In this document: positions 1 to 64,000 of the stretch, one piece after another
Layout: every line of letters begins with the position of its first letter
Numbering within the stretch: the first letter of the stretch is position 1
Assembly (NCBI GenBank): GCA_964187785.1
Contig: OZ076409.1
Coordinates: 25,484,001-25,548,000, forward strand
Source of the DNA: Amphiscolops sp. MND2022
Taxonomy: Eukaryota
Length of the DNA stretch: 64,000 bases
Direction of reading: 5' to 3'
Notes under the pieces: generated by a model
The model's input: the letters and a program-made list of their open reading frames with translations, nothing else
What the model was told of the DNA's origin: nothing
Database searches by the model: none
Translations under genes and position numbers: made by a program

Positions 1-8
1 TGCTCGTT
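1..8 (-). CDS. Start of next exon (runs off window)
   Basis: atcag acceptor at 9-11; in-frame T-T-S. Confidence 0.45.
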
Positions 9-3000
9 CTGATTTCAAAATAATACAGTACTTTCATTTGAATTTTACTTCGTGTTTTCATGAACAGTTTCCTAAGACATTTTTCATAAGTAGTCTCAAT
101 TACACGTCAGATAAGAAACTTACGTTGATGGTATTGACGACGATGAAAACGAAAATGTTGGAGGTCTCGGTTCAGAGGTTGGCAAACTGAAATAATCCAT
201 CATTGTGGCACTTTAACACAAAAAGTGTTTCTTCTGAGAAAAATATACGATGAAGAGATATTCAATAAGTTTTGAAACGGGCTTAATTGGGCCACGTACA
301 TCTATGAAACTTCGTTACTCTGAATATACAAGCACAGTTGCGTCATCAAATAACAGACGAAAAATGCTTTCTTGAAAAATGAATTGCCAAAAACGTTATA
401 ATTCCGTGGAAACCAATTTTTACGGAGGACTATTGAAAAATTAGCATTTTGTGATCATTTTGCTGCGTAAATTTTTGAATATTGAATATTGCGTTTTCAG
501 AAAACGTGTTTTAAGTCCGAAGTTAGAGATCTGAATCAAATGTACAACATTTGTTTGATGCCTTTTTTGTTACGAACAGCGGTTTTCGAGATGGATGATA
601 ACATCCGAGAATGCTGGATGTCGCCATCAGACGGAATGATAGATTTTGTAATGTTGTTTGATTTCGAAAATACCGGTAATTCGGCTCGGAATTTGGAAAA
701 ATTTGGCTCCTGGTAATTTTGTTTCTATTGGTCAAGTATTTTTCTTGAAATTTAATTGAAGGGAGTTTAAATTTTTGTCAGCAAAATTGATTGTCTTTAG
801 CCATTTGGCACCCTAATGTGTCAAAAATACTTGAAAGAATCTATTCCCTGGTTGAAACTGCTTGAACTTTTCATTTTGTGAAAATTATGAAAGAAAAGTC
901 CATTCATTAAAACGTCACTGATGATTTACCTTTATAAAGTTGCTTTTAAAGAGCATCCTAAATTTGGCGGCAATTCTGCGCCGCAAAATTTTGCAGGTTT
1001 CATTAACACGCCATTCTAATTTTGAAAGCAGCTGAGACCTTCGTCAATTTTACCGCGGTTTCAATGCAAATAAACTTCAGTCACATTATAAGCTTCAAAG
1101 TAGCGTCATATTCAACGTGCTATTTGACTAACGGTGATTACAGAAGGTAGTTGCTTGAGAAACTTACCCGTGAAAACAAAGTGATCGCAACGGTGAAGAA
1201 GTGGAAATGTTTTCAGTTTTAATTCAAATAATAGAGGCTGCATTGTAATCCCACAAAATGTTTCCATGCAGGCTCCCGGAATTTTCCATGTTTTGTAAAC
1301 AAAAAATTTGCCTGCATGTTTCCATGCAGCATGTAAAAAGTTCAAGCAATCTCGACTAGGGTTGAGCACAAATCTGTGACCTCATTAAATAGCTGGTAAT
1401 CACAGCTTGTCAACTGACCATTGTTCGAATGACTACGTGTTGGGAAGTATGAAATCATGACGTGTAAAGTTTCCAAAAAAAATTGACAACCAAGAAAAGA
1501 ATAATTGCGAAATGGGTAAAATTACATAGATGTCAATTGGGGTCGCATTCCATCATCTTTCTCAGTAAAAAGTATATCGAAACGGCCTGACAGAAAACAT
1601 CCATTGTCGATTGCTATTGTCGACCTCTTCAAAGTTAATGGAAAATCTTTTTGGCTACTTCGATATATGACATGATACATATCACTACTGTTAGCGCTAC
1701 TGTTAATCGAATATGCATCATGATATATAGGGAAGCTATAAATAATGCACTCAAAATAATTTATTGGGTACCAGAAATCAACGTACACCATTCTTAATTC
1801 AAACTTTTAGAATTTGAGGCTTCAATTTTGTTTCGGATGTTTCCAAAATTTTTGACCTTACGGGTTGCCTTAGTTTATCTATTCTACTCTTCTATAGTCA
1901 AGAAAGCGCTTCAAAACAATACGCAGGCCATATTTTCCCTAATTAAAATTCAGCAAATTTTCTTACCTTTCTGTAGCAGAGGTGGTTGTGTGTTTCGTTG
2001 AACTGGTCGATTGTCCTAAAAAAGACTATTCCACTATTTTTTTGACACCGCGAAAGTTCAATGTTTGAAATTAGTATTTCGAAAAACATTAATGGTTACA
2101 CGGTCTTTAGCGAATCTTGGAAGCCCAAGCTGGTTCTATTTCATGGTTCAAAAATGATATCTCTGACATGCCTTTTCCATATCCTGACTACTTTGGTAGT
2201 ACGGATTCGATTATAGCGGTGCAGATTAGATGTTTTTTAGTTCGTAAAGTTACCTTTTGAATATGTTATAATAGAAGACAAATGATCGGTAATTTTATCT
2301 GAGATCTTTTGTGAACTAATTTGTGAACTTAGAAGAAACTTAATCTAGAATTTATGGTTTCCCATACTATGATTAGTCTATGAAACATCATGATGATCAC
2401 AGTATGGTCATACTATTAAATGTGTCCTCCATGGTAAGGTTTTGGCATAATCATGATCTTTGATTCTATGGGATCGTACGGCTTCATGAATTTCCTAATA
2501 TGGAGCAAATGTCCCAAACAGTTGGCATGAAATCATTCCTGCAAACTACTCATTTCATGTAGATTGATTGAATGTTTTGTGTTTACTTGAGCTTTCGCAA
2601 AACTGGTATAGGTAGGTGTCATTTCCAGTGAAGGGAGGCTCGTCTGACCCATCCCCACAATCGTCGTGGCCGTCACAGATTTTTCCAACAGGGATACAAG
2701 CTCCGAACTTGCTTATCCTCACATTGCTCTCCCAGTCACCACAGACAACACTTCCATCCTCACAGAAGGTGCAATTGGCCTCATCCGATGTGTCTCCGGA
2801 GCCACAGTCAACCTCACCGTCGCACACCTAAGTGAAAATGCCTATGCTTCAGGGGATGTTTGCCCTTTCAATTCCGGAAATTCAGTCCCGATACCTAGAA
2901 ATGGTAGTCAAAGACATTTGAGTCCAGCAAAAGTTGCCAACATTCAATAAACAAAATCTCTTCTTTCAAGTATTTTGTGAATTTCATAAAGGGCTTTCTT

Positions 3001-6000
3001 AAATTATATCCAAAGCAGATAAAAGACCTAGTTATCATATTAGGGGAAAATTAGCAGACTATGGGAAATTAATTAATCAAGCGGAATCATTCCAAGTATT
3101 TTGGCACTTTAAAGTGTGCTACTAAATGGTCTGGGACTGAAATATCTAAGCAACGGCAACTTGAAGTTCACACCGAGGTATATTTAAAAACCTTGTCAAT
3201 GCATTACAATTGAGTTAACCTTGATAAAAACTTTTAGCAAATATCAATCCCTGTTTGAAAAAAAAACAAAAATCATTTAGTATTGAACCTTAGTATTACC
3301 TTTTTCAAAATAGTGTACAGTAATTGTTCAGCAAAAAATTTCTTTCAATTATTAATAAAATTATAATTTAAAATTATACAAAAAATTTTTATCACTTTGT
3401 ACAAATTATGCAAATTTTGACCAATATTGAAATATTTAGTTGAAATAAAACTTTGATGAGTAAAATGATGAGTAAAATGATGAGTTAGAACTTTATTTTT
3501 TGTATAAGTTCACTTGGCAAACTATTTTCGCTAACTATAACATCAATTGTTCCTTTCAAGTGTAACGATCCCCAGTCATATCATGGTTGAAAAATTCGTT
3601 CAAGCACGGGGAACTACAATTTTCTGTCAAATTCCGCAAATTGTCTCCGTGTCAGCTCAAAGACCCGTTCGGAGAATTGGAAAGGACTAAAATCACTACA
3701 GACACGGAGCAGACCCGAAAAAGCAGATTGAAAGAACGCTAAGGTCTTGCGATAAAAGGACTCAATTAGCAAATTGCTAATCCTGCCAAGACGAATTCTG
3801 AATAAAAACTTGTGATTTCTGCAGCATGACTCTACTAAGTGTAATAATAGCTTGAAATGAGTCCCTTTGCTTAATTAGGCCTACTGTGCATGTGTCCCCC
3901 AGCTAATTGCCGTAAAAGTCATTAATGCTGTGACTTATTGTGTTTTCCTGATGTATTAGCTCGTGAGCTACTAAATCGCGATGTCCTGTGATCTGAAGAG
4001 TTTACCTTTGGCACCACCATCTTCGTTTTTAAAAGCTGTCTAAATGGCGATTTTGAAAAGAAAAGGCGTAATTTACGTTACTAACAGCAATCACAGACTG
4101 GCCGGCAGGACCTGCTCTTGACGTAACATATTTATCTCAGGAGGCAAAAAGGACATGTGGCTACAGGCGCCTGTCCCGAGCACATACCCATGTCACGTAT
4201 TCTTCCATCTTCACGGACGGAGAAGCGACGGCAATTGCTTGCCGTTACAAGGTGTTTTTCGATTTTGATACGTTATGTTAAATTCACATTCGGAACTTTT
4301 TAGCTGGTCAATGAAAATCTAATAACTTGATGATTTTCAATATTACACTCTAAAGTAGTCTCGTGAATTTTGTCCAAAAGACAATGAAAACTAATGTGAC
4401 AACATTTTCATACCTTAAAATATTTCAGCCAACAAAGAAGGAATCGCTTTATAGATTTTCCTGTAGGACAAATTTTTGCTTCCGTGGGACACGTAGATGA
4501 GTTTGATCTCGTGAAATGCAGTGTCTGTGCATACAAGACAAGAACCCTCACTTTGCCCCCGAAAACTAACAAAAGTTTTGCGGGTTATCGTCCTCTACAT
4601 CTTTATTGCTGCTTATTAAACCTGCTCGAAGTCAAAAGGTTAAAAGTTGGCATAAACAAATGATCAAAATATTTACATCGACAACCCTCTCTGTTTCGTT
4701 GCTTTTGTATCAGCCTTTAGGAAACAAGCCGGGAACGGCATAAGGCATCTAAGGCTCAAAAATAGCAAAAGGACTTCATAGTGCCAAGTATTCTCTTTTA
4801 AAGTAGCCGAACAACCCAAAAGTTGGACCGAATTGGCACGCTAAAATGGGGGCGGGCTTTTGGGATTTTTCAAAATTTCTGTCGCTAAACATCAAAACAA
4901 ATTGAAAGTTGGTGAAGAAACTTTTTTTGAAAAAAAATCCCACAATGCCGAAAAAACTGGAAGGGCGGTCCTCTAGTCTCGCCCGGTATTGTATGCTACG
5001 CAAAAAAAAAGGAAAAACCTTTTGGGTTCAGTTCGCTGAATTTGACACCATTAAAATTCGTAGAAATTTTATGAACTATTTTGGTCAGATTGTGTGTATT
5101 GAAAAAAAGCCACTATAGTCGCGTTTCACTTCATGAAGCGCCGACTAAAACGATAGTATTAGTCTGGCGATTCGAGTTATCCAAAGCGTTGATTGTAAAC
5201 GCTATTAGACCTCGCGTCGTTTTTAATCTCTCAGGCGATCAAGTCCTAAAAACTTGAAGTTAATGTCTCGTAACAATGTTTCCGAATATCAATAAATTGT
5301 GCTCATACTTAGAGTTTTGAAGTTCTACCGTAGAATCTTTTTTCCTGATAACGCTTTACCTGTTGGTGTGAAAAACCCACTTTTTTGATTCTTTGTGGGA
5401 AATAATAGATATAGTTTGTGTGATAGCCGAGTGAGGTTCGTGATATGTGCTTAGTTCGTCGACCGATTCAAAGATGCGGACATTGCTCAGAAGTTATTAT
5501 TGGTTTCGGAATTGAAGATAAAGATCCGGACATTGCTTAGAAAAAAGTATTCCTTTCGGATCCCAACTTAAGGAATCAAGACATTCAAAAAGATGGAAAA
5601 TTTGATAGCGTACTTTCCCACTCTTTAATTAATTTGCCATTCTCTTCACTTTTAAAAGACTGTTATTGAAAGTAGGCAAAACTACGTTATACTAACGAAA
5701 GAGTGCGGCAGACAGATGTGAGTGTTGACTTGGCACTGGAACTGCCAGTGGAAGCACTGGGTGGGACAGTCTTTCTCGTCAGAACAGTAGCCATGGTCGC
5801 CGTGACCGTAGATGACAATGCAGTCGCACTCGCCGTCACAGATGTCCTTCTCTTCCAGACACTGGACACTGTTGTTGCGCCAACTGGCACACTGCAGATC
5901 CGGGTTGTCGCACGCAGCTGTAGAAAACAAAACTTTGTCTGCCTGTTGCTTTCATTTGTTTATTGATCGTTCATTTATGTTTATCACAAGTGATGTACGT

Positions 6001-9000
6001 AGTGATAAAATGTGTATATCCCATTGGGCCACTTTTTTCGTGATGTGCAGTCAATTGAAAGTATGCAATAACAGCTGGGTCTTAAAATGGTTTCGAAAGC
6101 TATTGGTTCTCTACATCTACATATAAATGCGCATGCTCTAGAGAAACTCGTTCTGCAATTAGAGTAATCGGAAATAATTTTACGCCCCAATGAAAATGAT
6201 ACTTAACACAATTTGCATGCCATTGAAGCGAAGACTTCTAAAGTTGCTTTAAAAGTTATTAACATTTTATTCGAACTCAAATCATCACTCTTCCTTCAAA
6301 ATAGAATAAGCTAAGTTGTTTTCTTTTCTTTCCAAGTGAAAAATGATTCATCATCATCTAGCACCAGATTTCGGAGTAGAAACCTACAATATTCGTTGCG
6401 TATTCATTACGTATTTTTCAAAGTCAAATCTACTTGGATCAAGTCTGGTTTTAAAACAATGTACAATAAGACACACGCACTGTTCGCTTGTTTCTATATG
6501 CACGTTCTTAATTCAGATGACTTGCAAACTTCGTATGTTTTTTCGTGGTCTCATGAAAAATGAAAATGAAGGCAGTACTCACTGCAGTTTTGTTCATCTT
6601 CGCCGAAGGGACAGTCCTGGTGGTTGTCACACGTGTAGATGATGGACAGACAGAAGGCGGTTGAGTTGTCAGCTGACCCACATGCCATTTCAAGGTCAAC
6701 GTCACATCCACATGCGGGGTTGGTGTAGTCATTCACACACACAATTTGCCCATATGTAGAACATTCGCTGAAAGTTTAATGCGCAAAGGTTACATAAGGG
6801 GAAAAACAGGAATACCTAATGCTTCAAAAAACTTTGCAGATCTCGATAGTTGAAAACTATTGGAAAATGGTTCTTGAACTGTTGCTGTGGTAATCTCTCA
6901 TCGGCAATTACCGAGATATATGATAACTTACTCAATTTTTTTCTAAATTAAAAGAAAGGTGTTCCGGTAAGGAGCTGTTAACCCTGTAAGGCTGACCACT
7001 TAGCGAACCAAGGTGGATTTCATTCGAAAATATCTGAATCAACTGAAATTTTCGGGGGTCAAAAACAAACAAGACGGGAACGTCTAAAGTCGGCGTCTAA
7101 AAGGTTCAAAAAGCGCAAAGTTTTTAAAATCGTAAAAGGGGAGACCCTTTGGGCTTTTTGAAAATCCAGTTTGGTGCAAAATATATAGAATTATGAAGGA
7201 GAGACCCTTTGGAGACATTGAAAAATTTTCATTTTCTAGAAATTTTTCGAAATAAAACCAAAAATGAGAATTTTGAACAGTCTTATAGTGCCGAAATACT
7301 TAAAAATGGAATTTTGGGACTTTAGTTTGCTGCAAAATATCAAAAAAACTTGAAGGTGGGACCCTTTGAAGGCAAAAAAATCAAAAAAGTTGCCCAGTGC
7401 CGAAAACAATTGAAAGAGGGGACTCTTCAGTCTTGTCCGCTTCCGCAAATGTTCGAAAAAGTTTCTGGCTGAAGCAAGGACTCCAACCCGTGACCGCTGG
7501 GTTCACCGTAAATCGATTAAAGTCTGTATTAAAAAGTGGTACATACACGATGAAGTCTGTGGTCTGACAAAAAAGAGAGAAAAAAATCTAGCCATTCCCA
7601 TGTTGAGCTTTCCCTGAGAATCTGTAAAAATCTTAAGCCAATTTTCCTTGAGGATCTGTAAAGATCGTGCCACTGCTACGTTAGGACAACTTCAGATCTG
7701 CAAGGATCTTTACAGATGTTCAAAGATTTTCTGTACAGGTTTCTCAGGAAAAATTTTTCCGGACCTTCTAGTGAAACTATGCATTTCATTTTTAAGCTTC
7801 TTCGGTAGATATTTTTGCTGGCCAAGGCTCAGTCAGTTGAAATTTTCCATCACTCAAAATTCTTGAGCAGGAAATCTTGTCCCCATAACTGTAATTTTGG
7901 TGTCTGGGGAATGTTAGGTGTTGGTTATACACTGTAATTTATCCATTTCACTTGAACTTTGCAGAAGTGGTTTTTCAACTTTGAGAGGCTCGTTTGCCAT
8001 ATTGAATTCGTTTTGTTTTGACGGATGAAATGGAAATTTGACATGTGACAACCTCCTGGGTTGATAGAGGTGTTGATAAAGTGCTGTGGTTGTAATATTT
8101 TGGGAACATGGTTTGCTGAAGTAGTTTTAGTAATTGCTGGAAACTCGGAATACGGTATAGTGATTTATTGGTCATTTTCGTATGGTTAATTTTTAGCAAA
8201 TCCTGGAATATCTGCAAGGATCTCTACAGATCTGTACAGATTCGCACAGAAACTTTTGTAAAACTTCAAATAAGAGGCGTATTTTTTTCGTAGAGCACTT
8301 TTTAACCAACTAAATTCTTTTTCGAAAACTGAATTTATGACTATTCAATTTTCGAACAATCTTGGAATATCTGTCAGGATCTGTGCAGATCTGTACAGAT
8401 TCGCAGGGAGTGCTCAGCATGGGCTGTCATAGTCGGGCTCTTTTCACTACTAGAAGAGCGCCGTCTAAAAAGACGCCACTGAGTACCGGGATATTTCCCG
8501 TCCTGAATTATTTGATACCATACTATTTTAAGGCTGAAGGGTAGCCAATATGCTTAAGCAAATTTCAAGCTACGGAACATGCACATGAAAGTTCTCCATT
8601 GAAAAAACACTTTGGAGCTAAATTTTAGTCGTAGAGTTATGAGGATCTTCAATCCGACAGAAACATTCAAAAATCTTGGTCACTTTTTAAAAAGGTTCAA
8701 ATTTCTAGACAAATATATAGGCTCCAATAGCACCATCACGCAGCTATCACAGTAAGATCTCAACAAAATCGTATTAATTAAGTATCTTTTACTACGAACT
8801 GTGCTATACGTATCGTACTAAAGAACATGCGTCTTTTAAGATTGCTCTTTCAGTAAATAATAAAGCGTGGCAATTACGTTGGGTTTATATTATCGTTGCA
8901 CCTAATTTTTACCTGTGCCCCCTATTTTTCAAGAGCGTTATAAGTGAATTCGCGCATAACATTATTTGATTATAAATCATTTTAGTAACTTGAAGTTGCC

Positions 9001-12000
9001 CAAAATAGATGACTTGATCTAAATATTCAATTCACAATGCAGCACATAAGAGTACGATTCTGTTCCTTGCAATGATTTAGCATTGTAGACATGCACATGA
9101 AAAGTTCTTTATTAAAACAAGCCTTTGGAGCTAAATTTTAGTCGTAGAGCTATGAGGATCTTCAATCCGACAAAAACATTCAAAAATCTTGGTCACTTTT
9201 TTAAAAGGTTCAAATTTCTAGACAAATATATAGGCTCTTAATTTGACCCCAATAGCACTATCACGCGGCTATCACAGTTAGAGTAAGACTCTGTTCCTTG
9301 CAATGATTTAGCATAGTAGACAAACTGTTCAAAGCATTATAGTTTCGACCCGTTGGCTTGTCGTATTGGGGTGAAAACCACTTTTTAGAGTTGTTTTGGT
9401 AGCAAATCATACAGCGATTTTCAAAGGCAGTGTTGTAAATGAAGATTGAAATAGCAGTGAATCATTTTTGAAGTTGCTGGCAATCGTTGTTGCAATATGA
9501 ACTCTATTCTACGACTTTGTATTACGATGTATCATGCCATCATACGTTTCGTAGTACGATCATAAAAAGCAAAATCGACGGAAAATGTTTTGAGTTTTTT
9601 TAAAGTCACAGAAGGCCAAAAAACCGTAAATGCGACCATTTACGCTCTTGAAACGTAATGCCCTGACTAACAGTAAAATCGAAGAGAGACTCTTTGCTGG
9701 AATATTAAAAGTTTCGCAAAAAGTCGCATGGTGCCAAAAAAAACAAAAAAGCCAATTTGTCCAAAAATGGTGTCCAATTTGGATACCATTTGGTCTTAAA
9801 TAGTTTCCAGGGTACGGTAAATACGATGAAAAACTGAAAGGGTTCATTCTTTAGCCTCCTTGGGTAGTCTTTAGAACTTAAGCGTAAAGTCTGTAAAAAG
9901 TGGACCATTCAGTGTAAGGTCTGTGACCTGACGAAAAACCTTCCCTTACAGAACCGTTAAAAGTAGAAGAGGGGTGTAGTTGTTATTCGTTCATGTGTTT
10001 ATGAGTGGAAAATCAATGAGATGAGATGGAATAATTGGTATCATTTTATGTTTTAGATGGTGCTCTTACCATCTGGTGCAGTCTGAGGAGTAGTAGACGT
10101 ATCCTGGGGGCACAAAGGTCATGTGATCTGAGCCACCAATCAATTGAGGCAGAGCACAAGGACAGTCTCCGGGTAACACGCACTTTCCACTTGATGCTGA
10201 AACACATAAAGTATCACGTGACTGGAGACTGGATGGGCGCGTCTTTTGTTCAAAAGATTGTCTACATTTCAAATCCAAAATAAGAGAAATTTCTTGATTT
10301 TTCATTGACCATTGGTCAGAATTAAGTTTTTCAATAGCGAATTGAAAGACAAAGAATATGACAGATGAAGTTAGTATTAGAAATTTTAGAATTTTTGAAT
10401 GTCGAGAAATTCTATCTGATATATAGAGCTTGCGGGTTTTCTGCCGAAACGATCAAATTTTTGTTGCGATTCAACTTTTTATATTTTCTTTAAAAGAGGT
10501 CACCAAATCTGATTCTCACGGAGACACGTAGTAAAAAGTTGAGGAGTGAAAACGCAACGAATGATAGATTTTCTGCAACTTAATGAAAATAGGTCGTATA
10601 TGCATATGCTATCTATGTCCTGATTTTGGACATTGTTTTAGTGATTTTTAGATCTTATTCCAGTGATTTAAGACCTTAATGCTGTGACTTTAGATAATTA
10701 TTTCTTTTTTGATGCTGCTTGTTTGCGATTAGGCAGTTTTGGCAGGACCTTTTTTGCATATTGGCCTTGTTGATAAAATTGACTACATGCCTGTCTTACT
10801 ATGTTCCAAGATTTTGGCAAGGGTTACATGGAGGTCAACCTGGTTGGCTATGACGCATTGATATGATGTATGATACATGGATATGAAGTGTGTTTTTATA
10901 ATAAAACATGCGACATGCATGCATCAATTATGCTGTAAGTCTTACGCTCGTAGACATATCCAGCCATGCAGAAACAGCCCTCGTAGCAGTGGTCATCATC
11001 TCGGTTGCACTGTTCTATCTCAGGGGAGCCGTAGTTGGCACAGGTCAGGGGACAGGCCGGCCCACACACCCTGTAGGAGGGGCAGGTTGTCGTCAGAGGC
11101 AGTGACACCTCCATGGGGTCATATCCGATCATGTTGATTGGCTCTTCATTGCAAGGGTCACATCCACCAGCTGAAAAAGTAACATAGCGTGACGTCACAA
11201 ACGTATGAACAAATCGCTAAGAGTATAACTCCAAGCGCCCAAGCTTTGGTATCTTGTCTGAAGGAAAGATACACAATGTTCTGAAGCCTTCTTTTTGATT
11301 CAAACGATCCTACTCGTTATTCAGTGAAAAGTTTTCTTCAAAAAAAGAAGTTGCTACCTAATACAGAGCGAATTCAAGTACTTTTGCTGAACATTATTGC
11401 TCTATAGGCTCGCGCTCTTTCTGGTACTTGATTGAAGGGAAAATGTTAAACTAAAGAATGATAAAAATCTTTGAGGCGTTTGATCATGAACTTGAAAAAA
11501 AATTTCTTCACGAATAACCATTTTCCACATTTTTCAAATCATGTCGCAAGTACAATCTTTTAATTCAAATCGTATCATGTATTCTTGAAATGTAATGCAT
11601 GCGTTTTGAAATAATCATACATATTTCCAAAGAATAATGCAATGTTTTACAAGAGACAGGAACTAACGGCAGAAGTATCGGTCCCTCCAGGCGACACAGA
11701 TGCTCTTTTGCATGCAGCAGTCTCTGGCATATCTGGCCACGGCTGTGCATAGACACTCACAGTCACCTCCGCTGGCACAGCCCATTGCCTCCACCTTGTG
11801 GCACGCATGTTCATGTTTTCAAAATTCAGTTTTCATGTTACCCATGACTCTTCAAACGGAAGGAAACTTTTGAAAAATGATAGTCTTTTCTCTACTTTTT
11901 TCTTGTATTGCCATTGAATTCATAGAGTCAATCAATGTTTTTTGATTTTAAACACAGTGCGATCTAAAGGGCCCCGTTCAGTAGTGAAAATTCTCAAACG

Positions 12001-15000
12001 TTTGCAAATTCAACTGTATTGAAACTGTTTTCAGATCTAACGATGGAGCAGCGCTTTATCCAATTTTTTGATGAGATTTTCGATAAAATTAGATCTTTTC
12101 AGGAATAAGCCGAGTGTTGAAGACTAACCAATTTAGGTTTTTGTTGCATTTTTTCTAATTGAACCGTTAAAACACCGGTTTCTTTTAGAAGGTATAAGAA
12201 GATGAGAAATGTGTTAAATCGGATTTTTGACGTTATTCCCAAGTTTCAATACTTTGAGTAAGAGGAAAACAGCGGACTTCATAAATGAAATGAGTATACT
12301 AAAATGAAAAGTGGAGTGCAATATGTATTCCTGGGTGTCCTACCAGGAGCCATGGTAGATGCCGAAGTTCAGCTTATAAGTTGTGGTCGAAGAAGAATTG
12401 TAAGAGGAGTAAATTAGTTTGCTGCAATGATTACGTTAAAGTGCAAATAAACCAATTACAACTGATTTCACTGACTTTATTTTGGATTGTTGACAAAAAA
12501 TGAAGCGAAATGATAAACCTTTCGAGGCATTTTGCATTGATAGGAAAATGAGAAACATGATATATTCAATGGAACCTTAAATTGTTTTTCAAGGAAAACG
12601 TTCTTCCCTCTTTTAAGTGAACAGAGGCAGTAAACCTTTATGACCTTAGCATTCAGACATAGGCGTCTCAGAAGTTGAAGTGAAATGTTAGAACTGCCAA
12701 AGTTTGAAGGTCAATACCAAAAAGAACAAGTGAGAGCATTCAGGTCATTTTTCGTAACTGACAGCATAGCAATCGCTTGTCAAGTCTTTGATGTTTGAAG
12801 TTTGTCTGCAACATCTTTCATTTGTTATCTCGAAGTTACGTTATCGAAACGACTTAACAACTACAGCAGAACAATGTTACAACAAGACGCCCGCTAAGCA
12901 CCGGTGTATTCAGCCCCACAGTCGTATTGTGTATTGTGTCGAAAGCGAGGCTAGAAAGCCGGGAACAGCCCAAGTTGGCGCGCGTTCCAGGTTCAAAAAG
13001 GCAAAAGGTTTGAAAATTTTCGGGGGTCAAAAATACTTAGAGACAGTTGAGACTCGAAAATAGCTTTTTCTGAACTGGAATCATCAGACAAACCCGACTT
13101 ATGATTTTTATGTTGAATGTTGGTAGAGTTTTGAGGATGCGTGCCTTGCAGTCGACCATGTACACTGTGGGGTCAATATGGGTATGACACGCCCCAAAAA
13201 TCTTCTCATCTAGGATTCGCTCGCACTGTTTTATAGCCCACGCCTCTCTATACGTGTACCGCTGCATCACCTGCGAAAGAAGACGGTGAAGGTTTGAACT
13301 TTACGTTGGATATACAAGAACTCAAAAATGACATAAAACTAATTTATGGTTAATATATATCATTAGTTTAGAAAATTGTAGAAATAAAAAAGTTCGAGTC
13401 ACTTACGATTTGGGACTGTTCGAAATACATTTTCATGATAAATCCAAAAAGCCCGTTTAAGTTTTAATTCAAGTGGTGATTTCAGTTCCGTCATATTCTG
13501 GCAAAAATTGTTGTATATAAGGTTCTGATGAGTTTAGTTTATTCAGTAAGTAGTAGTCTTAGTTCAAATTTTTTCAACGTCAACTTTCTACCGAGTGATA
13601 GTACTATCTTTTTTTGAGAGTACCAATTCTTCAATAAATTCCTAGATTTTAGTTTTCAGAGGAGTACTCACTGCTCACTGATAAGATTTAGAGTAAACGC
13701 AATCAAATTCTTTCCAAAATGTTTAAAAATTAACCATATAGCACCGGGGTTCTCAGCATTGTCAACTAGTTTAAACTAGTTTAAATAATAATCAAGTAAT
13801 AATACTTTTCTTGATATTCAGAAAGAACTAAGGAAGCGTTTACTTTTTGGGCGTAGTCATAACAAGAGGTCTGTGGACAGTTTTTGTAGGCCCAGGAGTT
13901 TCCGAATACACAGGGGGCACAGACTATGACATTGCTGGGCGACTTGAAGTCGTTGCCGATCTTGTCGTCATAGGTGCCACACATGCCTAGAGTCCTCTTT
14001 CTGTGGATCTCGCCCACAGTGATGTATAGCGACATCACTGAAATGACAAAGTGGATTTTTTCTCAAACTGATCTTACGAAACTCCGAAAATTCGGCTGAA
14101 TCTTTTAAAAAACATTTATTTTTCATCAAAGTTGTCGCTGCTGAAAGAATTTAAAAATATATAGAAGTACTCACTTCCATCCCAAGCGATTATGACGTCA
14201 GTCTTCTCGGTGATAATGGCCACGACTTTGAAGTAGCCAACACTCCTTATTTTCACACCAGCTGTCACTGTGTAAATGGAATCCAGTAGAACTTGAGTCA
14301 CCGCACTTCCGTCCACCCTGAAATAAAACAGGAACTGCCTTCCAAACCTAACAGCTGACATTCGATAAAACCACGGATGCCATCTTGTAAAATATTAGAG
14401 CCGCAAAATGACTGTTGCCGCGAAATATATGTTATTTGAAATTTTTGAATAACAGGCCTTGCGGTTTGCGTGCTTGGGAATGCACATATATGTGAACCAG
14501 AAAAAACGGAACACACAAAAATTCGCGTCTTCAAACTCGTATTATTTGTAAACATAGTACGGAAATTGCCTCACTTTTTGTCAATCATTTAGAATGAAGC
14601 CTCTGATACGTAATCACATTTTCAACTAAAGATTGTTCGTAGTATCAGAAAAAGTCTAGACTATTTTACAGGTCATTTCGTTTTCATTTTAGATGTGTGA
14701 AAATTCCTCTGCTTCAAAAGAAGTTGCCAATTTGAATGATTGACAGCAGTGTTCAAAGTTGTGAAACGTTTGTTGACAAATATTTGAAACTTTCAGAGCT
14801 CTGAAAATTTAGTTTCTTCAAATTACCGAAAGTACCGTAAACCTGGCACAGGGCATCAAGGAATACGGGCTTAGGCCTAAACCGATAAAACAGTTCAGGA
14901 CACAGACACACTTCAAGAAACTATTGAAAACGCTGCATTGATAGGAAGTTCTTCAAAACATGTATCAACCCGGATCCAATTCAACATGCAATTCCATCCA

Positions 15001-18000
15001 TGGACCCATATAGTTTTCTACAATAATTTCGTGCAGTTTTCCTGCACAGAATAGTACGGAACCATATGGTTCTATGCGTAGAAATTTCTGAAAAACATGG
15101 TTCCATGTATTAAAAAATTTCGTGAAATTGTGTTGATCATATGGTTCTTAGTCTGGAACTGCATGAAAATCGCATGAATTTGGCTTCGTGCATCAATGAC
15201 AATAAGCCTTGACGTTCATGAAACTCAAAGAATGTTTAATGCAAATTTGTAAGTAATCAAAGATATTCAAACCTGACTCCTTGACCTCTAATCAACTCAA
15301 TCTCAATGAAGCTGTCAGTGGGGTTTTCCCGATAGAGCACAAAGACGTTTTTGGCACACACGGAGTTCGAGGTGCCACACAAGACGTCTTGTACTCTGAC
15401 CTCGAGGAGTCCGTCAGTTGTTTGTAACATGATGTACCCACACCTTCCGTCAAAGTGGTACTGCAGGTCATCAAACGTCTTGTAGATGTGTGAGCCCACC
15501 GAGTAACAGGTTGCGGGACAGTCCTATGGTAATCAGAAAATGTTTATTCTGCTATATATGAGATATCATGTGTTTTTTTGACGTCATTAGTACTGGAATG
15601 GTTACATATTCCATTAAATTCTAAGAACAGGACTCGTAAATATTTCGAATAAAAATGAAATGAACTCGCAAAGGAATGAATTGAGCTCGGAAAGGAATGT
15701 AATGAGCTCCGAAAACACCTTTTGTTGGGACGATATAGATGAAAATCTTCATTTTAGCTTTGATTGCAGTAAAAGTTTCGCGGAAGCACAAAGTGGAAGT
15801 ACAAAGCTCATTACTTTTTTTAACACTTACCTTCAGTAAAGTCTGAAGTTGTTTATAGCAAGATGTTTGAAATACATGTTTGATATACCACAGTATTTTC
15901 GAACCTCCACTTCCAAAATTCGGATAGTATTGAAAAAATTATCGACGGATAATTATTTGGAAAACCTAATATCAGACAAAAAAAAGGAATCTTGAACAGT
16001 CTGATATTGTCGAAAAACGTGAAAGGGGGACCATTCTAGATTTTTTACATCCATTTTGTTGCAAATTATCAAAAAATATTGAAAGAACACCCTCTTGAGA
16101 CATTGAAAAAGGTTCGAAAAAAAACAAAAATTGATAATTTTGAACAAGGTCACAGTACCGAAAAATTTAAAAGGGGACCCCTTAGAATTTTTTAACATCC
16201 AGTCTGGTGCAAAAATTCAAAAAATTGAAGGGGCCTTTTGGTGCAATTAAAAGATTTTCGAAAAAAGTTTCATAGTGCCCTAAAAAACTCCAGTTAGAAA
16301 CACCAAGATAGCCAAAGTGGGAATCCTTAGTATGTTTTTGAGGTTCTGGACGTCGGTTTTGTTTTGGACGAAGTTCTGACGTTTCCAGTACGTTTTGGCC
16401 ACCCGAAGGTCAAGTTGGACAAATGAACAAAAAAGTGGACCTTAGGCGTATAAAAAAACTACTCACTGTAAGACTCGGGCACTTTTCTTCAAAAGCTCCG
16501 ACGAAAAACTTAGTTGTTGTGCTGACTCCAATAGAATTTGAAAGAAACAAAATGAAAAGAAACACCCGGTACACTGGCAAAACGCCTAAAAGCGGATGTA
16601 AGAAGGAATATCGCAAACACGTCTCCGCTCTCCGCAACAATTGCAAATAATTCGTCAGCATTCATCGATCGAGCCAGTTTACAGTTGCCAACATATTTCA
16701 GAAAAGTTGCTGATGGCGCATCTTTGTGGAAAAGGTGACTGCCTCTCAGAAAAGTGGAAATGAATAGGTTTCGTAATTTTACGAGGACCGTTCAGTTGAA
16801 CTTTTTGAAAATTTCTTAGCGAACTAATTTGAAGAACATTACAAAAGAGGCTGCCAATATTGATTCTATATTTGACACACAGATTAAGAAATTGACCCGC
16901 CAAACTGTCGTAAATATTAACTGTTGGACAGCACAATACCGTACGACATACTTGGGCTGCAGAGCTCATTTGATCGACTCTCAAACTCTCTTTGAAAAGA
17001 AAGTCTGCCTTCTCCTTGCTGAATTGAGACCACCAACAGTTTGATTACCATTTTCAGAAAAACAGCATAGTTCGTTTCATATCGTTTCCGACAACGCTGC
17101 GAATATGAAACTAGCTTACGATGCTACAATCGTTCAGGAGAGGATAGTTTTTCAGGAAGAATTGAAACTTTCCAGGTCAAAAATAACACCATGAAGTTGG
17201 ATATGGAACTGGTCTGGTTGTTCGAGATAAGCCCAAAAAAGTGAATTCGTACTCAGTTCTCAAATGCGGTTTCAAAAAGTTTCGCAATATTGCCGGGTTA
17301 TTGCACTGCCACTTGAATAATTTCAAAAACAAATTAGTCTTTTGTATCCACAAACCAAACTAGAAACTCGAGATGGAAACCAGATGGAACTCAGAACTCA
17401 GAATGATTTTGAAGAAAATTCTTACGATAGTCGATGAAATCAAATCTGCATTAGGATCGTGTGACAAGATGGTGTTGTCATTGTTGCCTCTTGAAATCTT
17501 TCGAAACAATTGTTTGCCGCAGATGTTGAATTTTTCGAACAAGGGATCAACATTTTTCGAATGGAAGCCAACCAATAATCAACTTTATTATACCAACAAA
17601 ACATTAACTCCAAAATGCAGTTTCGCGGCAGTCAAAAATGCTGAAAAGAGTTCTTTGTGCAGTATCTGGAAACGGACGTTCAAAGAACAAATATCTTGAA
17701 ACTCCGGAGAGAATATGAACCTAAACAAACCATAAAAAATCTAGTCCTAAAAATCTTGTTATATCCGGACAGTTCTGGAGCAGTGGAAAGGATGTTCTAC
17801 GTTTGCGATTTGAGTTGTGCTGACTGAAAAAACACACTTTCTCCAATGAATTCGGAAAAGATTGATAAGATTGCGTTTTCTGAATTAACCTAAATCATTG
17901 TCAGAAACTTTACAGTCGATTCTCAGTACTGCATGCGATAATTTTTTCTACACGATACCGATACACTAAAGGAAAGTATACGAAAAACATGATACACGAT

Positions 18001-21000
18001 TTTCAGCGAACGAGTCAATTCGCCGGTCCGCTAATTTGTAATATAGATATTTTCAATTAGCAAAAAGCGGTTTCGAGCCATGAGGGCCCCATTTATCGGC
18101 ACTTTTAGAATTATGACAGCTTTAGCAGTAATTTTAATGTTCTCGTTTGCATTTTCTTTGAATCTTGTGAAGCCACTACTCTGTGCAAAGCAGAGGGTGT
18201 GAAGTTTTTCCAATGGATTTAGTAATACTACAGTATTGATTCCAAAAGATGTACCTTATTGATATTATTGAAAGCAACAAAAGGCAAATCTCAAAACCGA
18301 ACATCTCAAAAACGGCAGAAACGAGTGATTTTTTGGAAAATGGTAAACATAAAAGTTTCTTAGATTTTTATCTAGTTTACAAGTTTGTCTGTATGACAAT
18401 TATGCGATAGAAAATGTAGGCCAATTTTAGCCAAATTTATGTCAAAATTCAAAAAAATTTTTCTAAATTAGTGGAAAATTTCATGTTCAATGGACCCCTT
18501 GATTTTACTGAAGCCCTTGATATGTTTTGATTCATAAACTTTTCTGTAATCGTTGAAAAAATACGCTGTAAATATAGGCTTCTCCGAAAATACATGTATC
18601 AAGATACAATTTTGAAATTTAACAACTTAAAACAAGCTCATACTGATACAATTTACAATATTTCAGAGAAAAAATACATTGTCAGATTCGATGTTCGGGA
18701 GAATTTTCAATTCATAACTATTTTGATATCAAAAAAGTGTAAATGGGTCAAAAGTTCAAAAAACATATGAAACGATGTTATGGAAAGTGCTCTCGACCAA
18801 TGAAATGAGCGCGTGAGAACTTAATCAACCAATGGGATTTATTTATTTGCTCTCTTTCTGAATGCTATGTTGCTTTTATTATTTTCCGTCCATATTTCAT
18901 ATGGAAAAGGAAAATATTTAAATCAAACGGTTTTTCTACAAAATTTGCCAAGAATTAAATTATATCCTAGAAAAACGGTTTCACCCATAGAATTCAACTG
19001 ATGTGAAATTAGTATCATGCGGTATGAATTTGTCGAGGTTTTTGGACTTTTTTAATTGATCCAAAGACACCAGAATGACCCAAAATTGACGCCAAAAATA
19101 GTAAAAGCAGCAAACGTTTCCAATTTCATGCAATTTTTGTCAAATTATTGATAAATTTCCTGGCTTTGAATGTTGAGAACAATCCAAAGAGAAAACAATT
19201 GTTATCAAAGAGGCTTTTTCAAAAAAATTAATGCAATTTTTAATGAAAAAATGCCTCAAATTTAGACGCAAATTGACAAAAATACCCGAGAATTCAGAAT
19301 TTTGAAGATTTTATGCAATTTTTGTCAGTTTTTCGAAAAACTTAGTGGCTTAGAATGTCAAAGATGTTAAACAAGGAAAAGATTCGCTGTCTGGGAGGCT
19401 TCCTTGAAGAGATAAAAGCAATTTGTGTCAAAAAAATGCATCAAATTTGGACCGAAATTGACAAAATACTTGAAAATTCAGATTTTTGAAAATTTTATGC
19501 AGTTTTTGTGTACTTTTCGAAAAACTTGGCGACTTAGAATGTTGAAGACGTTCAAAAAGGAACAAATAAGTTGTCGTGGAGGCTTCTTTCAGGAGATAAA
19601 AGCAATTGGTGTTGGAAAAAAGCATCAAATTCAGACCGAAATTGACAAAAATACCAAAAAAAATCAAATTTTGAAAACTTTATGCAGTCTTTGTGTAATT
19701 TTGGAAAACCTTGGTGACTTAGAATTTCAAAGACGTTCAACAAGGAACAAAGTGGTTGCCAGGAAGGCTTTTTAAAGGAATTTAACGAAGTTTTGTATTA
19801 GAAAAACGCACAATTTGCGACCAAAAATGACAATAACTTGAAAACGTACCGATTTTTCACGTTTTCATGCAACGTTTGTCAAATTTCTAAAGATTTCATG
19901 GATCCGAACGTTGGATACTTTCAACCATGAATGATTTCGTTCTCCAATAGGGTTATTTGCGGAGATAAATGCAGTTTTATAAAAAAAGAATTGCCACATG
20001 GACCCCAAAATAGTCAAAAAATACTACTTTCTGTTGCAACCTTTTCATGGATTAGAACTCTGAAACGATTCAACAATAACTGAAGGCGTTGTCCGGTTGG
20101 CTTTTTCATAGGATAAGTGCCAGTTTCTGGTAACAAACGTGCTTTAATTTGAATCAAAAAATGTCGAAAACTCCACAAATTTCCAGCTTATGTAGGTTCT
20201 TCATGTTATTTGGGTACAATTTTCTAGAATTTGTTGAGTTAGATGGTTCAAAACAATCAAAGGTGATAAAATCAGGTATGTAGTTTCCCTTCTTAATGAG
20301 AAAATTACAGTGCTTTACATCAGAAATACTTCAAATTTGTAATTTTTCCTGCAGTTTGTTTTCAAATTTTGAAAGTTTTTGTGACTAGGAAAGTTCAAAA
20401 CACTCGAAAACGAAAAAGTTAGCTATGCAGTACGCTATTTTGAAGAGAGCTGCAGTATTTTGCTTTCAAAGTGACCTTGATGAGTCGGAAATAAAAAGTC
20501 TAAATTCAACGCTTCTTAAGCAAAGTTCTGTATTTTTTGAGACGTTTCCATCGTTGGAAGACAGAAAAGCTCCAACAGCGAACGAATGCGTTACTCAGTA
20601 GGTTTTTTGAAGGTGAATTGCAGTTTCACGTTAGAAAAGAGCCTCAAAAACAAGTTTTGGCAGTTGTTCGACAATTTAGTGAATTTCTTTTGAAAGTTAC
20701 CAAAACTTCTTAATAGTCCAGTAGTCTAACTTTTTGGAGTAGGCATGCAGAATTTTTGAAGAAGAAATCTACAATTGTGTATGCAAAAAGTTCGTCAGAA
20801 CGACTTGAAATTTAGTGAAAATCAATTTTTTGTTTTTGAAATGTTGATATACTTTTTTGTAAACGTTTCGAGCAATTTTGGTATTCAAGAACGACTGGAC
20901 CCGTTATCCAATAGCCGTTTTTGAAAAGTCATCTACAGTTTCTTATAAAAGTTCCTCAAACGACCGCAAAGTTGTCGAAAAAGCAAAATTGTAGAAATTT

Positions 21001-24000
21001 TGACGTTTTTGCCGACTTCGCGCAAATTTAAAGAAAAATCAATTGGTTAGGTTTTGGAATACACACAATCTGACGAAAAACCAAATAGGTGTGTGGTGTC
21101 TTCTTGAAGTGTTCCCTTCTGAAATGGCATGACATTATTCAAAAATTGTCAAACTTTTTTTCATCAAACCTCTATGCGTTTTCATAGTGCAATAGCTACT
21201 CTTGAGTCTCAAAAATATGTCATTGCTGGAGCAGTTGGGACGGAAAATATCCTGCTGGTCAGCGGGCGTCTTGTTAACATGACTATTTGAGTGTTACGAA
21301 TGTCCTGCAATTTTTACGCGCCCTCGTAGCTTGACTACATTAAATAGTCGACCGTGACTTCTCTACCTGAGTGTGTATTCATATCTGGTTTCAAATCAAC
21401 AGATTATCGGTTAATTCATTCATAAAATGTGTTCATAACTCATTTTTCAACTGTTTTTTTTGTAGTGATGAAAAGTCGTTTTGCGCACCTGTTGATGACA
21501 CTGCCATGTCTTTCCCATGCACACACACTCACTGCACTCCCGTCTGATGACGTCACCTTTGGTGTACTCAAGTCCATCTGCGATGCAGGAGCACTGGTCT
21601 GGGTACACACACATGTTGCTCAGGGGGTACTTCAACACCATCCCCGTGGGACATACACACGCACCAGGCACTATTCCTGCAGAAAAGTAACAAGTAAATC
21701 AGAAAGAACTGGGCTCTGCAATATTTGTATATAAGGATGTAAAAAGGAGAGATTTATTGAATGAAATTGTTTTCATTCAGCAATAATTTAAGGAAACGTG
21801 AAACGTTTAAATTGGCCCGGAATCAATGTTTTGGCATTGGCGCCACTATAGTCACTCAGTTGAATACGTTATTAGTTTTTGCTCTCAATGATCTTCAGGA
21901 AGTGCAACGGAGTTATTATGCCAAACTTTGAATTCAGACAAAGAAATGAATTCGGTCTGAATTCAGTACAATTTGAAATGAGAAACTGAATGTCGAAATC
22001 AATTATCATTTTTATCTTCCGATGTATGAATTTATTACTTTGGAAGGGCCCAAATTTTCACCAAAATTCTGTTGATATGGAATATTCAACAGATTTCAAC
22101 AATTTCAAGATTTGGGCATTTTTTCGTTTAATGTGACTGAGGAAAATTTGAGAAAAAATATCATTTATATTTTTCAATTTTTGTCAGTCACATTAAACGA
22201 AAAAATGGCCAAATCTTGAAATGATTAGTTGTTTCTGTCAGATCTCAGACTCACAAATGATGCTCCCCTTGTAAAAATACTATTCGGATGGTAAGTTGAT
22301 ACGCACCATGTGGACAGACATGATCGTCAGGTGTGGTGCATGTATCGATGCAAGGAGACACGTTCTCCTTGAAGACCAAGTTGCCTGGACACTCGGAGGT
22401 ACAGGGGGGCTCCTCAATCTGACACTCGAACAGACCATTGGTGCAGGTGCTGGAACAACATACAGTATGTCTGTCTGCTCCACTCATTATCTGGGCTTGA
22501 AACAGCACTGGTCTGTTGTTTTTTGGAACACATTTCACTCACTTTTACAGCTAAATCTTGATTTGAGATTCTCAGTCTGTTGGAAAACCCTTCAATTTCA
22601 ACTAAACAAAACTTAACAAAACAATTTTAGAAGAGGTTTGTAAACTTTATGCATATTTTTTATCATTTTCAGCTGAACGTTCCAAATTTGTAAGAGTTAT
22701 TGTTAAATAATGCCTTTTCTTACAAGTTCTTGGCAAATTATTTGTGACAATTTTGCAAAACATGTAAACTTTTCCAGAAAGGGTTGTAAGTATAAACATG
22801 CAAGATTGAGCTGATGTTTTTCCCAGTGTAAAATATCTTGAAACTCGTGCCAAGAAAGTCTTTTCCTGCAAGTTCCCGTTACCTCTTCAAACCCTTGATA
22901 AGATCTTGAATTATTCTTGGACAGTTAAAAAACTTTTCTCCTTGAACCGTTAAGACTCTTATCAAGAAGTTCAAGAGGTGGAAAATTCGAATTCATCGTT
23001 CGGGCATGAAATTTGCACGTGTCACATTTTAGTACATTAGAACTGTAAATAAATCTTCTCTTACAGGGTTACCTCAATGACCCGGGTAGTATTAAGGACG
23101 CTTTTTGGCACCGCTTTTCCTGAAGCCACTGAATAGGTAGGATGATTTCATGAAGTTTTGGTTAGATTGTCATGATTTCTAGATGAAAATGGCCCAAATT
23201 TGGAGACTTTGGTGAAATAAGATCTAAAAACACTATTTTACTGGAATAAGGCCTGAAATCACTGTATTTTGGTAGAATGAGGTCTGAAAACACTGTATTT
23301 TACTGGAATAACGTCTAAAACCCCCGTATTTTGGTAGAATAGCATCTAAAATCACTATTTTGGTAGAATAGCATCTAAAATCACTTTTTTGAAAATAGCG
23401 TCTAAAATCACTTGTCTTGGGAATAATCTTCTTGGGAAAATTACTACTTCTGTGGAATAACGTCCAAAACCACTATACTTGGTAGAATAAGAACTAACAA
23501 GAGGGGAACGTCTAAAGTCCGAAAGTCTGCGCTTTATCTCAGGCTCAAAAAGATCGATCATACGCCTCCTCCTCAATAGAACGCGAATTGGATATAACTC
23601 TCTTCGGATAAACGTCAAAAGTTCGGATACAGCGCTTTACTCCAGAAACTAAGTCAAAATTTTGAAAGTATTGAAAAAAGTCATTTGTGGGTATGTTTTG
23701 AGAAAACCTAATTCCCTACTAAAAAGAGAATAATAATACAGTCTCATAGTGCCAAAACATGTTAAAAGGAGACCTTTTGGGCTTTATGAAACTCCTGTTT
23801 GTTGTAAAATATTGAAAAGTTTGAAGTGGACCTTTTAGAGACAAAAAATGCTAATAAAAGTTGCACAGTGCCGAAAAAATTCAAGGGGGGACCCTACAAT
23901 CTTGTCCCGTTTTGCATCTTAAGTTAAAAATGGAATAAATGAAAGGGGACCCTTAGCACTTACTTACATGCGTTTCCGCTTGTTGCTCCAATAGTTTAGT

Positions 24001-27000
24001 AGTTCTGGAAAAAGTGTCCACTACGCATACATTCTGTTATCTGACGAAAAAAAATTTAAAAGTTGCCACTGTTTCACTCGCGCCTATTTTCTACTAAAAT
24101 GCGCCGAATAAAAAGACTGTATTTTACTGGAATAACGTCTAAAACCCCCGTATTTTGGTAGAATAGCATCTAAAATCACTATTTTGGTCGAATAGCATCT
24201 AAAATCACTTTTTTGAAAATAGCGTCTAAAATCACTTGTCTTGGGAATAATCTTCTTGGGAAAATTACTACTTCTGTGGAATAACGTCCAAAATCACTAT
24301 ACTTGGTAGAATAAGAACTAACAAGAGGGGAACGTCTAAAGTCCGAAAGTCTGCGCTTTATCTCAGGCTCAAAAAGATCGATCATACGCCTCCTCCTCAA
24401 TAGAACGCGAATTGGATATAACTCTCTTCGGATAAACGTCAAAAGTTCGGATACAGCGCTTTACTCCAGAAACTAAGTCAAAATTTTGAAAGTATTGAAA
24501 AAAGTCATTTGTGGGTATGTTTTGAGAAAACCTAATTCCCTACTAAAAAGAGAATAATAATACAGTCTCATAGTGCCAAAACATGTTAAAAGGAGACCTT
24601 TTGGGCTTTATGAAACTCCTGTTTGTTGTAAAATATTGAAAAGTTTGAAGTGGACCTTTTAGAGACAAAAAATGCTAATAAAAGTTGCACAGTGCCGAAA
24701 AAATTCAAGGGGGGACCCTACAATCTTGTCCCGTTTTGCATCTTAAGTTAAAAATGGAATAAATGAAAGGGGACCCTTAGCACTTACTTACATGCGTTTC
24801 CGCTTGTTGCTCCAATAGTTTAGTAGTTCTGGAAAAAGTGTCCACTACGCATACATTCTGTTATCTGACGAAAAAAATTTAAAAGTTGCCACTGTTTCAC
24901 TCGCGCCTATTTTCTACTAAAATGCGCCGAATAAAAAGACTGTATTTTACTGGAATAACGTTTGTTTCAAAAATAATGTATTCAAAAAGGTTTTTTGTTT
25001 TGCTTCAGTAGAAAAACCCTCGTGTTGGTCTTGATTTCTTGAAGTGCAATTCCTTGCGGTAGTGTTAGTTTTTGGCAGGTTTTTCAGCTGATTTGTTTCT
25101 CTATTTTCAATTTGAAGTCTTTCTTTGTTTAGAGTTTTGGGAATTTTTATGCGTTTTTAGCGATGTCTTTTTACGTGGGAACCTTCGGAGGCCACGCTCT
25201 TGTCGTGGGTCCTGTCACGTGGAATCGAAAAGATTCCACTAGATTCCACTAGCGGAGAGGCTCCGAACTTAATATAATAAGGAACGTGGTTCGTACTAAA
25301 AACCCTTTTTGTGCGTTTTTTTTCGGTTGACAAAAAATCAAGTCCTCGGCAAGATCTTGCAAGATGGAACATATTCTTGGCGCTCTTGGTAAGAATCTTG
25401 GCAAGATTCTTACCAAGGGTTTCAGAGATTTGCAAGATTCTTGGCAAGAGTTTCAAGATGTTTTACACTGTGTGAAGAAAGGAGTATAGGCTACAGTTGT
25501 TATGTAACAATACAATTATTGCGTAATCATCATTCTCACCATCTCATACACCCTTCTTGGAACACATCTCCGTTCAATGTTACATTCTCGAGATGGTAGC
25601 AGTCACAAGATGACTCATCTACACACTCGTTGCGGGTTTCATCCCAGATAGTGTCACCCGGACATGAGCACCCAGCGATGTACCTGTCAGTACATTGGAG
25701 ACCTGCCATTGAGAAGCGCGACCGCTGTCTACAACTGTAGTGACAGAAGGGAGACTTCTCAGTGTACGACATCTCGTCATTGGGGCAACTTTGACCGCCT
25801 ACAGAAACAGGTATCAAAACTTTTTATGAATATCCAAACAGCAAAATTTGTTCTTAAAGTCAAAAGAAAGTTTTTGAAATCGATTTAGTGTCTCTCAATA
25901 CAAAATTTCAAGAAAACACTGGAAACGATGAGCGAGACAACAGAACTTTAATTATTTCCCAAAACATGTCGAACAATCAAGCACATTGTCAATTTATACA
26001 GTGAAGCAAAACAACTTTTGAAACGAAATGGGGAAAATAAAGGTGTTGAACAGTTCCCCCTACAAAGAAGGTTGATGACTCATCAGAGAAGCACAGCAGT
26101 CAGTTATCATGAATGAGTATTGAAGGACGAAAAAGGCCCAAAACCAGAAACAAACTAGTGCAAAAGAAAAACTATGATACGACACGTTACGGCATTACAG
26201 TGCCAAAAGTGGGTTAGCACATTTTTGTGCTATTAAGTTACTGAAATCCACTGGCATACATTTAAACATATAAATCACTAAATCACTTATTTTCACTGGA
26301 TTCCGTTGTGGCCTGTTTTGGATTCCACTAACATATGTAGCTAGTGAACAAAAATGCGTGCACCGGAATCCACTGCTTTTCACTGCCAGCTGAATTGAAC
26401 CAATCGCGTCAGCTTATTTCAATTTTCAGCGGAATCCGCTAAAAATTACAGTAGATTCCACCTTGGCTTACAGTGGATTCCACTTTGGCTTGCAACCGAA
26501 TCAATTTTGGCGCACAACCGATTCAACTTTTTAACTTGTGGAATCGAATGTAAAAAGAGCGGAATCGACAGTAAGCCAAAATGAAATCCATTACGCGGTA
26601 AGAAGGGTTTCGTAATCAACTCAAATCTTATAAAATCCAGATTTGAGCGCTCAAAGCCACTGCAGCGATCATTGAGCGTTTAGTGGAATCCACTGCAGCG
26701 TCTAATGGAATCCACTGCAAGATTCGCATGTTTTGGTTGTGGAATGCACGCAGTGAAATCCGCTGAAAAGAAATGTGCCAAAAGGTGAAATCGACCGCTA
26801 CGTAATAGCATTTGTCAGTGGATTACAGCCTTCCGAAACAGCTGTTCACCGAATTACACTGCAAAAACTCAAAATACCCACGTTTTGCACTGTAATGGGT
26901 GATGATTAAAGAAAAACAAGGCGAGAGGTTCTTCAAATGGTCGCAAAAAACTGGACACTAGTGAGATCCGAACTTCATTATCCTTCTTTGAAAGCAAGCA

Positions 27001-30000
27001 TTTTAACCACCAGGCCAACTGGAGTCTCGAGGCCAACTTTCCGATCAGCAGCCGCCTTATTCAATTTGTCGCGTTCGAGTCTGTCAGTAGTGAATGTGAA
27101 GTAATTAAACACAAACGTCAGTTTAAATTTAAAAAAAAAACGAAAATATGGATATCGAAAACCACTGTATAGTAAACCCACTCGGCGTATTTGCGTTGAA
27201 AGTGTCTTTCAATGCAATCGGTCGGGCAAAGTTGCTGGTTAACGAGGCAAGATCAAGGTTTGATTAAGTGGTATACGTCTTGTTCTTCTATGAAAATTCA
27301 TGTATAACTTCAAATTGTCAAACAAACAAGATGCTCCAGACAAGACACCATGGGTGGGAAAACAGTGTTTTATAGTCAAGTGGCAAAAGTACTACAGGAA
27401 CAATTGCGGCACCAAATGAAGTAAGAGACACAGTTATTTTTGATAATCGAAAAACAGTTTTATTCAAGTTAAACGTCAAAACCACAGAACATAAAGGAAA
27501 CAGTTCCGATTCAATTCGCAAATTAACGAAAGTCTCAAACGAGGATCCTCTAAGCTCGCCTTGGAATATCAAAATCTTTGAAAAGTGTTCTTCTGTTTAA
27601 AAACCTTTGGAAAAAGGCCAGAAAACAAAGCTTTTGGTCCAGCACGGGACTCGTACCCAGGTACCCGCAAAGAAACTCACTCGCCACTCCAATAATCTCG
27701 CTTTGAACTCTAGGCCAAATGAAAAGGACTTTTCAGTGCATCTTGTAGCTAATGGCACATTTCGGTGAAAGCTTCTATCAAATTTTCGTTCTAAATCTAA
27801 AATTTTTCGTTACTTCTGAAGAAAGTGGAAAATACCAAAAGGATTTATAAAATCTTGGAATGAACAATTAGAATATCTGTAAAGGCACCCTCTGAGACAG
27901 CAAAATCAGTCGACATTGGAATTTTGGAATTGTGACATGTTCAGAAATTTTGTCAAAAATTCTAATTCGATGTTTGACGTGGCACTGAGCATGTGATTGC
28001 TCTTTTCGCTGTTTCAACGAAATTGGCAGGTACTTCGACAACAAAGAGCAAGATCGAGAAAAAACATAAGGCCAGCCGCCCGAACAGACGCCAGAGACTG
28101 CAAAAACCTCTGAAATTAGACTTTTTCGAAGGTGCTAACCTTGATTTCAGCAGTATGCTACCTTAAGTAGCGAAAACCGTAAAAATGAGTCTTTTCGTCT
28201 AATTCTCAAATCTGTGCCTGTGGTGACCCAGCTTGCGAGCTGAATGTGGATGTTGCCAAATCGCTGTTGTGGACGAGATTGCTGCATATTGTTGTAAGTT
28301 TATGGCTATTTTGACAATTTTAGATCTTATTTCGTAATTTTAGATACTGCCAAGTCACCCTGAATAACGAAAATTTAACATAATTTCCTTTTGGAACGTT
28401 TTTAAAGGCTGTCTAAGTGTTGGTTTCGAAGAAAAAGCGTAATGCGCACTACTGATAGCAATTACAGACTGGATCAGGCCGGCGAGCACTTCACAAGAAG
28501 CGGAATCCTCCTCTGACGGGACAGTTTTTACCCGAAAGAGGCAAAATGAGCTCATGGTCATGGGCGCCTGTCCCGGGCAAATACCCATATCATGTGTTCC
28601 TCTAACTCTTATGGTTACGGCGACAATGGTGAGAGCTTGTCGTCACATAGAGACATCATTTTTTGGCGACCACAGAGGGATCGCTTCGAAGTGCTTCCCT
28701 TAATGGTTTTAAAAGAGCCGACCCTCTGGTGATTGACGCCAAGTACGACCTGGCTCTGGTTGGAGAAGTATACGCAGAGTTTTCCTTCATTTTTTAAAGT
28801 TTGATGTATTGACAGGTTTACTGTGGCAGGTTTTCTGTCCGTTTTTCAGGTGACTTTCCCAAGTACCGATGGTTTATTAGTAAACGGTATTTGTTGACAG
28901 GTATCGTCTAAAATTGCAAGGTTCCCATCAGCGGGTCCTCTTTTTAGAAGCGTAGTGGACAGTAGCACGTCGCTACTGGTGTTTAACAGGTTTTCTAGCT
29001 GTTTTCAGTGATTTGCGCTTATGTACGAGAGGTGAAATTGATGGTTGAACCATGTTCCATCCGATTGATAGATGAGCTGAAACGAGTGTTCCCGACTCTC
29101 CTTTCCCATTTCTCGTGGAGACGTCCTAGAGGGATGGTTTTCGGTGAATAGGTAGAACAAGTGCTGACGTTGCCGACGGTCCCAACCGTTTCTCTCTAGC
29201 TGGTCTGGGTGTTGAGAAAAAAGTCGGCGAAGGTACCACCCCTCAGTCCAGAAGTATCAATTTTTCGGAGTATGGTATGAAAAAATTTTTCGATTGTGTA
29301 ATTTTTGAAGGGGAATCGTTTGCTCATGCTAGTTTTTCCTTGTTGCAACTTAGTGTGTGCTTTTGCAGCCGTTTTCAGTGAGAAAAGTCCGATTTTGGGT
29401 GCAAAAGTAGCAAAAACGTCAATTTTGGCATTTTTGAGTGTTTTTCTTGGTACGAGCGCGAGCGCTCGAGGTATTAGTCACAACAGTTGCAAAAATGTAT
29501 GGGAAGTAGCCCAAGACCTCTAGGGTACTATTACATGATGTATTGTCCACCAGAAAAGGCGTTGGAGTCCCTTTTTGGACGCATTTTGTATGAAAAAACT
29601 CGATTTTTGGCGAAATTGGCAAAAAACCACTATCAAATGCTACCTGAAGAATGCTGGATAGCACTGCAATCGCCTCTTCTGTGCTGCTAAAAGCTTGGGG
29701 CACCTTCCACGGCACAGAAATTAACGTTTGAGTAGGTTTTTTACGTTTTCATAACAGAAAAAATTTGAAAAACCTTGATTTTTGGCCAGTTTCAGGAGTG
29801 CCAGAGTGCATAATTAAAACCTCTAGGGCACTTAGTGTTTTCGAGTCCTGGGAGCCTAAGCGCTCTCATTTTCTGTTTATGTAATAAAATTAACGCATTG
29901 TGGTGAAAACCGCACGCAAAAATTCCTTTTCAGTGCTGAGAAAAGTTGAAAAACGTTGATTTTTAGTCTGTTTCAGGAGTGTCTCAGTACACAAATAAAA

Positions 30001-33000
30001 CCCCCTGGGCACTCTGTGTTTTTGTTAGCTAAGAGCTTTCGAGCTCTCATTTTCTGTTTTTACAATAAAAATAACGCATTGTGGTGAAAACCGCACGCAA
30101 AAATTCCTTTTCAGTGCTGAGAAAAGTTGAAAAACGTTGATTTTTAGTCTGTTTCAGGAGTGTCTCAGTACACAATTAAAACCCCCTGGGCACTCTGTGT
30201 TTTTGTTAGCTAGGAGCCTATGCGCTCTCATTTCCTGTTTTTCTATAAAAAATAACGTGTAGTGGTGAAAACCGCACGTAAAAACTCCCATTCAGTGCTG
30301 AGAAAAGTGGAAAAACGCACTGAATTTGATCAATTTTCCACAAAACCGGACTGTCTCTGAGCTAGGGTCGGGTCATCGATTCCTGAACCCTAGCCAAAAA
30401 GTGGTTGCATTTTCGTAACTACCACTAAAATTAACGTTAGTGCCGAAAATTTGGTGAGCGTATCGGTCACCAAAGTCGAGAAAAGCTCTCTGACGTTTCG
30501 ACTTCGGAGAAGCGTAAGAGGACCGAAAAAATCCAAAACTGCAAGACTGTCAGTGCCTTATACCTAATGGGCACCACCAATTGAGGGTTGATCCCAGTGC
30601 TACGGATAGCGAGGCAACACGTTGATCCCATTTTGCCCGCCGTATCACTTTCTGAGGTGATCCTCTTGGTCAATTTGTGAAAAAAGTTGTCAAAAACAGT
30701 GTTTTTTCGAGTGCAAAGTCCATCTTGGGTCGAAACCTTAAATAAGCGCTCGCGCTTCAATTCGACCATATCAGTGGCATTGTAGGTGCCCACTGGCATA
30801 GACTACCAAGTTTAGTGCCAATCTGCGTGATACTTGTCGAGAAAAAGGGAAAAACGTGGCACCCAAAAAGGTGCGCAAAAAGGCAGTTTTTTCTTAATTT
30901 TTCCAAGTAACCCGGGCACCTTAGCCGACGGGTGGGGCTATATTACACCCCATCATAGTAACCTGTGCTAGTTTCTACGTTGTTGCAGAGATTTTGAGCT
31001 TCCTAGCTCTTTCCAGTTGACCGTAGTCTTGAAAAAGACGTGAAAAACAGTGTATTTCGGTACATAGTGGTACCGCACGTCTGTACCTAGGTGAAACTGT
31101 GTAGAAGCGGCGCAGCTCAAAACTGTTTTCTCTTTCGCAAACCTACGTGTACTTAGGATTTGCTGGTCTTTTTTGGGCTTGATACGGCGCTTCCAGCACA
31201 CACACGAGCCTCTTGAGTGTTGTGGTGCGATTTTTGGAAAATCCAAAAATTCTTTGAAATTCTTCCTGTGGGTGACTGGAGACTTTTTGCCCTAAACCAG
31301 GTTAATTTTCTGGCCCAGTGTTCTTGTGGGAAAGCGCTGTGCAAATTTGAACAGCCTACGAGCCTTAGAACGTGTTTTGAAAAATCTTGGACGTTGAAAA
31401 ACATCAATTTTCTTAAGTCTTCACCGAGACGAGCAGAGGTCCAAATCCTTGAGGAGACCCCCTACAAGCCTACCAGCGTCTGTTTCACTATTCTTACAGC
31501 GTGGTTGGTGCCCACTGGCAGCGCCTGCCAAGTTTGGGATCAATTGGTACTGTATCTGTTGAGAAATTGACTAAAACGAACTACACAAGAAGGTGCGCAA
31601 GAAGGCGAATTCTACGAAGTCTTGTGGGATTGCCTGAACACCCTATTCAAAGAATTCGGCCAAATTGCTGCCCACTATCGTAACCAGTGCAAGTTTATCG
31701 TATTGTTGCCGAAAAACGAGCGTGAGCGCTCTTTCCAGTTCGCCAGAATCTGGGTTGACACGTGAAAAACAGTACATCTTGGAACACAGTGATACCGAAC
31801 GTCTGTACTGTGTTGAAACTTCACCTAGTCATCTCAGCACAAATCAGCTAATATTCCCGTGTACCTCAACTTACGTGGGATTGTGTGGTTGATTTTGAAG
31901 TCGATCCTGCGTTTCTAGCGTTAGCGCTAGCCACTTGAGTTTTTCTCAAGTGAATCTGAAAAACCCAAAAGATATCTGAAAAACCTCTGACTTGTGACTG
32001 GATCCCAGGACCCAATTCTGGACTCACTTACTGGGTCAGTGCATCAATCCAGAAGTGTTGTATACTTTTCAGCACGCTACAACCCTTGAAACTAATTTCG
32101 ACTCCTCTTGGACGTGCATATTCATTGTTTCAGTTCAAGGGTCCACCGAGACGAAAACTAGGAAAGTGGGAAAAAAGTCATTTCTGCGTGTTGGAAACCT
32201 GTAGAAACCCCTAGTTTGACCTCCCAGTAGTTCATTCATTGCTGTGCGTTTGATATTTGATCAGTATCGAGTGGGCTGCCTTGCTATATCATAGCATTTT
32301 GTTACTTGAAGTGTGATATCCTGTGTATTGTAACGAATTGGATCATTTTTTGGAACTGTCGGCGCACCTGCTCGGAAAGTTGGGATTACATTGCCCTGGA
32401 CTATTCTTATTGGTGTCAGTTGGTGCACCGTTACCGAAAAAGTGAGCTTGAGAGCTCAGCACTGTGGACTAGAGTCTTTGGTTGCACGTGAAAAACCGAG
32501 TCAATTGAGATACGGTGATACGGCAAGCCTGTACAGCATCTGCAACTCATTCAACAGTCTGAGCCCCAATTGCTTCTCGTTACAGTGTACCTGGCTATAC
32601 GTGGGGCCGCTTGGCCAATTTTGAGCCCGATCTTACGTTTCCAGTCTTGGTACGAGCCACTTGAGTAATTTTCTAAAGATTTTGAATTTTTCAAAAATTG
32701 TTAAAAAACACTCTAGCTTGTAGCTGGAAGTAATTATCAGCCTCGGTAAGTCCTCTTTCCAACTTTTGTAACTGAAGAAACGTGCTGTGCAATTTTCTAC
32801 CTAGTACGTCTGATAAAACTGATTTTGACTGTGCCCAGGCACGCATTTTGGCCGAAATTCCGAAAAACCGTAAAAAAAAACAAAACAGAAAAACTCAGTA
32901 CTCCCACTATACGGAAGGCAGAGACCAAAAGCCTTCATTTTCTAACCAAAGGGACCTAGAAGGCCTTCCTGGGTGCAAACGAGGCAAATCCCACGGTTCA

Positions 33001-36000
33001 AAAAAATTGCCGGCAGGGGTCATAAATTTTGGACTCCTCTGAGACTTTGAAATTTGCTGCTGAAAAGCCCAATTCAGCAATTTCAAGTGCCTGCGACGAA
33101 CTCTGGACTACATTTTCCCAACCGAAAACCTGTATATATTACGCTGTGAGCCTGAGCAGGGTTTTCGATATCCAAAGGAGACCCTGAGGATTCCCACTTA
33201 GTCAAAATTACGAGATTTTGAGAGGAGCAACCTTCTAGTGACACTATTTTGACCGGCTTGCCCGAGTGTGAAGCCTTTGTGAACACTCTGGTTCCTCTAT
33301 TTGGTGTTATTCAGCAGTATCGAGTAGCACAAGCACCGAATATCACGTCAAATTTGCAGAGAACTCTTTTGGGTAATCACAATATACCCGAATCCATCGA
33401 GGTTGAGAGGTCACTAAACCACTCGACTGTCTTTTTGGTGCGCACTATCCAACTTGGCTGCAACAATTTGCTCGAGAACAACATCTTTTGGCCCACTGAG
33501 CAGCTTGCAAAGCGTTGAACAGTTTTCAGTCAGCTGTGATTGCTAGAACTTCCCTTGACTTTGACCCTGACACTTAATTTGGATACACAGGTGGTTCTAG
33601 TGAAGCAGTTCGGAATCTCGAAAGCTGAAATGAAACGTTGGAAAGTCTTCCACCGCCTGCGTTCCTTTTTCAAAGGAAAAGAGGGTGTCAATGCAGCACA
33701 ACCAATTAATGTTCATGATGTTCAAACTCAAAATGAATCCCCAATGGTAGATGAACATGACCGATCGACGAAGTTAGAGGATTTGAAGTTGGAAGATTGG
33801 CCTTTGGAGGATCGTTTCAAACTTTTCTCCGATTTTCTAGACTCAATGCCATCTAAAACTCAGGATACCGAACCGGAGATTAGCATAAAGACTTCCAGTC
33901 CTAGTTCAGTATCGTCGTCGAAAGGTTTCCCTCTCCATGAAACCAGTATTCAGACTTATCAGAAACAGGATCAACAATTAGACGCCCTGGAGCAGCAGAT
34001 GGATGAATTATCAATCTTGTTGGCACAAAATGAGATACGTAGGAAGAAATTGTTAGCACGAGTGCTAGCACAAATGCAGTCGATAAATGCAGATGTGCAA
34101 ATACACCTCAGAAGTGCCACTATCAATATTTCAAACGACGCCGAAGCAGAACCAATGACACAGCCAACAAAAGACATGGGGCTGGAACCAATATCTTTGG
34201 ACACCACAACCATGAGTATTGCTGACACTTTGCCTGAATATCACGCCGGTGACAATGGGTTGCTCGAGAGCAACCTCTACTCAAGTGATACAAAAAATGA
34301 ACGAATATCAGTCTCACCCTCCCTTTCCTTATCGCAGGATTCTGTAAGCAACTCTCACTTCCTTGGAACAAATTCCCTATTACTCACTTCGCAGTTGCTG
34401 CCGAGTTTGCTGACAAATTCTATTGAGCCAACTTCTGCTGAACGTGGTCTACAGGATTATATTCAGGTGGACCAGCCAATCTTTATCAAATGGTTGCATA
34501 GTGGTTCAACCAAACCTCGACCGACTGGACATAGACGTGGTCGACCACCGCGGACTTCTGGTGAACTCTCATGGTATGAAGTTCTGCTCTCGTTTCATCA
34601 TAGACGTCGCCGCGGCCGTCCACCACGCTCAGTCTTCCTACTACCATGGTCGCATCGACCGAAGGGACATAGGCGTGGCCGACCTCCGAACAATTATCAC
34701 AGTCTTGAGACAGACCCAGCCCCAGTTTTCTTTATTGGAAGTCCTGATATTTCATGCTTTTTGTATGGCCTGCTGCTATCGAATAATAATGCCTATCCAC
34801 AACCCGAGCTACACTCCATTTCTTTTCAAGGGGGGAGGAGGTGTCATCAAAGCTCAACTTATCATTCTGCAATTTTTGTGTCGGGCATTCAAGTTTGTCT
34901 ATTCCTCGCTATCCTCATATGAAAAAGACTGCTCATCGATTAAGGCCTGAGGAGTCGACTAAAGTCCGGGGAGTCCCATGGAGAGACAACACTCTATTCT
35001 CTACATTCCACGCTGACCACCCACGGAATTTGCCACAATCTAAAGTGATGAAATCCTGACCGCACATTACTTTCAATCGATTCTGATGTATACAATCACA
35101 GCTTGATATAAAAACTTTGTTTTTTTTTTGTTTCTCGTAAAATTTTATTTGATATAACATTTTCAAGGCTATCCGCGAGGCTTAACAAAAAAACAAAAAA
35201 AAACAAAAAAAAACAAAAAAAAGAAACATAAAAGTCCTCGTCAGTGCAACTTTGGCCAGATGCTTTTTCTTATAGTTTCTTCTTTAATTTCATTATCTCT
35301 ATAGTTATACTCCTTGAAGTTTCAATGTTAATTTTCTTTTGATTCAGTGGCTTTTCTACAGAAAAACTAGTTTAATGGAGCTCATTAGCCCCGAAATTTT
35401 CAATTACAGAATCTTGTCTATTTTTGTCTCAGTGCTAAATCTCACATGCAGTCAGTTGGTAAATCGCTTTTCATACTCTCAACGGATGCTACTGATTTTT
35501 GTTTTGTTATGGAGCTCCACATCAGTGCGTGCTGCCCAAACCTAGCCAAACCTTGAACAAAAAATATCAGAAACTACCTGTTTTCCTTTTAAACAGTGGT
35601 TTTTCCGCTGAAAAGAAGTTTTACTGAAAACAAGTTTTAACTGTTCTGCAAACTGAATTTTTACTGGCGTAAAAAAAAGTTTTAAAAAAAACGCGCCAGG
35701 GAGCCCCAGGGCTTCAAAAAAATTTCTTAAACCACATAAACATCAGTGCTATCAAGATCCTATCCAAATTTAGTACAAAAAACTTTGCCAATTGAATGAT
35801 GCTCTCAGATTGATATATAGATTAAAGATTATGATTTGTTTGATGGTGCATTTTGAGTGCTCGTTTTCTAGCCCCAGGGCTTGCTCCAGTAACAGCAGCC
35901 AGTGAATAAAGCAGGCTCGATAGATCGCAAGAAACAAAACCTCAATATTGCCCCAAACAGCAAAAGATGATTGTGACACAACTCCGATGCAAAATCACCA

Positions 36001-39000
36001 GTTTGAACTCCCACTCGATTTCAATGATGATGTGGAGATGTTTCAATGCCAGCTTCTCCGCATGACAGGGACGTCATGCATAAAGTCCGGGGAGTATGTA
36101 ATGGCACCCTCTGAGACAGCAAAATCAGTCGACATTGGAATTTTGGAATTGTGACATGTTCAGAAATTTTGTCAAAAATTCTAATTCGATGTTTGACGTG
36201 GCACTGAGCATGTGATTGCTCTTTTCGCTGTTTCAACGAAATTGGCAGGTACTTCGACAACAAAGAGCAAGATCGAGAAAAAACATAAGGCCAGCCGCCC
36301 GAACAGACGCCAGAGACTGCAAAAACCTCTGAAATTAGACTCTTTCGAAGGTGCTAACCTTGATTTCAGCAGTATGCTACCTTAAGTAGCGAAAACCGTA
36401 AAAATGAGTCTTTTCGTCTAATTCTCAAATCTGTGCCTGTGGTGCCCCAGCTTGCGAGCTGAATGTGGATGTTGCCAAATCGCTGTTGTGGACGAGATTG
36501 CTGCATATTGTTGTAAGTTTATGGCTATTTTGACAATTTTAGATCTTATTTCGTAATTTTAGATACTGCCAAGTCACCCTGAATAACGAAAATTTAACAT
36601 AATTTCCTTTTGGAACGTTTTTAATGGCTGTCTAAGTGTTGGTTTCGAAGAAAAAGCGTAATGCGCACTACTGATAGCAATTACAGACTGGATCAGGCCG
36701 GCGAGCACTTCACAAGAAGCGGAATCCTCCTCTGACGGGACAGTTTTTACCCGAAAGAGGCAAAATGAGCTCATGGTCATGGGCGCCTGTCCCGGGCAAA
36801 TACCCATATCATGTGTTCCTCTAACTCTTATGGTTACGGCGACAATGGTGAGAGCTTGTCGTCACAATCGAAGCAGCAAATCTGTCTTTGAATGTGTGAT
36901 GAGGAATGAGAATTTGGAGCACGTTATCAAAACCAGTGAGATCGTATACAAAGACACATTTGCAGAAGCATAATTTACTATATGGAAGCTATACATGTTT
37001 AAACCACGCACTTGCCTTTTAGGACCCCTTAAAGTTTGATGGTCGAACTATTTAGAATTTTGCTTTTATGTTTTGATATTTTCATTATTTTCCGCCATAT
37101 TCCGTATTGAAAAGGAACATAACTAATTCCTTTTACCAAAATTTATCATGTTCCAAATTCATCTCCAAAAAGAAGGACTTCACCAATGGAACTCGACTGA
37201 AATAGTTGTTTTCGTGCGATACGTATTTGTAGAGATTTTGGAATTTTTTGGTTGACCCCAAATCGACTTCAAAATGGCCTAAAATGACCCCAAAAACAAA
37301 AAATATCCAAATTGTATCAATTTTGTGCTGTTTTTGAGAAATTTTTCGAAAATTGCGTGGGTTTTAAACGTTGGAAACGTTTAAAAACGAATTTACGCAT
37401 TTCGAGGATTTTCGAGTGTTACAAGGCTCAAACCGTTCAACGCCGAAACAACTAGCTTTAAGGACATTTTTTTGAAGAGGAAATTTCAGTATTTGGCTGC
37501 GACAACACCTCAGGGTTACCCCAGAAAAATCAGTAAATTCCAATTTCTGCCATTTTTGAGGACGTTTTGTGCAAAACTAGAAAAAGTTCAAAGATTAGAA
37601 GGTTCAAAAAGCTCCAGAAGAAAAACAGCTACGCAGTACGCTTTCGAAAGAGAACTTAACCGTTTCTGGTAGCCAAAACCTCAGAAGATCCCGAAACAGT
37701 CAAAGAATCCAAAGTTGTTCTTTCTACGATTTGGCGTTTTATGCAACTTTTTAAAATTTAAAAGATTTTTTGTGTCATAATGGTGAAAACGTTCAACAAC
37801 CACTAAACTTTGCATGCAGTCTGCTTTTTTGAAGAAAATCGACAATTGTGTGTTGAAAATGTACCCCAAATTGATCTCGAAATGATCGAAAAACTAAAAA
37901 AAATCATGTGTTGATAAACAAAAATACCAAAAGTTTCCAATAGGTGACTTTTTCAAACTTCGTAAACATTGATAGATATTGTGCGAGTTAGATTATTCGA
38001 AAAGTTCAACCACAATTGAACTAGTTATCCGGAACGGTTTCGTGAAAAGATATTTGTAATTTCGTGTTTGCAGAGTGCGTCAAATACACGCCCGTTTGTT
38101 TTGAAATATTACTCTCAATTTTTGATAATTCATAAGTTTTTCGTTGATAAAGTCTTTCCTTGACCTGATGGTTGAAACTTTGGGCATTTTCATTGCACTG
38201 TTTAGAAAAGTAGGATTTTTGTTAGAAAACTTTCGTGAAAGTGACAACAAAAAACTCAAAATTTTTGGATAATTCCCAGTTTTGATAACGTAGTCCCAAT
38301 TTCGGCCAACTTTAGAAAGTTTCCCTAAATCAGAAATGAAGCAGGCTGTACGTACAATTCCTTTTTTCCAATCGTTTTGCTAAGCCTTATTTATTGTTTC
38401 AAGGATTCGGTAGATATAAAAATTCGAAGAGTTTGAAGACGCATTATTTAAATTTTCAGCTTACTTTCACAAAAACAAATCGTTTCTGCTTTTCTGTCAC
38501 GAAATCCCCAGGAAGAGTAAACAAGCCGGGAACGGCCCAAGTCGACGCCATATCCAAGGCTCAAAAATAGCAAAAGGACTTCGAAGTGTCAAGTATTCTC
38601 TCCTACAGTACCCGCATGAGGAAAAAATTGAAAAAAAATATCGATTTTTTTTCAAAGTTTTTTTTTGGTCCGGTAAGTCGCATAGTGGCGAAAAATGTAA
38701 AAGGGGACCTCAAAAAAGCCTAATTAACCTCTATCGCAAGTGCCAGTAGAAGTAGTGTGGCATTTAGTGTTAGTTCAAGTCAGCTTATAAAGCTTATAAA
38801 ATCTGCCACTTCGTTGGTCTTTTAAAAAAAGTCACTGCAATAGTCTGCGTTTTCTACGAAAAGCGCCGACTAAAAAAGTTAGAACTCGGTAGTTTGGATT
38901 TTGTGCCAGCGTTTACGGCGTGTTTGTGATTTTTAAACAACTTTTTGCTGTGATTTTCTACAGTGCTTGAAAAATCGCTGCTTAAACGCTTAGTTTAGGA

Positions 39001-42000
39001 AAATTGATTTTGTGTATTAGAAAACCGGAACGAGCCCATGTCAAAAATTGTCAACATATTTGTTTTTTTGAACAAATTTAACGATTTGGGTGGGAAGATC
39101 CAAGTTATTGAAAAATCAGCCACTTGTTCTACTTTTGCATTTGAGAAGAAAAAAACTCGCTCTTGAAAATTTGTGTAAAAGGAACCAATATTTCCAGTTT
39201 TGAGGACCATGGTATTTTGGTTGAGGCGTTAGGCCTGTGTTAGTGAGAATTCAGATTCGAATGCCTCTCAAATCAGCAAAATTGGATTCCTAATCTCTAG
39301 CTTAGTGGAAAGAACGAGCAATTGGTGGAGAAAACTAAATTGAAGATACAACAACGGCAGTCAAACTCTTGTGACCCAGAGCGAAATTGACAGCTTCAAG
39401 TCAGCCATCAGTTCAACGCGTGGCTATAACTATGGTGCTATAGCTTGCTCCAGTGAAATGGTATCGAGACGTGTACCAAATTCAATAGTCAGAAATGTTC
39501 CAAACGCGCACCTCGCGTATTTCGGAAATTGACTTTTTCTTCTTCATTCTCAAATTTAGACTGTTTTGACATTTGGATTGCATTTTTTTGAAAGCTTACG
39601 TGGGTTCTGGTATCCACACAGTTCAACAACAACACAATTGGTACTTAGTGTTCGATAGTGCATTGGCCACTCTTGAACCTCAAATTTATTTCGTTGCTAG
39701 AACAGTTTGGGACAGAAAATATCACACTGGTCAAGGGGCGTCTTGTTATAAAACTATAAAAATTATTAGGATTGTTTTAACACAAAATACGGCATATCGA
39801 ATACATTTGACCAACCGCAATTAGTCTCATTCAACCATGTATCAAGAACGGATGAGTCATCGAGGAACTGTGCGCATCTGTGGGCGTAGGCTGCGAAGGC
39901 AGAGCACCGGACGGACCGGAAGATGTCTCGGTCTACGTTGGTGTTGGGGCTGGTCATGGGGTAGGAACAGAAATCGTATTTGCACTGGTACCAGTAGTCC
40001 ACTGGCTCTAAGTGGCTGTGGCACTCTGCAAAGGGACCAGTGGAAGACATGAGGATGTTGCAGTGGTCATTGACTTGGGGTTCTCTAGAGAAACATATTC
40101 ATTTGTTAGTACATCACTAATTCAATATGCTTGAAATTTTTGCTTTTATATAGCATGGCTTTGTAAAATTCTAACAGAGACTCTCAAAATTGAATTTTTC
40201 CTCCTGCATTAAACTTTTACAACGATGGAAGATGCAGTGTAGTCCTAAAAACATTCCCATGCAAGCTTCTTAAATTTTCATTTATCTGTTTCAAAAAATC
40301 AGATTGCATGCATGCCTGCAACATGTAAAACTTTCTAGGATCGTCGTTAATTAAGTAATCAATTAGAGCATCTGATCACATTAAGGATATTCGCAGCATA
40401 TAATTTTTTTGTCCTGAATAGAAGCAAGTTTTTTCCAATCCGAGTAAGTATAAACGCTCACATTTCATAAAACGGGATCAAAGACATTTTTATTGTCAAT
40501 TGCCAGTTTTCAGATAATCTAATAAAAACATCCTGGGTTAACACTTTCTTAAACTGCATCAACCATAAGGACTCCTCAAACAACTCAAGTTCTAAGAATA
40601 ATGCACAATATACTTTGTATATAATTATATAACCAAATCTACCCACAGTATGAATACATGGTCGCATGGTGTTCTGACTGGGTTGTAGTCGCTGTTCGAC
40701 TGGGGGTTGTAGCAGTCGCAAGTTTCACCCACTGCCCAGTCACTGGCAAATGTGGCTATGTGTGCCTCCACCATCTGGTTGCGCAGTTTGAAGTCATCCG
40801 AGGGGTGGTTGTTGTAGTATCCACACAGACCAGAGACCTATAGATCCAATCACAGTTCAAACCATTTACTATTTACAAAAAGCATTCATTGTAATCTTTT
40901 TTCCTTACTTGTTTTCTTTTTTTTTCAGATGAACAAATGGTTTTTTGTAAAGGTATTTATTGCATCGATTGCATTCATTGATAGCAGTAATCGAAGTAGG
41001 GTTTCATTGTTTTTTCTGTGTGCTTTTGAAGTGCATTTTTGAGAGACATTTTCTCGTAATATATAAGAAGCATTTGAATCGGACGTTTTTATTCATTTTC
41101 CCACTACTGAAAAGTGACTTGAAATTTCTTTCACTTCTTTTGAACTGAATTCATTTGTAACTTCGAAACTAAAATTGAAATACAAAGAGACAACAACAAA
41201 GAGACGACTTAAAGTAAGCGTTTAGGGTTTTAATTTTAAGTTCTCGAAAAGGCCCACCAAATTGGCATAGAACGGGTTCAGATGAATGTAGATTTGAGAT
41301 ACTCGGTCGTAGAAAATTTTCACAGCTGAGTTTTCAACTATTGTGAACTCGGTTGAGGCTCGGTAAACATGAATTCCTTCGACGCTGAAACAAAAAACAC
41401 TTGCACTTATAATTAAAAAAAATCAAAGTGGAATCAAAAGCATTCAAGTTTCAAGGGCAGATTTTGTTTAGAGCCAGGAAATTTATGCTGGAAAATTAAA
41501 TCAACACGTTCACATAAAAACTTTGTCGATCTGAGAATATTCATAAATTGAATGAAACCTGTGGAAATATTCGTTTTCTGTGAATGGGATTCCGTTCACT
41601 GATACATCGTGTCCATTCAGCACAATTGTGTGGGGATTTCCTCCCAACACTCCTGCTAGTTTGATTTCCAGGGACTTGGTGCATCCGTATGGCACGTGGG
41701 GGTCCGCGCAATGTGTCTTCATTATGATCTCTATCTCTTTGTCAGTCGGCTCGAAAGTCTAAAACAGGTTCAGCTTTTCTGTAACCCTGGTGGACACCCG
41801 GATCCAAATTCATAAGTCTTCCATGAGATTCCATGCATGGAACCATATGGTTCCATACGATAATTTCATGCCGTTTCAATGCATGGAATCGCATGGAATC
41901 ATATGGTTCCATGCATGGAATCGTATGGAATCATATGGTTCCATGCATGGAATCGTATGGAATCATATGGTTCCAAGCATGGAATCGCATGGAATTATAT

Positions 42001-45000
42001 AATTGTAGGCATGAAATCGGATTGAATCATATGGAAAACGAAGGAACCCACTGTAATGACATCTGAAAATATCGAAAACATTAAAAAACATCTAAAATTA
42101 CAGGAAGAACCACTAAAATAACATCTAAAATTACTGAAAGAACCACTGGAACAAGATTTGAGAACAAAACGATATCACAGCAGAAAATGTCAGACTCGGT
42201 TCCAAACTGCAAACATAGTTTGCAGAAGCTGAAAACCCAAGTCCTTATGCCTAACAGTTTGGAAGCACTCCAATTTTCCAGTTTTATTGTATCGTTTTCC
42301 GTTTTACAGTTCGAATCAAATCAAATCCAGTCGTTTTCCAGTTGTTTCCGGAAAGTGACACGCAAGTAGAACGAAAATTTGTATTTTCGAGAATTTCGAA
42401 TTTTTGCTTTTCGTTCCATACCTCTCTATGCATGGAATCATATGGTTCCATGCACTTCCATGTATGGAATCATAGGATTCCATGCGTGGGATTGCATGGA
42501 AGGTCTGTAGGTCATGGTTCCATGCATGGAATCGTATGGAATCATACGGATCATATGCTTCCATGCATGGAATTGCATGGAAGCCTTATGAATTTGGATC
42601 CGGGCATGTAAACCAAACTCCATTGGTTCCAGGATCCTTTTGTGGCTTTCTTTGTTCAGGATTGGCTGAACTGGATCGGCTTTTTTCGAATGATTGAGTA
42701 AGTAGATGAGTCAAATTTAAAAAGTGAATGAGTGTGAAAAATCCAGGTACCAACCGAAATTGCTTATGACGTCTCAGGAACGACGTTAAGAAACAAAGAA
42801 AAACAAGTCCAAATGGCCTTGTGATTTAGAGCTGTTACGTCCGGATGACAAGCATTTTGTTACTCAGTTATAAAGTAACCGGTATCTTGGGACAATTAGG
42901 CTCAGAAGGATGAAAACGCACTAGTAAACTAGATATGATGAGAATTAGCTTTGTATACGTTCTAGTAAAAGCTACTTTTTCTTTTAAACAATCTTCTCAT
43001 TTTACTAAGGGAACATGAGAATACGACAGACCTAGGCTATCACGTCAATTACAATGCCAATTGCTTATTCCATGAGGTATTCGTCCTTTCTGTCCGTAGA
43101 TTCAAATAATTCAACTTTTGAGTGGACTTATTTGGGATATCTCACCTGAACTAATACATAGTCACATGTCCCAGGGTACTGGTAGGTTAGCCCATCGAAT
43201 GTCTTGAAGTGGGAATGACCTCTGACCTCACAGACTGAGTGACAGATGTAGTCAGTGCAGTTCCAATAACCGCCCATGCACACACTGAGCACAAAAAAAA
43301 ATGTTTTTGTTTCAATGAAATAAAATCTTTTTTGGGTTGTTATTAAAAATACAAATCTCTCAATTTTGCACAAAATAGCAGTTTTAGAACAGGAATGATA
43401 GAAGTAAAAAAACTTCAAGTCTTCAGGTTAAATGATTAGATAACCCGATAGCTACTTTTTTCAACCCACTGTTACTGTTTCTGAAAAAACCAGCGAAAAA
43501 CAAATATTGAAACAAAAGTTGTATTGAAAAGATTTATGACAGTGGTTTTATTTATATTTCGTACTATCTTCTTACAAAATTTCCAGAATTCTAAAGATTA
43601 AAATACGCTGATGATGATTGACCCCAAATTTCTTTCCCAAATTTCTTTCCCCAAATTTCTTTCCCTCCAATTCAATTACATGAGAAAAATAACACGGTCA
43701 TTTTGAACGAATTATGCATCAATACAAGAACTCAACACTTGTAATATACTTAATACTCGGAAAAATTCGATTCATAAAATGAAGTTTTTTCCATGCGTTT
43801 GTATTTTGCTCACTTAGGCTTTAAAATAACTGAAAAATAATAAAAATAAAAGTTTCGAACCAGGTGTTACAGTCCACTTGAATGGTATCATTTGTGACGT
43901 AAGACTGCTGGTCGTAGCTGCATGAACACATTCCTTCGTCCACACAGTTGCCATTGTAATCCAGGAACTTGCCCTCAGGGCAGAAACATCCAGGGTTGCA
44001 TTCAAGGGTACACACTTCTGGGGGGCTGTGTAGGTTCATACAGGTGGGTACGCATGAAGGACCACAATCGAGGTATTCGAAACCCACGGGACACGATTTA
44101 GCTGAAATTTCAAAAAGGGGTAATTTATAATAAAACTGCAGATTTGAATGAAATTCCAGTTTGGAGCTCGATTCAGAAGCTTGTATCTTGAGCGCAAAAA
44201 CTGGGACATTACTATAATTGAAACTAAACCTTTTGGTCAAGTTTCACTACTTTTCCAAATTCTCATCACAAGAGAAAATTATCAGTTTTCTCTGTTCTAT
44301 GTTAATATCGTATCTTTAAAAAAGGTAAATTTAATTGTAACATTCTTCAAAATTACAGAAGAGAGTGTCGTTAAGACAGAAGAGAACGCGATGAAGACGG
44401 ACAAGTTGTTTCGTGGATCTTTCAAATCGAACCAAAAATCTTTTCCGCAAAACTTCGAGTTTTTTAAAAAGTTTTATGTTGATGGTTAAAAAAACCTTTT
44501 AGCGCCTAGTGGGACTTTTCTATTAAATGTTTTCGTAAGCAGCCTTTAGCATATTTAAAAGACATTTTACCCGCTTTTTACCACTTTCCAATAACTTGTT
44601 TTACTCACGGCAGAAATGTTGATTCCTCCAGGAGTGAATGAAGTGGCCCACTTCCGAGCAGGAGAGCGCGAATGTCTGGAACGTGTTGCACACGGCCCCT
44701 TCCACGTTGTGGCCTCTGTCCACTGCCAGACAGTACTGGTAGATGCAGTTGGCCACCGTCTGCATTGCGCAATAGCTACTCTGCAACAAACACACACAAA
44801 ATTGCGCTATTGCAACAAGGGTGGGATAACATAGACATCGGAGTGATGTTTTGGCATTTTAAGGTTCTGAAATTCATCATTTTGATTTTCTACTTTCAAA
44901 AGTGTAATTTGGCTGATGTTTTTCTTAATATAAATTTTCATTACATTAAAATGGACGCGAGAATGCTGGAAACCAGTGTTAGTGATAATAAATATTCTCG

Positions 45001-48000
45001 ATTGATGTTACTTAATAGCAGTAATTTTCCTGCCTAATCGGATTCTTTTTCGGCATTTTGACCGAATCGGTTAGAACTCTCATCAGGAGCTCATTTGCTG
45101 TCCTAATTGGAACTTCTCATCATTTTGTGAATAAACATTTTGTGTATAAATTTTGATAAACCCTATAGAATAATATTTCCATTCTTTTTGTACCTTTTCC
45201 TTCTTCCAGTTTGCTTTCCTTCTCTCTCTGAGATTGAAATGGGGCAGCAAAATGAAAATTAAATAAAAAACTTTAAATAAAATGAAATATTGTTGAATGG
45301 TTCCGCAGGAATATTGAATGCTACTTATAATGGAACTTACTGAGTTGGCGCACTCATCGAAGGGACACAGAAGAGCCTGGGCGCAGATGTCCATGGCAAG
45401 ATTTCTGTCTGTCTCGCTCACAGACAAACACGGGTGGCTACTCGGCTGAGTTGGGGGGCAATGCGGCTGAAAATAGTTATGATGAGGTTTCATCATCTCC
45501 CAAACTTCGAATCTACATTGGTCAAAAAGATTAACACCAAAATGTGATGAGGTGGTTAAAAAAAGATGATTAAGAAAAAGAAATTATATATCAAGTGATC
45601 TGTTGAAAAAAGATGCTCAACGTTTTGAAAATTGGAAGTGATCTTTTTAGACAACTAATATTTGAACATATAGTTTTTGCAATTTGAATCTAGAGAACAA
45701 TGCGAAAAAAAAACTATTTTTGACTAGGGGAAAATAGCCTTTCGAAAAGGGGTCGAAATATCTAAAGTTCCAGAATACTTGATTCAAACTTAAATTTTAG
45801 TTTGAAAACCAGTCCCAACAACAGATGCCATTTGACTGGAAAACTTAAATTATATTCTTGTTTTAACAGTAAAAAATTTTTGCAAGTTTGGCATTGAGGC
45901 TTTGTTTACCTTTCGCCCAAATTTCATTTATGGGAAACAAAATTATTTATTCCATCAAGCGTTTTTTCCAAAGTTTTTCCAAACAGATTGAGATTCGAAC
46001 AACGATTTTCTTTCAATAGAAAAATCAAATAACCAAAAAATTGTGAAAAATTTCCTTATCGAAAAAAATCAAACTGCCGAAAACACAAATTGGGACCTTT
46101 CAGATTCGCAAAACGTTTTCGAATGATCAAAAACGTCGAAAGACTTTGGAGACCTTTGGTGAAATAAAAGTCATTTTCGAGAAAGTTTAGCTTTGCAAAC
46201 ATAACAAAAACGTTAATACTGCGCGGGACACAAATCCACGACCTGATGTCTGTTATTCTGTGACACAAATCTACTAAACCCAGTGCTAATTACTTAAACT
46301 GTTTCAGAAGCAAAACTAAATTTGTCACCGCATCGCCTGTCCGAAAACAAAAGTCACAACTAGAGTTGATTATTGCTTACAGAAAGAGCCGACTGAAAAA
46401 TGGGTTGTTAATGGGAAAGATAACAGTAAGTAATTTTTCCATAACTCTATATCAGTTTTGCACCTTTTAGAATGTTTTCGTCAGTTTAAAAATACAAAGA
46501 GCTGAACTGCTGAAAGCTTGAGTATTGAGTATTCAAAGTATTGGGTTGGATCTCATTTGCTCTGACTTGAAGCTCGCTGGATTAGAGAAAAGGGGAAGTA
46601 CATGTAAAGGGCGAGTCTCAGCGAGCCGAGCGCCAAATAAAAATTACCTGACGTGTGATTCTTAAAAGTGTTTTGCGGCTTTGTACAAGCTTTAACTGAA
46701 AAATGAAGAATTCGCATCCGTGGTGAAAAACTTTTTTGACATATGATGAATTGATTTTTTTTCAAGTACGCTTCAAAGATCTTCTAGAAAGGAGTGATGG
46801 AGAACAATTCCCCAGTGCATTTGATGATTGATAATGCTGAGGCAGACTTCGTGGTATTGATGAATGAGTGCAAAAAGAGCTTTGTTTGTGGTAAAAACAG
46901 TCGTGGAAGGCTGCTTTAAAAACACTTTAGGTTACAGTAATTGCTTCAAGAAACTGGTTTTCTTTACTTCCGGTTTGGAATGCCGGATCAATCTAGGCGC
47001 TAAGTTCGAGGTTGAAGTCTTGATGATTTCAAGAGTTCTCTTCGTCCCACTTCAGTGTCTTTTACACGTTTTGACAAGAACTTTTTCGCTCTCTTTGGAA
47101 TGTCTTTGAAGTCTTTCTCCCAATTACCTCATCGTCGTCTCGGAAAACGCTTCAGAAGTTCAGATGTAGCGTGCTGAGACAAATGCGAGTGCTTTTAGTT
47201 GATACTACGCCTTCTCTTCAGTAAAAAGCAAATTACTTTGGTATAACGTCAAAAGTTCGAATATAGCGTTCTGGGACAAACGGGAGTGCTTTTTTCGAAC
47301 CCAGCCTCCGAAAAAAATGATAATTGAGAATTTTGAACAGTCTGCTAGAGCCGAAAAGTCTAAAACGGGGACCAGTTGAGATTTTTTAGCATCCACTCTG
47401 TTGCAAAGTATCAAAAACAGTTGAAGGGGGACCCTTTGGAGACATTAAAGAAATTTGCGGAAAAGAGTCTCAAAGCCGAAATAACATGCACAAAAAAATT
47501 TGGTCAACGGTGAGACTCGAACCCACCTCTTGCTTGACAGACCTCAAAAAATCCTAATTAACCTCTATACCAAGTGGCAGTAGAAGATACAAGTTTAGTG
47601 TGGCAGTACAAGCAACAACTTATAAAACCTATGAAATCTGTCAGTTCGTTGCTCTTAAAAAAAAACAAGTCGTGAGCGGAACAATTAACGGAAATTTTTT
47701 AGAGAAAAGTCTCACAAACCGAAAAGAGGGAGTCTCATAGTGCCGAAAAAAGTGGAAAGGAGGGACCATTCTGCTTTGGAATAATTTTGTTTATCGTGTT
47801 AGAGGCTTTAAAATGCCTGAAGATGCGTTCAAAGTCAAGTACTAATTCCTTTTGGTAAAAGTGCACATAAGGTGCACAAAAAGTGGACCATTCAAAGTGA
47901 CACTGACAAAAAACTAGTCACTGTAATAGCCGGGCTTTTTTCCTTAAGTGAAAAGGCACCGACTATAAAAAGTCCCAACTTGCAAAAAAAACATTACTTT

Positions 48001-51000
48001 TTAAATTCAATTTTGGCAACTATCCATTGACAAGTTCAAATATCTCCACAAATATCTGTTTTGCAACTAAATTTTATTGAGTGACTTCTTGGAAAGTTAT
48101 ATATAGGAAAAACAACGAATCTCGGAAGTTAATTTTCAACTTCCCATAAATGAAACATGGGCGGAAAACAATAAAAATTGAGCTCACAGTGACTTGCTTG
48201 TTCCTCCAGCTGTTGCCGAACTCTCCCTCGTATGACGCCATTTGGTTATAGGGAGTGAGGAAGTCGTTCGTGTGATCATTGTCCAAGTTGCCACAAAGAC
48301 CGCCCACCTTGGAGCACAAATCTGGCCTCTCAAAAACGTCCAGAGTCACGAAAATTATGTCATCCTGGAAGAAAAGTCAAATTAAGGACGAAATTGAAAG
48401 GCACAAGGAATCTCATATTCGACTAAGGTTTGAAACAAAAGAACCCCTAGCTTTTACAATGTTTTTGTTTCATAGAAAGTTTAGTCTATGCTATCTCCAA
48501 GTGATTCAAAACTATTTCATTTCGATCATTGAAAATGGTAACACTGTAGCTCACAAAACTTATGATGAACATCATAAAAAGGTAGATGAAATTCTGTGAA
48601 ACCTTTGCTTTCACAAAAAACGGTCTTTTTCAGTTGCTCGAAGACAATTTTACTTTGAAAGCTACCATAATCAATCAAAGCACTACAATTGCTTGTCACC
48701 CAAGCAGGTTTTCTGAGTTAAAAATACGTAAATGTTGGAACTGTCTGTTCTGCTATTTTAACGCCCAAATTTGGTCATTTGGAAGTAGAAGAATTAGAAG
48801 AATATTGTTTTTAAAAATTGAACATATCCCGATAAAATGTTAACATGATGTAGTTGGAAATAATCAGGCTTCAAATTATTTTTGAGTTTGACAAAGTTCA
48901 AATTTCTTTGTCCAATGATCTGAAATATCTGGAATATGCATAATAGAATTGTAGAACAACGTGAATTTCATAAAGTCAAAAGCCTAATAATTGTACAAAT
49001 TTTTAGAAGGATTTGGGCGTGGGGCCGTTTTGATGGTATCTCCACCTATGACTCATATTTATAAGGGTTAAAAACCAACCGGGCTCCATTTGATCTGCAG
49101 TCCAAGGATCTCCATGTTGAAGTACATGAAGGTGCCTCTCCTGGACACTTGACCCCCTGTTCTGAAGATGTACTCTGTTCTGCTCGGAGTGTGGGTGAAG
49201 TCTGCCTCGAAGAATTTATCCCCGTACATATACACGATGACGTAATAGCCTTGCATGCGCATCTCTATGCCATCGTACATGTTAATGATAATTCTCTGGA
49301 AACAAAACTCCCATTTCAGACAATAAACCCAGAAAAGGAGAGATAATTTTGCGACATAAATTCACCCAATTTTTAGAATTTTGACGTCCCATTTCTACCA
49401 TTTGCAATTAAAAAAATCAATCCTATCAAAAAATTGAAATTTCATTTTTCCTTCCACATACCCATGTCAGAGACACATATTTTTGTAATTCAGATGGACA
49501 GAATAGGTTCTTTTGAAAAATGCATCGGTTATATAGGGCGAACATTGGAAAAAAGCGCTAAAACCATAAGTTTGAACTTTTTACATTTATGAGGCTGCAA
49601 ATTTAACAAGCTGATTTCAAGTCAAGATCAAGTACATGGAAAAAAACGATTCTTCAAAGACAGAAGAGATTATTATTTCTTTGATTCATTGCCTTTAAGT
49701 AAATTGTTTTTCTTTCTTTTTTAGATGGACATTTGTTTCTGTTACCGTTTAACAAGTCGGACACGGCCCAAGTCGGCGCCCCGTTCAAGAGTTCAAAACA
49801 GTAATGTTTTTAAGTATGCAAAAGGATAATATATTTGTGCTACAAAATACTCGAAGGGATACGCATAAGACTAAGAAACCACTTTTTCCCCAACTGGAAG
49901 CAACAAAAAACATCTTTTGCAACAAAAACAAAAGCAAGAAAAAAATCTAACTTTTATCTTTCGGAATGTGACATGAATACAGTTGAAGGTCAATAAAAAC
50001 GCAATGTTACATAATTCTTACTTACTCTACGACCTTTTATGTTAATTACATAACATACCTGCTAGTAACTTTAATGTCATCTGTAGTACGATATAGTGGA
50101 CACTATAACTTAATCTTACGTACAATACAGTATTACATTCCCAAACTTTTTATTCCATTGGTATACAACATGGCGCAGTCAGAATGAGTCAAAAGAACGA
50201 AAACAACTCCGCGGAATCCAATAGCAGAAACTCTTCAAGTGAAGAATCTGGAGACAAAAAAGGACGGACAACAACACACCAAAAAATAACACTACCAATA
50301 TTCGAGAAGAAAACCATACAAGAAGCGAAGCTATGGTGGCGACGATTTACTCAGTATGTCAAAATGACCCAGAAAATAGACTTGAATACAATGACAACAG
50401 ACTTCCAATATTGGAAGAATATCGAGAAGAACTGGAGATAAAAATAAAAGACATTTTTATCTGGGCATTGGGAGAAGAAGCCGTTACAGAAATGACAAAA
50501 ACGGTGAGAGACAACGACCCAAACAAAATGAACATCAACCAACTCTACATATTATTCCGCCTCCACTTCATACCAGAAAGAAACAAATTCCACAGCCGGG
50601 CAGATTTTTTCGGAATAACGAGAGAACCGAATGAGACGGCTGAAGACGTTTGGACACGAATATTGCAGACCGAGAAAAACTGCGAATTTGACAACGTTAC
50701 CCCAGCCGAACTTATTGCATCAAAATTCCTATCTTTAATCGGGAGATCAACGGGAGACTACGAACTCAAAAAGAAAATCCGGAAAAGTAACATGACCATT
50801 GAAACGATAACCGATCTGATACATGAATATATGTATGACCGGTTAAACGACTCAAACAATTCCAATGACGGAGGGAACATAAAACATGTACAAGAAAGGC
50901 CGAAAAAAAGAAAATGGTCAGAGAAGACCAGTTACGACAAAAACAAAAAACGACCGGAGTATCAAAAACCAAGATACAAAGATAACCGGTGCGGACAATG

Positions 51001-54000
51001 CGGAGCACCTAACTGGTCCAGACAACACATATGCCCAACCAAATCGGTAGATTGCCGAAATTGTAAAAAGAGGGGGCATTACGAAAAAATGTGTAGACTT
51101 CCGAAAAGAATACAACATGTGGATAAAGTATCATCATCAGCAGAAGAAGACAACTGGGACTACAATAAAATACAAAGAATAAACAACAACAAAAAGAACG
51201 GAGAGTACCTACACGCAACACTATTGGTTAACAACGCACCAATAAAATTTTTAATAGACAGCGGGTCCCCAGTAACTTTGATACCACAACGCTTATTTAA
51301 CAAAATTACTGAAGTGGAAGAACTCAAAACCAATTACAAAGACGTAAACGACAACAAAATTGATTTCCTGGGACAAACAAAAGCACTGGTGAAAACCAAC
51401 AGTACAACACTTCAGCTGCCACTATTAATCACTAAAACAAACATTACACCGTTAATGGGACTAGATTGGATGAAACGGCTTGGAATAACAGTAAACACAA
51501 CAACCGACGATATCAAAAAACACAACATCAAAATGGACGAAAACCGAAAAGATCCTCAAACTGAAGAACGAATTTAAAGATCTGTTTTACAACAACACGG
51601 AAATAAAAGACTTGAAAGTAAAAATCGACCTGAAAGAAGACGCAAAAATAATACAACAAAAGGGAAGACCAGTACCAATTCACCTTCAAAATCAAGTAGC
51701 GGAAGCAATAAAAAGACTAATCAAAAACGGATACTTGGAAAGGGCCACAGAAATAACCGAAGATTGTTTCGTGAGCCCGGCAGTCATCACGGTGAAGAAA
51801 GACAAATCAATAAAAATTCCACTGGATTCAAGAAAATTAAACGAAGCAACAATTAAAAAGAAAGCACAAATGCCGAACATGGAAGAGCTAATATCCAGAA
51901 TATCACGGAAGATATCGGAAGAACAAGAAGGAGAAATATGGATAACAAAACTATATTTCGACTATGCTTACGGTCAAATCAAATTGAACGAAAATACAAA
52001 AAATCTATGTGTTTTCACCGTTACAGGCGGAGAATTTACGGGATACTACCGTTTCTTGAAAGGCTTTTACGGACTGGCGGACATCCCAACAATTTTCCAG
52101 GAACGGATAGACAGAACACTGGAATTCAAACACCCCGCTTGGCTAGATGACATCATAATTGTAACCAAAGGAACAATAGAGAAACAGGAGTCGGAAGTAA
52201 AAGAAACAATGAAAAAATTAGACGAAGCAGGATATAGACTACACCCAAAAAAATGCAAAATTTTCAAGAAAGAGGCTGAATGGGTGGGACACCAAATAAA
52301 CCAAGACGGCATCAGACCACTACAAGACAAATTGAAAGCAATAACAAAAATAAACATACCAAAAAACGAAAAAGAACTAAAATCCTTCCTGGGAGCAATA
52401 CAATATCTGTCAAAATACATCAAAATTCTATCAGCACAGACAGATATACTCAGAAAACTACTGAAAAAACAAAACGAATGGATCTGGACAAAAGAACACA
52501 CAGAAGCGTTCAACAATTTAAAGAAATTAATCACCCAATTGCCATGTATAGCGCACTACAACTCGAATAAAGAAAATATCCTAACAACCGACGCAAGTAC
52601 AAAGGGACTAGGCGCGACACTGTGGCAAAAACAAAAACATGGAAATCTGAAACCGGTTGGCTTTGCAAGCAGATTTTTATCGGACACCGAAAAAAAAATA
52701 TGCGATAAACGAGCTAGAGCTACTAGCAGTAGTGTGGGGACTGGAGCATTTTCGCTTATATGTTTATGGAAAACCAATTGAGTTACAAACCGATCACCAA
52801 GCACTGGAACCACTAATTAAACGAAACAGATCAAATAAAACTTATAGCGCTAGATTAACAAGATGATTGGATCGATTAGCACACTTTGATATAAACATAA
52901 AGCACATTGCTGGCAAGCATCTGAAATTGACGGATTATTTGAGTAGAAACCCGATTTCAAAGCCGGAGCCAATTGAGAATTACGACGAAGAATACGTAAT
53001 TAATTGCGTAATACCCTTACTGGAGTTCATTAACACACACGGTAGCATCACCGACGAAAGGAAAGTAGAAGCACAAACGGACGAAGTAGCAGCGTCAGCA
53101 AACAACCAATCACAAACAAGAAGCGTGAACAAAATACAGCTCAGCGAGTACAAACAAGACAAACAGTGGTCATTGAAATCTTCAAAAAGCAAAGTACGTT
53201 CAAATACAACTGACACAAACCAAACCGTACAAAACAGAATGGATATTAAAACAATCGAATCTATCGAAAAGGACGACCCATCGGAAGAAACACTGAGATT
53301 AACAACAAGATGGAAGGAGATAACAAAACCAGGCGACTACAGATTCACGCAGGGACAATGGAAAAAATACAACCCATCCAGAGCACTGCGGGCAGAACAG
53401 AAACGAATCGAAGTTGAGCTGTGGCAGAAAAGAAACAGATTGTTATGGAAACGAATGGAAAATAACAGCAGAGAGACAGAAGAACTAGAGAGAAAAAGAG
53501 AATTCCATAGAGTTATCGAAAAAATCAGAGCGAAGCCAAAAAGGGACGACACCGGGACAAGCAGTAACACACAACAACCACAAGAACAAGACGAAATAGA
53601 AACAATGTCATCGGACTCCGACCAAACAATCGCTGTACCGGCGATCAACTTCAAGAGATACCTGGGGGCGACCAGTGTACGATATATACAAATGGGAACG
53701 GCGAGCAAAGTGCAATACAACGAAGAATGGGACTTGGAAGAAACCATTCGTCAGGCCGAACAAAAAGTTTCAACCGATTTAAGAACAATCGCAGACGAAA
53801 CAACAAACGACGAAAAATTAATCAAAACACTGGTATGCCTGGAGAGGAGCAGTTACGAACAAATACCAGACAAATACAAGGAACACCATAAACATGTCGA
53901 CACGATTTGGAGTAGTGTTCTATAATGACAAAATAGTAATCCTGAAGCCACTACGAAAAACAGTCATCTTATTACTACACAAAGGCCACCCCGCCATCAA

Positions 54001-57000
54001 CAAGATGACATACGCAGCCAAACCCTTCTGGTGGCCAAAACTCAACAAAGACATTCAGACGAAATGCAACGAGTGCATTCCCTGCAAAATGTCAGGTAAG
54101 AGTATAAAACCACAAATACCAATGACGGAGATAAATTACTTACCTCCGGTAGAAAAACCAAACGAGGAAATCCAATTGGATTTCATCGGACCAATAAGAT
54201 TCAAACACCGGCTATTTTATATACTGATATCTATTGACCGGTATAGCAGATGGCCGGAAGCCTGTATATGTGAAGCCCCTACAGGCAAAACAGCGAAAAT
54301 TTTTCTACAACAGTACATACTACTGAACGGTATCCCACAAGTAATTAGAACAGATAAAGGAACCGCCTTTACCGGAAAAGAGTTTAGACAAATGTGTAAA
54401 AATCTACACCTTAAACTAATATATGGCACACCATATATACACACAGCTACGGGACTAGTAGAAAGGGGAATAAAAACACTGAAAGATTTAATGAGGACTA
54501 ATTTAGAAGACAAATGCAACTTAAATGATGCTTTATACCAGTCCCTGATGGTAATGCGAATGACCATCCACTCAAAAACTAAAGAAACACCGTTCGAAAG
54601 ACATTATGGTCGAAAGCCACGAACGGAACTAACCAGCTACTTAAACTTACCAACGGACAAAAATGATTATGTTTCAGCACAACCGGAGACCCTACAAGTC
54701 TACTCGTTCAACAACGGGCGAGGAGGATATGATCAACTCATCATGAAAACCCCTCGAAAGCTGAAATGCGATGTTAGTAATAACCTCCCATACAAATTCC
54801 TAGAGAAAAAACAAAATAAAAACAAATTTGAAAGTGAATACGATACAAATCCACAAACAGCAGTAGCTGAAACCAAACACACAATAACGACGGACACAAA
54901 TAAAATATTACACAAAAAACGGATAAGTAAACCATTACCAAACTCATTTCAGAACCACCTATCAAGAAGAGGAGAAAACCGTCGAGGCACAGACGGAAGA
55001 TTTGTCCAGACATCCATACAGTCAGACTCAGAAGACGAAGAAGAGGAAGAAGAAGAAACACAAACCGAGACCGATCAAAGGCGAGCAAGTACTCCAACGG
55101 CAGAAACATCAGTAGAGGGGATGGAAACCAGCTTCGATTTCACACCACCGATACAAATCGGAAGAGGAAGAAAAAAGACAATCAAGGAAAAAACCCCGGG
55201 AGAAAACAACCTAAAACTCCACGTGGACAGAATGAGCGAAGAACAACTAGAGCAAGCAATGGAAGCAATAGCCGAGGACCCGACAACAATCACCATCGTC
55301 GACAACAACGGTAACGAAAATCAAAACCAAAACAACCAAAACCAAATAAAAACCGAAATAACGGAGTTACCAGATACAATTGAAACAAACAATACAAACA
55401 TACAAACTAGAAAATCTTCTAGAATAAGAACGAATAATCCGATAATAAGATACGGAAATCCAGTAACATTCTGATATTTACAGGAAACACCGTTAAACAG
55501 CGGAAACACACAATCAGACTGAGGAGGACCGGAAGAGAAAACAGGACGAACGTGAGGAAACCAGTAACATGGTATCGAGGCGAGAAGCACCGTCAAATCT
55601 TAAACAAGAAACTGAACGGACTCATTATCAACAATTGAGTTGATACAACCTTTTTGTTCATACATGTAAGCTAAATTTGTGTTATAAAATACAGTTATCA
55701 ATTATACTAGATAACTTCCTACCAGGGGGGAATGTGACATGAATACAGTTGAAGGTCAATAAAAACGCAATGTTACATAATTCTTACTTACTCTACGACC
55801 TTTTATTTTAATTACATAACATACCTGCTAGTAACTTTAATGTCATCTGTAGTACGATATAGTGGACACTATAACTTAATCTTACGTACAATACAGTATT
55901 ACATTCCCAAACTTCTTTATTCCATTGGTATACAACACGGAAAATGTCGAATAGTGTCGAAAAGGGTCTATGCTCGCAAAACGTTTCGTTTCTAGTAAAA
56001 GTCGAGGGGGCTTCGATGAAAACATATTGGAAAAAAATAGCATAGTGCCGAATAAACCGACGGTTTAAAAAAGCAAAATTTGGATATAGCGTGCTGGTTC
56101 ACTGAAGAAAATTTCACAATGCAGGAAATTGTAAATTGGGGAACTTTTTGGGCTTTTCGAAAATCCAGTTTGATGCAAAATATTTTTAAAAAATGAAGGG
56201 GGACTCTTTGAAGACATTAAAAAATTCTCGAGAAGAAGTCTCACAAAGCCAAAAAGAGGGCGGGGAAAGTCTCATAGTGGCAAAAAATTGGATAGGGGTA
56301 CCCATTTGCTATTGTATGGTTTTGTATTTCATGTTAGAGGCTTTAGATGCGTTCAAAATGAAGTACTAAGTACTTATGGTAATGCACAAAAAGTGGTACG
56401 TACTGGGTGAGCTCTTTGGTCTGACGAAAAAAAAACTAGCCACTGTAATAGTCGGGTACTTATCTCTCAGGAAAAGCTCCGACTAAAGGTAATGTTGGTC
56501 TTCATTTATCTGCAAACTTTTCTGATGACGCAACATGATGATAAAGAAAATGATAAGAGAGAAAACATTTAGGGAGCGTTTGCTAATAACTTTTCCAGAT
56601 TTAGACTTGTATAGGTAGTACCTTTCTTTGACAAGTCCTCCATCCCTAGCTTGGTATCATGAAGATGACAAAAGGATTTGACGTATTCGGCGGAAAAAAG
56701 CAAAAACAAAAAGAGCAACGATGAGCAGAGAGATCTTGTGACCTTGAGTAAGTCGCATTGAAAGCACAGCTTCAAGTCAACCATTACTTGAACATTTGGC
56801 TGCAAATATGGTACCATAGCTTGCTATGGGGATTTGGTATCCGAAAAAGGACAACGACTTGGAAAGGCAAATAAGCGTATTCGGCGCTCATCTCATGTAA
56901 CTGGTGAAAACCTTCTGGAAAAAACATCAAAAGGTTTCATCTTAACTGACCCTAGAAGAACATTTCTTGTGCCTGTTGCGTTCGCGTTTGTAGGAGTTGT

Positions 57001-58063
57001 CCACAGACACTTTGAACTGGGAGCCCGAGAGATCCTCCAGCAACACGTACGCACAGTTTCCCTCGAAGTTGAAGTGGGTGCCATCGAAGGTGCGGTAGTG
57101 GAAGTTGGTGAAAGAGACACACGTCGCAAAAGTCCTGCTCGGGTTCAATGCCACAAATTCTGAGCCTGAGGTTGAACAAGGGACGCATTGATTGTAACTC
57201 AATCTTCAATTTAATAAGTTTTAGTCTAATACTCATAGCTAGCTCATTTGTGCCATTAGCAGGTCAAAAGTTCAACATGTAAGATAGGGACTGAGAGAGG
57301 AGGATTGTTGTGGAACGAATACCCGTAACTCAAGTTCAAGGGCTTCAATTCAAAGGAGATGGTTGTGGTTTGAGGTATTTCGAAGAACCGACATGTTGAA
57401 GTCAATCAAAAATGGGATTAACTAAAATGAGTTTCTGGATTTTTAGGTGAGTAAATGCTTAAAAAATGCTCCCAAAGATAGGTTTAATGGTTGCTAATAA
57501 TTTGACTGACAGTGTTACATAAATTTCAAAACTTCTAATTTCGTTCAAGATCAAAGATTCTTATTATCCTTGTTTTAAAAACCAACAATTATTTAGGCTG
57601 TTAAAACGATGATGTGTTTTCGTTTCTTTTTTAGTGGTATAGATTTTTTCCTCACCAATCAAACTCTGGATGTATTCCAGAAACTTGTCATTGGTGCCGT
57701 ATTCCAGAGATGTGTTTTCTTGATCAAGTCATTCGGATTGAATTAAAAATTAAAAAATTAAAAAAGTCAATTATTTTATACTTTGTTGAACCACTTCATG
57801 AAGATCATGCATTAATTATATTCTGCTTCACTTTTTTTGAAAAAATCATGCTGCAAAAGTGTAGTTGACTCTTTTTCCTCATGATTGCATTTTCGAGCAA
57901 CTAATGTCGTAATATTTTTTCCAAGATCATTTAAAAACTTAAACTTAATTTAATTTAAAATTTCATCAGAAAATAACGAAACTTACAAGATCATCTGAGC
58001 CCCTCTGACGAGAAACGCCAGAGAAAGCAGCAGAAAACGCCCAACAGAAATGCCCAAAGGCAT
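1..58063 (-). CDS. SSPO: SCO-spondin-like multidomain secreted protein (VWD-C8-TIL-E x3, TIL'-E', 4x LDLa, Ser/Thr/Pro-rich region); multi-exon gene, 3' end outside window
   Basis: 27 exons from 57165 to position 1 have GT(GC)-AG boundaries and mutually compatible phases, and no stops. Motifs: TFDG and GLCG/GMCG (VWD), GGDCECLC (D3 C8), TIL CGPxC, LDLa CDGxxDC..DE. The D1-D2-D'-D3-LDLa order matches SCO-spondin. Orthology is inferred from architecture only. Confidence 0.75.
124..186 (-). CDS. Pro/Thr/Ser-rich microexon
   Basis: [21 protein letters not shown]; ttcag and gtaagt; phase 2-2. Confidence 0.7.
1967..2015 (-). CDS. Ser/Thr-rich microexon
   Basis: [15 protein letters not shown]; ttttag and gtaaga; phase 1-2 fits. 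Confidence 0.7.
2587..2827 (-). CDS. SCO-spondin-like exon, LDLa-3 end and LDLa-4
   Basis: [31 protein letters not shown]. Confidence 0.92.
4723..5150 (-). mobile_element. Helentron-associated non-autonomous element (HINE/DINE-1-like)
   Basis: TTTTAGTCGGCGC 5' end with hairpin; GCCG-TTCC-CGGC stem-loop plus TTGTT 3' end. Confidence 0.7.
5697..5917 (-). CDS. SCO-spondin-like exon, LDLa-2 and start of LDLa-3
   Basis: ICDGECDC...[14 protein letters not shown]. Confidence 0.9.
6583..6767 (-). CDS. SCO-spondin-like exon, E-3 end and LDLa-1
   Basis: [23 protein letters not shown]. Confidence 0.9.
7068..8470 (-). mobile_element. HINE-like element with nested TIR element
   Basis: Same termini (AGACG-TTCC-CGTCT variant); interrupted at 7597-8423. 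Confidence 0.7.
7597..8423. mobile_element. MITE with CCCATG(T/C)TGAGC TIRs
   Basis: About 30-bp imperfect TIRs; related right end at about 63770-63967. Confidence 0.75.
8577..9322. repeat. Local tandem duplication (offset about 512 bp), second copy internally deleted
   Basis: 8577-8755 recurs at 9089-9280; 9049-9091 recurs at 9280-9322. Confidence 0.85.
10070..10196 (-). CDS. SCO-spondin-like exon, TIL-3/E-3
   Basis: [11 protein letters not shown]...DCTRC; ttcag and gtaaga. Confidence 0.88.
10946..11170 (-). CDS. SCO-spondin-like exon, TIL-3
   Basis: [12 protein letters not shown]...CYEGCFC. Confidence 0.9.
11668..11794 (-). CDS. SCO-spondin-like exon, C8-3 C-terminal part
   Basis: [23 protein letters not shown]...WRDRYFC. 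Confidence 0.9.
13145..13270 (-). CDS. SCO-spondin-like exon, C8-3 N-terminal part (GC donor)
   Basis: [11 protein letters not shown]...[18 protein letters not shown]; donor AAG|GCACGC. Confidence 0.85.
13844..14037 (-). CDS. SCO-spondin-like exon, VWD3 C-terminal part
   Basis: [16 protein letters not shown]...FGNSW. Confidence 0.9.
14175..14317 (-). CDS. SCO-spondin-like exon, VWD3 middle
   Basis: VDGSAV...IIAWDG; ttcag and gtgagt. Confidence 0.87.
15273..15523 (-). CDS. SCO-spondin-like exon, VWD3 N-terminal part
   Basis: [29 protein letters not shown]...[10 protein letters not shown]. Confidence 0.92.
15960..16508 (-). mobile_element. Partial HINE-like element
   Basis: Shared body (GGGGACCC, AAAAAGTGGACC) and CACTGTAA...GCTCCGAC end. 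Confidence 0.6.
16520..18032 (+). pseudogene. Fossil hAT-superfamily transposase / transposon remnant
   Basis: Fragmented motifs in the right order: [39 protein letters not shown]; many stops and frameshifts. Confidence 0.82.
19000..21100. repeat. Decaying ~185-bp tandem array
   Basis: AATTGAC anchors at 19084, 19271, 19456, 19640; similar sequence at about 37240-38300. Confidence 0.7.
21489..21676 (-). CDS. SCO-spondin-like exon, TIL'/E'
   Basis: ACVCPTGMV...[13 protein letters not shown]. Confidence 0.9.
22102..22222. repeat. Near-perfect inverted repeat (about 50-bp stem)
   Basis: TTTCAAGATTTGGGCATTTTTTCGTTTAATGTGACTGA versus TCAGTCACATTAAACGAAAAAATGGCCAAATCTTGAAA. Confidence 0.88.
22307..22449 (-). 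CDS. SCO-spondin-like exon, E-2/TIL'
   Basis: TCTNGLFEC...CPGNLVF...CIDTC. Confidence 0.88.
23210..23490. repeat. ~30-bp minisatellite
   Basis: CTAAAATCACT.TATTTTGGTAGAATA units. Confidence 0.8.
23292..24961. repeat. 824-bp tandem duplication (2 units plus 23 bp)
   Basis: Units start 23292, 24116, 24939; only a few differences. Confidence 0.95.
25540..25798 (-). CDS. SCO-spondin-like exon, TIL-2/E-2
   Basis: SCPNDEMSY...GCSCPGD...CDCYH...GCMRC; gtag and gtgag. Confidence 0.9.
26198..26892. mobile_element. MITE with CAGTG TIRs and TA flanks (Tc1/mariner-like)
   Basis: CAGTGCCAAAAGTGGG / CCCACGTTTTGCACTG; internal GGATTCCAC motifs. Confidence 0.7.
26950..27027 (-). repeat. Degenerate tRNA-derived (SINE-head-like) sequence
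   Basis: A-box TGGCCTGGTGG and B-box-like AGTTCGGATC; no convincing cloverleaf. Confidence 0.45.
27878..28647 (+). repeat. 5' LTR (770 bp)
   Basis: Near-identical to 36097-36866. Confidence 0.93.
28664..28680 (+). other. Primer-binding site (tRNA-Arg-like)
   Basis: TGGCGACCACAGAGGGA resembles the complement of tRNA-Arg(TCG) 3' ends. Confidence 0.65.
29765..30317. repeat. 181-bp tandem repeat, about 3 units
   Basis: T(T/G)GAAAAAC unit starts at 29765, 29946, 30127, 30308. Confidence 0.92.
30780..32900. repeat. Diverged ~724-bp tandem triplication
   Basis: ACGTGAAAAAC anchors at about 31038, 31760, 32486; AGCC(T/A)CTTGAGT anchors at about 31203, 31925, 32651. Confidence 0.8.
33630..34922 (+). 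CDS. Unknown 430-aa element-encoded protein: coiled coil, S/T-rich linker, three RRGRPP (AT-hook-like) motifs, hydrophobic C-terminus
   Basis: Uninterrupted 1.3-kb ORF (open from 33540, first ATG 33630) inside the LTR element. Confidence 0.7.
   Translation: MKRWKVFHRLRSFFKGKEGVNAAQPINVHDVQTQNESPMVDEHDRSTKLEDLKLEDWPLEDRFKLFSDFLDSMPSKTQDTEPEISIKTSSPSSVSSSKGFPLHETSIQTYQKQDQQLDALEQQMDELSILLAQNEIRRKKLLARVLAQMQSINADVQIHLRSATINISNDAEAEPMTQPTKDMGLEPISLDTTTMSIADTLPEYHAGDNGLLESNLYSSDTKNERISVSPSLSLSQDSVSNSHFLGTNSLLLTSQLLPSLLTNSIEPTSAERGLQDYIQVDQPIFIKWLHSGSTKPRPTGHRRGRPPRTSGELSWYEVLLSFHHRRRRGRPPRSVFLLPWSHRPKGHRRGRPPNNYHSLETDPAPVFFIGSPDISCFLYGLLLSNNNAYPQPELHSISFQGGRRCHQSSTYHSAIFVSGIQVCLFLAILI
36097..36866 (+). 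repeat. 3' LTR (770 bp)
   Basis: Near-identical to 27878-28647. Confidence 0.93.
38520..38876 (-). mobile_element. HINE-like element, complete short copy
   Basis: AACAAGCCGGGAACGGCCCAAGTCGACGC ... GAAAAGCGCCGACTAAAA. Confidence 0.75.
39816..40084 (-). CDS. SCO-spondin-like exon, C8-2
   Basis: [24 protein letters not shown]...[11 protein letters not shown]. Confidence 0.92.
40647..40837 (-). CDS. SCO-spondin-like exon, VWD2 C-terminal part
   Basis: [16 protein letters not shown]...FASDWAV; phase 0-2. Confidence 0.87.
41258..41384 (-). CDS. SCO-spondin-like exon, VWD2 (absent from ORF track)
   Basis: [42 protein letters not shown]; tttcag and gtgggc; phase 2-0 bridges its neighbours. Confidence 0.82.
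41559..41758 (-). CDS. SCO-spondin-like exon, VWD2
   Basis: [18 protein letters not shown]...VSVNG; phase 0-2. Confidence 0.85.
41797..42604. mobile_element. Non-autonomous TIR element (CMC/CACTA-like) with 32-bp subterminal repeats
   Basis: CCCGGATCCAAATTCATAAG TIRs, CA on both flanks, CCATGCATGGAATC arrays; decayed relative at about 14969-15190. Confidence 0.75.
43146..43284 (-). CDS. SCO-spondin-like exon, E-1/VWD2 start
   Basis: [10 protein letters not shown]...[22 protein letters not shown]. Confidence 0.92.
43861..44101 (-). CDS. SCO-spondin-like exon, TIL-1/E-1
   Basis: [18 protein letters not shown]...GCFCPEG...DCNTC. Confidence 0.92.
44609..44780 (-). CDS. SCO-spondin-like exon, C8-1 C-terminal part
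   Basis: NCIYQYC...[12 protein letters not shown]...WRNQHFC; gcag and gtgagt. Confidence 0.9.
45341..45466 (-). CDS. SCO-spondin-like exon, C8-1 N-terminal part
   Basis: [13 protein letters not shown]...CPFDECANS; ttcag and gtaagt. Confidence 0.88.
47200..47970 (-). mobile_element. Partial HINE-like element
   Basis: Shared body and terminal hairpin ending GGCACCGACTA. Confidence 0.6.
48188..48364 (-). CDS. SCO-spondin-like exon, VWD1 C-terminal part
   Basis: [17 protein letters not shown]...FGNSW; phase 0-0. Confidence 0.9.
49080..49295 (-). CDS. SCO-spondin-like exon, VWD1 middle
   Basis: RIIINMYDG...GLQIKWSP; 216 bp, phase 0-0; tccag and gttggt. Confidence 0.85.
49967..50170 (+). repeat. 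5' LTR of Ty3/Gypsy element
   Basis: TGTGACATG...TACAACA, repeated at 55733. Confidence 0.95.
50171..50181 (+). other. Primer-binding site (tRNA-Ser-like)
   Basis: TGGCGCAGTC immediately after the LTR; tRNA identity from recall of Ser PBSs. Confidence 0.7.
50184..51577 (+). pseudogene. gag: gag-protease, frameshifted near 50400
   Basis: Zinc knuckles CGQC...HIC and [14 protein letters not shown]; protease LIDSGS. Confidence 0.9.
51545..55474 (+). pseudogene. pol: pol (RT, RNase H, integrase) with frameshifts and an internal stop
   Basis: RT WLDDII; RH TTDAS/ELELLA/TDHQAL; IN HKGH..CIPC, QLDF, RTDKG, VERG; TGA at 52864; shifts near 52695 and 53890. Confidence 0.92.
55733..55937 (+). repeat. 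3' LTR of Ty3/Gypsy element
   Basis: Direct repeat preceded by polypurine tract 55724-55732. Confidence 0.95.
56951..57165 (-). CDS. SCO-spondin-like exon, VWD1 N-terminal part
   Basis: [29 protein letters not shown]; ctcag acceptor, gtcagt donor. Confidence 0.85.
57987..58063 (-). CDS. Candidate first coding exon (signal peptide [21 protein letters not shown]...) of the SCO-spondin-like gene
   Basis: ATG at 58063, hydrophobic core, strong GTAAGT donor. It ends in phase 2, which does not fit the next intact exon (phase 1). Confidence 0.5.
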
Positions 58064-58944
58064 TTTCTCTCGATTGAAGTTTTTGAAGCGATTCACAATT
58101 TTGATCAACGATAATTCAATTTTATATCAAAATTTAGATAAGTAACTGATTCGATGAAGTCGAAACTTCAAATGAAAAACGGAACGAGAATTTTGATACA
58201 AATAAGTTTTGGGACAATTAACCAGCTGGAACACAACCGGGTCCTTCACGCGTGCCAACAGATCCGAGGCAACAAGTGGTTAGAAAAATCTGATGGTAAG
58301 ATTGAAAAAAGATCACACACTGGCTCGCTGTATGTTTATTGTTTCATATATCAAAACATTAGGCTTCTGACTAGACTGAACGTGGGGAGTTTTTCATTTC
58401 TCATTTCTTTCAGAGACGGCACAAATGTTGTGCATTAACTCTTCGAGCTGTCAAAAAAAGTTGAAACAACGGATTGTCACGAATAACCTCAGGGCAAAGA
58501 ACATTTTGTAGGAAAATAAGAATCTGAAGAAAAACATTTAGAAAGTAGCAATATTTGTTTTTTTTTGAATTTTTTATGTTTCTTCGTTCAATCATCACTT
58601 TCTTTGAGAGAATAAAATCTGTGTTAGGATTTTAACTAGGATCCTAGTTTTTTTTATTACTTTTCTCAAACACTTTGATATCTGAATATCTCAAGCCCTT
58701 TCCTAGTTTTTCCTCTGTATTTTGTTTCCCAGAAATTTTTTTATGCGGATATGGAGAATAAATCAGTTTAACTTTGGGACTTCTGTTCACATTTTTGTTG
58801 ATTGGAGCTTTCTTCCTTCGGGCGCAGCACGTACTTTCAGTCTTCAGTTAAAATAATCAGCCTTGCTTGTTTTCTTGAACACAAAAGGAAACAGGGATTG
58901 TATTTTTGGCATGTTTTGAGGGAATAAATTTTGAATCTCTCTCA

Positions 58945-59979
58945 GGGTGTCAGGTCAAAATACCGCAAGTTGAAATACCAGAGGTCGGAAGACCATAGGT
59001 CATAAAACCACAGAGTCAAATTACCAGATGGTCAAATTACCAGACGGTCAAATTACCAGACGGTCAAATTACCTGACGGTCAAAATACCAGTGGATTAGG
59101 AACCCAAGTAATGTGCCACGTGAAGTATGGTTATTATTCCTTTCTAATACCGTAAATAAAAGACTCATTTAGAGCTAGATTACACATTTCTAATTATTTA
59201 ATTAGTGCAACTACAGTACTGTGATTAAGAAATCGTCCCCTATGACGTTCTCAGCCAATCAAAATTGTTTATTTGGTCTCACTTTCAATTCTGATTGGCG
59301 CATCAAGTTAAACTCACGTAAATTTGGGGAAATTTTACCTTTTGAGCCTGATAATTCGGAAACGGTTGATCTATCTCGAAATCAAAATACACCAATTTAT
59401 TCAGTAGATTTGAAGGAGTTATTTGAGCATAAAACTTGTTAAAAAAACTGTGGAGAAAACGGTCAAAAAGTATTAAAACGGAAAACGGTTCCGAATTTGC
59501 TCAAAATCTGCCATTTGTAACTTTCTTAATTTTTGTCCCAGAAAAATTAAAAAAAAACACTAAAATGAACTAGATAAAATTCTAAGAAACTTTTATGTCT
59601 GATGTTTTTAAAATTCTCAACCGATTTCGAGAAAATCGAGCCTAAAATCGCCCGGGGGACGTTTTCTGAATGACAGTACTGTATTGTCTCGATTGGGATT
59701 CGATAAACACAAACCAGTAAATGGCCCCTTTCTTCACATAACATTAACTAATCATTGCAACACTATCGATTCTGAAAGCACTGAAATCATTTTAGTGCTA
59801 AAATCAATTCGACTCTGGATAACATCACGTCATCGTTCAATTCTAACTGGTATTTTGACCGTCTGGTAATTTGATCGTCTGGTAATTTGACCGTCTGGTA
59901 ATTTGACTCTGTGGTTTTATGACCTCTGGTCTTCCGACCTCTGGTGTTTTGTCCTCTGGTACTCAGACCTGTAACACAC
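58945..59979. mobile_element. Foldback-like element with long TIRs built of 15-bp repeats
   Basis: GGTCAAATTACCAGA arrays at 58951-59090 inverted at 59848-59977. Confidence 0.8.
59214..59681. mobile_element. Tc1/mariner-type MITE nested in the foldback element
   Basis: CAGTACTGT..AGAAA.CGTCCCC TIRs, TA target duplication. Confidence 0.8.
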
Positions 59980-60929
59980 TCTCCGCTCACCATTTCTGTA
60001 TCTTAAATACCTTCTACATCCCTAGTTTAGTGATGGAGGCATGATATCAACTAATGCATTTAGCGGTGCAGTGTATTTAACAGAGCAATCGAATTCGACC
60101 TGCAGATACTTTTTTGGATTTCATTTTGTCCCATACAAAACCTGTAAGTTTTGATAAACCACTTTTGTGGAAAATATCCATGTTTGCGATGATTCTCGAT
60201 GAAGATAGAGAATCATTAGGTCCGAGATAATTAGTTTTAACATCGTTGGGACAGAGAAAAAAAACATTCAGGGAAAGTAAAAGTGCCCCGTTGTTTAAAA
60301 AACTGGAAATTCTGGATTACCCTTCGTGTTTTCGACACCACAATAAAAAACTAATCGAAAATAATCAGTTGAGAACAGCTTCGATTTGGCCCAAAAACGT
60401 GGGGGGAGGCGAGATGCGAACCCCGTTCTCAGCTCTGGAAGTCAACGCGATAAGAACAAGGCTAACTGCCATGTTATTTTGATCTCGCTTATCAACTGCC
60501 TTATCTGTTTTGCCTCAATAGTGTCTGGTTTGAATAAAAACTTACTGTAATGGTGTAGCAATTATTTTAGTTGTAACTTTTTGAAGCTCGAGCGATGGCA
60601 GCAGACTGAAGGATCTTATCTTTGGAGTTATTTGGAACCGACTTTTTTGACAAAATTTGGCTCCAAGTTTAGAATTGACCCAAGAATTTACATGAAATAA
60701 TCTATTCGATTTTTAAACTAACATAAAGATCTTCTGTGCGATTGTTTTCCAATGTGTTTCCAATTCACTTTTTCATGATTAGCAAGGTTCGTGCTTTATA
60801 CCTTAACCATTACCATACTGCGTTTCTTGGCGCTGTTAGACTTTTTGATTTTTTTTCCAGAAAATCAAAACAAAAACTTTTTTCACCAAAGCGTGTTCGT
60901 TTCTGTTGTCGAAATATCGCCCAGTGTTT

Positions 60930-61820
60930 CAGAGATCCATTCTACTTCTTTGGAGTCGCACCAGATCTTGCCTCGAGGAAAGCTCTCCGACCGGTCCCCG
61001 ACCGCAACAGGCAGCTTGCTTTTACTCTCTCAGGACCACCGCTCAAACAGCCTTTAGAAACGTGCCAAGAAGAAACAGTGTAAAGTTCCCATTTTTTAGG
61101 GTGACCAGTAGTCTAACGTCTAAAGTTACAACAAGTAGTCATTCCTCACCATAACATGAACAACAATGCTCATATATTAACAGTCATTTGACAAAATCCA
61201 CATTAAGTTCGTAAAATTAATTTACGCAAAAAGACTCATTATTTTAGTACACGCTTCATGAAGTGAAAGGCGAGTATACTAGTTGCTTTTTTTCAATCCA
61301 CACGAACTAATCAAGATAGTTCTTTAAAATTCTACGAAAGTTTATGGTATCAAATTGAACCATTTGGCCTAGCGAACTGAACTAAAAGGTTTCTTCTTTT
61401 TTTTTTCGCGTAACATACAATACCCAGCGAGACTAAAGGGTCCCCTTCAATTTTCTTGATGTTTTGCGACAGAAATGTTGAAAAATCCCAAAGTGTCCTG
61501 CCGTTCCCGGCTTGTTACGAGGATGTAATCACTACATCTACATTAAGTAGCATTATGCTAAAATCATATAAGCAGCCTCTAATCAGTGATTCTAGCAACT
61601 GCTAAAAGAGTCTTCTTAGAACCCTTCTGACTCTCTGCGTCTGCTCTGTGTTCTATCTTCGTCATAGATCCAAAATGACGGAAACAGCTAAATGAGCAAT
61701 CACATGCCCAATAGCTGGTGGTTTGAAAAATTGGTTTGAATTTTTCACAAATTTCTGAATTTCTTCTCCACCGTCATCATGCATCGGGGCTAACGCAATG
61801 CAACAGAGGGTGCCGTTCCA
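60930..61820 (-). mobile_element. Diverged solo-LTR-like relative of the 770-bp LTR, split by a HINE insertion
   Basis: Colinear shared blocks: GGCACCCTCTG, TTCAGAAATTT, GCATGTGATTGCTC, AATGAGTCTTTT, AATGTGGAT, GTCACCCT, ACGTTT.TAAAGGCTGT. Confidence 0.75.
61242..61516 (+). mobile_element. HINE-like element, opposite orientation
   Basis: Reverse complement of the 4723-5150 type; ends GCCGTTCCCGGCTTGTT. Confidence 0.72.
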
Positions 61821-62123
61821 ACTGAGCCATTTTACTTTTACCAAGAAGATTAGACAGAATTAGATTCTGACTTAGATTCTGTTCTTGCAGCCGAGTTTTT
61901 GAAGAGAATCGTAGCTCTAGTTCTAACTCAAAACGTGTGCTAACAACCGATTATCTAAAATACCATACAAAAAACTCCATTTTGATAATTTCGAAAGTAG
62001 TCGATGGTCCCGACAACGATGGACAGCTAAATTTTCTATTCACAGACCCACGTCTTTGCCTCAGCTTCGGATAAAGATAGATGAAAAGGACACCGTTTTC
62101 CCTTCGTTCTCTTTTTATTATAC

Positions 62124-62190
62124 CTGAACATAGATTACAGCCAATAGCACAAAAAAGAAGCAGAAGATGGTTACGGTAATCGAATTGCAT
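62124..62190 (-). CDS. Alternative candidate signal-peptide exon (MQFDYRNHLLLLFCAIGCNLCS)
   Basis: ATG, short hydrophobic stretch, CAG|GTATAA donor in phase 1, which is compatible with the 57165 acceptor. Speculative. Confidence 0.25.
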
Positions 62191-63027
62191 TGATGTGTAA
62201 ATTCCCTTGAATGTTCAGTTTTTTCCGTTTTTCCAAAATTCGGCTTCACGCTAGATAAGACTAACCAGATGCAATGAAGAAAATGGAAGTAATGAAGGAA
62301 ACACAAGTTTTTTAATTGACAATTAAATTGTACATTAATAGAGTGCTGCTGGTTTGGACACGTTGAAACCAAGCCTACGCGGGTTTTCCTCCCATACAAA
62401 AACAGGTCAATCATACTCTGCCATCATACTCACAGTATGTTTCCAGGCTGATCATACTCTGGACCATAAAGGTTTATGGTTCCAAGCTGACCATACTCTG
62501 AACATATATGGTCCAGGCTATGATACGACATGTTCCATAAAAAAAGCAAAGTTTATGGTTCCAGCCTGACCATATTCTCGGCCATATATGGTTCAGTCTA
62601 TGATCAGCCTGGGACCATAAACCTTTATGGCACAAAGAATGGTCAACCTGGAGCCATGGAAATAAAATTAGGATAATGTAGTCAATTAACGCATACAGTG
62701 AAGATATTACAAGATGTTCCTCAACCAAAGGTGCAATACAATCACCAAATTGAAAACAAGGTAGCAATGATCAAATTTTGGCAGCTTTTGAATTGTTGGT
62801 AGTTTTTCTCAAAATAATCGAACATCACACTGCAAAGTGGTACTTCTATAACAAAAGAGTTAGTTATTAACTAAGGAGTGGCTGAGAACAAATTGATAAG
62901 ATTATAGTTTGTCTTTAACTCCGCTTAGAGCTTAACGGAGTTCTGACCTGCAATGTATCGTTCGCAGATACAAAAAGTCGAATGTGGCTCTATTGCCCTC
63001 AACCTATAAAGCTGGCTGTTCTCAATA

Positions 63028-63210
63028 CAGTCAAACTTGGATAAAAAACACATAAGGTGGCCAGAAAAGAGTTTCTTTTAATCATAGTTTCTTTTATCAG
63101 TCGTCCTATTAGCGTGGAAAGTTTGTCTCGCAATAAAAGCGGAGGAATAAAGACGTTTCTTATTTTCGAATGTTTCTTTTATCCGTGTTTCTTTTATCCG
63201 AGTTCGACTG
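63028..63210. mobile_element. pogo/Tigger-type MITE
   Basis: CAGTC(A/G)AACT(T/C)GGATAAAA TIRs, TA flanks. Confidence 0.75.
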
Positions 63211-64000
63211 TATTTGAAAGTTTTTGTTTTGGTTACATGTCACGTCAACCCGCGTTTGGAACAAAAATATTTCTCTGTTGTATTTGGTTTTTATCAGGCT
63301 GCTTCAAAAATTCATTCGAAATTTGGCGGCAATTTCAAGCCGTGAAATTCTTCATATTTCATTTTGCATCAGCTGAAATTTTGAATGCAGCTGAGACGTT
63401 AACATTTTTGCCGCCACTTTAATGCAATATAAATCCAGCCACGTTATAAACTGCAAACTAGCGTCATCTTCAGCGTGCTGTTTGAAAACAAGGTACGAAC
63501 ATCAGACAACTCGTTGACAAACCAAAGTTAATTACAATGTGATAGTTTCGGTGACGAAGTGGGAAATATGTTCAAATTTAATTGCTGCAGAGAAAAATGC
63601 AGTTATCCTACAAGATTTACCACCGGAACCTTTCTGACTTTTCAATCAATCGTGAACTTCTGTAATGGAAACTGCTAAAAGTTTTTATATGTTGCAGGCC
63701 TGAGTGCTGGTTAATTTTCATTTTTATGACTGTTCGACTGTACTAGAAGAGTTACTCATATCATCAAGAGTAACCCACAGTTGATAAAGTGCTGTTGTAA
63801 TATTCCGGGAATGTTTTGCTGGAATAGTTTTAGTACTCGGTAGAATCTTGGAATAGGTTATAGTAATTTATTGGTAATTTGCGTATAGTTGCTTTTCGAC
63901 AAATCCTGAAATATCTGTGAGGATCTGTGCAGATCTGTACAGGTTCGCAGGGAGTGCTCAACATGGGAATAGCTATTGAATGATAAAGTTTGTTTTTGCA

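Follow-up and report, generated by a model that had tools for sequence, protein, structure and literature searches.

We analysed a 64,000-nucleotide stretch of the genome of Amphiscolops sp. MND2022 (the window; contig OZ076409.1, positions 25,484,001 to 25,548,000). The window contains a gene that, judged by its modules, is mucin/SCO-spondin-like, and within the window it was modelled as 24 exons (57165-2587) that give 1500 codons without a stop. GT-AG ends are found in 22 of its 23 introns. The remaining one, 13144-11795, is the only GC-AG intron, as a preliminary description of this DNA had stated (1/23 introns in the 24-exon model), and within the window model it also has the sole AAG acceptor of the 23. 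The features of the locus are summarized in Table 1.

Table 1. Features of the host gene and of its GC-AG intron (window positions).
Feature	Position	Strand	Remarks
Host gene as modelled in the window, 24 exons	2587..57165	-	VWD, C8, TIL and LDL-receptor-A modules
Upstream coding exon, first part of C8 domain	13145..13270	-	ends TGCAAG (AG), phase 0
GC-AG intron, 1350 nt	11795..13144	-	starts GCACGCAT, ends ATGCGTGC-CACAAG; without counterpart in orthologue
Downstream coding exon, rest of C8 domain	11668..11794	-	first base G
Left copy of candidate 8-nt target duplication	13144..13151	-	6-nt version: 13150-13145
5' arm of terminal inverted repeat, holds the GC donor	13137..13145	-	motif common to five dynein introns
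Dispersed-repeat fragment	12881..13104	-	76-86% to other copies; inferred secondary insertion
Fragment of a 726-nt long terminal repeat	12326..12885	-	70-78% to other copies; inferred secondary insertion
Single-copy sequence	11809..12325	-	no other genome match found
3' arm of terminal inverted repeat	11800..11808	-	reverse complement of the 5' arm
Right copy of candidate 8-nt target duplication	11794..11801	-	6/8 match; supplies the AG acceptor

The exon junction 13145/11794 aligns gap-free with four homologues. Together with the reading frame, this alignment fixes the junction by homology, and splicing is predicted at the place proposed in the preliminary description. Junction readings without the GC donor were rejected, as a conserved cysteine is lost or the domain is shortened in them. 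U12-type introns carry an RTATCCTT donor and a TCCTTAAC branch site; both motifs are missing at the ends of the focal intron, and this type was also rejected. The absence of a polypyrimidine tract had been claimed, and the tract is indeed weak (0.47 at -20..-4), but this is not distinctive, because two ordinary GT-AG introns of the gene have equal values. An Rfam search returned two matches, both at chance level.

The intron begins with an 8-mer whose perfect reverse complement lies 6 nt before the acceptor, exactly as had been described, and including the C at 11800 and the final G of the exon (13145) extends the repeat to 9 nt. Introners are expected to have a terminal inverted repeat of at least 6 nt near the splice sites, and the focal intron has one; the longest inverted repeat in the other 22 introns of the gene is 5 nt. 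We calculated a null by pairing the 23 donors with the AG sites of the surrounding 264 kb (333,822 pairs), with criteria set after the intron had been seen. An inverted repeat of at least 9 nt near both ends was found in 227/333,822 pairs, and one combined with a direct repeat of at least 3 nt at 75% in only 6/333,822.

A decayed 6-nt target site duplication (CACAAG/TGCAAG) had also been proposed. The direct repeat itself was recovered, but its length is ambiguous, the match being 3/4, 4/6 or 6/8 depending on the assumed end of the element. An 8-nt duplication is somewhat favoured, 6 nt is a less likely reading, and 4 nt is unlikely; our first model, with a 4-nt duplication and a 9-nt repeat, was given up because the dynein introns described below favour 6 or 8 nt. 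Under the 8-nt reading the element would start with CA/TA, which we take to be hAT-like. The suggestion that the donor was supplied by the inverted repeat may then hold only in part, since an 8-nt duplication that gives the first G fits at least equally well.

We investigated the same position in homologues. An orthologous contig (L025) has four flanking introns in common with the host gene and lacks the focal intron, and its coding sequence runs straight through. Three other homologous frames (P0012, P0016, P0120) likewise cross the position uninterrupted, with the reservation that they continue into apparent intron sequence past the next exon end. Thus, the expectation that the intron position would be absent in orthologues was confirmed, and the position is new, as those of Introners are. 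Formally, the intron could instead have been lost in the relatives.

The single-copy part of the interior is probably the decayed interior of the original element. No other match to the intron ends was found, except one local duplicate; this orphan copy, which comprises the exon and the first 40 nt of the intron, yielded no 3' end.

To look for related introns, we surveyed ten 40-kb dynein regions with 137 confident introns, of which 119 are GT-AG and 7 (about 5%) are GG/GA calls. Five further introns in these regions begin AG^G(C/T)A(C/T)GCAT (^ marks the exon end). The motif AGG[CT]A[CT]GCAT occurs five times on the sense strand, all five called as donors, and once on the antisense strand, and exact GCACGCAT occurs three times in sense and never in antisense. 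The motif, widened after the data had been seen, is present in 4/137 confident introns versus 0.09 expected from donor base frequencies. In two of the three introns with exact GCACGCAT, no in-frame GT-AG pair within 36 nt could serve instead. The third (L261, 6140-5682, 459 nt) has a junction contiguous with DNAH9 residues 1463/1464; it carries a 17-nt terminal inverted repeat (88%) that stops 6 nt short of the intron end, together with a direct repeat of 7/8, in the geometry of the focal intron. Other introns with the same termini had been predicted, and these five dynein introns, one of which repeats both the inverted and the direct repeat, agree with that prediction.

The resemblance is less complete in the other members. 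In the L297 intron (5735-5140) an 8/10 arm also ends 6 nt before the intron end and the duplication matches only 3/8, compared with 6/8 in the focal intron and 7/8 in L261; 6-nt and 4-nt readings fit too. In two members the 3' arm is 21-24 nt away from the intron end, and in one it is missing; overall, it is poor, decayed or displaced in four to five of six members and imperfect in 5/5 non-focal ones. The downstream exon begins with G in 5/6 members, as is predicted by an 8-nt duplication. None of four motif introns, versus 39/115 GT introns, lies at a position common to paralogues, and the L297 position is crossed by 12/12 homologues among the matches listed. The class introns range from 234 to 1350 nt, and BLAST among their interiors finds secondary repeats only.

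Free copies of the focal class were searched for by listing pattern matches and by checking a few pairs by eye for an inverted pair plus duplication. By eye, no other inward-facing pair within 5 kb was seen among the first 100 of 2175 matches to the 9-mer or the first 100 of 834 matches to a 10-mer. For ATGCGTGCCNNNAG, two exact inward pairs were found, neither with a duplication (79 of 96 other matches scanned), and when 619 kb were searched de novo for inverted repeats accompanied by duplications, no family with the focal ends emerged. Thus, in these partial scans neither copies outside genes nor mobility, as seen in Introners, was found for the focal class. Genome-wide, CAG^GCACGCAT occurs 426 times versus 69 for the control, and AAGGTACGCAT occurs 133 times, below its control (282). 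The excess of 426 over 69 is not evidence for introns, because 20 of 30 loci inspected among the 426 fall in four repeat families and in none of the 30 is an AG within 1.5 kb preceded by an arm at a distance of 6 nt. Such counts are confounded by repeats and by the CpG content of reversed controls, and were not used as support.

A second class comprises eight introns of the form CAG^GGATG...CATCCCT, mostly GG-AG, with Ac-type hAT ends. CATCCCT (at most one mismatch) is found in 5/6 GG-class introns versus 3/115 GT introns. One member (L246) has a 10-nt perfect inverted repeat and a 5/8 duplication followed by CAG. A free element (L170) has Ac-type ends, a 13-nt perfect inverted repeat and a 7/8 duplication, so that the second class has a copy outside genes. 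An Ac-type inverted repeat with an 8-bp duplication, the hAT features (the Ac repeat as given in PMC3260210), is therefore present in this class. The hAT dimerisation domain is also abundant in the genome. That hAT-type elements gave rise to introns in this genome is shown by the Ac-type ends and by the free element with its 7/8 duplication, and the GG-donor class is more surprising than the focal intron.

The focal intron is probably, on the evidence of the DNA itself, what remains of a small non-autonomous DNA transposon; the element would have entered an exon and then been spliced out in the ordinary way. This origin is well supported, because homology fixes the junction, homologues lack an intron at the position and the termini are common to other introns. 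We reconstruct the insertion event, and with it the superfamily of the element, as follows. An element with (C/T)ACGCAT at both sides would have inserted at a target ending AGG and duplicated 8 nt of it, in a hAT-like manner. The GC (or GT) donor would consist of the last G of the left duplication copy and the first base of the element, and the acceptor would be the AG of the right copy. Splicing would take out the element and one copy, and the protein would therefore be unchanged. Selection would retain the 5' motif for its role as the donor, pairing with U1 at -2, -1, +1, +3, +5, +7 and +8, while the interior would decay and gain the repeat and LTR fragments. The best reading is that the family was an old one that gave rise to introns, and that other repeats later invaded the relic.

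It is also conceivable, though improbable, that GCACGCAT is merely a strong species-specific donor in which U1 pairing offsets the GC, that the intron was gained in some other way, for example when a double-strand break at an AG^GT proto-splice site was repaired, and that the inverted arm is due to chance. Canonical U1 matches the exon AG and the AT at +7/+8, four of the six class members have a poor or displaced 3' arm, and the partial scans gave no free element. A 5-nt direct repeat at the junction is also compatible with repair-type intron gain. However, the class has non-consensus bases in common at +4 and +6, the joint null gave just the six pairs mentioned above, and the independent L261 intron repeats the geometry with its 17-nt inverted repeat and 7/8 duplication. 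A variant U1 was rejected, since no U1 copy with a 5' end matching the motif was present among the 20 aligned of 23 found. A capture of a LINE reverse-transcriptase piece at the 3' end, with a microhomology joint at CAAGGT and an incidental inverted repeat, is very improbable. The last 27-29 nt do match GVPQG-motif codons of a decayed LINE family (23-24/27 nt; profile 7 bits), but that family was retrieved by searching with the same motif, the match stops without upstream extension, and the same termini in the dynein introns are left unexplained.

Whatever the origin, selection could maintain the inverted repeat for a pairing between the RNA ends that bridges weak splice sites, as in the non-conventional introns of euglenids; we consider this rather unlikely. 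The 9-bp helix is predicted in both the minimum-energy and the centroid structure, from the native sequence alone and with ends cut near the arms, which favours a helix. Both focal arms are perfect although the later insertions are 20-30% diverged from their families, and the GG class retains CATCCCT far more often than GT introns do. However, the imperfect 3' arm in all five non-focal members argues against pairing, and the helix would mask donor positions -1 to +8 and the U2AF region. The base pairing offered as an alternative in the preliminary description is thus not favoured. The transposon-generated intron that it also proposed agrees with our results for the junction, the novelty of the position and the sharing of termini, the three points on which it was to be judged.

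Introners with an inverted repeat and a target duplication, such as Micromonas pusilla IE1, resemble the focal intron: they have a GC/GT donor at the element end, an AG from the duplication, inverted ends, a new position and unchanged protein length (PMC9860276, PMC11282704). Gozashti et al. (2022) defined Introner families by sequence similarity in at least four introns, with median lengths of 30-654 nt (PMC9860276). In contrast to these families, members of the focal class have only their termini in common, an 8-nt start, their interiors cannot be aligned over 234-1350 nt, and no free copy was found in the partial scans. A recognisable Introner family is therefore not what we see; the focal intron works like an Introner, yet it fails the operational family test.

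The MITE-derived introns of Fritillaria borealis are likewise new introns of an animal genome with splice sites in transposon inverted repeats, but GT-AG accounts for <10% of introns there and the ends are AG-AC/AG-AT, whereas here 119/137 confident dynein introns are GT-AG and the acceptor stays AG (PMC11282704; bioRxiv 10.1101/2025.08.15.670264). Maize Ac/Ds elements (hAT) have an 11-bp inverted repeat C/TAGGGATGAAA and an 8-bp duplication; the second class has the same first 8-11 bases and is compatible with an 8-nt duplication, whereas the focal class ends are (C/T)ACGCAT (PMC3260210). Ds splicing has been described in mutant alleles, whereas the introns here are fixed in conserved genes. 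The GA/GG donors of the copepod Eurytemora affinis share with CAG^GGATG the recent gain, an obligate exon AG, A at +3 and canonical U1; they make up about 10-12% of introns with no origin proposed, whereas here the share is about 5% (7/137) and hAT-type ends are visible in most (PMC5714493).

Transposon-made introns are a known route of intron gain. A 2022 survey of 835 animal and plant genomes reported Introners in only two animal groups (PMC9860276), and a search of 12 of the 14 supplementary files of a 2025 survey for acoel genera and Xenoturbella gave no match. In the literature searched, which covers few subscription papers, we found no report of transposon-made intron gain or non-canonical splicing in acoels/Xenacoelomorpha.

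It is quite possible, if slightly on the doubtful side, that hAT-type transposons brought introns into this genome in two or more waves, leaving hundreds to thousands of fixed introns with GC/GG/GA donors. The GG-class element would donate its first three bases CAG to the exon, be spliced at CAG^GG with canonical U1 and keep its inverted ends under selection. Its Ac-type end (CAGGGATG-like) would account for the obligate AG^G(G/A)A donors seen in Eurytemora and other animals, and screens that detect Introners by similarity would miss such old waves. Gene models restricted to GT/GC donors would break conserved genes of this genome. The GG/GA class points to a concrete and testable source of non-canonical donors in animals, and with it one can ask, in a natural system, how canonical U1 accepts GG. 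The transposon-made introns of this genome are too old to be picked up by similarity, and still readable from their ends; therefore, the transposon-made share of animal introns may be underestimated.

The minus strand of the window (G000:C1:25484001-25548000, in an animal genome of 1.07 Gb) carries a VWD-C8-TIL gene with LDL-receptor-A modules, modelled from 57165 to 2587 in 24 exons that join into 1500 codons without a stop. Of its introns, 22 are GT-AG and one (the focal intron, 13144-11795) is GC-AG, as the preliminary description had it, and the GC donor, inverted repeat and acceptor described there were borne out on the window sequence. The inverted repeat is 8 nt counted from the first intron base and 9 nt including the last exon G (≤5 nt in the remaining 22 introns), and the AAG acceptor is unique among the model's introns. 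The polypyrimidine tract that had been called absent is indeed weak (pyrimidine fraction 0.47, joint lowest), but two ordinary introns tie with it. When the 23 donors were combined with alternate AG sites across 264 kb, inverted repeats of ≥9 nt arose in 227 of 333,822 pairs, and with a direct repeat as well in 6; these criteria were set after the focal intron had been seen, and the counts are a guide rather than a test. Other elements of the window are a Gypsy-type LTR retrotransposon (49963-55917, +; terminal repeats 99% identical), opposite to the gene in its first modelled intron, and two fold-back elements (41797-42604 and 58951-59971) whose inverted ends are long and which contain tandem repeats.

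The position of the focal intron is empty in homologues, a check that had been proposed earlier for orthologues. The homologous protein P0001, found via the downstream exon (86% identity), is encoded on contig L025, where four flanking intron positions are identical and the sequence runs uninterrupted through D-C-R-I-E-A-M-G. Three frames from ENA contigs (P0012, P0016, P0120) also cross the site and look genomic, since they continue beyond the next exon end. Because all four cross it uninterrupted, the intron is most simply a gain in this lineage. The two flanking exons align without gaps to all four homologues, and we infer from sequence that splicing uses the predicted junction.

Another unusual intron lies in this domain of a paralogue on C12 (on L197) and permits only a GG-AG reading. 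Therefore, we surveyed ten 40-kb dynein regions by spliced alignment to a DNAH2 profile. The first pass gave 111 confident introns among 331 calls and the second 137 among 269, with a profile that contains first-pass products and is thus partly circular. The 137, from which unconfident calls are left out and of which some are probably wrong, comprise 119 GT-AG, 10 GC-AG, 4 GG-AG, 3 GA-AG and 1 CT-AG. The confident CT-AG call (L271, in dynein region C7a, L270-L273; oriented 11385-12135) stands where another paralogue has GT-AG, which could reflect a mutation in the donor or a mistake in the assembly.

Five dynein introns, all phase 0, share the start of the focal intron (class A, AG|G(C/T)A(C/T)GCAT): three have exact GCACGCAT and two have GT. 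The motif occurs five times in sense in the ten regions, always as a called donor, and once in antisense; four cases fall among the 137 confident introns against 0.09 expected. At L261 6140-5682, the intron carries a terminal inverted repeat of 17 nt (88%) that stops 6 nt short of its end, together with a direct repeat matching at 7/8, and its flanking exons join contiguously at DNAH9 1463/1464. In the intron at L297 5735-5140, the arm matches at 8/10 and lies 6 nt from the end, and the direct repeat matches at only 3/8. Of the other three, two have an arm 21-24 nt from the end and one has none. A scan for shared termini had been suggested earlier; the start motif is common to all five, and the arm geometry to two. 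Interiors of class A introns compared with each other showed no likeness. None of four class A positions is common to paralogues, against 39 of 115 for GT introns, and the L297 5735-5140 position is crossed by 12 of 12 homologues among those listed, several genomic-looking and others probably mRNA-derived. The class made up 5 of about 300 dynein calls and 1 of 23 introns in the host gene model.

Class B introns start with CAG|G(G/A/C)ATG, mostly as GG-AG, and have Ac-type hAT ends with a CATCCCT arm 12-18 nt before the acceptor. Among the confident dynein introns there are six, and CATCCCT (≤1 mismatch) lies near the acceptor in five of them against 3 of 115 GT introns; its distance to the end is the predicted 12 nt in four of eight class B introns and 14-18 nt in the others. 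Two of the four GG dynein introns lack an in-frame GT-AG alternative within 36 nt, and in the other two such alternatives remove or add residues. The class B start is identical to the Ac/Ds end, C/TAGGGATGAAA, an element for which a duplication of 8 bp is given (PMC3260210). In another mucin-like paralogue (L246), the intron has a perfect 10-nt repeat and a 5/8 duplication followed by CAG, a geometry that leaves protein length unchanged. A free element of 1082 nt (L170 4936-6017) is a candidate source family for the GG-donor introns. Its Ac-type inverted repeat is perfect over 13 nt, and its target duplication matches at 7/8. The hAT dimerisation domain gave at least 150 scored matches, of 2215 candidates. 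Demonstrably, hAT-type elements made class B introns. At L297 2371-2238, the dynein gene seemingly lacks an intron that several genomic-looking homologues carry seven codons downstream of the position of the GG-donor intron; this seems to be a loss beside a gain.

Coordinates of repeat fragments in the focal intron and of class B introns
Feature	Location	Strand	Identity to other copies
Dispersed repeat fragment	intron positions 41-264		76-86%
LTR fragment (726-nt LTR)	intron positions 260-819		70-78%
Class B intron	L246 9484-8777	-	
Class B intron	L197 1146-1500	+	
Class B intron	L258 8291-7664	-	
Class B intron	L262 7111-8563	+	
Class B intron	L297 4952-2372	-	
Class B intron	L297 212 to L296 9901	-	
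Class B intron	L296 6176-4237	-	
Class B intron	L263 1783-2129	+	

The LTR matched inside the focal intron has copies in pairs spaced about 8.5 kb (40 of 429 candidates scored; closer copies may exist), and intron positions 820-1350 had no other match in the genome search. An orphan 330-nt duplicate of window 13435-13105 lies at G000:C1:25677885-25678217 (L175, minus strand). Its copy of the upstream exon, 91% identical, has lost 3 nt and contains an in-frame stop. Because it holds the first 40 intron bases (38/40), the GC start is older than the duplicate; two differences in 40, against about 75-80% identity in the intron upstream of the exon, hint at constraint on the intron start.

Searches by exact ends found no other inward-facing pairs within 5 kb among the first 100 matches, read by eye, of 2175 for the 9-mer and 834 for the 10-mer, and no ATGCGTGCCNNNAG pairs with target duplication among 79 of 96 other matches. 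CAGGCACGCAT occurs 426 times, six times its control (69); of the first 30 loci, 20 belong to four repeats, and no locus has the arm within 1.5 kb. The upper bound for the exact AG|GCACGCAT form is 706 sites. CAG|GCACGCAT also occurs at 32836, common to at least five copies elsewhere, in an element (window 27878-36396) bounded by direct repeats that are 99% identical and spaced 8219 nt, with a 460-codon frame (33540-34919, +), in a 14-kb intron. Elements of about 700 nt (G000:C1:20727198-20727897, C1:69581653-69582354, C2:9461846-9462525) whose inverted ends hold the same 8-mer facing the other way are apparently a separate MITE family.

The same splice of the focal intron can be read as a 9-nt repeat with a 4-nt duplication (3/4), 8 with 6 (4/6) or 7 with 8 (6/8). 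The preliminary description took the duplication as 6 nt, which is a less probable alternative. We favour 8 nt, because L261 has 7/8, five of six class A downstream exons begin with G, an element starting with T or C would give GT/GC interchange, and hAT-type elements made class B. In the 8-nt reading, the acceptor would be the AG of the right duplication copy, as proposed earlier for the duplication. The donor would join the left copy's final G to the element's first base, and only the latter would thus come from the inverted repeat as had been supposed. The 5' motif would be kept because it is the donor, while the 3' arm would decay. It is possible that the inverted repeat acts as a functional RNA stem; it is perfect in the focal intron, but none of the other class A introns has a perfect 3' arm. 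At least 21 U1 snRNA copies (L328-L347, several subfamilies) exceed the Rfam cut-off. Among 20 aligned of 23 copies, 5' ends are mostly canonical and none fits class A or class B. Two copies would pair through their 5' end with GTTAGT, among the commonest donors in this genome, and three have another altered 5' end in common.

Introners are transposons spliced out upon insertion, with splice sites known in some cases from the duplication or the adjoining exon and families set by similarity among at least four introns (PMC9860276, PMC12130899, PMC11282704). The focal intron is alike in mode, but its interior shows no such similarity. It is therefore filed as a relic transposon-derived intron: of the Introner-like origin first proposed, the transposon is likely, and membership of an Introner family is not supported. 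In Eurytemora, where GG/GA donors are common, the exon AG is obligate, position +3 is A, the introns stand at new positions and U1 is canonical, with no origin given (PMC5714493); class B shares this signature. Fritillaria is the animal precedent for MITE-made non-canonical introns (PMC11282704; bioRxiv 10.1101/2025.08.15.670264), and we found no report on such introns in acoels. On this evidence, conserved genes of this animal contain introns with GC, GG and GA donors that probably derive from two old transposon families.

What the first reader, a model, noticed from the sequence alone, without database searches (positions are those of the whole stretch)
27878..36866. Young LTR element with no gag/pol that carries one intact orphan ORF
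Seen: LTRs differing at about 4 of 770 positions (recent insertion), a PBS, a purine tract, and 7.4 kb of interior with no RT, integrase, protease or zinc-knuckle motif, yet one clean 430-codon ORF. Known: LARD/TRIM-type elements are mobilised in trans and are usually non-coding. Inference: this is a satellite-like retroelement that keeps a protein of its own, perhaps to exploit a helper element or modulate host silencing. It is the best candidate for an undescribed system in this window.
Basis: partly seen in the sequence, partly recalled or inferred. Interest (0 to 1): 0.85.

Follow-up and report, generated by a model that had tools for sequence, protein, structure and literature searches.

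The report
Hitchhiking retrotransposon keeps capsid-less Gag head
This is a young, abundant jumping gene that lacks its own copying enzymes, is pieced together from two complete relatives in the same genome, and keeps only the front end of the shell protein joined to three conserved basic motifs that likely help its own genome get carried by the relatives' machinery.

Summary
Observation confirmed; 'orphan' refuted. The 8,989-bp element (770-bp LTRs, 4 mismatches, tRNA-Arg PBS) belongs to a non-autonomous family of at least 494 copies. Residues 1-270 of its ORF are 70% identical to the N-terminus of a ~3,050-aa Gag-Pol of an autonomous Gypsy family (A) in the same genome, collinear with the element; capsid, protease, RT and integrase are missing. 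The last 249 bp of the LTR and the PBS region are 95-100% identical to a second autonomous family (B), so the element is a two-helper mosaic. The Gag head drifts (dN/dS about 1, against 0.08-0.22 in helper capsid, protease and RT). Yet the frame is kept open (stops p=0.002, frameshifts p=0.0025), the 3,060 nt before the start codon hold no ATG (42 expected), and two of three RRGRPP boxes that could be tested are under purifying selection (dN/dS about 0.2). Best reading: a translated, capsid-less mini-Gag whose AT-hook-like boxes act on the element's own RNA or DNA (inferred, about 50%). All three families make 3-bp target duplications. Expression and binding are untested. New variant of Gag-only non-autonomous LTR elements.

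The parts
27875..27877 (+). Left copy of the 3-bp target site duplication (right copy 36867-36869)
   Evidence: exact 3-bp duplication here and in 16 of 24 family copies examined; none showed 4-6 bp
27878..28647 (+). 5' LTR, 770 bp, mosaic: about the first 325 bp 82% like helper A, last 249 bp (from 28399) 98-100% like helper B
28664..28681 (+). Primer-binding site complementary to tRNA-Arg(TCG); the same PBS in both helpers; 28648-28794 continues the 93-97% match to helper B
29746..30317 (+). Tandem array of 3.1 copies of a 181-bp unit; homologous array in helper A, part of it in helper B
30570..33629 (+). 3,060-nt stretch with no ATG on the coding strand, ending at the ORF start; contains decayed ~720-bp duplications
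   Evidence: 0 ATG against 42 expected; 29 on the other strand; next-longest ATG-free gap in the window is 516 nt
33630..34439 (+). ORF residues 1-270: pre-capsid N-terminal head of Gag ('unit A'), with a predicted long helix at residues 102-162
   Evidence: 70% aa identity to helper A N-terminus; three motifs in the same order in helper B Gag; low-confidence model
34440..34727 (+). ORF residues 271-365: three RRGRPP boxes (34533-34550, 34608-34625, 34671-34688), AT-hook-like (label recalled); source not found in either helper's DNA
34728..34922 (+). ORF tail (~65 codons) from sequence that lies just after the gag-pol stop in helper A; frame not conserved among copies
36082..36096 (+). Purine-rich tract before the 3' LTR; its GGGGAGT core is shared with both helpers; a second copy at 34961-34974
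36097..36866 (+). 3' LTR

Best explanation
The element is a non-autonomous Ty3/Gypsy derivative, built from the body of helper family A and the LTR end plus primer site of helper family B, whose single gene keeps the capsid-less head of Gag joined to three conserved RRGRPP boxes that likely bind the element's own RNA or DNA and so would help it be packaged or integrated by helper proteins. Shown: the structure, the two helpers, the origin of the head, selection on frame openness, on the ATG-free leader and on the boxes. Inferred: the RNA is co-packaged with helper RNA (the U5/PBS swap is what template switching inside a shared particle gives); the first ATG after the 3-kb leader is used; the protein acts in cis; the drifting head is a spacer or weak helical contact to helper Gag. 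Untested: expression, binding, which helper is used today.
For: Origin: the 'longer' search returned 3 proteins with ORF residues 1-270 in frame before a Gag capsid-like region, 2 of them reaching an aspartic protease. In the genome these are ~15.7-kb elements with one ~3,050-aa frame, in the order protease-RT-RNase H-integrase, and the capsid region scores 0.93-0.94 to Retrotrans_gag/Ty3_capsid clusters. Helper B: 16 of 20 fetched hits of the window-type LTR/PBS junction were a second autonomous family; 19 of 30 B LTRs match the window's last 249 bp at 98.8-99.6%. Frame: in 62 of 69 copies picked by a 20-mer (7 poorly aligned dropped), 5 of 382 shared codon variants are stops against 4.0% expected (p=0.002; shifted frames 16 of 368 and 19 of 361, not significant), and 9 of 12 shared indels are in frame against 13 of 50 in flanks and tail (p=0.0025). 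44 of 69 have an ATG-started frame of at least 300 codons through the boxes. Chimeras with other N-termini join in frame. Leader: 0 ATG in 3,060 nt; 96 ATG against 400 CAT in 43 copies under 85% identical. Boxes: in 79 copies, variants shared by 3 or more give N/S 5/10 at boxes 2 and 3 against 193/66 in the head (p=0.0014). Both helpers carry RGRPRGRPP motifs after integrase.
Against: The head is unconstrained: dN/dS 1.23 (0.73-2.20) between two subfamilies and 0.89-1.63 by segment, 0.89 in the helix. Only 43 of 69 copies keep residues 61-125. One young copy with 99.5% identical LTRs and a 3-bp duplication has lost the whole ORF (L242), so the protein may not be needed for every hop. 25 of 69 copies lack a long frame. 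The box test rests on 15 shared variants, and the box limits were set by eye. No Pfam AT-hook hit; the model has mean pLDDT 36. Some 'shared' variants may be recurrent changes or segmental duplicates (L122/L123).
Confidence: 0.5

Rival explanations
1. Only the act of translation matters: a long open frame after an ATG-free leader keeps the RNA stable (escape from nonsense-mediated decay) or routes it to particle assembly sites, and the protein itself is inert.
For: dN/dS about 1 over 270 codons together with depletion of stops and frameshifts; N-termini are swapped freely so long as the frame is kept; the tail is read-through sequence.
Against: Excess synonymous change at boxes 2 and 3 and between the boxes (dN/dS 0.21-0.44). 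The three boxes differ at 6, 3 and 6 nucleotides yet encode the same six residues (the motif was chosen because it is identical, so this is only suggestive).
Confidence: 0.27
2. The ORF is a neutral relic of helper A's Gag start, kept open only by youth and by repeated recombination with helper A.
For: Helper A and non-autonomous heads are interleaved on the tree (at least 3 label changes); LTR pairs are mostly 99-100% identical; close copies evolve neutrally.
Against: The box region is absent from helper A and cannot be refreshed from it, yet it is the best conserved part. Non-autonomous subfamilies 11-25% apart keep the frame. Simulated neutral change of 3-8% would add 5-12 ATGs to the leader.
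Confidence: 0.1
3. The protein acts in trans as a dominant-negative or regulator of the helpers, like truncated Gag restriction factors (Ty1 p22, Fv1; recalled, not from a call), limiting or tuning helper activity.
For: It is a Gag fragment without capsid; its helix motif is shared with both helpers' Gag heads; at least 494 copies could supply it.
Against: Both helpers are abundant and young (257 RT-pattern hits; 595 B LTR hits mostly paired 18.5 kb apart). Known Gag-derived inhibitors keep the capsid part (recalled), which is the part lost here. The selection seen acts along transposing lineages, which fits a selfish benefit.
Confidence: 0.1

Closest known systems
TR-GAG elements of plants (PMC8704663, passages read; PMC13570524, passages read)
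   Same: Two LTRs, one ORF derived from gag, no pol, mobilised by an autonomous relative.
   Different: TR-GAGs encode a full Gag with the Gag domain. Here only the pre-capsid head is kept, it drifts, and the conserved part is an added triple RRGRPP region.
Zebrafish BHIKHARI Bik-1/Bik-2 and chicken ENS-1/ERNI (PMC12067270, passages read); mammalian MaLR (PMC5538554, passages read; the MaLR ORF is recalled)
   Same: Animal non-autonomous LTR families that amplify while keeping one gag-derived gene; Bik-1 Gag ends in a putative glycine-rich nucleic-acid-binding patch.
   Different: Bik Gag keeps a folded capsid domain and is retroviral. This protein has no capsid, is predicted mostly unfolded, and its helpers are Ty3/Gypsy retrotransposons.
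LARD/TRIM non-autonomous LTR elements and chimeras formed by template switching (PMC13570524, passages read)
   Same: Large internal region without pol; LTR and internal modules reshuffled between families.
   Different: It has a maintained coding frame, and both donor helpers are still present and young.
CERV of C. elegans Cer1 (PMC10309623, abstract read)
   Same: An LTR-retrotransposon protein other than capsid or Pol that acts on the element's own genomic RNA: an analogy for the proposed function only.
   Different: CERV belongs to an autonomous element and comes from a spliced mRNA; no homology was tested or is claimed.

Membership tests
Non-autonomous LTR retrotransposon | Paired LTRs with TG...CA, PBS, PPT and a target duplication | tested here: met
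Non-autonomous LTR retrotransposon | No capsid, protease, RT or integrase | tested here: met
Non-autonomous LTR retrotransposon | Autonomous partner sharing cis signals | tested here: met
   Families A and B share the PBS, LTR termini and PPT core
Non-autonomous LTR retrotransposon | Mobilisation in trans shown by experiment | not testable with these tools
   Inferred from at least 494 dispersed copies and near-identical LTR pairs
TR-GAG | Single ORF derived from gag | tested here: met
TR-GAG | ORF contains the Gag (capsid) domain | tested here: not met
   The match to helper Gag stops at residue 270-275; the capsid begins near residue 350
LARD | Large (several kb) internal region without pol (definition recalled) | tested here: met
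   7.4-kb interior
LARD | Non-coding interior (definition recalled) | tested here: not met
   Frame under selection
TRIM | Small size, under about 1-2 kb (definition recalled) | tested here: not met
   8,989 bp
Ty3/Gypsy (helpers A and B) | Domain order protease-RT-RNase H-integrase after a Gag capsid | tested here: met
Ty3/Gypsy (helpers A and B) | Usual 4-6 bp target duplication (PMC2253517, passages read) | tested here: not met
   3 bp in A (5 of 6), B (5 of 5, read by eye) and window-type copies (16 of 24 examined); a usual trait, not what defines the superfamily
Ty3/Gypsy (helpers A and B) | Placement in a named RT clade | not tested
   No reference RT set was fetched
AT-hook proteins | RGRP core flanked by basic residues (motif recalled) | tested here: inconclusive
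   Core present three times and conserved; no Pfam hit at E<=0.1
AT-hook proteins | Binding to AT-rich DNA or to RNA | not testable with these tools
   Needs a binding assay

The most novel reading that the evidence does not exclude
A satellite retrotransposon has turned the disposable head of Gag into its own cis-acting adaptor: a capsid-less mini-Gag with three AT-hook-like boxes, translated after a 3-kb AUG-free leader, that loads its RNA into particles of two different helper families. It changes helper by capturing the helper's U5 and primer site, in a Gypsy clade whose integrase leaves 3-bp duplications that standard 4-bp-minimum annotation misses.
Probability: 0.35. Interest if true: 0.75.

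Novelty: new variant of a known kind. Interest (0 to 1): 0.52.

Why it matters
How non-autonomous LTR elements win a place in helper particles is open, and most are treated as non-coding. Here parasite and two living helpers sit in one genome in hundreds of young copies, and selection splits cleanly: strong on frame, leader and three short boxes, absent on the rest of the protein. That makes 'is it the protein or the act of translation' directly testable. The 3-bp duplication matters in practice: LTRharvest settings of 4-5 bp minimum (PMC2253517, passages read) would drop these families. The 3-kb AUG-free leader points to an unrecognised way of expressing Gag. Ten literature searches listed no paper whose title or abstract start describes this combination; only six papers were opened, in part.

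Tried and rejected
Orphan or captured host gene: rejected. The one diverged database relative checked (P0092) is encoded at 100% identity in this genome; the other 325 were not traced. The head matches helper Gag. Envelope or known fold: no Pfam hit, no PDB sequence hit with the family profile, no usable ESM Atlas hit; the AlphaFold model had pLDDT 36, so no fold search was run. Source of the RRGRPP region: no DNA match in helper A; only weak low-complexity similarity to the post-integrase region of helper B (E about 1e-5, composition correction off); none of 366 long-protein candidates scored. Whole-profile search of the head against helper B Gag was not significant (E 12; best domain 4.2 bits); the three-block test that passed used blocks picked by eye afterwards, and one control block reached 10 of 1000 shuffles. 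Direction of head transfer: the tree nests helper A heads inside non-autonomous ones, which suggested capture by the helper, but it is midpoint-rooted and helper B shares the head motifs, so an ancestral Gag head with later exchange is preferred. Homodimer prediction of residues 95-175 gave no answer. No RNA holder was listed. No Rfam match. The first tRNA pattern found nothing; a looser one did. One alignment script timed out. Earlier-findings look-ups near the place and by sequence were empty. My notebook figure of 13 of 20 helper A copies lacking the head was miscounted and came from a sample chosen for lacking it; corrected counts are in the full report.
Full report
Observation. The element spans 27878-36866. 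Its LTRs are 770 bp with 4 mismatches. The PBS (28664-28681) is an 18-nt complement of a tRNA-Arg(TCG) end encoded in this 1.07-Gb genome, and a purine-rich tract lies at 36082-36096. The ORF 33630-34922 (430 aa) has no Pfam hit. No capsid, protease, RT or integrase remnant is found with either helper's proteins as query. The window is G000:C1:25484001-25548000.

Family. A DNA search scored 40 of 1,207 candidates, at 93-100% identity. Of 29 close copies analysed, 24 have no stop or frameshift. An exact 20-mer from the RRGRPP region has 494 matches, a lower bound. LTR pairs of 21 copies are 97.3-100% identical. A diverged database protein used as a query is encoded at 100% identity in this genome.

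The ORF is the head of Gag. A search for longer relatives returned 3 proteins. In each, ORF residues 1-270 (65-70% identical) run in frame into a Gag capsid-like region, and in two of them on into an aspartic protease. In the genome, 37 of 10,545 candidates were scored, and 9 are listed with a frame of about 3,050 aa. Six fetched copies are about 15.7 kb long and collinear with the window element from LTR to 34439 and again from about 34795 or 35414 to the 3' LTR. They carry protease, RT, RNase H and integrase in Gypsy order, and the region after the head resembles Retrotrans_gag/Ty3_capsid clusters (0.93-0.94). I call this helper A (257 hits of an RT 20-mer). The head is not essential to A. 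On contig C1, 21 of 25 RT hits were examined: 5 have the head 20-mer upstream and 16 were fetched because they lacked it. Of the 21, 12 have lost nearly all of the head and 9 keep part or all. The last ~65 codons of the ORF align (68%) to sequence just after A's gag-pol stop, and their frame varies between copies. The middle, residues 271-365 with three RRGRPP boxes, has no DNA match in A or B.

Second helper. An exact pattern across the window's LTR end and PBS had 37 matches. Of 20 fetched, chosen because they were not in the top-40 ORF list, 16 were another autonomous family, B, and 4 were non-autonomous. B is 19.2 kb, has 735-bp LTRs, is 59-73% identical to A in protein, and has about 300 mostly full-length copies (595 LTR hits). 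The window LTR is 79-91% like A and 54-63% like B over its first 300 bp, then 99-100% like B and 65-77% like A near its end. All 30 B LTRs sampled carry this type of end (19 at 98.8-99.6%, 11 at 91-96%), and 6 non-autonomous and 5 B ends are identical. So the end came from B, and exchange is recent. Template switching between co-packaged RNAs is the established way to make such chimeras (PMC13570524, passages read); co-packaging with B is therefore inferred. B's Gag head holds three motifs of the ORF head in the same order (0, 0 and 5 of 1,000 shuffles; blocks picked by eye), so the head is probably ancestral in the clade. A tree of 50 heads shows at least 3 switches between A and non-autonomous labels.

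Selection. Amino acids of the head are not constrained: dN/dS is 1.23 (0.73-2.20) between two non-autonomous subfamilies and 0.95 against A. The same method gives 0.69-0.81 on non-coding controls, and 0.22, 0.21 and 0.08 for A's capsid, protease and RT. Openness is constrained. In 62 of 69 copies picked by a 20-mer (7 poorly aligned dropped), 5 of 382 shared variants are stops (4.0% expected, p=0.002), while two shifted frames show no deficit. In-frame indels make up 9 of 12 shared events in codons 1-357 against 13 of 50 in flanks and tail (p=0.0025); private indels are 10 in frame and 11 not. 44 of 69 copies have an ATG-started frame of 300 codons or more. Several lineages have replaced the N-terminus, in some with A's own short Gag start, and stay in frame; residues 241-290 are present in 69 of 69 copies and residues 61-125 in 43. 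In 79 copies, boxes 2 and 3 have dN/dS 0.25 and 0.21 and the linkers 0.44, against 0.89-1.63 in the head (5/10 against 193/66, p=0.0014; box 1 left out because it was the search pattern). The counts at the boxes are small.

Leader. The 3,060 nt before the start codon contain no ATG (42 expected; 29 on the other strand; next-longest gap in the window 516 nt). A's Gag leaders are ATG-free for about 2.7-2.8 kb in 5 of 6 copies. The deficit persists in diverged non-autonomous copies (96 ATG against 400 CAT in 43 copies), and simulated neutral change of 3-8% would add 5-12 ATGs. The 21 leader ATGs all lie before 30570, so an internal start or a splice acceptor near the 181-bp repeats is a reasonable guess; it is untested. 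B's leader shows no such gap in the one copy scored.

Target site. Exact 3-bp duplications flank 16 of 24 window-type copies examined. Of the other 8, 2 had one LTR in the stretch, 5 had ends the script mislocated, and 1 is tandem. They also flank 5 of 6 A copies and 5 of 5 B copies. The usual length is 4-6 bp (PMC2253517, passages read). Two searches for 3-bp duplications in Gypsy elements listed 2 and 0 papers; I saw only the listings. The shared length fits use of a helper integrase.

Mechanism. The most likely reading (about 50%) is a translated, capsid-less mini-Gag whose basic boxes act on the element's own RNA or DNA and improve packaging or integration by helper proteins. Both helpers carry similar RGRP motifs after integrase. 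Against it: the head drifts, one young copy has lost the ORF (L242), and there is no expression or binding evidence. The main rival is that only translation matters (27%). Neutral relic (10%) and trans inhibitor (10%) fit less well.

Comparison. It works like TR-GAG (PMC8704663, passages read) and BHIKHARI-type elements (PMC12067270, passages read), which are non-autonomous and keep a gag gene, but it fails their capsid criterion. It is too large for a TRIM and too coding for a LARD (definitions recalled). PMC13570524 (passages read) argues these classes blur; PMC5538554 (passages read) confirms MaLRs as non-autonomous; PMC10309623 (abstract read) gives CERV as a functional analogy. No supplements were read. 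Verdict: a real feature, a new variant of a known kind, interest 0.52.

Noticed in passing
L243:3004-7659 (helper B, after pol; also L244-L247): Helper B carries a second frame of 1,478-1,551 codons after gag-pol in 5 of 5 copies, with no Pfam hit. Earlier notes on this genome describe an SGNH-like accessory ORF that may be the same; not checked.
   Followed up: partly
helpers A and B, and window 27875-27877 / 36867-36869: The whole clade makes 3-bp target site duplications rather than 4-6 bp.
   Followed up: partly
window 30570-33629, and helper A leaders (L091, L094, L097, L100, L106): A 2.7-3.1-kb stretch free of ATG on the coding strand directly before the Gag start; it suggests an internal start, splicing or very long scanning.
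   Followed up: partly
L092:3-7313 (helper A polyprotein): About 950 residues follow the integrase core, with RGRP motifs and no Pfam hit; A shows no zinc-knuckle hit whereas B does.
   Followed up: no
window 49963-55917: An unrelated Gypsy element with 189-bp terminal repeats (99% identical) and gag, RT and integrase split over four frames; strong AT skew over 50-56 kb.
   Followed up: no
G000:C9, from 57537790 onward (L110): A tandem array of tRNA-Arg(TCG) genes at ~174-bp spacing; the pattern has 256 matches genome-wide, and 99 of the first 100 listed are here. It is the primer tRNA of this clade.
   Followed up: no
G000:C1:34050201-34106595: Five helper A RT hits at ~14-kb spacing; the one fetched (L206) has a 3' end running into an LTR upstream, so this looks like a head-to-tail array.
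   Followed up: no
window 4141-4210: A 70-bp fragment 74% like the LTR end, probably an old relic of the same clade.
   Followed up: no
window 23287-24961, 41875-42590, 58951-59971: An ~824-bp near-perfect duplication with 29-31-bp repeats, a 32-bp minisatellite, and an element with 123-bp inverted ends built of 16-bp repeats.
   Followed up: no

Follow-up and report, generated by a model that had tools for sequence, protein, structure and literature searches.

The 64-kb stretch of DNA analysed here, which we call the window, contains, within an intron of an animal gene, an LTR retrotransposon of recent origin, an 8,989-bp non-autonomous Gypsy-type element with 99.5% identical LTRs, and the sole long ORF of this element encodes a 430-aa protein in which a Gag N-terminal extension is followed by a segment of probable integrase C-terminal tail origin and by three RRGRPP motifs (nt 34533-34688, + strand). 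Comparison of homologues places the motifs and most of the ORF under purifying selection, and we consider the combination of a Gag and tail origin with selection to be likely. A nucleic-acid-binding role for the protein is plausible, and the reading that we tentatively favour, at a probability of roughly 45%, is that it would act as an adaptor, the motifs gripping the element's own RNA while the Gag-derived helix joins the particles of autonomous relatives. LTR elements of the non-autonomous kind are commonly regarded either as passengers that code for nothing or as bearers of an entire Gag; a high-copy animal family that keeps, under selection, a new chimeric protein without capsid or enzyme is a testable case of competition for helper particles.

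The element was classed as a non-autonomous LTR retrotransposon on its TG...CA LTRs, its PBS-like and PPT-like sites (Table 1) and its lack of Pol enzymes, and its Ty3/Gypsy ancestry on relatives that combine the PR-RT-RH-IN order with a Gypsy-type capsid. The initial annotation had spoken of an element and of a 181-bp repeat, and both exist. No Pfam match to a capsid, CCHC knuckle, protease, RT, RNase H or integrase core was obtained in the element, tblastn of 105 Gag/Pol proteins against it returned nothing significant beyond the ORF, an Rfam scan of it gave no match, and no tRNA gene was found in the 64-kb window. As for a canonical target-site duplication of 4-6 bp, only ATC (3 nt) flanks both ends, in a single copy whose ends may have recombined or been altered. 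The 4,982 nt between the 5' LTR and the ORF include, besides the three 181-bp repeats, degenerate repeats of about 720 bp (30782-31098/31504-31820 and 31705-31950/32430-32678). An exact 15-nt copy of the PPT-like tract lies inside the element at 34960-34974, and a purine tract followed by TGTCA occurs at either end of the ORF (33668-33690 and 34822-34848). These two sites may be former LTR junctions, the tract at 33668 also belonging to the conserved Gag start.

Table 1. Features of the element, given in positions of the window
Feature	Position	Strand	Remarks
5' LTR, 770 bp, TGT...ACA	27878..28647	+	direct repeat, 4 differences from 3' LTR
PBS-like site, begins TGGCG	28664..28681	+	seen in sequence, 16 nt past LTR end
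three 181-bp tandem repeats in leader	29746..30317	+	A+T 0.62
ATG-free leader, 3,060 nt	30570..33629	+	stops exactly at ORF start; carries degenerate ~720-bp repeats
single ORF, 430 aa	33630..34922	+	ATG at 33630; frame open from 33540
Gag N-terminal extension, aa 1-~228	33630..34313	+	comprises a basic, amphipathic first helix, a part that is acidic and disordered, and the long helix
predicted long helix, likely coiled coil, aa 102-162	33933..34115	+	AlphaFold2; best heptad register 62% hydrophobic
segment of likely integrase C-terminal tail origin, aa 229-300	34314..34529	+	collinear with tail of Pol protein P0375
RRGRPP motif 1	34533..34550	+	RGRP kept in 90/100 copies spanning all three sites
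RRGRPP motif 2	34608..34625	+	RGRP kept in 88/100; missing from some older two-motif copies
RRGRPP motif 3	34671..34688	+	DNA duplicate of motif 1; RGRP kept in 87/100
hydrophobic C-terminal helix	34860..34919	+	Kyte-Doolittle 2.15; varies among copies, without sign of selection
PPT-like purine tract	36082..36096	+	directly 5' of 3' LTR
3' LTR	36097..36866	+	770-bp direct repeat partner

In this one copy, whose leader could be refreshed from a helper, ATG is missing from the sense strand throughout 30570-33629 (0 against 42 expected over 3,060 nt), which argues for translation of the ORF. The next-longest ATG gap of the window measures 457 nt, the antisense strand is normal, and the gap contains 512 triplets that are one change away from ATG, among which 5% neutral drift would yield about 8 ATGs. 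Immediately upstream (29652-30569) uORFs are limited to three short ones, of 1, 11 and 5 codons; TATAAA lies at 30244 in the third 181-bp copy, and the repeat area is a possible internal promoter region. The arrangement points to an mRNA that would start, or be spliced, near the 181-bp repeats and be scanned to 33630, and the ORF protein is likely translated. We found no case of a long AUG-free leader in an LTR element in the open-access literature; a 3-kb ATG-free leader is a simple sign of translation that can be scanned for in other 'non-coding' LTR elements.

The cluster of three RRGRPP motifs reported in the initial annotation, including GHRRGRPPN, is present in the translation of + strand 33540-34922, with RGRP cores starting at nt 34536, 34611 and 34674; the true spacing is 25 and 21 aa, of which the 'about 23 aa' given there is only the mean. 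RGRP is absent elsewhere from all six frames of the window, and at least two RGRP arose by chance in 2e-5 of 200,000 protein shuffles. The motifs had also been described as encoded by different codons, which holds for motif 2 (5 synonymous changes per 6 codons against motif 1 or 3) but not for motifs 1 and 3, which a self-comparison identifies as DNA duplicates (34517-34550 and 34655-34688, 34 nt, 85% identical); of their 11 codons, 7 are the same, 3 differ synonymously and 1 differs non-synonymously, the last outside the motif. This duplication indicates that the motif cluster grew locally. Within the motifs every codon difference among the three copies is synonymous, in a comparison that is anchored on the motif and partly circular. 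The C-terminal end of the ORF lies in the frame used in the window in 54 of the best 120 of 326 homologues, in other frames in 31, and earlier or otherwise in 35. An overlapping 178-aa frame of the + strand (34414-34950) was rejected as a gene, having no notable Pfam match and corresponding to frameshifted ends among the homologues. Database forms of the ORF with a length of 629-662 aa were likewise set aside as gene-caller artefacts: in the window that frame contains 7 stops, every one a TGA that aligns to W in P0407, P0413 and P0414. P0001, P0407, P0413 and P0414 appear to have been called with TGA as Trp, which produces false forms of 629-656 aa.

Residues 1-~228 are, by profile comparison, homologous to a Gag N-terminal extension: a profile of aa 1-228 built from 129 family members and run against 227 targets aligned collinearly with CCHC-bearing Gag extensions at E 1e-8 to 1e-6, the best E of the reversed control being 0.45. 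A hunt for longer forms of the ORF (3 proteins among 7272 candidates) led to the Gag-protease proteins P0121 and P0122, whose N-termini are 70% identical to aa 2-275 and which both continue to capsid and protease. A search with the capsid region of these two proteins collected 105 Gag/Gag-Pol proteins that carry a PNMA-like capsid (PNMA match in P0131), CCHC knuckles and the PR-RT-RH-IN order (P0402) behind N-terminal extensions reaching ~600 aa, and the best solved match of these relatives is Ty3 Gag-Pol (E 4e-92). In the diverged member P0291 the extension runs directly to the pre-capsid helix, the point at which the ORF of the window departs (aa ~226-230). The ORF start at 33630 agrees with the MKR-type starts of older Gag N-termini; in 30 of the best 120 homologues, which form one subfamily, Ile stands at the ancestral start Met and a Met lies eight codons upstream, which looks like start codon replacement. 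The heptad-like segment noticed earlier is present as well, and AlphaFold2 predicts a single helix at aa 102-162 (block pLDDT ~69-85), with the remainder disordered (mean pLDDT 44). Proteins of the P0121 type have a second Gag start after aa 275 and are best read as recombinants. Seven Gag-fused N-termini fall within one subfamily at two places of a quick tree (109 rows, SH-aLRT only), a nesting that is expected from recombination between co-packaged RNAs and thus points to contact with helpers.

The second half of the ORF probably comes from an integrase C-terminal tail, on evidence that is suggestive and not decisive. An integrase-core probe matched 21 Pol proteins, 10 of which end too early, and RGRP follows 206-218 aa later in all 11 others. 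The tail motif of P0375, KRGRGRPPK, covers the whole Pfam AT_hook model at 10.4 bits, below the cut-off, and aa 228-335 of the ORF are collinear with it; a GT block common to both precedes the motif by 58 aa in the ORF and by 63 aa in P0375. With each of 9 probes, the best-scoring of 1151 Gag-Pol windows was the tail of P0375/P0379; masking the motifs left it first for 6 of these probes, with a masked score that 18 of 2000 local shuffles reached. No tail fell below E 1.7 when the family profile was run against 250 Gag/Pol proteins, the tail profile reached at best 8.6 bits against 10.2 on reversed sequences, the pairwise tops were 68 for tails and 60 for reversed sequences, and hhalign gave tail homology a probability of 12.6%; the integrase tails compared belong to sister lineages and not to the direct parent. 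Tails of this clade (P0375, P0402) resemble the ORF in carrying RGRP(P) ~60 aa past a GT-containing block and differ from it in having one RGRP or two overlapping ones, whereas the ORF has three spaced copies, and the flanking homology is weak. We also think it probable that RGRP was copied from one to two to three after an in-frame internal deletion had joined the Gag extension to the integrase tail; the older two-motif members P0348, P0345, P0338 and P0354 lack the motif 2 segment and fit such a stepwise expansion. We found no description of RGRP in integrase tails of this clade in the open-access literature, and its occurrence there suggests a putative targeting or nucleic-acid-binding module. 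In P0375 (aa ~1270-1678) and at the C-terminus of P0490, Pol extends ~470 aa beyond the RGRP tail and includes a Cys cluster; the last domain, which looks macro-domain-like, found no support in Pfam, solved structures or the protein atlas. The protein atlas gave no usable match for the ORF and one uninformative match for the P0375 tail.

According to the adaptor reading, the helix taken from Gag would associate both with itself and with the Gag of helpers, the arginine-rich motifs would bind element RNA and later perhaps cDNA, and the capsid-less protein would help the element ride on intact relatives. Action on the element's own RNA is favoured since selection should keep a protein in a non-autonomous element chiefly for the good of the very copy encoding it, which speaks for binding to the RNA as it is translated. 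As a candidate helper, the window's second Gypsy element was rejected, its RT being only ~25% identical to this clade.

A doubtful alternative, along the lines of the initial annotation, is a nuclear factor that would oligomerize on AT-rich minor grooves through three AT-hooks and activate the LTR or leader, counteract silencing, or tether cDNA to chromatin, the last of which would retain the likely integrase-tail role. AT-hooks anchor proteins to AT-rich DNA (PMC4615771); they are better known as DNA binders, which counts against the adaptor reading, and the canonical AT-hooks of HMGA1 can bind RNA, which counts for it (PMC11354804). The canonical core, G-R-P preceded by R, does occur three times in the ORF, the full-length alignment of the P0375 Pol motif to the AT_hook model speaks for a nuclear factor as well, and the arginine-rich clusters could, we infer, double as nuclear signals. 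In an AT-hook scan, however, the 72-aa module reached 6.9 bits against a cut-off of 17.4 (Pfam AT_hook, PF02178), and the whole ORF had no Pfam match at E<=1. Basic residues become few past the core: counted by the definition in PMC4615771, K/R within 1-5 aa of the core number 2, 4 and 3 before motifs 1-3 and 1, 1 and 0 after them, motif 3 thus having none after its core, and the extended AT-hook pattern of the same source, which asks for >3 K/R at a distance of 6-20 aa to either side of GRP, does not fit, with counts of 3/2, 0/5 and 3/0. From their sequence, the motifs may be AT-hook-like in function at best, and we do not class them as AT-hooks. HMGA is a small host chromatin protein with three AT-hooks and an acidic tail; the present protein is a 430-aa element-coded Gag derivative with only 4 acidic residues in aa 357-430. 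The HMGA AT-hook proteins (PMC4615771, PMC11354804) do share with the ORF arginines before the GRP core, three copies and a disordered context, but the ORF differs in its score below the Pfam cut-off, its weak basic flank after the core, its size and Gag derivation, and a binding activity that is putative. The likeness to HMGA drawn in the initial annotation accordingly shrinks to the count of three in a truncated Gag derivative. Its proposal that the 181-bp repeat is the target finds no footing either: the A+T content of the repeat is 0.62 against 0.63 in the flanks, and since the repeat is not richer than its surroundings nothing marks it as a target. A nuclear factor would, moreover, be diffusible and help dead copies equally, and a Gag leader is an odd vehicle for a transcription factor.

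Conservation bears on a further, unlikely alternative, namely that the ORF is a passive relic whose frame, motifs and ATG-free leader were inherited from an autonomous ancestor or refreshed by recombination, the protein being of no account and only an RNA signal or the act of translation (by stabilizing or trafficking the RNA) being of use. The family is a large one: of 8000 candidates, 326 database proteins match at E<=1, and there are 164 representatives at E<=0.001; the best 120 of the 326 are 54-96% identical and all stand under one source label, and metagenome and viral contigs, when scanned, yielded no relative. The initial claim that the motifs are conserved at the protein level is borne out in this family, by a comparison built on protein records, which exist only for open frames. 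Among the best 120 of the 326 homologues, RGRP occurs three times in 71, twice in 27, once in 15 and not at all in 7, losses often being due to truncation, and the 71 with three motifs have a spacing of 25/19 (52) or 25/21 (19). All three RGRP are kept in 70 of the 100 copies that span the three sites in frame. In a set of 268 proteins, with frameshifted-looking stretches dropped, just 1 of the 18 motif sites carries a variant shared by several copies; outside the motifs such variants occur at 162 of 313 sites (p=1e-4 for the contrast), and at 29 of 51 if R/G/P sites alone are counted (p=2e-4). Rare variants have similar rates at motif and other sites, and the tests ignore relatedness among copies that are not independent. 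Among the 64 members that are less than 66% identical, agreement is 810 of 881 at motif sites and 2080 of 3398 at the other sites of the module. Over aa 1-356, which take in the Gag part, helix, tail and module, the substitutions that copies share are more conservative than the rare ones (p=1e-8); the predicted helix taken separately gives p=6e-5, and no signal of selection was detected beyond aa 357 (p=0.25). A relic would be consistent with the variable frame of both ORF ends among copies, with a protein that is mostly predicted to be disordered, with the bias of database proteins towards open frames, and with contigs from one sequencing run, in which 6 of the 23 differences listed are synonymous, at the neutral rate of 0.23; that run contained 0.10 of the words and yielded five 151-nt pieces, and the differences come from a few low-depth contigs of unknown age. 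It does not account for motif sites that are far more conserved than other R/G/P sites, for differences among the three motif copies that are synonymous within the motifs, or for the conservative shared substitutions.

It is improbable that the protein works by interference, a truncated Gag poisoning or diverting helper particle assembly in the manner of Ty1 p22 and thereby favouring the family or limiting its copy number. Truncated Gag proteins can act trans-dominantly (PMC4599808), and the Gag helix is under selection, but interference leaves the triplication and conservation of the motifs unexplained, and the family has hundreds of distinct copies and needs helpers. Ty1 p22 resembles the ORF product as a truncated, element-encoded Gag and differs in being the C-terminal half, made from an autonomous element and restricting its transposition, whereas the ORF encodes the N-terminal extension and belongs to a separate amplified family (PMC4599808).

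The initial annotation had further proposed that the protein stands in for a nucleocapsid. A retroelement nucleocapsid is recognized by a CCHC knuckle after the capsid, and the ORF has neither; for the element's own Gag the proposal falls, the capsid being absent, and it is possible in trans, where the nearest Gag-Pol is without knuckles. A split Gag of this kind, in which the protein would supply in trans the nucleic-acid binding lost by a knuckle-less Gag-Pol partner with the same N-terminal extension, is very unlikely as the main role: the knuckle is indeed found in 0 of 15 P0121-like Gags against 89 of 93 in other lineages, and P0121-like N-termini are 92-96% identical to motif-bearing members and have no RGRP, but the knuckle-less forms are few, recombinant-like and confined to one subfamily other than that of the window, and lineages whose knuckles are intact are plentiful (clusters of 575, 336 and 267 members) and could be the helpers. 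There is a slim chance of a two-part Gypsy system, made up of a knuckle-less capsid and enzyme element and of one that encodes only the shared Gag coiled coil with three AT-hook-like motifs recruited from integrase; on co-assembly these motifs would replace the nucleocapsid, and the small protein would be translated by scanning along the 3-kb AUG-free leader. The knuckle-less Gag-Pol lineage with the doubled Gag start consists of P0121-P0129, P0220, P0421, P0449, P0453, P0456 and P0458.

Among known systems, the closest in layout are the TR-GAGs of plants, which are non-autonomous LTR elements with a PBS, a PPT, one Gag-derived ORF and no Pol enzymes, and are apparently still mobile (PMC4350172). 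They are <4 kb long, have a 5-bp TSD and encode a Gag precursor with a GAG domain (PMC4350172), whereas the element of the window is a 9.0-kb animal element without capsid, knuckle or canonical TSD and with a likely integrase-tail segment and three RRGRPP motifs; on its size and the absence of a capsid, it is not a TR-GAG. LARDs and other long non-autonomous LTR elements (PMC13570524) share with it a long interior, tandem repeats, modular reshuffling and template switching with relatives, and retain at most fragmented coding remnants, in contrast to one selected ORF behind an ATG-free leader. A search of the open-access literature, with most subscription papers and repeat-database entries outside its scope, produced no account of a protein in which a Gag extension lacking the capsid is joined to RGRP repeats. 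LINE-1 ORF1p combines a coiled coil with folded RNA-binding domains, acts on its own RNA and belongs to non-LTR elements; its likeness to the ORF product is a functional analogy only, and homology is not expected.

Around the element, a large minus-strand gene with exons at 2558-57205 encodes VWD, C8, TIL and LDLa domains, as found in a scan of 132 of the 160 flanking frames. We presume this architecture to be SCO-spondin-like, which makes the host an animal, and both LTR elements of the window lie antisense between its exons. The second, unrelated Gypsy element (~49967-55936, + strand) has ~210-bp LTRs, a 5-bp TSD (CGGAA), and a coding part broken into four frame pieces for gag-protease, RT-RNase H and integrase; a 352-aa piece lies between RNase H and integrase. 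A near-perfect tandem duplication of 852 bp (99.5%) at 23287-24961 is either recent or an assembly artefact, and a 184-bp tandem array at 19122-19976 has a period near that of the element's 181-bp repeat, with no match between the two in a self-comparison.
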